Counted from the stretch's first letter, positions 1-44,427 are shown. The stretch: 44,427 bases of DNA from Candidatus Altiarchaeota archaeon (GCA_038891095.1 JAWAEV010000007.1:1-44427); one strand, 5' to 3'. A program made the numbers and translations. The notes: generated by a model not told the origin, from the sequence alone.

Positions 1-1
1 T

Positions 2-1435
2 GGCTTTTTCCATTTACCTATTTACTTTGAGGGTTTCTTTACAAGAGAGGATATTGCTAACAAAACAGTTACAACAATCGGGAATCTCAACAGATATACA
101 ATGCGTATGATTGAGGGGAATGCCTATGCAGTTAACACTGGAAAAACTTCCCTCAGAAATTTAACTGAGTTATATTACGAGCCATCTAAAACAGAGCATT
201 ATTCTGCTGATGGATATATTTTTGAGTATACAATAAATAGGGCAGGAGCAAAAAATAGGAAAATTTTGATAAATCCATTGGATATAGAAAATCTTTATAA
301 TTTTTCAACTTTTGTGCCAAGAATAAATTTTGGGCAGTCAGTTAGAGCATTTGGTAGAAACTCTTTAGCTGCTCCATATCTTGCAATTGCTAGGAGAGAG
401 TCATTTATATTCTTTTCAAGAGGGCCTATTACACATAATGATTCCTACTGTGGTGACTCTCCAATTCATTTAGCTGTTAGATACATAGCTAATGACATAA
501 TAGAAGAACTAAAAGAGAAAACTCATGGAGGAGTGCTTACAATTATTTCTGATCCAAGACATGTGTTGGATTCTTACTATAGAGGTTGCTCAGGAGGAGG
601 GCAAGAAAGGACGCAAATAGATAGACAATATAATGAAAATGTGGGAAGAATTTATGGAATTACTGTGACAGACACCTCTTCTTATATAGCAAGGTCAGTC
701 TTTTATAATGAGCTTGTAAGAAAAAGTAGTATCCCTGGAGTTGGCATTGGTTTAACACCAACTTTAGTTATCTCACATAGTATTGATCCATATATGGAAG
801 ATGCATCTAAGCTAGTTCCAATATTGAGAGATGACTTTGGCTTAAATGGTTGGGATGTAGAATGTTATATTGATGACCCTTCAATAGCTAGTATAGCAAG
901 ATGCTATCAAGGACAAAAACCTGATATACCTAGATACTTAAGAAAGAGAGTTATCCTATTCTTAGATCATGGATGGCATAATTCTTGGGCTGGCACAATA
1001 AGCTCAGAGGAGATTCCTGATTATTTGGATTTGCCAATAGTTTTTGGAGATGCATGCTTAACAAATAATTTTTGGGTTGGCGATATTTCTACTCTTGGCC
1101 TAAATTGGATAAGGCACGGAGCGATAGCATATTTTGGTGCTGCAGGAGTAGCAAAATATTATGACTGCTTAGGTTTTGGAAGTTATTACTCAAATGCTCG
1201 TCGTGCATTGAGTGAGTATGCCCTTGGAGCTTATACTCTTGGATCGATAAATCAAGGACTAAACCATTGTGTTGATCAATGCCTTTGTTGCACGACTGAT
1301 TGCTCATATAGAGATGACTATCTCCTGCTTGGTGACCCTCTACTTAAATTCCCAAGACCAGTTTTATATGAATGGGAGAAAAGATCTGGAAGAGGAGAAC
1401 TTGAATTTGAATTATCTGCAGAGGAGGAAATATAA
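2..1435 (+). CDS. Peptidase C25 (gingipain-like, clan CD) domain protein; 5'-truncated by window edge
   Basis: Frame is open from nt 2 (GFFHLPIYFEG...) through the ORF-track ATG at 101. C-terminal motifs FLDHG..W, PIVFGDACLTNNF, GAIAYFG and YLLLGDP match the C25 His-Cys catalytic core. Confidence 0.7.
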   Translation, partial: GFFHLPIYFEGFFTREDIANKTVTTIGNLNRYTMRMIEGNAYAVNTGKTSLRNLTELYYEPSKTEHYSADGYIFEYTINRAGAKNRKILINPLDIENLYNFSTFVPRINFGQSVRAFGRNSLAAPYLAIARRESFIFFSRGPITHNDSYCGDSPIHLAVRYIANDIIEELKEKTHGGVLTIISDPRHVLDSYYRGCSGGGQERTQIDRQYNENVGRIYGITVTDTSSYIARSVFYNELVRKSSIPGVGIGLTPTLVISHSIDPYMEDASKLVPILRDDFGLNGWDVECYIDDPSIASIARCYQGQKPDIPRYLRKRVILFLDHGWHNSWAGTISSEEIPDYLDLPIVFGDACLTNNFWVGDISTLGLNWIRHGAIAYFGAAGVAKYYDCLGFGSYYSNARRALSEYALGAYTLGSINQGLNHCVDQCLCCTTDCSYRDDYLLLGDPLLKFPRPVLYEWEKRSGRGELEFELSAEEEI

Positions 1436-1436
1436 A

Positions 1437-2306
1437 ATGAATACATTGAAAAATAAATTTGGCTCTATTTTGAGATTCATGTTAGTATCTGTTTTTCTCT
1501 TTTTCTTTTTGGAGACATTGGCAAAAGAAGAAATTTTTTTTGAAGTAAAAACAGATAAAGAAGTTTACTATCCTAATGAGAAGATAACAATTTTTGCTAA
1601 TATAAAAAATTTTGAAAAAAATGAGAAATTTCTTGTTTTAGAATTTAGTATTACTCCTTCTAAGCCCAGAGTTCAATATCCTGTAACATTGTTTAGAGTT
1701 CCATGTCCATTAAAAGCTGAAGAAGAAAAAATAATGAACATATCTTCTCTTGTAGTTTCAGATACAATGCCATCAGATAGCTACAATCTCACTGCATCTT
1801 TACTTTATGAAGGAAAAATTTTAGCCAAGGCAGAAACTTCTTTCAAAGTTGAGAAAACTCTAAATGTTATTGACCTAAAAATTTTAACCTGTAAAGATGA
1901 AAAATGTGATTATCAGAGAAGTATTTTTCATAAAGGAGATACACTTTACATAGGATACTCCTCTGTTGAAGGGGCCTTAGTTAAAGCAAATGTTAAATTT
2001 CCTGATGGAAGGAACATGGATTTAATTTTACCATCAACTTTAAAATTAGAAAACCCTGGCAGATATTCAATAAAGGTAGCAGCATCAAAATCAGGCTACA
2101 AAACTATAATTAAAGACTTTGAGATTGGAGTTTTGGAAGAGGAGATAAAAGTTTTAGAAGAAAAATTAGATAGAGAAAAAGAATTAAAAATTGCTGCTGA
2201 AAAACCAAAAGAAAATTTACAATATATCTTAATTTTAACTCTCACATTAATAATTTTTTTAGGAATTTGGAAAATTTACATAAATAAAAAAGTTAAAGGG
2301 AGATGA
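1437..2306 (+). CDS. Exported, C-terminally membrane-anchored beta-rich (MG2/Ig-like) surface protein
   Basis: Start moved to ATG 1437, just after the upstream stop and following GAGGAGG. Signal-like N-terminus, TDKEVYYPNE motif, C-terminal TM (YILILTLTLIIFLGIW) with basic tail. Confidence 0.7.
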   Translation: MNTLKNKFGSILRFMLVSVFLFFFLETLAKEEIFFEVKTDKEVYYPNEKITIFANIKNFEKNEKFLVLEFSITPSKPRVQYPVTLFRVPCPLKAEEEKIMNISSLVVSDTMPSDSYNLTASLLYEGKILAKAETSFKVEKTLNVIDLKILTCKDEKCDYQRSIFHKGDTLYIGYSSVEGALVKANVKFPDGRNMDLILPSTLKLENPGRYSIKVAASKSGYKTIIKDFEIGVLEEEIKVLEEKLDREKELKIAAEKPKENLQYILILTLTLIIFLGIWKIYINKKVKGR

Positions 2307-3322
2307 TAGAAATTGATGGCTCCTTTGGCGAAGGCGGTGGGCAGATATTACGAACAGCAATTGCTTTTTCAGCCTTAACTCAAGAGCCAGTGAGAATTTT
2401 TAATATTAGAGCAAAAAGACAGCCATCTGGATTAAAAGCACAGCATTTGACTGCTGTAAATGCTATTAGAAAATTATGCGATGCTGAAGTTTCAGGTAAT
2501 GAAATTGGTTCAAGAGAAATTTTCTTTAGGCCAAAGGAAATAAAGAATGAGAATTTTAGCATAAATGTTGGCACAGCTGGTGCAATAACTTTGGTTTTGC
2601 AAGCGTTAATGATTCCTGCAATAAATATAAAGAAAAAAATTTCAGTTCATTTAAAAGGTGGCACAGATGTTAGATGGTCACCAACGATTGATTATTTAAG
2701 ATTTGTAGCATTACCTCTGCTTAAAAAATTTGGCTATAATGCTGAGATTTTTTTAGAGCAAAGAGGTTATTTTCCAGAAGGTAATGGAAGAGTTTCAGTT
2801 GAATTTTCACCAATGAAATTAAAAAGAATAGAGCTTATTGAACTTGGAAAAATTTTATCTCTTGAAGGAATTTCAAATGCCCATCATGCTTTAGAAAAGA
2901 GAAATGTTGCAAGAAGGCAAGAAAGAACTGCAAGAACTTTGCTTTATAATGAGCTTTGTAGGATTAATCCGGAGCTGAATGTTGATATAAAACAAGAGTA
3001 TTGTAAAGCTTTATCATATGGCTCTGCTCTAACTTTATGGATAAAAACTGAAAATTCAATTCTTGGCTCTTGTGCAGTTGGAGAAAAAAATAAGAGCTCA
3101 GAAATTGTTGCTCAAGAAGCTTCAAAATTTTTACTTGAAGAACTCTCTTTAAATGCTGTGATTGATAGACATATGGCTGATCAAATTGTTCCATATTTAG
3201 CAATTGCAAAAGGTGAAGTTCTCACTAGCAAAATAACTGACCATACAAAAACGAATGTTGCTATAGTGGACAAATTTGGTTTTAATGTAAAAATTCTTGA
3301 CAAAAAAATTCTTAGCGAATAG
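2303..3322 (+). CDS. rtcA: RNA 3'-terminal phosphate cyclase
   Basis: MIEIDGSFGEGGGQILRTA, GLKAQHL, RGYFPEGNG, D.HMADQ and catalytic His in TDHTKTN; 339 aa. Confidence 0.96.
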   Translation: MIEIDGSFGEGGGQILRTAIAFSALTQEPVRIFNIRAKRQPSGLKAQHLTAVNAIRKLCDAEVSGNEIGSREIFFRPKEIKNENFSINVGTAGAITLVLQALMIPAINIKKKISVHLKGGTDVRWSPTIDYLRFVALPLLKKFGYNAEIFLEQRGYFPEGNGRVSVEFSPMKLKRIELIELGKILSLEGISNAHHALEKRNVARRQERTARTLLYNELCRINPELNVDIKQEYCKALSYGSALTLWIKTENSILGSCAVGEKNKSSEIVAQEASKFLLEELSLNAVIDRHMADQIVPYLAIAKGEVLTSKITDHTKTNVAIVDKFGFNVKILDKKILSE

Positions 3323-3323
3323 C

Positions 3324-3893
3324 TCATAGCTTTAACTTCTCAAGAACAATATCTTTTATTTCAGAGAAAACAACTTCTTTACTTTGCTCACCATCAATTT
3401 TAATGACTTCAGTATCAAATTTCATATAGTTCTCTCTGACATTTGCTAAGAACTTTTCATTTTCAAAAATTTCTTGAGTTTTTACTCTCTTAGAAGAAAT
3501 TTTAGGATCAATATCAATAACTATTGCAATATCTGGCATAATAACAAATTTATTCAACTCTAAAAGCCATTGTCTTGAAACACCTTGAGCTTCTTGATAT
3601 GCTATTGTCGAGTAATAATACCTTTCAGAAATTACAATTTTTCCTTCTTTTAATGCTGGTTCAATTATTTTTTTTAAATGCTCATAGCGATCAGCAGTAA
3701 AAAGCAATGCCAATGTTTTTGCATCAACCACATGCAGTCCAGAAAGAACTTCACGAATAAATTTTCCAATTTCATTTTCTGTTGGTTCAGCAGTCATTAT
3801 GACATCAAAATTATTTTTCTTTAAAAATTCACTAAGCAATTTTGCTTGCGTTGTTTTACCACAGCCGTCTATGCCTTCAAGAACAATAAACAT
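3324..3893 (-). CDS. tmk: Thymidylate kinase
   Basis: FIVLEGIDGCGKTTQ P-loop, LLFTADRYEH, ERYYYSTIAYQ. Confidence 0.96.
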   Translation of the reverse strand: MFIVLEGIDGCGKTTQAKLLSEFLKKNNFDVIMTAEPTENEIGKFIREVLSGLHVVDAKTLALLFTADRYEHLKKIIEPALKEGKIVISERYYYSTIAYQEAQGVSRQWLLELNKFVIMPDIAIVIDIDPKISSKRVKTQEIFENEKFLANVRENYMKFDTEVIKIDGEQSKEVVFSEIKDIVLEKLKL

Positions 3894-3928
3894 GTTATTA
3901 AGTTAGATTTCCTTTTTAATATAACAAA

Positions 3929-4819
3929 ATGGAAGATAATGAGTTAGAAGCTTATAAAAAAGCGGGGAGCATTGCAAAAGAAGTGAGAGAATGGAGTAAA
4001 AATTTATTAAAACCAGGAGAAAAAATTTTTGAAATTGCTGAAAAAATTGAAGATAAAATAAAAAGTGCTGGCGCCGAAGTTGCATTTCCTGTGAATATTT
4101 GTATTAATGATATCACCGCTCATTATACGCCAAAATTTCAAGAAGATACTTCTATAGGTGAGGAAGATGTTGTGAAAGTTGATATTGGAGTGCATGTTGA
4201 TGGTTATATCGCAGATACTGCTTACACAATTGACTTTTCCGGAAAATATAAGAGAATGCTTGAAGTAAATGAAAAAGCACTAAATACTGCAATAGAAATG
4301 ATTAAACCAGGAGCTTTAGTTTCAGAAATTGGTAGAGCTATCTATGAATGTATCACAAAGGAAGGTTTTAAACCAATAGAAAATTTAACAGGACATGAAA
4401 TTAAAAGGTATGATCTACATGCAGGAATTTCAATTCCAAATATCCCTGTGCCATATAATTGGAAGATCAAGAAGGATATGGTTCTTGCAATAGAGCCTTT
4501 CGTGACAAATGGCTATGGCAGAGTTGTTGAATCAAAGAGAATAGAAATTTTTTCATTTTTAGATGAGAAACCAACAAGAATTAAAGAAGCAAGGAGCATA
4601 ATTGAAAAAGCTCGTGAAAGAGAAAAATTACCATTTGCTCAGAGATGGTTCTCAAAAGATTTTTCAACAATAAAATTGGATTTAATTTTCAGGGATTTAA
4701 CAATAAGAAAAATTTTAAAGTCTTATCCAATTTTGCATGAAAAAGAGAAAGGAATTGTTAGTCAATTTGAGCATACTGTAATTGTTACAGATAATGGATG
4801 CGAAGTCATAACAGAATAA
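3929..4819 (+). CDS. map: Methionine aminopeptidase, type II
   Basis: AFPVNI...AHYTP, DIGVHVDGYIADTA, LTGH...LHAG, AIEPF, SQFEHT, plus the type II insertion. Confidence 0.97.
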   Translation: MEDNELEAYKKAGSIAKEVREWSKNLLKPGEKIFEIAEKIEDKIKSAGAEVAFPVNICINDITAHYTPKFQEDTSIGEEDVVKVDIGVHVDGYIADTAYTIDFSGKYKRMLEVNEKALNTAIEMIKPGALVSEIGRAIYECITKEGFKPIENLTGHEIKRYDLHAGISIPNIPVPYNWKIKKDMVLAIEPFVTNGYGRVVESKRIEIFSFLDEKPTRIKEARSIIEKAREREKLPFAQRWFSKDFSTIKLDLIFRDLTIRKILKSYPILHEKEKGIVSQFEHTVIVTDNGCEVITE

Positions 4820-4821
4820 GA

Positions 4822-4908
4822 TTACTTACGCAATCCTAACATCCTCTCTCTGTGTCTTTTTCTTCTCTTTGCTGTTCTCCAACTTGTCACCCTTACGCGT
4901 TTTACCAT
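4822..4908 (-). CDS. 28-aa Arg/Lys-rich small protein (MVKRVRVTSWRTAKRRKRHRERMLGLRK)
   Basis: Hand-translated; below the ORF-track cutoff. GAGGAGGT SD-like site upstream. ATG directly follows the stop of the upstream micro-ORF (TAA ATG), and the stop lies 2 nt from the map stop. Confidence 0.65.
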   Translation of the reverse strand: MVKRVRVTSWRTAKRRKRHRERMLGLRK

Positions 4909-5079
4909 TTAAAGAACCTCCTCTTTTATAATGTTTATATCTTCTTTATAATTTTTCATCTCTTCAATAAATTTTTTCCATTTGTATTTTGAAATTACAA
5001 TTATTACAGAGATTATAAAAATTAAAATTAAAAACAATGGATGTAAAAACCAAACTTCTATGTAAGAATTGTAGGACAT
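4909..5079 (-). CDS. 56-aa single-TM small membrane protein (MSYNSYIEVWFLHPLFLILIFIISVIIVISKYKWKKFIEEMKNYKEDINIIKEEVL)
   Basis: Hand-translated. One hydrophobic helix followed by KYKWKK (positive-inside). Fills the gap exactly up to the 28-aa ORF. Confidence 0.6.
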   Translation of the reverse strand: MSYNSYIEVWFLHPLFLILIFIISVIIVISKYKWKKFIEEMKNYKEDINIIKEEVL

Positions 5080-5120
5080 TTCAAATTAAATAATATTGAA
5101 ACAATTAATATAAAGAAAAA

Positions 5121-5960
5121 ATGCAAAAACAGATCAATGCAGATGAATTTTTAAGGTTAATAGAGAATGTTAAAGATATTTTGATTAAGGAGAAATTAGA
5201 AAGGGGATATGTAGCTAAAATTTCAGAAGATGAAAAAGAGTTAATTATTGTTGGTGATATCCATGGAGACATAAAAAGCTTAAAATTTATACTTGATGAT
5301 ACAAAGAAAATAGCTAAAAAGAAATTTCTCTTCCTTGGAGATTACGCAGATAGAGGTCTTTTCCAAGTTGAGGTTTATCATTCAATTTTAAAATTGAAAG
5401 AAAATTTTCCAGACACAATTTTGCTTAGAGGAAATCATGAATTCCCTAATGGCTTAGAGGTTTATCCGCATGATTTACCAATCCATCTAAAAGAAAAATT
5501 CCCAGATAAATGGCAAAATATTTATAAAAAAATTAGAGAATTTTGGGAGCTTTTACCTCTTTGTGCAATTTTAGATAAAAAATATCTTTTCCTTCATGGA
5601 GGCCTTCCTTCAGAATTAAAAAGTTTGCAAGATTTATCATCAAAAAAATTCATTGAAGAAATTTTATGGAATGATCCAACTGATGAAATTTCAGATATAG
5701 CAAATAACCCAAGAGGTGCTGGAAAAATTTTTGGCAAGGATATTACTGAAAAAATTTTAAATTCTCTTGGATTGAAAACTTTGGTAAGATCTCATGAATC
5801 TTGCAATGGATTTAAAATTAATCATGATGGTTTAATCTTAACGATATTTTCAACAAAAGGACCATATGGTAATGAAAATGCTTCATACTTGAAAATAAAT
5901 CCAAGAGAAAAAGCGAAAGATGCTTATAAATTATCAGATGAAAATTTGAGAATATTTTAA
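5121..5960 (+). CDS. PPP-family Ser/Thr protein phosphatase (metallophosphoesterase)
   Basis: GDIHG, GDYADRG, LRGNHE, HGG, LWNDP, NPRGAG, RSHE, LTIFS motifs. Confidence 0.92.
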   Translation: MQKQINADEFLRLIENVKDILIKEKLERGYVAKISEDEKELIIVGDIHGDIKSLKFILDDTKKIAKKKFLFLGDYADRGLFQVEVYHSILKLKENFPDTILLRGNHEFPNGLEVYPHDLPIHLKEKFPDKWQNIYKKIREFWELLPLCAILDKKYLFLHGGLPSELKSLQDLSSKKFIEEILWNDPTDEISDIANNPRGAGKIFGKDITEKILNSLGLKTLVRSHESCNGFKINHDGLILTIFSTKGPYGNENASYLKINPREKAKDAYKLSDENLRIF

Positions 5961-6229
5961 CATAATCTTCTCTTATCCCAAACAATTTCTCCCTTCCAAA
6001 GAATTTTTCTAATTCTATGCAGAGGAATTAAACTTTCTATATCACTTTTACGCCTAAAAAAATCTCCATCAATTTCAATTTCTGAAAATTTAACTTTTGT
6101 AAGTGCCTTAGAATTTCTGTCAAAATAGCAAATTTCAAAATCATCAGGATTTAAATTTTTGTCAAATTTTATTCTGTTAAGAGCATTTTTCTCAAGAATC
6201 TCCTTTTCAAAATTTTTCCTTAGAGACAT
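5957..6229 (-). CDS. DUF504 / MJ1316-like small protein (predicted RNA-end binding)
   Basis: LNRIKFD....DDFEICYFDR and IPLHRIRKI..KGEIVWDKR pattern; 90 aa. Confidence 0.8.
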   Translation of the reverse strand: MSLRKNFEKEILEKNALNRIKFDKNLNPDDFEICYFDRNSKALTKVKFSEIEIDGDFFRRKSDIESLIPLHRIRKILWKGEIVWDKRRLC

Positions 6230-6230
6230 T

Positions 6231-6431
6231 CTAATCTTCTTTACTTTGTTCTTCTGCCTTCCTTAAATTTTCTAATGCCTTTTTGAAACCATAGATAAAA
6301 TATTCATCAAATGGGATATAACCTACACTCTTTTTCCAAATTTCCTTCTGTTGTTTTATAAATTCTTCGCATGCTTTTAAGTAAGCCTCTCTTAATTTAT
6401 CTCTTCCTGTTTTAACTTGTGTTATTGGCAT
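6231..6431 (-). CDS. Hypothetical protein (66 aa)
   Basis: ATG start, ordinary composition, ends 1 nt before the DUF504 gene on the same strand. Confidence 0.6.
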   Translation of the reverse strand: MPITQVKTGRDKLREAYLKACEEFIKQQKEIWKKSVGYIPFDEYFIYGFKKALENLRKAEEQSKED

Positions 6432-6467
6432 TTTAGTTATTTAAAAAATGGAAACATTAACATATAT

Positions 6468-7067
6468 ATGGCTGAAATTTTCAAACTTCCAAAAGTTTAT
6501 TTTGATAGCAAAATTTCGGTTGAAAAGGCAATATTTAGTAGAAGATCAGTAAGAAAATACAGTGAGGAAGCATTAACTCTTGAAGAAATTTCAAGAATTT
6601 TATTTTTTTCGCAGGGAATAACACAAAATGAATTTCTTAGGACTGCACCATCAGCAGGTGCAACATATCCATTAGAGACTTATTTAGTTGTGGGCAAAGT
6701 TGAAAATTTAGAGCATGGAGTTTATCATTATATTCCAGAAAAACATGAAATAGAAAAAATTTTTTCCGGGGATGTTAGAGAAAAATTGGCAGATGCTGCT
6801 TTAGGTCAAGATTTTATTGCAAAAGCTCCAGCGAGCATAATCTTTACTGCAATTTATGAGAGAACAACCCAAAGATATGGCAAAAGAGGCATAAGATATG
6901 TACATATGGAAGTTGGCTCTGCAAGTGAGAATGTGCATCTTGAATGCGAGTCTCTTGGTTTAGGAACAGTTATTGTTGGTGCTTTTTATGATGAGGAAGT
7001 TGCAAGATTGTTAAATTTGAATGATGAAATACCATTATGTATAATGCCAATTGGCAGAAAAATTTAA
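6468..7067 (+). CDS. SagB/ThcOx-type nitroreductase-fold flavoprotein
   Basis: RRSVRKY, RTAPSAGATYPLE, GVYHY.P..H, RYG.RG.RYVHMEVG. Start moved to ATG 6468 (MAEIFKLP) to avoid overlap. Confidence 0.9.
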   Translation: MAEIFKLPKVYFDSKISVEKAIFSRRSVRKYSEEALTLEEISRILFFSQGITQNEFLRTAPSAGATYPLETYLVVGKVENLEHGVYHYIPEKHEIEKIFSGDVREKLADAALGQDFIAKAPASIIFTAIYERTTQRYGKRGIRYVHMEVGSASENVHLECESLGLGTVIVGAFYDEEVARLLNLNDEIPLCIMPIGRKI

Positions 7068-7244
7068 AAATAAATTATCCCATTATCAAATTTTAATAAA
7101 TTTATTAATTTTTGGAAATTTTTTTTGTTTTATGTGGTCCAATTTTTAATTTTTTAAATTTTTTATGTTTTTTGTTCATTTGAAAATTCTTTTTTATTCT
7201 AATTCTAACAATAATTTAATGTATGCCATTTTTTATTCTCTATA

Positions 7245-8498
7245 ATGAAAAAAATAAAGATACTAATGTTTGGTTGGGAATTTCCACCATTTTCAACTGG
7301 GGGTTTAGGAACTGCTTGTTATGGCTTAACAAAAGGTTTAGTGAGAAATGGTGCTGATATAACATTTGTTCTACCGAGGAGTAGTCCCGAAATAAAAAAT
7401 GAAGACTATATGAAAATTATTTCTATAGAAAATTTCAAATATAAAAAAGGAAAAATAAAATTCGTGAGAGTTGATAGCATTCTTAAGCCATATATTTCAT
7501 CAAAGGAATATGAAGAAAAATTTGGGTTGGAAAAATTTTCTGAGGAACATAGGATCTATGGAGCCGATCTTTTTTCAGAAGTTTTAAGATATGCAAAACA
7601 TGCAAGAGAGATAGCAAAGAGTGAAGATTTTGATATCATCCATTGTCATGATTGGCTAACTTTTCTTTGTGGAATTGAAGCAAAAAAAGTTGCAAAGAGA
7701 AAAGGTAAAAAAGCACCATTGATAGTTCATGTTCATGCAACTGAATTTGATAGAACAATTGGAAACCCAAATAGATTTGTTTATGAAATAGAGCAAAAAG
7801 GTATGGAAGAAGCTAATTATATTATAACTGTTAGTGAATACACAAAGAATATGATTTTAAAGCATTACAATGTCTCTCCAAAAAAAATTAGAGTTGTGCA
7901 TAATTCAATCGATCCAGAATTCAGAGAAATTAAGGAAAATTTTAAATTAAAGGAGAAATACAAAATAGTGATATTCTTAGGAAGAATTACAATTCAGAAA
8001 GGACCTTTACATTTCTTGTGGATAGCAAAAAAAGTTTTAGAAAAGGATAAGAATGTGAGATTTATAGTAGTTGGTTCTGGTGATATGCAGCAATATATGA
8101 TTGAGGAAGCTGCAAATCTTGGTATAGGGGATAAAATTTTATTTATGGATTTTGTCTCTGGGGAAGATGTTGATAAAGCTTACAAATTTGCAGATGTTTT
8201 TGTTATGCCCTCTATCTCAGAACCATTTGGTTTAGCTGCTTTAGAAGCAGTAAAGAATGGTATTCCAGCAGTTGTTTCAAAACAATCCGGTGTAATAGAA
8301 GTTTTAAGAAATTGTCTAATTGCAGATTTTTGGGATATAAATGAGATGGCAAATAAAATTTTAGCTTTATTGAAATATACTGCTCTCAAGAGTGTTTTGA
8401 TAGAGGAAGGTCTCAATGAAGTGAAAAATTTCAGCTGGGACATACCAGCAAAAAAATGCTTAGAAATTTATAGAAAAGCTTTTGAGGAGGTGAGTTAA
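7245..8498 (+). CDS. GT4 glycosyltransferase (glycogen-associated)
   Basis: MFGWEFPPFSTGGLGTACYGL, IHCHDWLT, HVHATEFDR, MPSISEPFGLAALEA. Confidence 0.92.
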   Translation: MKKIKILMFGWEFPPFSTGGLGTACYGLTKGLVRNGADITFVLPRSSPEIKNEDYMKIISIENFKYKKGKIKFVRVDSILKPYISSKEYEEKFGLEKFSEEHRIYGADLFSEVLRYAKHAREIAKSEDFDIIHCHDWLTFLCGIEAKKVAKRKGKKAPLIVHVHATEFDRTIGNPNRFVYEIEQKGMEEANYIITVSEYTKNMILKHYNVSPKKIRVVHNSIDPEFREIKENFKLKEKYKIVIFLGRITIQKGPLHFLWIAKKVLEKDKNVRFIVVGSGDMQQYMIEEAANLGIGDKILFMDFVSGEDVDKAYKFADVFVMPSISEPFGLAALEAVKNGIPAVVSKQSGVIEVLRNCLIADFWDINEMANKILALLKYTALKSVLIEEGLNEVKNFSWDIPAKKCLEIYRKAFEEVS

Positions 8499-9694
8499 TG
8501 GTCTCAGTATGTTTTTATTTCCAAGTTCATCAACCTTTTAGGCTCAGAAAATATCAGGTTTTTGATATTGGCCAAAGTAGAGAGTATTTTGATGATGTCA
8601 AAAATAGAGAGATAATGCAGAGAGTTGCAAGAAAATGCTATACTCCAACAAATAAATTAATTCTTGACCTTATAGAAAAATTTAATGGGAAATTTAAAGT
8701 AAGTTATTCAATTACAGGAGTTGCACTTGAGCAATTCCAACTTTATGCTCCGGAAGTTTTAGAAAGTTTTCAAAAATTAGCTGATACTGGCTGTGTGGAA
8801 TTTTTAGATGAAACATATTACCACTCATTAGCATTTTTATATTCAGAAAAAGAATTTAACGAGCAGATAAAGCTACATAGAAAAAAAATACAAGAATTTT
8901 TTGGACAGAAACCAAAAGTTTTTAGAAATACAGAGTTAGTCTATAATAATAGACTTGCTGAAATTGTTGAAAAATTAGGGTATAAAGGAGTTCTTGCTGA
9001 AGGTGCTGATCGCATCTTAGAATGGAGAAGCCCTAACTTTATCTATAAACCAAAAAATTGCAAAAAAATTAAAATGCTTCTAAAGCATTACCGTCTTTCT
9101 GATGATATCGCATTTCGCTTCTCTGAAAGAAGTTGGGATGGTTGGCCATTAACTGCTGATAAATTCGCTGCATGGATAAGTGCTGCAAATGGAAATGGTC
9201 ATGTTGTAAATTTATTCATGGATTATGAAACTTTTGGTGAGCATCAATGGGAGGAAACTGGGATATTTGAATTTCTAAGACATTTGCCTGGAGAAATTTT
9301 AAAGCATCCTGACAACAATTTTATGATGCCAACTGAGGCTATAAATACTTATGAACCTGTTGCAGAGTTAGATATTCCACATATCGTTTCATGGGCAGAT
9401 ATAGAGAGGGATTTATCTGCGTGGTTGGGCAACAAGATGCAGCAGTCATCAATAGAGAATTTATATCAGTTAGAGAAAGCAGTAAAGAATTCAAAAGACC
9501 AAAAAATTTTAGATGACTGGAGAAAATTGCAAACAGCGGATCATTTCTACTATATGTGCACAAAATGGTTCAATGATGGCGATGTGCATAAATATTTTAA
9601 TGTCTATGATAGACCACATGACTCATTTATAAATTTTATGAATGTTCTCACTGATTTAAGACTAAGAATTGAAGAAAATAAAAAAAGGAAATGA
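8498..9694 (+). CDS. GH57 alpha-amylase family glycoside hydrolase
   Basis: YFQVHQPFRL, ETYYHSL, FRNTEL, LSDDIAFRFS, FMDYETFGEHQW, DHFYYMCTK. Confidence 0.95.
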   Translation: MVSVCFYFQVHQPFRLRKYQVFDIGQSREYFDDVKNREIMQRVARKCYTPTNKLILDLIEKFNGKFKVSYSITGVALEQFQLYAPEVLESFQKLADTGCVEFLDETYYHSLAFLYSEKEFNEQIKLHRKKIQEFFGQKPKVFRNTELVYNNRLAEIVEKLGYKGVLAEGADRILEWRSPNFIYKPKNCKKIKMLLKHYRLSDDIAFRFSERSWDGWPLTADKFAAWISAANGNGHVVNLFMDYETFGEHQWEETGIFEFLRHLPGEILKHPDNNFMMPTEAINTYEPVAELDIPHIVSWADIERDLSAWLGNKMQQSSIENLYQLEKAVKNSKDQKILDDWRKLQTADHFYYMCTKWFNDGDVHKYFNVYDRPHDSFINFMNVLTDLRLRIEENKKRK

Positions 9695-10056
9695 AGATGA
9701 AAAAATTTGATAAGGAAATTGCAGCAGTTAAGGCTTTAATAAATGAGAATTTGCAAGATGTAGAAAGAATTCTGAGTGATGTTGCTCCTGAAAAAGCTTT
9801 CTGGTTTTGTAATGGTATCATTGTAAAAAATCTTCAAGACATGCCAAAAGTGCTAAATAGTATAGACGAAAAAACATTTGCTTATCATGTGAACAATGAA
9901 AAAAATGATATTGCTAGGTGGATTTATGATGTAATTCAAGACGAAGCTCTTGCAAAAAGTATTGAAAAATTGAAAAAGAAAAGTACAATGTCTCGAAGAA
10001 TTCAGGGAAGAATAGAGTATTTGAATAACATAAAAGAAAGTTTGAGAGATCTTTAA
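9691..10056 (+). CDS. DUF5752-like small protein
   Basis: PEKAFWFCNG...L..IDEKTFAYHVN.EKNDIARWI.DVI.D..LA pattern; sits within the glycogen operon. Confidence 0.7.
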   Translation: MKMKKFDKEIAAVKALINENLQDVERILSDVAPEKAFWFCNGIIVKNLQDMPKVLNSIDEKTFAYHVNNEKNDIARWIYDVIQDEALAKSIEKLKKKSTMSRRIQGRIEYLNNIKESLRDL

Positions 10057-10062
10057 TGGAAG

Positions 10063-11847
10063 ATGAAATATCCCATAAATTTTATTTTTGAAGTGAGTTG
10101 GGAAGTTTGCAATAAAGTTGGTGGAATTAACACTGTTATAAAAAGCAAAGTCCCACAGATGTTAAAACATTATCACGACAATTATTTTCTCATAGGCCCT
10201 TACATACAAAAGAAAGCAGTAATCGAGTTTCAAGAAAAAGTACCATTCGATTTTTTACATGATGTATTTAGCGCATTAAACAAAGAAGGAATTGTTTGCA
10301 GATATGGAAAATGGCTTACTGAAGGCGAGCCAAATACAATACTTGTTGATTACACCGGATATAAATACAAAAATAATGAAATAAAAGCAAAACTTTGGGA
10401 GAGTTTTAAAATAGATTCTCTTGGGACAGATTTTTATGACTTTGACGAGCCTATTTTATGGAGCACTGCAGTTGGTTGTTTCTTAGAGAAATTTGCAAGA
10501 AATTTTAAAGATAAAAAAATTGTTGCTCATTTTCATGAATGGTTGAGTTGTGGAGCGCTACTATATTTGAAAAGAAATAATGTTAAACTTCCAACAATAT
10601 TTACAACACATGCAACTGTTGTTGGTAGAACTCTTGCTGGGAATAACTTTGATTTATATGGTAAATTACCAGATATCGATGCTGATAAAGAGGCATATAA
10701 TCTCAAAGTTCATTCAAAGCATCAAGTTGAGAAAATCTCAGCTCATGTTTGTGATGTTTTCACAACAATTTCTGAAATTCTTGCATTAGAAACGAAATTT
10801 ATACTCGGAAGAGATCCGGATATTTTAATTTATAATGGCTTGGATTTTAGCAGATATCCAACAATTGAAGAAATTTCACTTAAACATAGGCTCTATAGAG
10901 AAAGAATAAGAGAATTCCTAAGATATTATTTCTTTCCATATTACTCCTTTGATCTTGACAATACACTAATATATTTTATCTCAGGTAGATACGAATTCCA
11001 TAATAAAGGAATTGACCTTCTAATACAGGCGCTTGCAAAACTAAACAAAAAGCTAAAAGAAGAAAATTCAAAAAAGACAATAGTTGTATTCTTTTTAATT
11101 CCAAAAGAAGTAATAAGGATAAAGCCAGAAATTTCTCAAGCTAGAGCATACTATGAAGATTTTCGTTCATTGGTTGATGAGAATCTCTCTGATATAAGAA
11201 GTAGAGTTGTGGACAGTATACTCTCAAAAAAACAAATTTCTGAAAAAACACTCTTTTCAAAGGAATTTATATTCGAAGCAAAGAGAAGAGCATTCAGATT
11301 TTTCAAGGATGGATTACCATATTTATGCACGCATGATATACATAATGAAGAATCAGATTTAATTTTAAAAGCACTAAGGGAAAATGAACTTCTTAATAGG
11401 AGAGATGATAGAGTTAAGGTAATTTTCTATCCAACATACCTTACTGGAGCAGATTCATTGCTTGACTTGAGCTATAATGAATTCATTTTAGGCTCACATT
11501 TAGGAATATTCCCCTCATACTATGAGCCGTGGGGTTATACACCATTAGAGACTGCTGCGCTTGGAGTCGCTGCAGTTACAACTGACTTTAGCGGATTTGG
11601 AAGATATTTACTAAAGTTAAATGAAGGAAAAAAAGGAATTTTTGTAATTGAGATGTTCAATAGGCCGGTAGATAAAAAAATTGAAAACCTATTCCAGGTA
11701 ATGTACAACTTTTGCAAATTAACAAGAGAAGAGAGAGTGAGGAACAAACTTGAAGCACAAAAGTTATCAAAATTGGTTGATTGGGAAGTTTTAATTGAAG
11801 GTTATATAAAAGCGCATAATCTTGCTGTTGAGAGGGTTTATAAATAA
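10063..11847 (+). CDS. Glycogen synthase, GT3 family
   Basis: FEVSWEVCNKVGGINTVI, AHFHEW, FTTHAT..GR, SGRYEFHNKG.D, VKVIFYP.YL, FPSYYEPWGYTPLE. Confidence 0.93.
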   Translation: MKYPINFIFEVSWEVCNKVGGINTVIKSKVPQMLKHYHDNYFLIGPYIQKKAVIEFQEKVPFDFLHDVFSALNKEGIVCRYGKWLTEGEPNTILVDYTGYKYKNNEIKAKLWESFKIDSLGTDFYDFDEPILWSTAVGCFLEKFARNFKDKKIVAHFHEWLSCGALLYLKRNNVKLPTIFTTHATVVGRTLAGNNFDLYGKLPDIDADKEAYNLKVHSKHQVEKISAHVCDVFTTISEILALETKFILGRDPDILIYNGLDFSRYPTIEEISLKHRLYRERIREFLRYYFFPYYSFDLDNTLIYFISGRYEFHNKGIDLLIQALAKLNKKLKEENSKKTIVVFFLIPKEVIRIKPEISQARAYYEDFRSLVDENLSDIRSRVVDSILSKKQISEKTLFSKEFIFEAKRRAFRFFKDGLPYLCTHDIHNEESDLILKALRENELLNRRDDRVKVIFYPTYLTGADSLLDLSYNEFILGSHLGIFPSYYEPWGYTPLETAALGVAAVTTDFSGFGRYLLKLNEGKKGIFVIEMFNRPVDKKIENLFQVMYNFCKLTREERVRNKLEAQKLSKLVDWEVLIEGYIKAHNLAVERVYK

Positions 11848-11848
11848 A

Positions 11849-13606
11849 ATGCAAATAGAGCATATCTTTGAAAGAGAAAAAATATCAAAAAATTCAGAAG
11901 ACGCAGCATTTTTGTTAACAAATAAAAATCTTGGTTATTGCTATTTCTCTGAAAAACCTAAAAGCAGATATGAAGGCGTTTTTTTTCAAATTAATGGAAA
12001 AGTTTTTAGAGTGATTGCTGAAATAGGCATAAAAGGAAAACTCAAAAAGATCATAAATAGGTTCTATGAAATTGAAAGAATTTGCAGCGAAAACTCAGAG
12101 AAATTTTTCATACCATTCTTCAAGAATTCTTTAGTATATGAACTAAAAAAAAGTTGCTATATAACTCTGAAACTTGATATCCGAGGCATATACTCCCAAG
12201 AAAATTTTGGTAGATACTACAGCATTTTCGAAGAAAATGGAAAATTAATTGTTAAATATACAAAAAAGAATGAGATTGATGGTAGCATAGAATATGAAAC
12301 CTATCTTGTTATTCACGGAGCAGAAAAATATGAAAAAATTGATAAATGGGAGAAAGTTTTTTATGAGAGAGATAAAGAAAGAAATTCTTGGCCGTTTGAG
12401 TTATATATCTATAGTGCATTAAGGATAAAAGCAAAAAGACTAATTTTTTGTTTCTCAGAAAATAAAGACAAAGCAACTAAAGAAGCAGATGATATCGCAA
12501 AAAATACAGATCTACTAAAAGAAATGCAAAGAGTTACTGTTATGAAAAATTTATCTCTTGACAGAAAAAAATTTTTAAGAGAGATTAAATTTGCCTATCT
12601 ATGTTGTTTAAATTCTTTAAATCAGTTAAGGGATAGTGAAGGAATTATAGCTGGACTTCCTTGGTTTTTTCAGCATTGGACAAGAGATGAACTTGTAACA
12701 ATGAGTATTTTTGAACCAAAAGAAAGAAAAAAGATATTGCTAAAATATTTAAAAAAGATAAAAGAGGATGGTAGAGTAGAGAACATTTTAAATTCTGAAA
12801 AAACTAATGCTGATTCAGTTGGTTGGTTATTCAAGAGAATTTCTGAGAATTTAGTTCTATTCAGCCCAAAAGAGAAAAAGATTATAGCAGATATTCTTGA
12901 AGATGTAGTTGATAGATTGCAGATAAGGTATATGATGAATGGTTTCATTTATAATGAAAAATGTGAAACATGGATGGATACCTCTTTTGCAGATGATAAA
13001 GGAAGAGATGGTGCTAGAATAGAAATCCAAGCAATGTTTCTTAACATGCTGTTATTGGCTTATAAACTAACTGGTAATGAGAAATATAAGAAGAGTGAAG
13101 AGAGACTAAGAGAGAAATTGAGAGGAGAATTCTGGAATGGAAAAATTTTAGCTGATGGTTTTCAAGATTTCACCATCAGACCAAATATTTTTTTAGCATT
13201 TTATATTTACCCAAAAATTCTCTCAAGAGAAGAATGGGAAATTTGTTTTGAGAATTCATTGAAAAAATTGTGGTGTAATTGGGGAGGAATTTCAACTATA
13301 GATAAAGAGCATCATCTATTCTTTTCAAAAGACACTGGTGAAGATCCAAGAAGTTATCATCGTGGAAATTCTTGGTTTTATTTGAATAATTTAACTGCAT
13401 TATCTTTACATAGAATAAATAAGAAAAAATTTAGAAGATATATAGAAAAAATTTTAGATGCATCAACTAAGGACATACTTTGGAATGGGGCTATAAGTCA
13501 TCACTCAGAACTTAGTTCTGCTGGAAAACTTTCAGCTAATGGTTGTGTAGCACAAGCTTGGAGTGCAGCAACTTATATCGAAGCCATAAATGAAATTTTT
13601 GGATGA
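11849..13606 (+). CDS. Amylo-alpha-1,6-glucosidase (glycogen debranching, GH133-like)
   Basis: AGLPWFFQHWTRDE, NADS.GW, ETWMDT, RDGARIEIQA, IRPN, SYHRGNSW, QAWS. Start moved to ATG 11849. Confidence 0.88.
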   Translation: MQIEHIFEREKISKNSEDAAFLLTNKNLGYCYFSEKPKSRYEGVFFQINGKVFRVIAEIGIKGKLKKIINRFYEIERICSENSEKFFIPFFKNSLVYELKKSCYITLKLDIRGIYSQENFGRYYSIFEENGKLIVKYTKKNEIDGSIEYETYLVIHGAEKYEKIDKWEKVFYERDKERNSWPFELYIYSALRIKAKRLIFCFSENKDKATKEADDIAKNTDLLKEMQRVTVMKNLSLDRKKFLREIKFAYLCCLNSLNQLRDSEGIIAGLPWFFQHWTRDELVTMSIFEPKERKKILLKYLKKIKEDGRVENILNSEKTNADSVGWLFKRISENLVLFSPKEKKIIADILEDVVDRLQIRYMMNGFIYNEKCETWMDTSFADDKGRDGARIEIQAMFLNMLLLAYKLTGNEKYKKSEERLREKLRGEFWNGKILADGFQDFTIRPNIFLAFYIYPKILSREEWEICFENSLKKLWCNWGGISTIDKEHHLFFSKDTGEDPRSYHRGNSWFYLNNLTALSLHRINKKKFRRYIEKILDASTKDILWNGAISHHSELSSAGKLSANGCVAQAWSAATYIEAINEIFG

Positions 13607-13692
13607 ATAGAAGTATAAGGCTTTGGTTGCTATTCATATAACATAACAACTCTAAAGAAAAATAGGAATAGAACACAGAAGAAACGATAAAT

Positions 13693-15582
13693 TTAAACCA
13701 GTCTTATCGTTTCTAAATTTTTTGGAGTTGAAAATTCAAAGTTGAACATTTCGTAGAGAGTAGTTGCGAGATTCATTATTTTACTTTCTTCCCCATGAAC
13801 TAAAATTGCTCTTTTTGGTTTTGGGTAAATCTTTTTTGAATAACCTAAAAGTTGCCTTCTATCTGCATGTCCAGAAAAACCTTCAATTGTTTTAATTTCC
13901 ATTTCTATCTTGAGTAACTTTGTTTTTCCATCTTCATCAATTGTTAATTCTTTTAAACCATTTTGAATTCTTCTTCCAAGTGAGCCTTCAGATTGATAAC
14001 CAACGAATATCAAAGTATTGTCTTTATTTTCTGCAAATCTCTTAAAATATTCAACTGAAGGGCCACCAGTCATCATACCTGAAGTTGAAAGAACTATAAA
14101 TGGATCTTTTGAGTTAAGTAACTCCTGTCTTTTTTTAGCATCAACTTTCTCAAATTTATCAACAAGAAAAGGATTATATCCATTGAAAATTCTATTTCTA
14201 AGATATAATTTCAAATACTCAGGATATGAAGTATGAATAGCAGTTGCTTCCCATATCATACCATCAAGGAAAACAGGAACATCAATTTCGCCATTTCTAA
14301 AATAATTTTCAAGAACCATCATAACCTCTTGAGATCTACCAACTGAGAAAACAGGAATTAAAACTTTTCCTTTTCTCTCAATTGTATATTTTATCGTTTT
14401 TATCAACTCTTGCTCTGATTCTTTTCTATTTGGAAGGATATCATATCTGCCTCCATAAGTTGACTCTAAAATTAAAGTTTCAACTCTTGGAAATTCATAA
14501 TTTGCTGCTTCTAAAAGCCTAGTATCACCAAATTTTAAATCACCAGAGTAAACGATGTTATGTAGGCCTTCGCCAATATGCAAATGAACTATTGATGAAC
14601 CTAAGATATGACCTGCATTATAAAGAGTTATCCTTATATCAGGGGTTATATCTGCAACTTCTTCATACTCTAAAGGTATGGTGTGTTTCAAAGCCATTCT
14701 TATTTCTTTAGAGGAGTAGGGCAATTCTCTTTCATCGTCTCTTTCAGAAATTTCAACAGCATCCAATTGCAATAATGCCATCAAATCTCTTGTTGGCTCA
14801 GTGCAATATACTGGGCCTTTATATCCATACTTGTAAAGATATGGCAGAAATCCACAGTGATCTAAATGAGCATGTGAAATTATAACTGCATCAAGAATTT
14901 CAGTTTCAATTTTCATTGCTCTTAGGTCAGGAAATCTGTCCATTCCAGTTGCTGCAACATTTATACCACAATCAATTAAAACATTTGATTCTGGTGTTTG
15001 CAATAAAAAGCATGATCTACCAACTTCTCTTGCACCACCTAATGGAGTTATCCTTATCCAATCGCATTCAGCATTTGGTTTTCTGTAAATTTTTCTTCCA
15101 ACTTCATGCAAATTTTTTAATCTTGTCTCACTTGATTCAAATAGCATCTTACGAGTGCTTTCAATTATCTTAGAATCAATTGGAGGTTTTCTAAGTAATC
15201 TTGGTGTCCATTTAGTTCTTCTTATTATTTCCTCAAGAGTTGTACCTTGTTTACCTATAACAAGTCCAAGTTTTTCAGCTTCTATATAAACTTCTTGAAA
15301 ATTTGGATCAAAATAAATGCTTGATAAATTTGCTTCCTTTGGAACAATTTTCCTTATCTCCTTATCTGCCTTTTCAATAGGCAGCAATTTTTCGGGCATT
15401 GATCTTAAAATTATCCTCTTTTTGAGAATAGTTGCTAATTTTTTAATTTCTTCACTATTCTGAATGAAAAATTCTAAGTCAGGAGTATAGAGAACGATTT
15501 TTGGACCTTCAACTTCTATTTTCGCTACTTTGTCCTTAGGCGCGTTTTCTTCGACTAATTTTTTTATTTCTTTAAATTCCAA
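13693..15582 (-). CDS. fttA: aCPSF1 / FttA KH-domain beta-CASP ribonuclease (transcription termination factor)
   Basis: N-terminal KH region, LGGAREVGRSC, SHAHLDHCG, AGHILGS, ESTYG, GFSGHAD, VHGE; conserved linkage to psmB. Start placed at TTG 15582 behind GAGGTGA; the ORF track uses GTG 15591. Confidence 0.95.
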   Translation of the reverse strand: MEFKEIKKLVEENAPKDKVAKIEVEGPKIVLYTPDLEFFIQNSEEIKKLATILKKRIILRSMPEKLLPIEKADKEIRKIVPKEANLSSIYFDPNFQEVYIEAEKLGLVIGKQGTTLEEIIRRTKWTPRLLRKPPIDSKIIESTRKMLFESSETRLKNLHEVGRKIYRKPNAECDWIRITPLGGAREVGRSCFLLQTPESNVLIDCGINVAATGMDRFPDLRAMKIETEILDAVIISHAHLDHCGFLPYLYKYGYKGPVYCTEPTRDLMALLQLDAVEISERDDERELPYSSKEIRMALKHTIPLEYEEVADITPDIRITLYNAGHILGSSIVHLHIGEGLHNIVYSGDLKFGDTRLLEAANYEFPRVETLILESTYGGRYDILPNRKESEQELIKTIKYTIERKGKVLIPVFSVGRSQEVMMVLENYFRNGEIDVPVFLDGMIWEATAIHTSYPEYLKLYLRNRIFNGYNPFLVDKFEKVDAKKRQELLNSKDPFIVLSTSGMMTGGPSVEYFKRFAENKDNTLIFVGYQSEGSLGRRIQNGLKELTIDEDGKTKLLKIEMEIKTIEGFSGHADRRQLLGYSKKIYPKPKRAILVHGEESKIMNLATTLYEMFNFEFSTPKNLETIRLV

Positions 15583-15682
15583 AGAAATCACCTCACATGA
15601 TTAATCAATAATGCTCTAACTAATAGAAAGTACAAAATGAATAGAATACTTATAAAATTATCTAACAGGCCTTTATGTGCTC

Positions 15683-16315
15683 TTATTGCTGTTTAATATA
15701 CCTCTTTAACAAATTTTTAATTTCTTCTTCACTAAATTCTTTAAAACCTTCATTTGTTATTGTCACAAGAGCAATTCCATCACCTGTTGCGCAATCTCTT
15801 TGCATTGCGGAATTCAAAGCTATTAATGCCAAAGGTATTTGCTCCTCAACAGTTTTGTTATCTGAATAATCTCTTTCTAAAATCCCATAAGCAACTGGTG
15901 ATCCAGAGCCTGTTGCGGCATATTTCTCTTCTATTAACCCACCAACAGGATCTAATGTGAATAACCTAGCGTTCTTTATAAAACCACCAATTAGCAATTC
16001 AACCAAATATGGAAAGTATTTGCTACCTTGTAGAACATTTGCTATCAATGTTGCAACTGCTTTTGTTGACATAATCTCTTTATTATTTGTTTCATATAAA
16101 TTTGCTTCTGCTTGTATCAAACGCATTAATGATTCTGCATCTCCAACACTACCTGCAACCGTAGCACCAACTCTATCATTTATTTTGAAAACCTTTCTTG
16201 CTCTTTTTGATGCAATAAATGTTCCCCATGAAGCCCTTTTATCGCATGCAAAAATTACCCCATTACTACAAGTCAAACCTATTGTAGTAGTACCTTTTAA
16301 TATTTTTTGTTCCAA
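15683..16315 (-). CDS. psmB: Proteasome beta subunit
   Basis: Propeptide MEQKILKG then TTTIG (N-terminal Thr nucleophile); DKRAS, AGSVGDA, TGSGSPVAYG, RD..TGDG. TTG start. Confidence 0.97.
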   Translation of the reverse strand: MEQKILKGTTTIGLTCSNGVIFACDKRASWGTFIASKRARKVFKINDRVGATVAGSVGDAESLMRLIQAEANLYETNNKEIMSTKAVATLIANVLQGSKYFPYLVELLIGGFIKNARLFTLDPVGGLIEEKYAATGSGSPVAYGILERDYSDNKTVEEQIPLALIALNSAMQRDCATGDGIALVTITNEGFKEFSEEEIKNLLKRYIKQQ

Positions 16316-16445
16316 AGAAATCGCCTCATAAATTTTTTAAATTGAAAAGATAATTAAAATAAATTTTAGATTTTTAATTAAATTTTGGTTATGTAAAATT
16401 ATTGAATTTAGCATATAAAAAGTAAATTTTATACTTTCTCATTTT

Positions 16446-16961
16446 TTATAATCCATCATTTGCTAAAATTTTGAGGGAAACATCTATCCTCGGTAAAATT
16501 TCGACAATTCTAACAAGTTTTGCATCTTCATTTTCACTCTTACATAGATACATATGTTTTGTTGTTTTTGGTGGGAAGCACTTTCCTTTTTTTGCTATCC
16601 CAATGACCTCCTCCTTTGTAACTTTGACGCCTTCTCTCCAGGAGCCAACAACAATCCTCTCATCAAAATAATCCACGAAATAAACTGGAATTTTTTTTAG
16701 TTTTAACTTTTTAAATATATTGTAGCGGTTATGACCATCAAGTATGATTTTGTATTTTTTCTCGCAAACTATTGGATATTTCAATATGCACTTGTCATCA
16801 TTTAACAATAAATTTTTCAGGGATTCTTGGTCTTCTTCAGATACTTCTTCATGTGGCTTTAATTTTGATATATCAACTAATTCAACACCAATTTTTTTTA
16901 GTCGAGAAATTATCTCTTCTTTAGTTTCATTTACTTTTGGGCAATTTTCTAAACTCGACAT
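16446..16961 (-). CDS. ParB/Srx-fold protein, SerK/SbnI-like
   Basis: LKPHEEV, PI, ILDGHNRY, IPVYFVDY, C-terminal FPPKTTKH. No HTH region. Confidence 0.75.
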   Translation of the reverse strand: MSSLENCPKVNETKEEIISRLKKIGVELVDISKLKPHEEVSEEDQESLKNLLLNDDKCILKYPIVCEKKYKIILDGHNRYNIFKKLKLKKIPVYFVDYFDERIVVGSWREGVKVTKEEVIGIAKKGKCFPPKTTKHMYLCKSENEDAKLVRIVEILPRIDVSLKILANDGL

Positions 16962-17112
16962 TTTATGAATTTTTCAGTTAAATATAAATTTTAATATTTA
17001 AAAAATCACAGAATTTTAGAATTTTGAAAAGATAAGAAATAGAGTGATAAAAATGATAAGATAAAATAGCGACAAAAAAGAAGCAGAATTTAGCAACAGA
17101 ATATTAAAAAAG

Positions 17113-17695
17113 TTAATATAATAAGGTGATAATTGTCAGCATATTTACTAAAATCATTTTACACTTGCTCTTCCAAATTCAAAGGAGTTCTCCCTACGTT
17201 TCAATAAGAAAATTTGAGGATTTCCTATAGGGCTCATAGTGCTGCCAATTGTTATTGCAAATGCCAAAGCAATTAAAAGAAAAGAGATTTTGGATTTATG
17301 TTATGTTTTTTTGCGAGAAGCAAAATTGCCGGGGTGCCTACAATGGCTAATGTGTCATTCATAAGAAGTGCTGAGGTAAAACCAATTATAAACAAAATGA
17401 GCAATAATAGCTGATTTGTGTTCTTAGCCTTTTTGAATATTTTATAAGTCAAGTATGACAGATAACCACTATCTTCAAGAGCAACCCCTATAAGGAACAT
17501 ACTAAACAAGAAAAATATCACCTCCAAATTTATTGATTCTATTGCATTTGTTATTGAAATTTGTCCTGTTACTAAAAACAGCAATTGCCCCAAGTAGCAT
17601 TATCTTCCAAATCTGCAATTTAATATCACCAATTTGCCTTATTGCAATAAGTAAAAAACCACAGACAGAACTAATATCGGAATGGGATATATCAT
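17113..17695 (-). pseudogene. Degraded ArsB/NhaD/SLC13-type anion transporter
   Basis: Fragments across frames: MIYPIPILVLSVVF / LLIAIRQIGDIKLQIWKIMLLGAIA / LVTGQIS...LMNDTLAIVGTP...NPK / LLIALAFAITIGSTMSPIGNPQ. At least three frameshifts; most of the C-terminal half is absent. The 3' boundary is approximate. Confidence 0.85.
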
Positions 17696-17974
17696 TTCCA
17701 GGACATTTTTAATAAATTTAACTAATATGACAATTAGTTTAAAAATAAAAACATTAAACTTGATGTCTCACTCTTTTGTTAAGGCTGCTATTCTATCTAA
17801 CCAATTTGCACTTTTTGATTAGGCAGATGTTGTTCAACTTTTTAACTTCATAAAAAGTTAGAGGTTTAACTTTTGGAAATAAATCTCTATAAATTTAGTT
17901 TAATCATTATATACCTCTAAATAAAATATCTTTATGATACAAAAGTAAAATAAAATTTAAAAGGAAATATTTAA

Positions 17975-18826
17975 ATGGAAATGTTAGCATTTAATGAAAA
18001 TATCTTAGAATATGCATTAATAATTAACATAATAGCAGTTTTAATTTCAGTAGTTGCGGTAATTTATTGGGTTAAATTATACAAAAGACTTTATAAACAA
18101 GAACAGAAAGAAACTCGGGGGTGGGTATGGCTTTTTATTGGCGTTTTTAGCATTCTACTTTTCAATATTTCGAGCATTTATCTAATGTTTTTTTCAAATC
18201 CTTTTTATGAGCTACTCGGAACTATGGGCAGAACACTCATTGCAATTTCTCTAACCATTGGTGCTTATCTCCTCTATCTACCAATGAAGAAGGGGTTTGT
18301 TTATCGTTTTGTTCCAATAGAGCCTGTAATTGAGCATAGATCAGAAGAAAAGCCAAGGCATATACTTGAGAAAGGACAAACATATCTAATTGATGAGGAA
18401 AAACCTATAAAGAGCAATGAAATTTTTCTTGATATGATAAATCATGGCATAGCTGGTTTATACATAACAAGAAAAAATCCTGAAGAAGTTAGAAAAAATT
18501 ATAAACTAGAGAAAACTCCAATAATTTGGCTCACACATGAGAGAAGTTATAATGGATGTATTGATCCAAGGGATTTAGTGCTATTAAGTCATACAATAAA
18601 AGAATTTATAAAAAAAGCAGACGATGGTATAGTTCTAATTGATGGTGTAGAATACTTAATAATCCAAAATAGTTTTGTGGAAATTTTGAAACTTGTTCAA
18701 AATTTGAAGGATGTTGTCTCTTTGAGCAACTCAAGAATGTTGCTATCCATCGACTCTAAAGCAATTGACAATAGAGAATTTCATCTATTAAAGAAGGATA
18801 TGTCCTTCATAAAGGCGAATATATAG
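17975..18826 (+). CDS. Membrane protein (about 3 TM) with C-terminal DUF835 (inactive KaiC/RecA-like) domain
   Basis: Three hydrophobic segments, then YLIDEEKP, GLYITRKNP, PIIWLT, IDP.DL, IVLIDGVEYLIIQNSF..ILK....LKD. Confidence 0.85.
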   Translation: MEMLAFNENILEYALIINIIAVLISVVAVIYWVKLYKRLYKQEQKETRGWVWLFIGVFSILLFNISSIYLMFFSNPFYELLGTMGRTLIAISLTIGAYLLYLPMKKGFVYRFVPIEPVIEHRSEEKPRHILEKGQTYLIDEEKPIKSNEIFLDMINHGIAGLYITRKNPEEVRKNYKLEKTPIIWLTHERSYNGCIDPRDLVLLSHTIKEFIKKADDGIVLIDGVEYLIIQNSFVEILKLVQNLKDVVSLSNSRMLLSIDSKAIDNREFHLLKKDMSFIKANI

Positions 18827-18878
18827 CAGATAGATAAAATATCGATACACAATAGAATTTGAGCATGGTGTTATAAAA

Positions 18879-19610
18879 ATGAGAAGAAAAATTCCATCAG
18901 GAGTTCAGGGTTTAGATGAGTTAATAGGTGGTGGTTTTCCAGAGAGTTCAACTACTGTAATTTCTGGCCCACCTGGAATAGGAAAAAGCAGCTTGGCTAT
19001 GCAATTTGTTTACTCCGGAGTTAAAATTGATGAACCAGGAGTTTATATAACAATAGAAGATACAGTTGCTGATATTGAAGAATATTCTAATAGCTTTGGA
19101 TGGGATTTAAAAAAATATGAAGAAAAGGGAACATTAAGGATCTTAGGTAGAGAAATTTTTGAGAGAACCGATGTTGATTTAGGAGTTGACTTTGGAATAA
19201 TGCGAGATATACTAAGAGACATAAATGCAAAAAGAGTTGTACTTGATTCATTAACTTTGTTTAATTATCTTTTCAAGGATGAAATAACTCGAAGACTACA
19301 TTTGTTGCGTTTCCTTGAACTTATGAAAAAAGAGAGATGCACTTTACTTATGACTGCAGAGTTATCTGATACATTTCATCATATGAAATTTCAACAAGAG
19401 CATTTCTTAGCTGACGGACTTATCGTGCTTTTTTGGTCAAGGTACAAAGCTCATACAGAAAGATGCATATGGGTTGTCAAGATCAGGGGTGCGAAAATAA
19501 ATTCTGACATTAGACCAATGAAAATAACAAGTGAAGGAGTTGTAATTTATCCAAGGGAAGTACCTTTCACATTAACTAAAAAAACTGAAACCACTGAGGA
19601 AGTATATTAG
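18879..19610 (+). CDS. Single-domain KaiC/RAD55-like ATPase
   Basis: SGVQGLDELIGGGFP, Walker A GPPGIGKS, Walker B RVVLDS, ADGLI.L, VVKIRG. Confidence 0.93.
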   Translation: MRRKIPSGVQGLDELIGGGFPESSTTVISGPPGIGKSSLAMQFVYSGVKIDEPGVYITIEDTVADIEEYSNSFGWDLKKYEEKGTLRILGREIFERTDVDLGVDFGIMRDILRDINAKRVVLDSLTLFNYLFKDEITRRLHLLRFLELMKKERCTLLMTAELSDTFHHMKFQQEHFLADGLIVLFWSRYKAHTERCIWVVKIRGAKINSDIRPMKITSEGVVIYPREVPFTLTKKTETTEEVY

Positions 19611-19623
19611 AATTAAAATTAGA

Positions 19624-22557
19624 ATGAAAACTAACAAATTAAATGGAAAAATTTTAATGAGCATAGTTGCATTCGTCATAATTCTCCTTTGTTTATCAAA
19701 TTTTGCTCAGATAGAGGGCAATCTAATAATAAAACCTGAAAAAATTTTCGCAAGTAATGTCCCAGGGGGCATCTTTGAGTATCAGATTACATTAGAAAAT
19801 ACTCAAGAAAAAGAAATTACAGTAAGAGTCCAAGGAATAGGTGGGAATTTAAGTGGTGTGCTACCAACTGTTAATAAAGTCTGGACTAAAATAAAGCCAA
19901 AAAGCATATCAAATTTGGAAATTAAAGGGGCAATAAGAAAGGATGCTCCTGAAGGTTTATATTTAGGAGAAGTTCTCATTGAGAGTGAGGGCATAAGTTA
20001 TAGCATACCTGTAAATTTAGAAATTGCAAAGGTTACTGAAGAAATTTCTCTAAATTTAAAGATAGAGCCAGTAAAAAAAGAAATTAAGCCAGGAGAAACT
20101 CTAAATATTAAGACAACAATTGAAAAAAAAGGTAGAAAAAAGATAGATGGCGAACTTGAAATTTCTCTATTATCATTGGATAATTCTTTGATTGCAGTCA
20201 AAAAATTGAGTTTTAGTGAAAGTACTTCAACATTGATAGAATTTCCAATAACTTCAGACACACTTGAAGGAAGATACAAAATTTTAGGGAATGTCTATTA
20301 TAACGAAGCTGGACTTAAAAAACTTGCTGCTTCTGATACTGTGGAAATTTCAGTTCATAAACCATGGACAGAAATCTTCACACCGATATTAAGTCAAATA
20401 ACTCCAAGCAAAATTGCACTTTTCCTTTTCATTTTACTTGTGCTGTGGTTGTTTTCATTTTTATTTTTCTATTATAGAAAAGAGAAACTTGGAAGAAGAC
20501 GCTACCTTTACTCAATACTAAAGAAAATAAAATTTGAGACTCTGCCAAAATCTGGCTTAAGATCTGGATTTATTGGTAGAATTGCTGAAACAAATATAAA
20601 GGCATTTGTTAATTTAGATGAGTTAAAAAAACATACTCTTGTTGCAGGTGCAACTGGATCTGGAAAAACAATTGCTGCGCAAATTCTTGTTGAGGAAGCC
20701 TTAATAAAGGGTGCTTCTGCAGTTGTTTTTGATCCAACAGCTCAGTGGACAGGATTTCTCAAAAAGAACACAGACCCAAAAATACTTCAGCTTTATAGCT
20801 ATTTTGGGATGAGTGTCAAACAAGCGAGAAACTTCAAGGGTAATATTCATATAGTTAATGACCCATATGAAAAAATTAAAATAAAAGACCTTATTAATCC
20901 AGGGGAAATAACAATTTTTGTCTTAAATAAATTAAATTCAACCGAACTTGAAAATTTCATAGTGAATACAATTGATACGATCTATAGTGAAAATTTAGAA
21001 GAAAGTCAAGAGCTAAAATTACTTCTAATCTATGATGAAATTCATAGAATTTTACCAAAGTTCGGTGGCACCGGAAAGGGATTAACTTGGATTGAGAGAG
21101 GTGTTAGGGAATTTAGAAAATGGGGCGTTGGAATAATATTAATTTCACAAGTTCTTTCAGATTTTGTAGGAGAAATAAAGGCAAACATTGGAACAGAAAT
21201 TCAGATGAGGGCAAGGTATGAAGGTGACTTAAATAGAATTAAGCTAAAATATGGTGAAGATTTCCATAGGTGTGTAGTTAAGGCAGCAATTGGTGAGGGC
21301 ATTATACAAAATTCTGAATATAATAGAGGGATTCCATACTTCATTAAATTTAGGCCACCACTTCATAGCATTCAAGGATTGGATAATGAAACCTTAGAAA
21401 AATATGATCAATACACTCAGAATTTAGATTCATTTACAGAGAAAATAAACGAGATTAAAAAGTTAGGTATTGATACTTTTGATATTGAAATAGAGCTTAA
21501 ATTAGCTTCAGATAACCTAAAAGAAGGAATGTTTGGAGTCGTTGATCTTTACTTTGATACTCTAAATTCAAGAATATCAAATCTCATTAAAAGGCTTGAG
21601 GAAGGAAAAATTAAAGAAGAGGAAAGAGCAATAATTTCCGAGTGGGATGAAAAAAAATCAGAAATTCTAAAAGAATATGAGGAAGAATTACGAAACAGAA
21701 TAAAATCACAGAAAGAAGAACTTGAAAAGAGAAGTGAGATCATAAAGAAGGAGCATGAAGAGAAATTAAGGGAGATAGAAAACAAAAGAATTAAACTCAT
21801 TGAAGCGGAGAGAGAAAAAGCTAAGGAGGTGGAAGAGGAAAAAGCTAGAATTGAGAAAAAAGCCCATGTGTTAGAACTTTTAAGTAGATATGAAAGGCTA
21901 AGAATTCTTCTGCGGAGTGATATCTATGACAGAGAGAAAGAAAAATTGAATGCTCAGAAGCAAGAGTTAATTGAGTTGAAAGAGCCTTTATTAAGACAAA
22001 TTCAAAGTGAAAGAATGAAAAGCGAGGAGGAGAGAGAAAGAATAATTGAGGATATGAAGAAGGAAGAGGAGGAGATAACACAGAGCATAAATAGAATTGA
22101 GAAAATATGGGATGAAATACAAGAAGATGAAAAAAGAATTTTAACTAAGGATAAAGAGTTATATGAAGCAGAGTGGAAATTAATCGAAAAAATAAAGAAT
22201 GAAATAAGAGAAGAAATTGAAAAGAGGAAGAACATAAGAGAGCAACTAATGAAAGAGCGAGAAAAATATCGTCAAGAAGAATTGAAATTGCATGAGTTAG
22301 AGCTTATGGATGAATATGAAAAAAAGAGAGAGGAGAAGAAGATAGAGGAGAGGAAGAAAAGAGAAGAAATAAAAAAGGAGAAGGATAGACTTTATGAAGA
22401 GCTCAGAAAAATTAGAGATAAATGGCTGAGGATTTTGGATAGAAGCAAAGACATAAGTGAAGGAGAAGAAAAAATAAAAAAACTAAAAGAAGAACTTAAG
22501 AACAAGGAATATGAAGATGCGCAGAAGATGGATTCTATGTCAGAGGAGAATAACTGA
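19624..22557 (+). CDS. Membrane-anchored HerA/FtsK/VirB4-superfamily (DUF87-like) ATPase with exported beta-rich domains and C-terminal coiled coil
   Basis: Signal/TM at the N-terminus, about 230 aa beta-rich region, TM near aa 263-284, Walker A AGATGSGKT near aa 341, VFDPTAQW, Walker B LLIYDEIHR, REFRKWG...ISQ, then a long E/K/R-rich tail. Confidence 0.85.
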   Translation: MKTNKLNGKILMSIVAFVIILLCLSNFAQIEGNLIIKPEKIFASNVPGGIFEYQITLENTQEKEITVRVQGIGGNLSGVLPTVNKVWTKIKPKSISNLEIKGAIRKDAPEGLYLGEVLIESEGISYSIPVNLEIAKVTEEISLNLKIEPVKKEIKPGETLNIKTTIEKKGRKKIDGELEISLLSLDNSLIAVKKLSFSESTSTLIEFPITSDTLEGRYKILGNVYYNEAGLKKLAASDTVEISVHKPWTEIFTPILSQITPSKIALFLFILLVLWLFSFLFFYYRKEKLGRRRYLYSILKKIKFETLPKSGLRSGFIGRIAETNIKAFVNLDELKKHTLVAGATGSGKTIAAQILVEEALIKGASAVVFDPTAQWTGFLKKNTDPKILQLYSYFGMSVKQARNFKGNIHIVNDPYEKIKIKDLINPGEITIFVLNKLNSTELENFIVNTIDTIYSENLEESQELKLLLIYDEIHRILPKFGGTGKGLTWIERGVREFRKWGVGIILISQVLSDFVGEIKANIGTEIQMRARYEGDLNRIKLKYGEDFHRCVVKAAIGEGIIQNSEYNRGIPYFIKFRPPLHSIQGLDNETLEKYDQYTQNLDSFTEKINEIKKLGIDTFDIEIELKLASDNLKEGMFGVVDLYFDTLNSRISNLIKRLEEGKIKEEERAIISEWDEKKSEILKEYEEELRNRIKSQKEELEKRSEIIKKEHEEKLREIENKRIKLIEAEREKAKEVEEEKARIEKKAHVLELLSRYERLRILLRSDIYDREKEKLNAQKQELIELKEPLLRQIQSERMKSEEERERIIEDMKKEEEEITQSINRIEKIWDEIQEDEKRILTKDKELYEAEWKLIEKIKNEIREEIEKRKNIREQLMKEREKYRQEELKLHELELMDEYEKKREEKKIEERKKREEIKKEKDRLYEELRKIRDKWLRILDRSKDISEGEEKIKKLKEELKNKEYEDAQKMDSMSEENN

Positions 22558-22620
22558 TGATGAGTGGATTTTATAATTGTTAAAGATAAACAAAATAAAA
22601 AATTAGTCTATTGAGATAAA

Positions 22621-24117
22621 ATGGGGCTTCTATCAAAGGCAAAAGAAATTGAAAAAACAAAAGAAATAGACAAAGAAAAAATAGATCTTTTTGATGAATG
22701 GAATAAGCTCAATGAACAGAAGGAGAAAATAGAAATTCAAAAAAGTGAGCGAGACAAACAGATGAAATTGAGAGAACTTAGCTTACTCTCCTTAGAACAA
22801 AAGCTAAACTTAAAATCAAAAGAGCTTGAAGGCATAGAAAAAGAGAGAGAAAAACTTGAAGAAGAAAAACAAAAACTAACCGAAGAAACACTAAAACTTA
22901 ATGAAGAAAAAGCAGAGTTAAATAAAAGGGTTGAAGAAGAAACAATAGAAGAGGAGGAGCTTAGAGCTAAGAGAGCAGAAGTTGAAAATAAAGAGAATGA
23001 GCTTAAGAAGAAAGAAAAGGAGCTTTTAGAAAGAGAAAAACAGATTTCAGAACTTGAAAAAGAAAAGCAGGAATTAGAAAAGGAAAAAGAAAAACTTAAA
23101 TCAGAATGGGAAAAACTAAGAAAGGAAAAAGAAGAAATTGAAGCTGAAAGAAAAATCAAGGAAGATGAGCTAACAAAAAAAGAAAGAGAGTTAAAGCTTA
23201 GAGAGGAAGAACTGCTAAAAAAGGAACAGGCTCTAATTGAAAAAGAAAAAGAAGAAGAAGCAAAACTAAAAGAAATTGAAACTGAGAGGAAAATCCTAAA
23301 TAGGGAATTAGCAATATTAAAGAGAAAGAAGGAAGAACTTGAAGAAGAGGCAAAGAAATATTCAGAGGAGAGCAAAAAGAGAATGCAAGAGTTATCAGAG
23401 CAAGAAGAGGTAATAAAAAGGGCGTGGAATAAATTAATTGAGGCTAAAGAGGAGCAGAAAATTTTAGTTGAGAAGGAGAGAGAGCAAATGGAAAATGAAT
23501 TAAATAGACAAAGAGATGAACTCTTAAAAAAAGCAGAAGAGTTAAAAAAACAGGAGGAAGAGGAAAAAGAGAGATTAAGAAAGCAAGAGGAAGAACACAA
23601 GAAGAATTTAGAAATTCTTGAAAGTAAAGAAAAAGAGATTCTTGATAAAATTTCAGAACTTGAGAAAAAGTTAGAATTTGATAAAAAGGTAGAGACAGAA
23701 GAAATTGCAGAAATAGAAAGAATTCGGGCAGAGAGAAAAAAAATAGAGGAGGAAATTAAAGAGAGAAGATTAGAACTTGAAAGAAAACTTGAAGAAGAAA
23801 AAAATACTCTTGAATCTGAAATTGAAAATTTAAAGAAGCAAAGAGATGCCATAAGAGCAGAATTGCAGCCATTAGAGATGGAAATCCTGAAAAGAAAAAT
23901 TGAAATTCTTGAAGAGCAAAAATCTGAAATAGAACAGAAGCTTAGAATAGAAAGAGAAAATATGGAGAAATTAACTGAAAAGGAAGGCGGTGGTTGGGAA
24001 ATTTTTGAAGAAATGGAAAAAGAGTGGAAAAAAATTGAAGATCTAAGAGCCGAGAGAGATAGATTAGATAAAGAGTTAGATGAGATAAAAAATAGATTAA
24101 AAATAGCGCGAGTTTGA
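22621..24117 (+). CDS. Long coiled-coil protein (498 aa)
   Basis: Almost entirely E/K/R/L heptad-like sequence; no globular domain recognised. Confidence 0.85.
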   Translation: MGLLSKAKEIEKTKEIDKEKIDLFDEWNKLNEQKEKIEIQKSERDKQMKLRELSLLSLEQKLNLKSKELEGIEKEREKLEEEKQKLTEETLKLNEEKAELNKRVEEETIEEEELRAKRAEVENKENELKKKEKELLEREKQISELEKEKQELEKEKEKLKSEWEKLRKEKEEIEAERKIKEDELTKKERELKLREEELLKKEQALIEKEKEEEAKLKEIETERKILNRELAILKRKKEELEEEAKKYSEESKKRMQELSEQEEVIKRAWNKLIEAKEEQKILVEKEREQMENELNRQRDELLKKAEELKKQEEEEKERLRKQEEEHKKNLEILESKEKEILDKISELEKKLEFDKKVETEEIAEIERIRAERKKIEEEIKERRLELERKLEEEKNTLESEIENLKKQRDAIRAELQPLEMEILKRKIEILEEQKSEIEQKLRIERENMEKLTEKEGGGWEIFEEMEKEWKKIEDLRAERDRLDKELDEIKNRLKIARV

Positions 24118-24118
24118 A

Positions 24119-24892
24119 TTAAATAAATTTAATCTCTAAATTTGTTTTTTCTAATAACTCGAGAATTCTTTTCTTTTCTTTACCCATACCTTTCTTTTCA
24201 ATTAATGCATATTCTGGTGATGGAATTGTTTTTTTAATCATTTCATGGATAATTTTCCCATCGACATTACAGAGGTTATATTTTGCACAGATATGGCCCA
24301 AGGCAAAATTTTCAATTTGAGAGAATTTTCTACAATAATGCCCTCCACCAAAACCTATTGCAACATCTTTTTTTTCTGGTTTTTCTGTTAATGTTTCGTA
24401 GATTGTATCTGCGATAATTTCACAAAGATTTAAATTTTTCCATTCATTTAAGCTACTGCCAACTTCTATGAACATAATTGGAAAATCCAACTGAGTTGGT
24501 CCATGATGTGTTGCTTCAAGGCATATCTCACATTCAACATGAGTTGAATTTTTCTTTAAATTTTTAAGTGCCGTACTGATATATAATGCTGGTGAAATCC
24601 CAAGTTCTTTGCTATTGCCACCTAATTCTGCAATTGAGAAATTTCCAGTTGAGTGCAAAGTCAAGCAAGGCATTTTAGATTCTGATGAATGCTTAGATGC
24701 CACAATGCAAACTTCTGGTTTTAAATTAAATTCTGTGAGATACATAATTTCAGAATCAATTTGCATTAGTAGCAAATCATCTTTTCTATGCAACTTCTCA
24801 TTTACCTCATTAAATTTGTATTTATCAACTAAAATTTTTCCAATGTTCTCACCAGCTATATCACTCCTTGAAAAAATTACAAGCTTAAACAT
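24119..24892 (-). CDS. dtdA: D-aminoacyl-tRNA deacylase (archaeal DTD2)
   Basis: D.AG.NI, SKHSS, LTLHSTGN, EATHHGPT, FIEVGS, GFGGGHY, GHICAKY. Confidence 0.93.
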   Translation of the reverse strand: MFKLVIFSRSDIAGENIGKILVDKYKFNEVNEKLHRKDDLLLMQIDSEIMYLTEFNLKPEVCIVASKHSSESKMPCLTLHSTGNFSIAELGGNSKELGISPALYISTALKNLKKNSTHVECEICLEATHHGPTQLDFPIMFIEVGSSLNEWKNLNLCEIIADTIYETLTEKPEKKDVAIGFGGGHYCRKFSQIENFALGHICAKYNLCNVDGKIIHEMIKKTIPSPEYALIEKKGMGKEKKRILELLEKTNLEIKFI

Positions 24893-24959
24893 TTTTATAC
24901 TTAATTTTAGAATAGTTTAATAAAACAAGTATGAAACATCAAATAATAAATAAATAGAA

Positions 24960-25562
24960 ATGGAACTACATCCCAAAGAACTGGTTAATGATCTAATTAC
25001 TTTATTAAATCCAAAAACAACTGAAAAATTTTTTAGAAATGTCCGAATCAAGCCAGTAGATGAAATGCTAACTTACTTGCTTTTTTTTGGTTTATTCACC
25101 TTTTTTGGTTATTTCTTAAGGCATTTATTATTTGTTGATAAGGTACCTCCATTTACAGCATTTTCAATAGCATTGCCCTACTATTTAATTGGTATAGTTC
25201 CTTCAGGAGTTTTCTCGATATTTGTAATGAGCTATACTCTATACTTATTCGGAGAAAAAATAGTCAAAAGGACTGTAAGTCGTGAAGAGGCACTAACAGT
25301 AATTGGTTATTCCTCAATTCCAGAGTTGATTGGCGGATTTTTTATGATAATAAGTGAAACTCATGTTCTTTATCTTTTGTTGACAATGTATAGTGTTTTA
25401 CTTCTCTATATTGGTATTAAATCTAGATTTGGATTTAGATTCTCAGTTAGGTGTTTTGCATTCGTATTGATATCTGGTTTTATATTCTCTATGATTCTCT
25501 TCAGGATCGTTCTCGCAATTTTTACAGCTTTGAATATACCTAGTGCGTATTATGGTTTATAA
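24960..25562 (+). CDS. Yip1-like multi-pass membrane protein
   Basis: LLNPKTTEKFF N-terminus, about 5 TM helices, AL.VIGYSSIP.LIGG and LY.GIK..F patterns typical of Yip1 domains. Confidence 0.7.
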   Translation: MELHPKELVNDLITLLNPKTTEKFFRNVRIKPVDEMLTYLLFFGLFTFFGYFLRHLLFVDKVPPFTAFSIALPYYLIGIVPSGVFSIFVMSYTLYLFGEKIVKRTVSREEALTVIGYSSIPELIGGFFMIISETHVLYLLLTMYSVLLLYIGIKSRFGFRFSVRCFAFVLISGFIFSMILFRIVLAIFTALNIPSAYYGL

Positions 25563-25568
25563 ATAAAG

Positions 25569-26618
25569 ATGAAAATTCCAGGATTTTTCAAAAAGGAGAA
25601 AAAAGAACAAGAAGAGATTGACATGCTAATACAGCAAAATATAGCTGGAGAAGGAGAGAAGGTTGATGAACCACAAGAGGAGACGCCTCCAACAGAGTTT
25701 TCAGGACAAATAGATGAGCTAAGAAAAATGCGAATGGATGTTGATAAGCTAATAGCAGAATTTGAAGTTGTAAAACAGATAAACAAAGTAAATGAGGAAA
25801 GATTTCAAAGAATAAGCGAAGAGATTGGTGAGTTAAGAAGAGCTAATGTTGAGAGAGAAAGAGACATAAATAAAATAATGGTGAAAGCAGAGAAGGCAGC
25901 ACAACTTGTCGAGCAAGTACAACCAGAAAAACTAATGATGGAAGTTGAAAAAGAGAATGCAAAAATTCAAACAATAGAAGCAAAAGAAAAAGCAGATAAG
26001 TCTCTTATAGATTACATAACAAAAGAGATAAAAGATATTAGAGCGACATTGGAAACTTTTCGAGGAGTGGAGTCTTTAATAGAACTTAACGAAGAAGTAA
26101 AAAGAGAACTGATGAATATGAAAAAATTACAGACAGTTATAAGTCAGCATGCAGATAAGGTCGAGAATATCTTCGTAAAAACTCAAAAAACATTTAGTGA
26201 TCTAATGAAACTATCTCAGGAATTTAAAGTTCTTGAAAATAGGTTTGATGATTTAATGAAAGACTCTGAAAATTTAAAAGCAAATTTTGAGAGCGTTGCA
26301 AAGAAAGAAGATTTAAATTCATTACAAAAGGAATTTAATGATAAACTCAGTTCTATTGAAAAAATTAAAGAAGATTTAGAAAAGAAGAAAAAAGAGCTTG
26401 ATGAGATACTCCCTGAAATAAGGGAATCATTAAAGGAATCAAAAAAACTTGAAGAAATTATGAAGAGAAGAGTAACTGAGATTGATGATGAACTTACAGA
26501 GCTTTCAAAGATTGAGCAGAAAAGATATGTAACAGAAGAAAAATTTAACAAAGAACTTGGAGATTTCTTTAAGAGTATACTTGAGAAAATTGAAGCATTA
26601 GAGCAAAAGATAAAATGA
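25569..26618 (+). CDS. Coiled-coil protein with N-terminal GFFKK motif
   Basis: 349 aa, heptad-rich, with a distinctive ERFQRISEEIGELR...VQPEKLMME core; co-oriented and tightly packed with its neighbours. Confidence 0.8.
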   Translation: MKIPGFFKKEKKEQEEIDMLIQQNIAGEGEKVDEPQEETPPTEFSGQIDELRKMRMDVDKLIAEFEVVKQINKVNEERFQRISEEIGELRRANVERERDINKIMVKAEKAAQLVEQVQPEKLMMEVEKENAKIQTIEAKEKADKSLIDYITKEIKDIRATLETFRGVESLIELNEEVKRELMNMKKLQTVISQHADKVENIFVKTQKTFSDLMKLSQEFKVLENRFDDLMKDSENLKANFESVAKKEDLNSLQKEFNDKLSSIEKIKEDLEKKKKELDEILPEIRESLKESKKLEEIMKRRVTEIDDELTELSKIEQKRYVTEEKFNKELGDFFKSILEKIEALEQKIK

Positions 26619-27223
26619 GAAAAATTGAATTTTCTTTTAGTAAACACATAAGTTTAGTACTTCTCGTTATTGGTTTGTTAGTAGTGTTATATTCTCTATA
26701 TAAACTTTTTCATGTGATGAGTATTGATACAGTAGCTTTACTCGCGTTAGGTGTGATATTGATGGTTATTGGAGTTCTCTTTAAATATACTGAAGAAGTT
26801 GAGGAAGTTGAAGAAAAACTTGAGGAACAGCCAAAAATTCAGGAGATGAGCTATTGGCGTATGCAAGATTTAGAGTATAGATTAAAAAAAATTGAAAGAG
26901 AAAAAGAAAATATAGCGGCAGGGACTAAAATTAAAAAAGAAATTTCAAATGAGGAATTTAACAAGTTCAAAGCAATGGTTGACGAACTTTTAGAAAAGTT
27001 AAGAGAAGAAGATATTAAAAATTTCCGCAATAGTGAAGATTTCAAAATTTATGAGGAGGTGCTCTCAAATGAGAATGCTAATGATGAAAAGAAAAGAGAG
27101 TTTGTTTTTATAGTTGATAAACTGCTTGAAAAATTACCAATTGAACAGGTAAATGAATTTATAAAAGATAAGGAGAGATATGCATTTTATCAGAAAATAC
27201 TTGACTGGGCTAAAAATGAGTGA
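26615..27223 (+). CDS. 2-TM membrane protein with duplicated C-terminal helical motif
   Basis: Two N-terminal TM helices; VDELLEKLREEDIKNF..SEDFKIYEEVL and VDKLLEKLPIEQVNEF...ERYAFYQKIL. Confidence 0.8.
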   Translation: MRKIEFSFSKHISLVLLVIGLLVVLYSLYKLFHVMSIDTVALLALGVILMVIGVLFKYTEEVEEVEEKLEEQPKIQEMSYWRMQDLEYRLKKIEREKENIAAGTKIKKEISNEEFNKFKAMVDELLEKLREEDIKNFRNSEDFKIYEEVLSNENANDEKKREFVFIVDKLLEKLPIEQVNEFIKDKERYAFYQKILDWAKNE

Positions 27224-27815
27224 TGTTACACTTAATGATGGAAAAATATTAGTTAAGTTAGCAAGAAAATTTATTGAGGCACATTTCTCTAATGTTGATG
27301 TAAAAATTCCGGATTTAGAGTTACTGAATGAAGAACGGGGAATTTTTGTTACATTAAAGAGATATCCAAGTAATGAGCTTAGAGGCTGTATTGGCTATAT
27401 TGAAGGGATAATGCCTCTAAGAAATGCAATAAAGGAAATAGCGATTTTGTCAGCATTTCGTGACCCTAGATTTCCACCAATAAGAAGAGAAGAACTTGAG
27501 CATTTAATTGTTGAGGTTTCAATTTTAACTCCTCCAGAGTTGATAAAAGTTAAAAATCCAGAAGATTATCTACATGAGATTGAAATTGGTAGAGACGGAT
27601 TAATAGCAGAATTCGAAAGCAGGAGGGGTTTATTATTACCACAAGTTCCAGTTGAGTGGAAATGGAACGAAGAGGAATTTCTTTCCCACACATGCATGAA
27701 AGCAGGTCTAAGTTCAGATTCATGGAAAAATTTAAAAGTTAAAATATATAAATTCAAAGCAGAAGTTTTCTCTGAGGAAAAGCCAAATGGTAAAGTTATA
27801 AAAGTGGAGCTTTAG
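27216..27815 (+). CDS. AMMECR1-domain protein
   Basis: RGIFVTL, LRGCIG, AF.DPRF.P, EVSILTPPE, GRDGL, GLLLPQVPVEW, C.KAGL. Start moved to ATG 27216. Confidence 0.93.
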   Translation: MSDVTLNDGKILVKLARKFIEAHFSNVDVKIPDLELLNEERGIFVTLKRYPSNELRGCIGYIEGIMPLRNAIKEIAILSAFRDPRFPPIRREELEHLIVEVSILTPPELIKVKNPEDYLHEIEIGRDGLIAEFESRRGLLLPQVPVEWKWNEEEFLSHTCMKAGLSSDSWKNLKVKIYKFKAEVFSEEKPNGKVIKVEL

Positions 27816-27869
27816 TGAGCTTAGTGAGAGATCCATTAAATTTTGTGGGTTTTTACATAATCACAAATT

Positions 27870-28286
27870 TTAATCTAAAGAAATTTCAATTTTTACCTTA
27901 TCATTATTCTTCAGCTTTAAAGCCTTTCTAAGATTTTTTTTGCTTATGAGCTCAATTTCATTCTTATGTTGTGTTATCTCAGGGATAATTATATAGCATT
28001 TTTCACTCATTAAATCTTTTGAAATCTTTGCAGGAATTAAACTTGCTTTCCCAAAAAATTTGCCATTCTCTGAAAACGGGGCTATGGAGAAAGTAACAAA
28101 TTTTTTTAAATTTTCAGAGGAGCAAACTTTTATATTCAGTGTGCCTAAATAAGGAGTAAAATGCAGTTTATCTCGCAGTTTTTCAGAATAAATTTTTATA
28201 TAGTAAGCACCCTCACCTAAGCCACTTTTAACAAAACCCTCAATAACTATCTTATTTTTTTTATTATAATTCTTGAAATTTCTCAT
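27870..28286 (-). CDS. ribK: CTP-dependent riboflavin kinase (no N-terminal HTH)
   Basis: G.VKSGLGEGAYY, F.PYLGTLN, IIP..T.H...IELIS..NLR..L.LK.ND.V. Confidence 0.9.
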   Translation of the reverse strand: MRNFKNYNKKNKIVIEGFVKSGLGEGAYYIKIYSEKLRDKLHFTPYLGTLNIKVCSSENLKKFVTFSIAPFSENGKFFGKASLIPAKISKDLMSEKCYIIIPEITQHKNEIELISKKNLRKALKLKNNDKVKIEISLD

Positions 28287-28345
28287 AAATTTGAATGTGT
28301 TTAGTAAAGTAAAAATTAATGTCTCATTGTTGTAATATCGCTAGC

Positions 28346-29269
28346 TTATATATCTATACCCAATTCGCGAGCTAATTCTTCATATCTATTTCTAATAGTA
28401 ACTTCAGTAACCCCTGGTAGTTTTATTGAAATTCTTTTTTGCGTTTGTCTATCTTTTGTCAATTTTGCGGCTAAGTAAATTGCAGCTGCTGCAACTCCTG
28501 TTGGGCCTCTGCCTGAGATAATACCTTTTTTTATTGCTTTTTCAAGGATTTCAATTGCTTTTGCTTCAGTCTCACCTGAAATTCCAAGTTTTGATGCAAA
28601 TTTTGGGACATAGTCAATTGGGCTCAAAGTTGGCATCTTAACTTTCAAATTCTTGCATATAAAGCGATAACTTCTGCCAATTTCTTTTCTTTCTACTCCG
28701 GAAACTTCTGCAAGTTCATCTAATGTGCTTGGAATTTGATGCTTTCTTGTGATAAGATATATAATTGCAGCAATTACACTTTCAATTGACCTTCCACGCA
28801 CAAGATTACTGTTTAGTGTTCTTCTATACCAGACAGCACATTCTTCTTTCAAGTTTGTAGGTATTCCAAGATGTGAGCACATCCTATCTAACTCTGGTAA
28901 GGCAATTGATAAATTTCTCTGGATTGAATCTGACATTCTTGATCGGCGTTGCCATTTTCTAAGTCTATATAGCTGAGCTTTTCTTTCTGGTTGTATTTTG
29001 CCTCCACGGATGTCTCTATCATATTTATCAATTTCAGTTGTTAGGCCAATGCTCTGTTTTGCATATTTGATTGGCGAACCAACTCTTGCTCTTTTACTTA
29101 TCTGATCTTCATCAAATGCTTGCCACTCTGGGCCATAATCAAAAATTTCATCACTAATCACACAGCCACAATCTCTGCAGATAAGTTCACCATGCTTGTA
29201 ATCTGTCACTAAATTTAGACTTTTACATTTTGGGCATTCATCACTTTGCTCCTTTTGTGGAACAGTCAT
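28346..29269 (-). CDS. tfb: Transcription initiation factor B
   Basis: Zn ribbon CPKC...GELIC..CG, GPEW.AF, RLRKWQ.R, RGRSIE, SGRGP.GVAAA, VTEVTIRNRY. Confidence 0.97.
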   Translation of the reverse strand: MTVPQKEQSDECPKCKSLNLVTDYKHGELICRDCGCVISDEIFDYGPEWQAFDEDQISKRARVGSPIKYAKQSIGLTTEIDKYDRDIRGGKIQPERKAQLYRLRKWQRRSRMSDSIQRNLSIALPELDRMCSHLGIPTNLKEECAVWYRRTLNSNLVRGRSIESVIAAIIYLITRKHQIPSTLDELAEVSGVERKEIGRSYRFICKNLKVKMPTLSPIDYVPKFASKLGISGETEAKAIEILEKAIKKGIISGRGPTGVAAAAIYLAAKLTKDRQTQKRISIKLPGVTEVTIRNRYEELARELGIDI

Positions 29270-29531
29270 TTTGTTATTCTATCTTATCTTTTAATTTCAG
29301 ATTCATCTTTTTATCAATTTTCTCTACAAAATCCAATCATTTAGACAATAAAAAGAGGAGATTAAGAAAATTTTTATCGCAAGTTGCAAAATTTACCTTA
29401 CCAAAAGACAGAGCCATTTTATTAAAATAAATGTCGCTATAATAAATATATACAACATTATATATAATTAAATTAACACTATAAAAATTAATACTATAAG
29501 GATAAGAAATGGATAAGAAATAGAATTCAAA

Positions 29532-30584
29532 ATGAAAATAAAAATTGAAGATTTGAAATTATTAGAAAATCTGTGTAGAGTTGATGGAATTTCTGGATTT
29601 GAAGACAATGTTAGAGAAGTAATGGTCTCTGAATTGAAAAAAAGTTGTGAAACTGTTGAAGTTGATTCATTTGGCAATGTTACTGGTAAGAAAGGAAAAG
29701 GTAAATTAAAAATAATGCTTGCTGCTCATATGGATGAAATTGGCTTGATGGTAAAGCATATAAATAAAGAAGGTTATCTAAGCTTTGTGAAAATTGGGGG
29801 CATAGATGATAGAATTCTTCTTGGCAAGGAAGTAATAATTAAATCTAGAAGTGGAGATGTTTATGGTGTTATTGGTGCAAAGCCCCCACATTTGCAGGAG
29901 AAAGAGGAAATGGAAAAAATTGTAAAAAGCGAGGAAATGTTTATTGATATTGGCGCAAAAAATGAAAAAGAGGCAAAGAAAAGGGTTTCTGTTGGTGATC
30001 CGATAGTTTTTTCAGCATTATTTGGTAGAATGTCTGATGAACTATTCTATGGAAAAGCAATTGATGATCGACTAGGCTGTTATGTCCTTTTGAAAGTCAT
30101 GGAAAAAATTCCAAAGAATATAGAAGCAGAAGTATATGCTGTTGGCACAACTCAAGAGGAAGTTGGGTTAAAGGGAGCAAGAGTATCTGCATTTAAAATA
30201 AATCCTAACTATGCTTTTGCAATTGATACAACTCTCGCGGGTGATACTCCACAAATAAAAGAAACTGAATCAAGCTTGAAGTTAGGAAAGGGACCTTCAA
30301 TTACAATAACAGAATCATGTGGTAGAGGTGTGATAACTCACCCAAAATTAAGAGCTTTACTGGAGAGAATAGCAAAGAAATATAGAATCCCATATCAGGA
30401 AGATCTCTTAGAAGGCGGAATGACAGATGGTGCTATAATCTACTTAACAAGAGAGGGTATCCCAACAGGAGTTGTTTCAATCCCATGTAGGTATATACAT
30501 AGTTCCACTGGGGTATTCAACATTAAAGATGTAAATAATGCAATAGAGCTTCTAACCAAAACAATTTTGGAATTTAAAATTTGA
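29532..30584 (+). CDS. M42 family aminopeptidase (TET/FrvX-like)
   Basis: AAHMDEIG, GGID, KAIDDR, QEEVGLKGA, GGMTDG, PCRYIHS. Confidence 0.94.
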   Translation: MKIKIEDLKLLENLCRVDGISGFEDNVREVMVSELKKSCETVEVDSFGNVTGKKGKGKLKIMLAAHMDEIGLMVKHINKEGYLSFVKIGGIDDRILLGKEVIIKSRSGDVYGVIGAKPPHLQEKEEMEKIVKSEEMFIDIGAKNEKEAKKRVSVGDPIVFSALFGRMSDELFYGKAIDDRLGCYVLLKVMEKIPKNIEAEVYAVGTTQEEVGLKGARVSAFKINPNYAFAIDTTLAGDTPQIKETESSLKLGKGPSITITESCGRGVITHPKLRALLERIAKKYRIPYQEDLLEGGMTDGAIIYLTREGIPTGVVSIPCRYIHSSTGVFNIKDVNNAIELLTKTILEFKI

Positions 30585-30590
30585 AGAGCA

Positions 30591-31034
30591 ATGCAAAAAT
30601 TTAATAGAGCACTCTCACTTATTTTTGGAATTTTTTTTAGTTCACTTTTGTATGTTATCCTAAGTTTTATACCGATTTTTGGGCCTCTTATAGTTGGAAT
30701 TATTTCAGGAAAATTCTCTAATGGTGATATAAAGCATGGTTTTTTAGCAGGACTTTTTTCAGGAATTTTTGGATCTGCATTGTTATCCTTCCTCTTATAT
30801 AGTGAAATTCATTCATGGAATTTTTTTGCAAAAATTATCTTTACAGGAATTTTTATTTTTTGGAATTTTTTTTCAATTCTCCTGACAATGATTGGTGGTG
30901 TTCTTGGAGCAATTATATTCAGAGTTAATAAAACAGAGGAAAAAGAAAGGAAAGTATTTTTGCTATGCAATAAATGCAAAACTGCAAATTTGAAGGGAGA
31001 AAAATATTGTTTTAAATGTGGCGAAAAACTATAA
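30591..31034 (+). CDS. DUF5518-like membrane protein with C-terminal zinc ribbon
   Basis: Gly-rich TM helices (IPIFGPLIVG, GFLAGLFSGIFG); C-terminal CNKC...CFKCG. Confidence 0.7.
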   Translation: MQKFNRALSLIFGIFFSSLLYVILSFIPIFGPLIVGIISGKFSNGDIKHGFLAGLFSGIFGSALLSFLLYSEIHSWNFFAKIIFTGIFIFWNFFSILLTMIGGVLGAIIFRVNKTEEKERKVFLLCNKCKTANLKGEKYCFKCGEKL

Positions 31035-31058
31035 TGGTAACTTATATCCATTAATTCT

Positions 31059-31072
31059 AAAAGATTATATAA
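31059..31072 (+). promoter_or_regulatory. Putative BRE-TATA promoter for tRNA-Leu (and possibly ribC-ribH)
   Basis: AAAAGA-TTATATAA about 65 nt upstream of the tRNA 5' end. The AT-rich background limits certainty. Confidence 0.45.
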
Positions 31073-31137
31073 AGTTCAAATTACAAAATTTATTTATTGT
31101 GCACAAAATGCACAAAAAATAAAATAATGCCTAGGAT

Positions 31138-31741
<604 letters not shown>

Positions 31742-31862
31742 CTTGGTAATATTCTTATAATGCTATAATATTATGGACGCATCTACATTTATGAAATGGG
31801 TCTCAGAGACAAATGAAAAAATTTCTTCAATTAAAAATAAAGAAAATGAGGGTGATAAGAAA

Positions 31863-32363
31863 ATGAATCAGATGGAAGTAAAAATTGGAATTGTTGTTTC
31901 TGAATTTAACTATGAAATTACATATGCAATGTTAGAATTAGCAAAAGAACATGCAAAATTTCTTGGAGCAGAAGTTGTTAAAATTTTAAAAGTTCCTGGA
32001 GTTTTTGACATACCATTAGCTCTGAAAAAAATTTTAGAAGACAGCAACATAGATGCTGCTGTTGCTTTAGGCGCTGTAATTGAAGGCCAGACACAGCATG
32101 ATGAACTTATTGCTCAGCAAGCTTCAAGAAAAATTATTGACTTAAGCATAGAGTATGGTAAACCTGTTGGCTTAGGAATTTCAGGTCCAGGTATGTCTCA
32201 TTTAGAAGCGCATGAGAGAGTTGAATATGCTAAGAATGCTGTTGAAGCAGCAGTAAAAATGGTAAAAAGACTTAGAGAATTTTCTGAAGGTGCAAACTCA
32301 AGCGCATTGCACTACTCACCAGAAGAAGAAAGTGCTTTTGCTGGGCTTAGAATGATGGGTTAA
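31863..32363 (+). CDS. ribH: 6,7-dimethyl-8-ribityllumazine synthase
   Basis: GIVVSEFNYEIT, VPGVFDIP, LGAVIEG.T.HDE, KPV.LGISGPG. Start moved to ATG 31863, after GAGGGTGA. Confidence 0.94.
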   Translation: MNQMEVKIGIVVSEFNYEITYAMLELAKEHAKFLGAEVVKILKVPGVFDIPLALKKILEDSNIDAAVALGAVIEGQTQHDELIAQQASRKIIDLSIEYGKPVGLGISGPGMSHLEAHERVEYAKNAVEAAVKMVKRLREFSEGANSSALHYSPEEESAFAGLRMMG

Positions 32364-32400
32364 AGTAAATTTAGATGATGTTCTGTAACTATAAAAAAAA

Positions 32401-32739
32401 TTATAGCAATTTTAACTTACCTGTAATTTTGTCTATTTTCTGCTCTTCTTCAGGCCCTATTGCAATACAAGTTTTTGTGCCCTTTGGCAACTCAGTAAGA
32501 CCTGCATCTTCGATCATCACAACAGGTAAATTTTCTTTTTTTGCAATTTCATAAATTCTTTCAAGTTCTGATAAATTTTCAACTTTTAGAACAGCTTTTT
32601 TTTGGCCTTCATTGAGCCATAAATTTTTGAATTTACTCTTCTCTGCAGCTGACACTGATGCATGTGCTACTTGAACAGCCAATTTTCCTTTACTGAGCTT
32701 TAAATCTTTTCTAACAAGAATAACCTGTTTGAATTTCAT
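32401..32739 (-). CDS. pth2: Peptidyl-tRNA hydrolase Pth2
   Basis: KQVILVRKDLKLSKGKLAVQVAHA, GQKK.VL, DAGLTE, IGP, IDKITG.LKLL. Confidence 0.96.
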   Translation of the reverse strand: MKFKQVILVRKDLKLSKGKLAVQVAHASVSAAEKSKFKNLWLNEGQKKAVLKVENLSELERIYEIAKKENLPVVMIEDAGLTELPKGTKTCIAIGPEEEQKIDKITGKLKLL

Positions 32740-34055
32740 TTTTTCATAAATTTAACTTCTTTTCCAGAGTTTTTAAGAGTCTCCCCATTATCAAAAACAA
32801 GATTGCCCCTAATAAAAGTTTTTATCACCATGCCTTTAACAGTAAGACCTTCAAATGGACTCCACTTACATTTTGTGAAAAGTTTCTCAGCATTTATTTT
32901 CCTCTTAATTTTCATATCAACTATCAATAAATCAGCATCATATCCCTCTTGGATTTTACCTTTTCCTCTAATTGAAAAAACTTTTGCTGGGTTCTCAGCT
33001 ATAAGTTTTACTAATTTTTGCAAGGATAAATTACCTTTTGAAACTTCATTTAAGAGCAAAGGCAACATTGTCTCAACTCCAGGAACACCGGCAGGTGCAT
33101 CCCATATGCCCTTAGACTTCTCTTCTTTTAGGTGTGGTGCATGATCCGTTGCAATAATCTTGATCAAATTTTTGTTTATAGCATCCCATAATTCTTCTCT
33201 ATCCTTCTCACTTCTCAGTGGAGGATTCATCTTTGCAAATGTCCCCAGCTTTTTAAGATCCTTCCTCGTGAGAAACAGATGATGTGGAGTTGCTTCAGCA
33301 CTAAGCCAAAAGAATGGATGTCTTCTAAGAAGGTCAATTTCCTCAGAAGTTGAAACATGGCAAAAATGGACTTTTGTTTTTGAAAATTTTGAGAAATAAA
33401 TTATTTTATTCATCGCTGAAGAAGCACAGATATTAGGCCTTGAATCTGCATATGCAATAGCATCATCTTTTTGAAATTTTAAAATTTTTTCTTTATAGTA
33501 TTGTAGCATTTGCTCATCTTCACAATGAATTGTTGCAGGAATTTTTTTCTTTGCTAAAATTTTAAAATACTCAAAAATTTCTGCTTCTCTAATTAACAAA
33601 TCATTTGTTGTCGTTCCCATATAAAATTTTACAGATGCTACATTTTTAACTTTTTTTATGCTTTCTAAATTTTCAGAAGTTGCTGCAAAATGAAATCCGA
33701 AATCAACAATTGATCTCTTAGCCGCAAGTTTTCTCTTTTTTTCTAAATTTTTTATATTTGTTATAGGCGGTTTATTATTCGGCATGTCAAGAACTGTTGT
33801 TACTCCACCAGCTGCAGCTGCTTTTGAGCCAGTAAACCAATCTTCCTTATGTTTTTCTTCAAAATCTCTAAAATGCACATGCACATCTATCGCTCCTGGA
33901 AGTAAAAAATTTTCTTTAGCATCTATAACCTTTGCAGAATTATCTGAAAAATTTCTTGCAATCCTTGAAATTTTACCATTTTTCACTGCTATAGCGCCTT
34001 TAAAGATATTCCCAAACAATAAAATCCTTGCGTTCTTTATTATAAGGTCATACAT
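32736..34055 (-). CDS. pyrC: Dihydroorotase
   Basis: PGAIDVHVHFR, AAAAGGVTT..DMPN, EATPHHL, KMNPPLR, ATDHAPH; downstream of pyrK. Start moved to ATG 34055. Confidence 0.9.
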   Translation of the reverse strand: MYDLIIKNARILLFGNIFKGAIAVKNGKISRIARNFSDNSAKVIDAKENFLLPGAIDVHVHFRDFEEKHKEDWFTGSKAAAAGGVTTVLDMPNNKPPITNIKNLEKKRKLAAKRSIVDFGFHFAATSENLESIKKVKNVASVKFYMGTTTNDLLIREAEIFEYFKILAKKKIPATIHCEDEQMLQYYKEKILKFQKDDAIAYADSRPNICASSAMNKIIYFSKFSKTKVHFCHVSTSEEIDLLRRHPFFWLSAEATPHHLFLTRKDLKKLGTFAKMNPPLRSEKDREELWDAINKNLIKIIATDHAPHLKEEKSKGIWDAPAGVPGVETMLPLLLNEVSKGNLSLQKLVKLIAENPAKVFSIRGKGKIQEGYDADLLIVDMKIKRKINAEKLFTKCKWSPFEGLTVKGMVIKTFIRGNLVFDNGETLKNSGKEVKFMKK

Positions 34056-34824
34056 TTTCTTTAGCTCCAAATGAATTTCTTTTGTATTTCCCGAATTCAG
34101 TATTTTTTAATTGTTCTGCTGTAAATATTGGGCCGTCTTTACAAACTCTTAAGCCAATTGGATCAATACAACAACTACCGCATATTCCAACGCCACATTT
34201 CATATACCTTTCTAATGAGAGCTGACATGAAATCCCTTTTTTTAGTGCTATATCCATCACTTTTTTCATCATCTTTTCTGGACCACAAGTATAAATTTGA
34301 TCTATTCCTTTGCTTTCTATTACTTCTTCTAAGCAATCTGTGCATAAACCTTCCCTACCAAGAGAGCCATCTTCTGTTGTTATCAAGTGACTATATTTTT
34401 TTATTTTATCAACGCAAAGTATGTCTTTCTTACTTTTTGCTCCAAATAAAATAAAAACTGCTTTCTTTTTTCTTTTTAATTCTTGCATGAGTGGCAATAA
34501 CGGAGCAATTCCAACTCCTCCAGCAACTATGCAGATATTTTTTCCAGAAATTTTAAAACCATTTCCATAAGGCCCGCGAATTCCTAAGAGTTCTCCTTTT
34601 TTTATTGAACAAAATTTTCTTGTAAATTCCCCAACTTCCTTTACAATAAATTCAACATTTTCTGAAGTATTTGAGAAACTAAATGGTTTTTCTCCAAAGT
34701 CAGGAATCCACACCATTGCAAATTGTCCGGCCTTTATTTTAATCTTCTTATCAAGAACAAATGACTTAACTTTATAGCCTTCATTTCTGACCTTTAAAAT
34801 TTTCACAACCTCAGGAGCATTCAT
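34048..34824 (-). CDS. pyrK: Dihydroorotate dehydrogenase electron transfer subunit
   Basis: GQFAMVW, EKPFS, RGPYGNGF, AGGVGIAP, CGPEKM, SLERYMKCGVGICGSC, VC.DGP. Confidence 0.94.
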   Translation of the reverse strand: MNAPEVVKILKVRNEGYKVKSFVLDKKIKIKAGQFAMVWIPDFGEKPFSFSNTSENVEFIVKEVGEFTRKFCSIKKGELLGIRGPYGNGFKISGKNICIVAGGVGIAPLLPLMQELKRKKKAVFILFGAKSKKDILCVDKIKKYSHLITTEDGSLGREGLCTDCLEEVIESKGIDQIYTCGPEKMMKKVMDIALKKGISCQLSLERYMKCGVGICGSCCIDPIGLRVCKDGPIFTAEQLKNTEFGKYKRNSFGAKENV

Positions 34825-34913
34825 TTTTGTAATCTTCTCCCTAAAATATATCTTTTTTTATATTAAATAGACATAGAAATATTTTTATACTAAAAAATCT
34901 ATTGATAAATACA

Positions 34914-35747
34914 ATGGAACATAAAAACAATGGAAATTTCAAATTTAGGGGTAACTTAATTTTGATGGTTTTGATAATGTGCGTATTTTTAGTTGGAATT
35001 TCAACTTCTGTTTTAGCGCAAGAGGAGACAACCACAACCACAGAAACAACCACAACAACCACAACAGTAGAGACAACTACAACCACAGAAACAACCACAA
35101 CAACAACAGAAACAACCACAACAACATTAGCAAGAAGAAGATATTTTTCGCTTTCCTTTAGTCCCGAGCGACCAACTCTTGGCGAGTGTATTGTGATTAC
35201 TGTGAGAGATAAAACAACAAATGATGTTCTTAAAGATGTTGATGTTGATATATACTTTAACAAAGAAAAGGTCTTCTATGGTCTCACAGACAGAGAAGGT
35301 ACATTCGGGTTTTGTCCTACAAAGCCAGGAACTTATGAGATAGAACTTGATAAAACAAGATATCAGCAATACACTTATAAACTATCTGTTAGTTCAAAGG
35401 AGGAAGTAACAACAACAATAGAGGAGACAACATTCAAAACTACAACAACTGCTTTTGAGAGAACAACACCAATTGAAGAGACAACTAAAACAACTCTAAG
35501 AAAAATTACAACAACTACCTTTATTGAGGAAACCCCAACTACGCAGATAGTTGAAACAACAGAAGCTATGCCAACAACGACATTACCTCAGAAAAAACCA
35601 GAAGCAGAAATTAACACATGGATGATCGCCATACTAGTGATTTTAATAATTGCAATCGTTTTATATATGGTAATAATAAAGAAAAGAGTAGCAACCAAGG
35701 ACAAAGAATCAGAAGCTGAAGAAGAGAAAAAAGTTAAGAAGAAGTGA
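34914..35747 (+). CDS. Thr-rich cell-surface protein with central Ig-like domain and C-terminal TM anchor
   Basis: Signal peptide ending VLA-QE, two Thr-rich linkers, GLTDREG.F.F.P.KPGTY beta-sandwich pattern, TM plus basic tail. Confidence 0.8.
   Translation: MEHKNNGNFKFRGNLILMVLIMCVFLVGISTSVLAQEETTTTTETTTTTTTVETTTTTETTTTTTETTTTTLARRRYFSLSFSPERPTLGECIVITVRDKTTNDVLKDVDVDIYFNKEKVFYGLTDREGTFGFCPTKPGTYEIELDKTRYQQYTYKLSVSSKEEVTTTIEETTFKTTTTAFERTTPIEETTKTTLRKITTTTFIEETPTTQIVETTEAMPTTTLPQKKPEAEINTWMIAILVILIIAIVLYMVIIKKRVATKDKESEAEEEKKVKKK
35025..35126 (+). repeat. Coding low-complexity repeat (E-T4-7 units)
   Basis: ACA/ACC runs; ACAGAAACAACCACAACAAC occurs three times. Confidence 0.85.
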
Positions 35748-36110
35748 TTGCCATAATTTTTTAAAATTTTTTGAGTAGAAGAGATGACTTTTGCATCTAC
35801 AGTCAGAGCAACCAAAATTTTTTACTGAAGGAAATTTTTCAGCGAGATTTTCAGCTATTTTACACTCTTCTTTTTCATTAGAAATTTTAAGGTAAATTCT
35901 AAGAACTTTTGCTTTTTTTAAAAAATAGTCAATATGCCAATGCAGCTTCTTATCTCTCCTTAGGTGTCTTAGCGCTCTCATATGCAAATTTCCCATTCCA
36001 GAGCCTACATATGCGTAGAATCCCTTCCTGAAATTTACTCTACCAAGAGAACCGATTTTTAAATTTTCGTCTTTTTTGAGTTTAGCTATGACAATGTAAG
36101 CACCTTTCAC
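35709..36110 (-). CDS. GIY-YIG / DUF123 family nuclease-like protein
   Basis: MKGAY, IGSLG, G.YAYVGS, R..RH, HWHIDYFL, EC, FGCSDC.C.SHLFY. Confidence 0.88.
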   Translation of the reverse strand: MKGAYIVIAKLKKDENLKIGSLGRVNFRKGFYAYVGSGMGNLHMRALRHLRRDKKLHWHIDYFLKKAKVLRIYLKISNEKEECKIAENLAEKFPSVKNFGCSDCRCKSHLFYSKNFKKLWQSLLLNFFLFFSF

Positions 36111-36718
36111 TTTTCCTCATTCAATTTAACGCCAAATTCGCCAAGAGAAAAATGAATTAATGTAGTTAGCATCGTTTTTCTTCCAAGAATAGAAGTTATG
36201 TGATATAATTTTCCATTTCTGAAGAAATGTTTTGAATGAAATGTAAAATTTAAAAGTGGAGCAATTGAAGATGGCACTTTGCTTATAAAAATCGCTCCTT
36301 CTGGTGTGTTCTCCCCAAAAAATAAATTTATGCCTCTTTCAGGATATGAAATTTTCGTCATTATTAAAATTATCAATTCCTTATTTTCATTTTCAAACTC
36401 TCTAAGTTTTTCTTCACTTAATGAAAAACAGCAATCTTCTGGTTCAAACTTATATTTCACCCCTTCAATAATATCGAGCAATTGAAAAGTAATCTCTGCA
36501 ATTTCTCTATTTTTCTCAAAATTTATTTTTTTGGTTAATCTCTCCCTAAATTCTTTTGCTTCCACAACTGTTCTTACCTCTTCTCCAGAAAAAAATTTTA
36601 TTAAAGGTAAAGGAGATGGTTTCAACTCAATAGTTTTAGCCTCTTCAGCTAAACGAATTTTTGTTTTAGTAAGAGAAAAAAGTTTTTTTAAACCTTTGCG
36701 AATTAGCATCTGTGACAT
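36107..36718 (-). CDS. Hypothetical protein (203 aa)
   Basis: Long ORF with ordinary composition and a 4-nt overlap with the downstream gene; no family recognised. Confidence 0.75.
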   Translation of the reverse strand: MSQMLIRKGLKKLFSLTKTKIRLAEEAKTIELKPSPLPLIKFFSGEEVRTVVEAKEFRERLTKKINFEKNREIAEITFQLLDIIEGVKYKFEPEDCCFSLSEEKLREFENENKELIILIMTKISYPERGINLFFGENTPEGAIFISKVPSSIAPLLNFTFHSKHFFRNGKLYHITSILGRKTMLTTLIHFSLGEFGVKLNEEK

Positions 36719-36803
36719 TCTGATATCTGATATATTACAATTAAATTTAATTTATTAGATGATGATATAAAAACCTTAGGAGAATTTAAATAAGAAATAA
36801 AGT

Positions 36804-37841
36804 ATGGAAAAATTTGGTTATATAAAAGGCATAAGAACCGAGAGAAGCATAAACAAAAAAATTATTGATGAATTATATAGCGAAGGCCATTTATATGCAA
36901 AATATGGCCTATATGCTCGCAAGACTCATGGATGCAAGGTTTTTAAAGTCCCTATGAATGCTTTTTTTTCATGTCCAAATAAAGATGGGCGGCTAAGCAA
37001 AGATGGGTGTGTTTTTTGTCCAAATTTTGCAAAGCAATTTACATATGAATCTTTTAGAGAAGTAATCTCTGCAGATTTAAAAGTCCAGTTGGAACATCAA
37101 GTTTCTCATTATAAAAAAGTTGGTGCAGGTGATAAAGGTTTTGTTTATATCGCATTTGGCACAAATACTTACAATAATTTGAGAAATCTAAAAAAAATTT
37201 ATGATGTTGCAACCTCACATGAGGATATTATAGGCTTGATGATAGGTACTAGACCAGATTGCTTACCGGATGAAGTTCTTGACTTACTTGCGGGATATGT
37301 AAATGAGGGCTATGAAATTTGGCTTGAGATAGGGCAGCAATCAATGCACTACCACACAATGGAGGAAATGAACAGACAACATGGAATTTCAGAGATTTTA
37401 AGAGTTGTAAGGGAAGCACATAAAAGAGGAATACTCTGCTTAATGTTTGTTATTCTTGGTTTTTATGAAACTCCGCAGGAAATGATAGAAACAGCGAGAT
37501 TGATCTCTGAATTGGGCATAGATGCAGTAAAAATTTATCCACTTTTAGTTATGAAAAATACAAAACTTTCAAATGAATACAAAAAGGGAAATTACCGACC
37601 GTTAGGTAGTTTGGAATATTCAACTCTAGTTGCAAATTTTCTTGAGAATTTAAGTCCATATGTCCTTGTGCAAAGACTTTCTAAGGATTGTGGTTTAGAT
37701 GGAAAAGTAGCTCCCTTGTGGGATTCTCACAGATGGATTATTGCTCCAAGAGTAGAGAAAATTTTAATGTTAAGACATAGCAAACAAGGAGCAAAATACA
37801 AAACAGGATTGTCAATTAATGAGTTAGAGCCTTTATATTAA
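36804..37841 (+). CDS. Radical SAM protein, YhcC/TIGR01212 family
   Basis: FSCPNKDGRLSKDGCVFC (extended Cys motif), TNTY, IGTRPDCLPDEV, E.G.QS, VKIYPL. Confidence 0.88.
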   Translation: MEKFGYIKGIRTERSINKKIIDELYSEGHLYAKYGLYARKTHGCKVFKVPMNAFFSCPNKDGRLSKDGCVFCPNFAKQFTYESFREVISADLKVQLEHQVSHYKKVGAGDKGFVYIAFGTNTYNNLRNLKKIYDVATSHEDIIGLMIGTRPDCLPDEVLDLLAGYVNEGYEIWLEIGQQSMHYHTMEEMNRQHGISEILRVVREAHKRGILCLMFVILGFYETPQEMIETARLISELGIDAVKIYPLLVMKNTKLSNEYKKGNYRPLGSLEYSTLVANFLENLSPYVLVQRLSKDCGLDGKVAPLWDSHRWIIAPRVEKILMLRHSKQGAKYKTGLSINELEPLY

Positions 37842-37845
37842 ATTA

Positions 37846-38490
37846 CTAAATTTGCTTTACTGGTGGTTTTGGAATTATCACTTTTATTTTAACTGAATCA
37901 GAAGATGTTTTTCCTGATGCATCAACTACTGTTAATGTTATTGTATACTCTCCTCTTTCTAATTTTGCTGAAAAACTATCCATTGAATAAGCCTTTGAAA
38001 CTTTTCTTGAAATTCCTGATGGTGTCGAACTCCAAGAATATTCAAAGTCCGGAGTACCTTGATAGACATAACCCAAAAATTGTATGTCTAAGTCTTCTTC
38101 AAGTTCGCTACCATCACCAGGATAGATTATCTCAACTTTCATTTCAGAGGAAGCATTACTATATGGTAGAGTAGAATCATTTTTCCATATATCTGTGCAG
38201 GAACAGTTAAATTGTTTTACATCAGTACTAATACTACTGAGAAGGTAATTAATAACTGCTACTGATAAAATAACAACAAATAAGCCTATAATACCATAAA
38301 TTATCCTTTTTTTTGCCTCATTTTTTTGCATTGAAGACTCTGAACTAATCAATTTAATTCCAGCGAGTGCTATTACAATTGATAAAATAGCAGCAGATAT
38401 AAACAAAATCAGGCATAAAATATTGCAAATAACCCAAGACCATTTTGCTCCTAATATTTCTCCTTCAAGTTGGGCAGAGACTACTAACAT
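37846..38490 (-). CDS. TrbC/VirB2-like (T4SS-type) pilin hairpin fused to a PKD/Ig-like domain
   Basis: TM-AGIKLISSE....KNEAKKRIIYGIIGL-TM hairpin, then II.P.DG, YSWSS and G.YTITLTV.D.SG...SDSV.I.V. Confidence 0.7.
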   Translation of the reverse strand: MLVVSAQLEGEILGAKWSWVICNILCLILFISAAILSIVIALAGIKLISSESSMQKNEAKKRIIYGIIGLFVVILSVAVINYLLSSISTDVKQFNCSCTDIWKNDSTLPYSNASSEMKVEIIYPGDGSELEEDLDIQFLGYVYQGTPDFEYSWSSTPSGISRKVSKAYSMDSFSAKLERGEYTITLTVVDASGKTSSDSVKIKVIIPKPPVKQI

Positions 38491-39194
38491 TTTTTCCTTT
38501 CAATTTTTTCCAAAATTGAGAAAATTTCTCTTAAATTCGAAATTTCATATAACGGCTTTTCATCTTTAATTTTTGGTTGCTGTTCGCTATACCTACCTCT
38601 CAAAATTTTTATCGTTAGCATACCAATTTTATTAGCGCCTAAGATATCCTTATCTAACCTATCTCCAACCATAATAGCTTCACTTGGTTCGCATTTAATT
38701 TTCTCCAATGCAAATTTGAAAATTTTTTCGTCTGATTTTTCAATACCAATTTCTTCAGAAATTAAAACTAAGTCAAAAAAATGTTGCAATCCTAAGCGAA
38801 TTAGTTTCTCCCATTGTTTTATTGCTTTTCCATCAGTTATTACTCCCAATTTATACCCAAGTTCTCTAAGCTTCAGTAGAGTTGGTACAGTTTCTGGGAA
38901 AGGTGTTAAGAAAGCTAATTTTGTATTATGATAAGCAACAATACCTGCAGCTATTATTCTTGGGTTCTCCTCGAAATTAAATTTTTTTACAAGTTCGTTA
39001 TAATGCATACTATAATTTGAACCATGTCTCTTAACGATTTTTCTCAGTTCATTCAATGCTCGTTCTTGATTTGCATTTAAACCAGCTTCTATCATCGCTT
39101 TTACAGCGTTTTTCCTTGCTTGTTCAACCTGAAGCGTTGAATCATAAAGAGTATTGTCTATATCAAAAAAAATCACTTTTATTTTTCTCACCAT
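38484..39194 (-). CDS. HAD-superfamily hydrolase (archaeal TIGR02253-like)
   Basis: FFDIDNTL, ITDG..IKQWEKLIRL, MVGDRLDKDI.GAN. Confidence 0.92.
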   Translation of the reverse strand: MVRKIKVIFFDIDNTLYDSTLQVEQARKNAVKAMIEAGLNANQERALNELRKIVKRHGSNYSMHYNELVKKFNFEENPRIIAAGIVAYHNTKLAFLTPFPETVPTLLKLRELGYKLGVITDGKAIKQWEKLIRLGLQHFFDLVLISEEIGIEKSDEKIFKFALEKIKCEPSEAIMVGDRLDKDILGANKIGMLTIKILRGRYSEQQPKIKDEKPLYEISNLREIFSILEKIERKKC

Positions 39195-39257
39195 AATTAT
39201 ATTTATGTTGTTATAGTTATAAATTTCCCTTTATGTATCCAATATTTAGATTTTAAA

Positions 39258-39893
39258 ATGAGAACAATAAGGAAAGCAGAAAAAATTTTAGAAATTTTGT
39301 CAAAAGATTACAAAAATGCGACAACTGAATTAAAATATAAAAATCCATTAGAACTTTTGGTTGCCACTATACTCTCAGCGCAATGCACTGATGAACGAGT
39401 TAATAAAGTTACATCTGAATTATTCAAAAAATATAAAACTGCTGAGGATTATGCAAATGCAAAGCAAGAAATTTTTGAGAATGAGATTAGATCAACTGGA
39501 TTTTATAAGAATAAAGCTAAAAACATTATCTCTATGGCAAGAATTCTTGTTGAGAAATTTAATTCTCAAGTGCCAGACACAATGGAGGATTTACAGAAAT
39601 TACCCGGAGTTGCAAGGAAAACAGCAAATATCGTGTTAACCTATGGTTTCGGAAAGGTAGAGGGCATAGCAGTTGACACTCATGTCAGTAGAGTTTCACA
39701 ACGCTTAGGCTTGACAAATGAAAAAAATCCTGAAAAAATTGAGCAAGATTTAATGAAAATTTTTCCAAAAAATTCATGGGCAAAAATAAATTCACTTCTC
39801 GTTTTGCATGGTAGATATATCTGCAAAGCAAAAAATCCTCTTTGCAAGGATTGCAAACTAAATAAAATTTGTAAGAGTGCATTTAATTTTTAA
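39258..39893 (+). CDS. nth: Endonuclease III
   Basis: LLVATILSAQCTD, HhH LPGVARKTAN, VDTHV, Fe-S motif CKAKNPLCKDCKLNKIC. Confidence 0.97.
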   Translation: MRTIRKAEKILEILSKDYKNATTELKYKNPLELLVATILSAQCTDERVNKVTSELFKKYKTAEDYANAKQEIFENEIRSTGFYKNKAKNIISMARILVEKFNSQVPDTMEDLQKLPGVARKTANIVLTYGFGKVEGIAVDTHVSRVSQRLGLTNEKNPEKIEQDLMKIFPKNSWAKINSLLVLHGRYICKAKNPLCKDCKLNKICKSAFNF

Positions 39894-39896
39894 ATT

Positions 39897-41021
39897 TTAG
39901 TATTGGTCACAGACCATATCTAAACCACATCTTTTTCTACCTATCATAAATGAAGAAACTACTGATGATATTAAAGTTACAATGGCAATAATGGAATACA
40001 TTACAGAGTCATAAATTTTTGCTTCGACTGCTAAAACAGCTGCAATCAAACTTATAGGTAATGGAATATTAAAAAGATATGTTACATATTTGGCATGCGT
40101 TGGAGTAAATTTCTTTCCAAAAATAAAGTTGCAGATAAAATTTGCCGAATATGAAATAAAAAATAATGATATTACTAAAAATAAATTTTGTGTTACTTGC
40201 ATTATTCCTATATTCATTCCTATTTCAAAGAAAAAGAAAGGTGTTAAAAAACCAAATGTCAAGTTTCTTAATTTTTTCTCTAAGTCCTCATGATCTTTAA
40301 TAACTTTTGATGTTACAACACCAATGAAAAATGATGAAATTGCAACTTCTATATTTGCAAATTCTGAAATTGTTGAAATTCCTAAAAGAAGAACAAGAAT
40401 GAACTTTAGTTCTATTTCAGATGAATGGTTTCTGTATCTTTTTATTATAGCATTACTTATGTCTGGAAGTAATGATATTGATATCAGAAATATTGCTATA
40501 ACTGTAAAACTAATCAAACTAAATTTAAAAAACATAAGGCTTAGTATCAACATTCCGAAAATTTCCGAGAAGGCTACTGCTCCAAGAATCACTTTACCTA
40601 CATTTGTCTTTAAAAAACCACTCTCTTTTAGTATGGGATAAACTATTGCTAATGAGGTCATTGAAAGACATATTCCTGTTATAACTGCTTTTTCTAAGCT
40701 AAATGATAGCAGAGCAAAAGTAGATGCTAAGATTAATATAAACGGACCAAAAAAAGTTAATGCTCCCAATGCAAAAGCTCTCCTAAAATTTTCTCTCATT
40801 AATTTTAAGTCAATTTCTAAGCCAGTAAGATACATCAAAGAAACTAATCCAAGAAACGAGAGATATTTAAATGAACTTGAAAATTCCAAGCTAAATAAAT
40901 TTTTTCCAATTATTCCTGAGAAAACTTCAAAAATTGGGACAGCTATATGGAACTCAAAAGAAAAAATTGCTGAGAATAAAATTAGGAGCACTACCCAAAG
41001 CGGATTTGTGTAATCTTGCAT
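39897..41021 (-). CDS. Cation:proton antiporter (CPA2-like)
   Basis: Many TM helices; LMYLTGLEID, TSLAIVYPILKE, FGFLTPFFFF.IG. Start moved to ATG 41021 to remove overlap with the divergent gene. Confidence 0.88.
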   Translation of the reverse strand: MQDYTNPLWVVLLILFSAIFSFEFHIAVPIFEVFSGIIGKNLFSLEFSSSFKYLSFLGLVSLMYLTGLEIDLKLMRENFRRAFALGALTFFGPFILILASTFALLSFSLEKAVITGICLSMTSLAIVYPILKESGFLKTNVGKVILGAVAFSEIFGMLILSLMFFKFSLISFTVIAIFLISISLLPDISNAIIKRYRNHSSEIELKFILVLLLGISTISEFANIEVAISSFFIGVVTSKVIKDHEDLEKKLRNLTFGFLTPFFFFEIGMNIGIMQVTQNLFLVISLFFISYSANFICNFIFGKKFTPTHAKYVTYLFNIPLPISLIAAVLAVEAKIYDSVMYSIIAIVTLISSVVSSFMIGRKRCGLDMVCDQY

Positions 41022-41071
41022 TTTATTTTTGTCATTACATATCTTTAATGATAGGAAAATACATAGATAAA

Positions 41072-41554
41072 ATGTCATTGGAAGAATATAAAAGGAAGAG
41101 AAATTTTGAAAAAACACATGAGCCAAAGCCAAAATCAGAAACAAATTTGACTCTAAATTATGATAATCCAAAAAAGGAGAAAATTTTTGTCATACAGGAA
41201 CATCATGCGAGTAAATTGCATTGGGATCTAAGGTTAGAAATTGAGGGAGTGTTAAAATCATGGGCATTGCCGAAAGAGCCACCTCAGTCAGAAGGCATAA
41301 AGAGGCTTGCTGTTGAGACAGAAGACCATCCTTTAGAATATGCGAATTTTGAAGGGACTATTGCCGAAGGAAACTATGGTGCAGGTGAAGTAAAAATCTG
41401 GGACAAAGGAATTTTCATACCTGAAAAAATTTCTGATATGGAAATAATATTCCAGCTTAAAGGTAATAAAATGGATGGAAAATTTGCTCTAATAAAATTA
41501 AAACCTTCTGAAAAATTCAAAGGAAAAAATTGGCTTTTTTTTAGAAGAAAATAA
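41072..41554 (+). CDS. Stand-alone LigD 3'-phosphoesterase (PE) domain protein
   Basis: MSLEEYKRKRNF.KT.EP, FVIQEHHA..LHWDLRLE, LKSWALPK, RLAVETEDHP..Y..FEG.I..G.YGAG.V.IWD. Start moved to ATG 41072. Confidence 0.92.
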   Translation: MSLEEYKRKRNFEKTHEPKPKSETNLTLNYDNPKKEKIFVIQEHHASKLHWDLRLEIEGVLKSWALPKEPPQSEGIKRLAVETEDHPLEYANFEGTIAEGNYGAGEVKIWDKGIFIPEKISDMEIIFQLKGNKMDGKFALIKLKPSEKFKGKNWLFFRRK

Positions 41555-41561
41555 TTTAGAT

Positions 41562-41837
41562 TCAGAAAGCTGTTAAAATGTTGCACAGCCAAGAAAAAAC
41601 AAAAAGGATCAAGATTACTAAAAGAGCAATTTCAATGAAAAATTCATTCATGCTATCTAATATACCTTTTTTTATTTTTGCTGTTGGTATAAGTTTTTTT
41701 GCTACTTTCTCACTTTTGTATGCTGTACTGAATTCAGCAATACTTAAAATTCCAATAAACAAAATAAATGAAAGTCCAAGTGCCATTAAGAATCTGTCGC
41801 CCTTTGTTTTATCCTCTTTTTTAATTTTGTTCTCCAT
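41562..41837 (-). CDS. Small 2-TM hypothetical membrane protein
   Basis: ATG 41837 (MENKIK); two hydrophobic helices. Confidence 0.6.
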   Translation of the reverse strand: MENKIKKEDKTKGDRFLMALGLSFILFIGILSIAEFSTAYKSEKVAKKLIPTAKIKKGILDSMNEFFIEIALLVILILFVFSWLCNILTAF

Positions 41838-41923
41838 TTTTCTATATATCAAGTTTTTGTATATATATTAGATTACATATTTAAATATTGTTCAATATTT
41901 AGAAAGTAAGAAAGATAATCAAA

Positions 41924-43684
41924 ATGGCTATATTTCAGTTGAAAATTTCAGAGGTTGGCTTAGAGAGAGCAAAAGAAATTCAGTGGTTAATTACAAATTC
42001 ATTTGGAAGTTATAGCTCAAGTTCAATTTTAAACAGGACAACAAAAAATTATCATGGTTTTTTTGTTTCTTTTGTAGGAGATAGTAGAGTAATAGTTATA
42101 AAAAGCTTAAATGAGTATCTTCTAATCCAAGGGAGAGAAAATTACCTTTCTGAAAAATTTTTAGAAAGTTTTGAATACTCATCAAAGGAAGTAAAGTTTG
42201 TATTTCAAACAAATTTTGCAAAAATTTTTAAGAGCATAAGAACAACTGATGTGAATGGAGTTATAGCTATTTATGAAATAAAAAATATTTCTAACAGAAA
42301 CTTAAAATTCATAGTTGAAGTTATTGTTGAGTGCAAAATTGTTGAATCTACTGATAAATTTAAAGACCAAAATTTCTCATTAGAGAAGTTAAATGAAAAA
42401 AATTTTGGGATTGAAACAAAGGGTTGTTATGCTATAGTCTCATCAGATAATGCAATTTGTTTTTTTAGAGATAGGAAGGCACATTTTGTTATTGAACTAA
42501 AGCCAGCAGAAGAAGCTAAATTTCATATCTCTGTAATCTGCGCTGATAGCAAGGAGAAAGCAACAGAGGATTTAAAAGAGATTGAAATTTTTGTTGATAA
42601 ATCTGAGAGATTCTTTTCTTCTGGTTTTGGATCAGCACTAATGGCGCTTCTTGCAAATTCTAATCAATTTTTAGTCAAGAGAGATAACAAAATCGGAATT
42701 ATTGCTGGCTATCCCTACTATGGCGAGATAGGGAGAGACGCTATGATCTCTTTACCAGGGCTAACATTCATAACAGGAAAATTTAAAGAAGCTGAATTAA
42801 TCTTTGAGAGATATCTTAACAATTCAACTACTTATGGTGTGCCAAGTAAATTTCTAAATGGAGAGCCAATATATGAAGACATTGACACAACACTTTGGCT
42901 TATTGATAGGCTTTATAAATATATGCTCCATGTTGGAGAGGAAAATTTCAAAAATTTTTTACATACATACTGGTGGAATTTGAAAGATATAATGAAAAGT
43001 TATCTTGAAAAAGAAAGAAATGGCTTTCTTATGCATAATGGAAAAACATGGATGCTTTCTCTTAGAAGAGAATTTGCTGTTGAAATTCAAGGTTTATGGT
43101 ATAACGCCTTAAAAATAATGGATAGATTTTCAGTTTTAATGGATGATTATTCTAACTATGAAACATATGCAAAGGATCATGAAGCTGTATTTTTGGAGAA
43201 ATTTTGGAATGGTTCCTATCTAAAAGACTCATTAAATGATAACTCTCTAAGACCAAATCAATTGATTTTAGCAGACTTGAGCTTCAATCTTTTATCAAAA
43301 GAACACAAAGAGAAAATTTTAGAAGTGATCTCTAAGGAATTATTAACACCTTATGGAGTGATGACCTTAAGCAAGAAAGATGAAAATTTCAATCCATATG
43401 ATAAATTTGATGGTGCTGCTATTCCTTGGCTTCTTGGACCTTTTGTTAAAATGCATACTGATGTATATGGTAAAGAAAAAAGCTATGAATTTTTGAAAAT
43501 AATTTTAGAAGGGCATATTAATTCAGGATGCATTGGTGCTATCCCTGAATTTTTCAATTCTGAAAATTATAAATTTTTGGGTTGTGTTTCATATGCTCCA
43601 TCAGTTGCCGAAATTTTGAGAGCATATTTCGGAGATGTTTTAGGGATGGAAAAAAGCAGATTGATTAATTTAAATCATTTTTAA
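41924..43684 (+). CDS. Glycogen debranching enzyme paralogue (GDE N-terminal + GH133-like), possibly inactive
   Basis: WLITNSFGSYSS...YHG N-terminal motif; IIAGYP, GRDAMISLPGL, VEIQGLWYNAL, LRPNQ, LLTPYG..TLS, PWLLGPF, IPE.F. Confidence 0.85.
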   Translation: MAIFQLKISEVGLERAKEIQWLITNSFGSYSSSSILNRTTKNYHGFFVSFVGDSRVIVIKSLNEYLLIQGRENYLSEKFLESFEYSSKEVKFVFQTNFAKIFKSIRTTDVNGVIAIYEIKNISNRNLKFIVEVIVECKIVESTDKFKDQNFSLEKLNEKNFGIETKGCYAIVSSDNAICFFRDRKAHFVIELKPAEEAKFHISVICADSKEKATEDLKEIEIFVDKSERFFSSGFGSALMALLANSNQFLVKRDNKIGIIAGYPYYGEIGRDAMISLPGLTFITGKFKEAELIFERYLNNSTTYGVPSKFLNGEPIYEDIDTTLWLIDRLYKYMLHVGEENFKNFLHTYWWNLKDIMKSYLEKERNGFLMHNGKTWMLSLRREFAVEIQGLWYNALKIMDRFSVLMDDYSNYETYAKDHEAVFLEKFWNGSYLKDSLNDNSLRPNQLILADLSFNLLSKEHKEKILEVISKELLTPYGVMTLSKKDENFNPYDKFDGAAIPWLLGPFVKMHTDVYGKEKSYEFLKIILEGHINSGCIGAIPEFFNSENYKFLGCVSYAPSVAEILRAYFGDVLGMEKSRLINLNHF

Positions 43685-43708
43685 ATCCCCTTCTAATTAT
43701 AAAATCAT

Positions 43709-44239
43709 ATGAAAAAGAAAATCGTTCTTGGAATATGTGGAAGTGTTGCAGCAGTTGAGACAGTGAAAATAATTCGAGAGTTAAAAAGAAATGGAATAGA
43801 AGTTGAGTGCGTTATGAGTAATGCAGCAAAGAAAATTTTACATCCTTATGTATTGGAATGGGCTTCTGGAAATCCAGTAATAGAGAAAATTTCTGGAAAA
43901 GTTGAGCATGTTAGGCTTTGTGGATTAAATGGTGAAGCATCTTTACTTTTAATTTGTCCTTGTACCTCTAATACAATTTCTAAAATAGCTAATGGCATAG
44001 ATGACACGCCAGTTACAACATTTGCTGCAACTGCATTAGGTTCTGGAATTCCAATTGTAATCGCGCCAGCGATGCATTACTCAATGTACAACAATCCTTT
44101 TGTTAAGGAGAATATAAAAAAGTTAGAAAAAGCCGGAGTTAAAATTATAAAACCAAAAATCGAAGAAGGAAAAGCAAAACTCCCTGAAAAGGAGGAAATT
44201 GTTAAAGTTGTTATTAATGCCATAAAATCATCTAAATAA
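43709..44239 (+). CDS. coaC: Phosphopantothenoylcysteine decarboxylase-like flavoprotein (CoaC domain only)
   Basis: IVLGICGSVAA, EHV.L, PCTSNTISKIANGIDD, PAMH..M, EEGKAK; ends at 176 aa without a CoaB domain. Confidence 0.8.
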   Translation: MKKKIVLGICGSVAAVETVKIIRELKRNGIEVECVMSNAAKKILHPYVLEWASGNPVIEKISGKVEHVRLCGLNGEASLLLICPCTSNTISKIANGIDDTPVTTFAATALGSGIPIVIAPAMHYSMYNNPFVKENIKKLEKAGVKIIKPKIEEGKAKLPEKEEIVKVVINAIKSSK

Positions 44240-44427
44240 GTATAATTTTTCTTTTTGGGCAACCTACACTTTTTCTTTTTCATAAAAAGAAAAAGGGCGG
44301 AGTTGTTATTAATGCCATAAAATCATCTAAATAAGTATAATTTTTCTTTTTGGGCAACCTACACTTTTTCTTTTTCATAAAAAGAAAAAGGGCGGAGTTG
44401 TTATTAATGCCATAAAATAATCTAAAT
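44206..44427. repeat. 95-bp tandem repeat, about 2.3 copies, each full unit with a 12-bp hairpin
   Basis: Units start at 44206, 44301 and 44396. The first two are identical; the third is partial with one mismatch. Hairpin CTTTTTCTTTTT-CAT-AAAAAGAAAAAG at 44269-44295. Confidence 0.93.

Follow-up and report, generated by a model that had tools for sequence, protein, structure and literature searches.

The window analyzed here is a stretch of 44,427 nucleotides from Candidatus Altiarchaeota archaeon (genome G000), in which seven plus-strand open reading frames (ORFs), designated g1 to g7, surround an antisense dtdA gene (Table 1). The ORFs and dtdA were recovered exactly at the coordinates given by a first-pass annotation of this DNA, which had proposed an undescribed, KaiC-regulated trans-envelope machine. 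The dtdA gene is convergent and splits the cluster into two transcription units. The neighboring genes in the window are housekeeping genes, the GC profile is even, and neither an integrase nor a tRNA is present in the window. As the annotation had stated, no archaellin, PilB/PilC, Mre11, NurA, or Ced gene was detected among the 35 other ORFs of the window (E<=1e-5). The window does carry a T4SS_pilin-like ORF, at a distance of 11 kb from the cluster. One related genome, G014, retains the gene order of the whole window; other related loci are given L numbers below.

Table 1. Genes of the cluster (nucleotide positions in the window) and predicted segments of g3 (amino acid positions).
Feature	Position	Strand	Description
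g1	17975-18826	+	DUF835 protein with membrane anchor, 283 aa; predicted to regulate or sense, encoded upstream of KaiC
g2	18879-19610	+	Single-domain KaiC-like ATPase, 243 aa
g3	19624-22557	+	Compact SPEARE-family protein, 977 aa
g3, signal-peptide-like segment	aa 10-28		Hydrophobic
g3, two beta-sandwich (Ig-like) ectodomains	about aa 35-245		Structure model, beta strands before TM helix
g3, TM helix	aa 259-277		Hydrophobic segment
g3, HerA/VirB4-fold P-loop ATPase	about aa 291-585		DUF87/HerA, RecA-like core
g3, helical domain	aa 588-659		
g3, K/E-rich tail	aa 661-977		26% E, 18% K
g4	22621-24117	+	K/E-rich helical protein, 498 aa; read as detached ATPase-tail copy
dtdA	24119-24892	-	PF04414, 1.8e-60
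g5	24960-25562	+	Yip1-like label from first-pass annotation; four hydrophobic segments
g6 (cc349)	25569-26618	+	All-helical protein, 349 aa; widespread partner of SPEARE-type ATPases
g7	26615-27223	+	2-TM protein, 202 aa, duplicated cytoplasmic helical repeat

The g3 product had been described as an exported domain followed by a transmembrane (TM) helix and a HerA-type ATPase, and each of these elements (N-terminal hydrophobic segment, beta-strand ectodomain, TM segment, and DUF87/HerA P-loop domain) was found. DUF87 scored 48.8 bits (Pfam; cut-off, 23.2; E = 1.2e-12), and the Pfam family TrwB_AAD_bind matched the P-loop at 4.9e-6. The gene ends in TGA TGA TGA. In the structure model of g3 (pLDDT, 90.5), the TM helix (model 162-201) immediately precedes the ATPase core. 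The core has the RecA-like fold of HerA-type ATPases: the best Foldseek matches were all HerA (4.5e-11), a PDB profile search returned HerA at 1e-6, and the fold comparison gave a Z score of 25.9 to HerA (4d2i_A; rmsd, 2.8 A over 247 aligned residues). Other Z scores were 24.7 for the HerA of a HerA-NurA complex (9x1m), 24.6 and 22.6 for bacterial defense HerA proteins (8xaw and 8wiv), 24.1 for VirB4 (4ag6), 20.1 for TrwB, and 17.9 for both FtsK and EssC. Every one of 71 sequences retains an unchanged Walker A motif (GxTGxGK) and the D-E pair of Walker B. Conservation and the model together show what is predicted to be a catalytically intact ATPase directly beneath the membrane.

The conserved cytoplasmic region of g3 is homologous to that of a named SPEARE protein. 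In BLASTP, 650 aa of g3 aligned with RLG14629.1 at 40% identity (E = 8e-132); exact look-up identified this protein as an ORF of L095, and Hamm 2019 (PMC6642349) includes it among its SPEARE matches. In that study and in Reva/La Cono 2023 (PMC10266531), SPEARE and the Nanohaloarchaeota giants share the domain order of g3: beta domains of the adhesion type follow a signal peptide and precede a single TM helix, a conserved cytoplasmic P-loop ATPase, and a C-terminal coiled coil. The topology of g3, with an extracytoplasmic N-terminal part, a single TM helix towards the C terminus, a cytoplasmic ATPase, and a C-terminal coiled coil, also agrees. By homology, g3 is a compact member of this published family of giant surface proteins from the tiny DPANN archaea. 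The annotation had called the system undescribed provided that it did not map onto an already described one; given the SPEARE membership of g3, the label is not supported, and the cluster does in part map onto a described system.

Compared with the SPEARE giants, g3 has only 977 aa, two small ectodomains, and no Pfam match to laminin-G, protease-like, or multiple adhesion domains. Part of its tail is encoded by a gene of its own, and g3 is linked to KaiC, DUF835, and a 2-TM protein, with NurA-like genes in sister genera. Size does not strictly define SPEARE, however, since versions of 655 and 717 aa appear in Hamm 2019 (PMC6642349), which also already mentions Altiarchaeales relatives.

Relatives of the ATPase were confirmed in 549 of 599 candidate stretches in genome_contigs, and their record titles name Altiarchaeota, Micrarchaeota, and Woese-, Pace-, Aenigmat-, Nanohalo-, and Nanoarchaeota. 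The ATPase tree is ordered largely by lineage, one side holding 26 Altiarchaeota rows (SH-aLRT, 95), and this order suggests mostly vertical descent. Within the order, the distribution is patchy (20 of 41 related genomes, and 2 of 13 in family f7), and there are several paralogs per genome. Ectodomain length ranges from about 250 to over 3000 aa, and 37 of 86 ATPase ORFs reach at least 2000 aa.

Among other known systems, the HerA-NurA end-resection complex of archaea is the best structural match of the g3 ATPase core. In contrast to HerA, g3 is membrane anchored, carries an ectodomain, and has a TM helix in place of the N-terminal barrel, and there is no Mre11/Rad50 context around it; a soluble, barrel-bearing HerA in an operon with NurA, Mre11, and Rad50 is not what the window encodes. 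Scores of g3 against canonical HerA families were 16.7 bits (NF040937, HerA_Thermprot) and 19.5 bits (NF042943), with cut-offs of 800; only the DUF87 domain of Pfam scored above its threshold. The superfamily fold is shared with VirB4, TrwB/VirD4, FtsK, and EssC, and TrwB, FtsK, and EssC resemble g3 further in being ring-type ATPases that N-terminal TM segments anchor in the membrane. However, g3 remains below family-level scores for these proteins (TraC-F-type, 15 bits; cut-off, 567), and its neighbors include no partner genes of a T4SS or T7SS. Nor does g3 qualify as a component of Ced DNA import, since the CedD model (NF053655; cut-off, 600) matched the P-loop region only, at 28.8 bits.

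The archaellum motor (ArlI-ArlH-ArlX/ArlCDE) combines an ATPase hexamer at the membrane with a KaiC-like protein of one domain and with coiled-coil scaffolds that are membrane anchored or soluble. The cluster may be compared with this motor in its set of components, by analogy only. Matches of the g2 product to the models of ArlH (8.2e-13) and FlaH (3.8e-15) were weak, far under the cut-offs. In contrast to the motor, the cluster ATPase belongs to the HerA/FtsK superfamily and not to the PilB/ArlI secretion ATPases, and pilin, archaellin, and ArlJ genes are absent from the cluster.

Two proteins, g4 and g6, had been labeled coiled coils, and their assignment to the system was upheld; composition, SMC-type noise matches, and predicted long helices make them putative coiled coils. 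The g6 protein, all helical in the structure model, has an N-terminal head that is hydrophobic and basic, a linker rich in acidic residues, and a core (about aa 55 to 245) that is conserved; neither a Pfam family nor a PDB fold match was found for it. A g6 profile matched g6 alone in the whole G000 genome, and thus its signal is not coiled-coil noise. Homologs of g6 (cc349) are present in 60 of 80 ATPase loci across DPANN phyla and lie within 150 nt downstream of the ATPase gene, on the same strand, in 42 of these 60; representative clusters at E<=1e-30 numbered 422. Among the 41 related genomes, cc349 occurs in 15 of the 20 that bear the ATPase and in none of the 21 that lack it. Of the 73 loci that either contain cc349 or extend at least 1 kb past the downstream end of the ATPase gene, 13 gave no cc349 match; L033 and L036, the closest DUF835-KaiC-ATPase loci, are among these 13, and their cc349 lies on another contig. 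In the window, g6 is located 3 kb from g3, behind the convergent gene. These data show that g6 is the regular and commonest neighbor of the ATPase family across DPANN. No mention of cc349 as a SPEARE partner was found in the available portions of Hamm 2019 and Reva/La Cono 2023.

The residues E, K, R, D, Q, and L make up 75.5% of the 498 aa of g4, and no Pfam family matched it. Near its end (about aa 459 to 485; nt 23995 to 24075) lies a W-motif, W[ED].[FILM]..[ML]E.[EQ]W..[MI][DE], which occurs once among all G000 ORFs, in g4. Elsewhere this motif was found only in the tails of DUF835/KaiC-linked long-tail ATPases, in two copies each, and residues 365 to 486 of g4 match the last part of the tail encoded by the L015 ATPase gene. 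This similarity shows g4 as a probable split-off copy of the ATPase tail.

The predicted 2-TM repeat protein g7 (TM segments, residues 11 to 29 and 37 to 55) was borne out by a repeat score of 65, compared with a shuffle mean of 31 (standard deviation, 6.7; maximum, 59). The first 4 nt of the gene are also the last 4 nt of g6. A 2-TM homolog of about 110 aa directly follows cc349 in L015, L023, L024, L026, and L032, and does so in 5 of the 80 loci; the full-length form has only four matches. These results show g7 to be a 2-TM protein that is lineage specific and coupled to g6.

The domain labels of both predicted regulators were confirmed. DUF835 (PF05763) matched g1 at 4e-39 (134 bits; cut-off, 33.1), with hydrophobic segments at residues 15 to 33 and 53 to 71, and KaiC (PF06745) matched g2 at 4.6e-54 (183.7 bits; cut-off, 26.6). 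All nine aligned homologs share the g2 Walker A residues (G30, P32, G33, G35, and K36) as well as D123-S124; against the NCBIfam equivalog models, g2 always stayed below the cut-off (KaiC_arch_3, 145 versus 249). Orthologs of g2 (62 to 67% identical) occupy the same position in four relatives, and the DUF835-KaiC-ATPase order is kept in L013, L014, L015, and L030. A second arrangement, ATPase-V4R-KaiC-cc349-2TM, has KaiC proteins that are only 25 to 27% identical to those of the first. KaiC and DUF835 are attached to the ATPase in several Altiarchaeota genera. KaiC, DUF835, and V4R occur in 12, 5, and 2 of the 80 ATPase loci, respectively, in Altiarchaeota loci only. These patterns show that g1 and g2 are lineage-specific upstream additions to the module. 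DUF835 is not module specific, since it is multicopy and common in the order (37 of 41 genomes) whether or not the ATPase is present; g1 is the sole DUF835 found in G000. In a table of Galperin 2018, DUF835 is labeled "inactivated KaiC"; alignment of DUF835 with KaiC (hhalign) gave a probability of 3.9% (E = 0.011).

The absence of NurA holds for the window but not for sister genera, in which a NurA-like gene follows the orthologous ATPase (L013, L014, L015, and L049), as in HerA-NurA. L013:6788-7807, the one of the four members that was scanned, matched PF09376 (NurA) at 32 bits (cut-off, 21), and the VDSS, LLDGS, and EDS motifs are invariant in all four NurA-like sequences. Their similarity to the NurA of G000 is weak (hhalign probability, 27%; E = 6.6e-4). 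That sole NurA gene stands alone at C1:284295-285317; none adjoins g3 in G000.

The Yip1-like gene did not withstand this comparison as a part of the system. No Pfam match was obtained for g5 itself at E<=10, and an ortholog (L015:3148-4047) scored 23.7 bits against Yip1 (PF04893; cut-off, 28.6). Homologs of g5 are found in five genomes lacking the ATPase and on other contigs in five genomes that have it, without co-occurrence or colocalization with the module in other genomes. Bystanders are g5, dtdA, and AMMECR1. The grouping of g1 to g4, g6, and g7 exceeds chance; that of g5 and dtdA does not.

Neighborhood and phylogenetic-profile analysis, proposed as a check of the machine, found the g1-g2-g3, g6-g7, and ATPase-cc349 orders conserved and cc349 nested within the ATPase distribution. 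The proposal is supported in part, in its conserved neighborhood of most genes around a membrane-anchored HerA-type ATPase but not in its Yip1-like gene. We regard it as an even call that the region is the Altiarchaeota version of a DPANN SPEARE-type envelope-spanning ATPase module, which would most likely act as a KaiC-controlled, membrane-anchored ring translocase. The ATPase would form a hexameric ring at the membrane, as HerA, VirB4, TrwB, and FtsK do. The ectodomain may contact another cell or surface, upon which the ring would move a polymer at or through the membrane; each subunit contributes one TM helix, which by itself forms no channel. Together with g7, g4, and the tail, g6 could form a helical structure in the cytoplasm that serves the ring as scaffold or adaptor, and KaiC/DUF835 would gate ring activity. 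The NurA-like nuclease encoded after the orthologous gene in sister genera favors DNA over membrane remodeling and makes DNA the likeliest substrate, a preferred guess held at somewhat less than even confidence.

An adhesion or signaling receptor that translocates nothing, with the ring and helical proteins as an anchor or mechanochemical hub coupled to a KaiC network, would fit the widely varying, adhesin-typical ectodomains, the single TM helix per subunit, the signaling-type partners (KaiC, DUF835, and V4R), and the extensive helical partners. We consider it unlikely, because all 71 sequences preserve the catalytic and ring-type motifs, the closest folds are all polymer translocases, and the restriction of KaiC, DUF835, and V4R to Altiarchaeota loci makes signaling an add-on and not the core.

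Reva/La Cono et al. 2023 (PMC10266531) propose for giant nanohaloarchaeal members a type IV secretion-like "straw," in which a surface protein with a VirB4/TraG-type motor delivers protein effectors into a contacted cell. The VirB4 Z score within 2 units of that of HerA, the TrwB fold (Z, 20) and TrwB_AAD_bind matches, and the pilin, PrgI, and TraG-P-loop ATPase on G000 contig C2, along with the T4SS_pilin-like ORF of the window, are in its favor. However, the true VirB4-like gene of G000, accompanied by PrgI and pilin, is a different protein on another contig. Moreover, g3 lacks the VirB4 N-terminal domain (AAA_10, 21.7 bits, under the cut-off), its NCBIfam TraC and TraD scores are far below cut-offs, none of VirB6, VirB8, and VirB3 was seen next to the ATPase in the 80 loci, in which cc349 is the only widely recurring neighbor, and the NurA-like neighbor suits DNA better. 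For this region we find the straw distinctly unlikely.

Antiviral defense, in which a membrane HerA-type ATPase, a NurA-like nuclease, and KaiC regulators might act analogously to Sir2-HerA or DUF4297-HerA, appears quite improbable. Bacterial defense HerA proteins are among the top fold matches, PADLOC gave weak matches to HerA and mad8 (4.6e-12 and 1.4e-11), and the patchy distribution with several paralogs would be in keeping with defense. Yet PADLOC matched no partner gene, the ATPase tree tracks lineages across DPANN, and the setting is one of housekeeping genes and even GC without integrase or tRNA. We know of no counterpart to the giant adhesin-like ectodomains and regular cc349 partner in known HerA defense systems. 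Chance juxtaposition of seven unrelated genes is extremely improbable: g5, dtdA, and AMMECR1 do behave as unrelated neighbors and the convergent gene does divide the cluster, but for g1 to g4, g6, and g7 the idea is largely refuted by conservation (g1-g2-g3 in four relatives, g6-g7 in five, ATPase-cc349 in 60 of 80 loci, the order retained in G014, and the unique motif shared by g4 and ATPase tails).

Relative to the literature searched, the cc349 partnership, the g4 tail copy, and the additions confined to Altiarchaeota (KaiC, DUF835, the 2-TM protein, and, in sister genera, the NurA-like gene) are new. A previously unremarked partner and a set of regulators make the function of SPEARE easier to test.

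The ORFs of the cluster, g1 to g7 on the forward strand with dtdA antisense to them, lie exactly where the first-pass annotation had placed them. The gaps between g1, g2, g3 and g4 are 52, 13, and 63 nt, g5 and g6 are separated by 6 nt, and g7 shares 4 nt with g6 and 44 nt with the AMMECR1 gene. Because dtdA lies convergently between them, these genes form two co-directional units. Most of the proposed domain labels held on reanalysis (DUF835 on g1, KaiC on g2, a DUF87/HerA-type P-loop domain behind an exported domain and TM helix on g3, and dtdA), and the Yip1 label could not be verified on g5 itself. Hydropathy analysis placed hydrophobic segments at residues 15-33 and 53-71 of g1 and 10-28 and 259-277 of g3, with four in g5 and two in g7. 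A mobile-element origin of the cluster was ruled out, since no tRNA genes were found in the window, its low GC content (0.28-0.34) is even, and housekeeping genes surround the cluster (FttA-type beta-CASP nuclease, proteasome beta subunit, TFB, glycogen genes, and thymidylate kinase). The genome assembly (G000) comprises 0.96 Mb and is 93.65% complete.

Three other observations concern the window. Just upstream of g1, a 106-aa ORF that matches only positions 20-121 of 336 of the CitMHS transporter model (1.6e-19) looks like a gene fragment. Two tandem genes of the DMRL-synthase (lumazine synthase) family are present, the first with a much weaker match than the second (2.3e-18 versus 3e-39). 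At a distance of 11 kb from the cluster, flanked by radical-SAM and HAD hydrolase genes, a 214-aa ORF combines a T4SS_pilin domain (9.5e-8) with a PKD-like one.

Coordinates of the cluster genes, of related genes at other loci (L numbers), and of further ORFs
Feature	Location	Positions	Strand
g1, DUF835 protein	window	17975-18826	+
g2, KaiC-like ATPase	window	18879-19610	+
g3, 977-aa SPEARE-type ATPase	window	19624-22557	+
g4, 498-aa K/E-rich helical protein	window	22621-24117	+
dtdA	window	24119-24892	-
g5, proposed Yip1-like protein	window	24960-25562	+
g6, 349-aa helical protein (cc349 family)	window	25569-26618	+
g7, 2-TM repeat protein	window	26615-27223	+
106-aa ORF, CitMHS match	window	17273-17593	-
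DMRL-synthase family gene, first	window	31193-31741	+
DMRL-synthase family gene, second	window	31773-32363	+
214-aa ORF, T4SS_pilin domain	window	37846-38490	-
955-aa paralog of g3 (contig C13)	L018	5032-7899	-
ORFs of 151, 824, 143, 88, and 722 aa upstream of paralog	L018	8009-13525	-
ATPase relative with in-frame stop	L045	935-2596	
V4R-domain protein, ~135 aa	L024	8417-8821	-
V4R-domain protein, ~135 aa	L026	9685-10095	-
NurA-like gene	L013	6788-7807	+
NurA-like gene	L014	2609-3601	-
NurA-like gene	L015	7978-8952	-
NurA-like gene	L049	14169-15182	+
TrbC/VirB2-type pilin, 136 aa	L114 (G000:C2:49000-59000)	6904-7314	-
PrgI-family protein, 298 aa	L114 (G000:C2:49000-59000)	5868-6764	-
TraG-P-loop/AAA_10 VirB4-like ATPase, 779 aa	L114 (G000:C2:49000-59000)	3548-5887	-

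The module around g3 is real and conserved, and it is built on an already-known protein family, the SPEARE surface proteins of DPANN archaea. In the available text of Hamm 2019 (PMC6642349), most of each protein is described as lying outside the cytoplasm, with a single TM helix close to the C terminus and a conserved cytoplasmic region read as a type III restriction enzyme; similar sequences are reported there from Woesearchaeota, Aenigmarchaeota, Micrarchaeota, and Altiarchaeales, and short versions of 655 and 717 aa are listed as well. The cytoplasmic region has since been re-annotated as a VirB4/TraG-like ATPase with a coiled coil after it, according to the available part of Reva/La Cono 2023 (PMC10266531). 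RLG14629.1, a SPEARE match named in the available text of Hamm 2019 (PMC6642349), is letter for letter the ORF of our locus L095, and in its alignment with g3, 40% of 650 residues are identical (E 8e-132), over a stretch that runs from the last ectodomain through the TM helix and the ATPase to the helical domain behind the ATPase. ResIII and DEAD matches were obtained on both g3 and its paralog on contig C13, which would explain the restriction enzyme label.

Strong relatives of g3 (E 1e-93 to 1e-236) were found in 20 of 41 genomes (G000 and 40 related genomes), often in at least two copies; the second copy of G000 is the C13 paralog, 47% identical to g3. The same-strand ORFs upstream of this paralog belong to no Pfam family, and three of their families recur beside the ATPase of one related genome (G001, locus L027), where KaiC follows the ATPase. 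A pattern scan of genome contigs confirmed at least 549 of 599 candidate stretches as relatives of g3. The best 80 of these loci, at approximately 33 to 53% identity, come from Altiarchaeota/Altiarchaeales, Micrarchaeota, Woesearchaeota, Pacearchaeota, Aenigmatarchaeota, Nanohaloarchaea, and Nanoarchaeota, and by these matches the family is DPANN-wide. The ATPase often forms the C-terminal end of a huge ORF: among the best 80 loci, 37 of 86 ATPase ORFs measured at least 2,000 aa and 25 at least 3,000 aa, lengths that are lower bounds since 44 of the 86 are cut by the locus start. In-frame stops in some relatives (four TGA and two TAA in one on G038:C32; one in that of L045) suggest that ATPase paralogs may be decaying in some genomes.

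To characterize the ATPase domain, residues 100-660 of g3 were modeled from a 71-sequence alignment (pLDDT 90.5, pTM 0.70). The model contains beta strands at 111-244, a long helix at 261-300, a RecA-like alpha/beta core at 314-579, and three helices at 588-659. The best Foldseek matches were all HerA (8xau, 3e-12; 4d2i, 4.5e-11; and the HerA-NurA complex 9x1m, 5.6e-11), in agreement with a PDB profile search (HerA, 1e-6). Structural Z scores were highest for Sulfolobus solfataricus HerA (25.9; rmsd 2.8 A over 247 aa), followed by Thermococcus kodakarensis HerA in its NurA complex (24.7), bacterial defence HerA (24.6), DndH-C and VirB4 (24.1 each), TrwB (20.1), and FtsK and EssC (17.9 each). 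On these scores, the modeled domain belongs with HerA and VirB4 within the FtsK-HerA superfamily, with HerA marginally first. Matches to individual family models remained below their cut-offs (HerA, 16.7 versus 800 bits; CedD, 28.8 versus 600; TraC, 15 versus 567), and where HerA has an N-terminal barrel, g3 has a TM helix. The Walker A motif (GxTGxGK) and the D-E pair of Walker B were invariant in 71 of 71 sequences, as were several Arg, Gln, and Asn positions. The natural reading of this conservation is that g3 would be an active, ring-forming ATPase.

The family of g6, termed cc349, was the most consistent neighbor of the ATPase. A g6 homolog adjoins the ATPase gene in eight related genomes and lies a few kilobases from it in another (G014), which keeps the whole gene order of the window, including dtdA and g5. 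A profile built from 10 Altiarchaeota sequences detected cc349 in 60 of the best 80 loci: on the same strand within 150 nt downstream of the ATPase gene in 42, 151 to 1,100 nt downstream in 11, and further downstream in 3, with 3 directly upstream and 1 on the opposite strand. The family was not found in 7 loci with less than 1 kb of sequence downstream of the ATPase and in 13 with at least 1 kb. When the 669 ORFs of these loci were clustered all against all, only two families were widely shared, the ATPase (80 loci) and cc349 (59 loci); the next cluster, of surface proteins, reached 14 loci. Searched against the whole G000 genome, the profile had no match beyond g6 and missed both the K/E-rich g4 and the tail of g3, so it was not reporting generic coiled coil. 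In the 41 genomes, cc349 was present in 15, all among the 20 with the ATPase and none among the 21 without it, a pattern rather than a statistical test given that the genomes are related and incomplete. In the available part of Reva 2023 (PMC10266531), two nanohaloarchaea are described in which another gene lies downstream, encoding a second VirB4/TraG-type ATPase; cc349 followed the ATPase in six nanohaloarchaeal loci (L095 among them) and not in L071.

Against 1.84 billion representative sequences, the cc349 profile matched 422 at E≤1e-30, 864 at E≤1e-10, and 1,452 at E≤1e-3. No Pfam model covered the family (scattered coiled-coil families only, each in at most 6 of 30 members), a PDB profile search returned chemoreceptors, myosin, and designed coiled coils as noise, Foldseek with the cc349 model gave no match at E≤0.001, and an Atlas search gave only unnamed DPANN clusters. 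The model (pLDDT 80.7, pTM 0.29) has long helices at 50-116, 119-240, 247-317, and 323-348 after a disordered acidic linker. A short N-terminal head, hydrophobic and then basic, was present in 95 of 111 members, the linker had a median net charge of -5 in the family, and the conserved core spans approximately residues 55-245. Its recurrent position makes cc349 a newly recognized putative partner of the SPEARE-type ATPase.

The helical protein g4 consists of 75.5% E, K, R, D, Q, and L. Its end carries the motif W[ED].[FILM]..[ML]E.[EQ]W..[MI][DE], the single occurrence among all G000 ORFs; otherwise the motif was found only in the tails of long-tail ATPases linked to DUF835 and KaiC, two per tail, and g3 retains only a degenerate first copy. 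A single gene broken by one stop was ruled out, since g3 ends in TGA TGA TGA and a fourth stop precedes the start of g4, which lies 63 nt later. Given the shared motif, the triple TGA, and its own start, g4 is best taken as a detached tail module. In g7, an internal repeat scored 65 (shuffles, 31 ± 6.7; maximum, 59), and the 2-TM N-terminal half is homologous to an approximately 110-aa protein encoded directly after cc349 in five relatives. Homologs of this short form occur in 5 of the best 80 loci, none assigned to another DPANN phylum, and the long form with the duplicated repeat had only four matches. For g5, the ortholog in L015 scored 23.7 bits against PF04893 (Yip1), below the cut-off of 28.6. 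Homologs of g5 were found in 17 of 41 genomes, all of these genomes from a single family and 5 of them lacking both the ATPase and cc349, and in five module-bearing genomes they lie on other contigs, which rules out g5 as a module component; g5, dtdA, and AMMECR1 are treated as bystanders.

The order DUF835-KaiC-ATPase is conserved in four genomes of two other genera; loci L033 to L036, which probably come from the same assemblies as these genomes, show it as well and do not count separately. A second arrangement, ATPase-(V4R protein)-KaiC-cc349-2TM, was found in three related genomes and at three loci, and its KaiC is only 25 to 27% identical to g2. The V4R-domain protein (PF02830, 1.1e-9) lies between a short-form ATPase and this second-type KaiC in some Altiarchaeales loci. 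Recruitment of two different KaiC types to the same module argues for a real functional link. KaiC was present in 12 of the best 80 loci (9 adjoining the module on the same strand, 3 at a distance on the other strand) and DUF835 in 5. DUF835 exceeded its cut-off in 37 of 41 genomes of the order, in multiple copies, which marks it as a general signaling part rather than a marker of the module. DUF835 is tabulated as an inactivated KaiC in the available part of Galperin 2018, and hhalign of DUF835 against KaiC gave a probability of 3.9% (E 0.011). Among the best 80 loci, linkage with the 2-TM protein, KaiC, DUF835, V4R, and NurA-like genes was confined to Altiarchaeota, and linkage with cc349 was DPANN-wide.

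In sister genera, the gene that immediately follows the DUF835/KaiC-linked long-tail ATPase at three loci (L013, L014, and L015) codes for a protein of 324 to 339 aa; at a fourth (L049) it lies 2.3 kb downstream. The L013 protein, the sole member scanned, matched Pfam NurA at 32 bits versus a cut-off of 21, and the motifs VDSS, LLDGS, and EDS were invariant in all four sequences. The hhalign match to the NurA of G000 was weak (probability 27%). A profile search of the whole G000 genome found no NurA-like gene next to g3; its sole NurA stands alone on contig C1, between a radical-SAM gene and a PEP-utilizing enzyme. Pairing with NurA is the textbook context of the HerA fold. It is mainly this pairing and the NurA-like neighbors of orthologous ATPases that make DNA the preferred substrate, and for G000 the NurA-based case is indirect.

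The domain order, topology, intact catalytic motifs, and HerA/VirB4 fold of g3 follow directly from these analyses. In the mechanism we infer, a hexameric ring would sit against the membrane, held by six TM helices, with ectodomains that may reach another cell or surface. The ATPase tail, g4, g7, and cc349, with its N-terminal head and conserved core, would form a helical cytoplasmic scaffold or adaptor, KaiC and DUF835 would control ring activity, and the ring may thread DNA, the preferred but tentative choice, or another polymer. The archaellum contains a comparable sub-complex of a hexameric ATPase, the KaiC-like ArlH, and the coiled-coil ArlX, which the layout of the g3 module resembles by analogy only.

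Instead of a translocase, the module could possibly be a receptor for adhesion and signaling without transport. Its patchiness (present in 20 of 41 genomes) suggests a defence role, as do the HerA structures of defence systems that rank high among the structural matches; against it, the ATPases largely follow lineage in a quick LG+G4 tree of 90 rows (26 Altiarchaeota rows on one side, SH-aLRT 95), and PADLOC matched none of the module partners. The type IV secretion "straw" (Reva/La Cono 2023, PMC10266531) is weakened, since G000 encodes its genuine trio of pilin, PrgI, and VirB4-like proteins on a different contig and no such parts recurred beside the ATPase in the ORF clusters of the best 80 loci.

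Among the candidate factors for host interaction in DPANN archaea, SPEARE-type proteins stand out the most, and their giant forms are hard to study. Their mechanism is disputed in the available text of Hamm 2019 (PMC6642349) and Reva/La Cono 2023 (PMC10266531), with a restriction enzyme, a type IV secretion straw, and an invasion tool all proposed. Neither the downstream helical family nor the links to KaiC, DUF835, or NurA-like genes were found in the available text of the literature on SPEARE, DPANN HerA/DUF87/VirB4, or Altiarchaeota KaiC; some of them may already be listed in the KaiC-hub survey (Makarova 2017) or in the supplements of Hamm 2019. The locus provides a 977-aa form whose model is of high confidence, the cc349 partner family, and lineage-specific regulators and a nuclease, which suggest a substrate, and this compact version with its partners turns the open SPEARE question into concrete binding, ATPase, and nuclease assays. 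It also adds a new and specific output to the KaiC signaling network proposed for archaea. In the most far-reaching reading, which we consider unlikely, the SPEARE-type ATPase and cc349 would constitute an ancient class of HerA-like translocases that span the envelope, occur throughout DPANN, differ from T4SS, Ced, FtsK, and T7SS, and import DNA or pass it on where cells touch; in Altiarchaeota, a NurA-like nuclease would be coupled to the translocase and KaiC/DUF835 signaling would gate it. If true, it would be a machine for nucleic-acid scavenging or exchange and could partly account for the way in which these archaea, with their small genomes, live off their neighbors.
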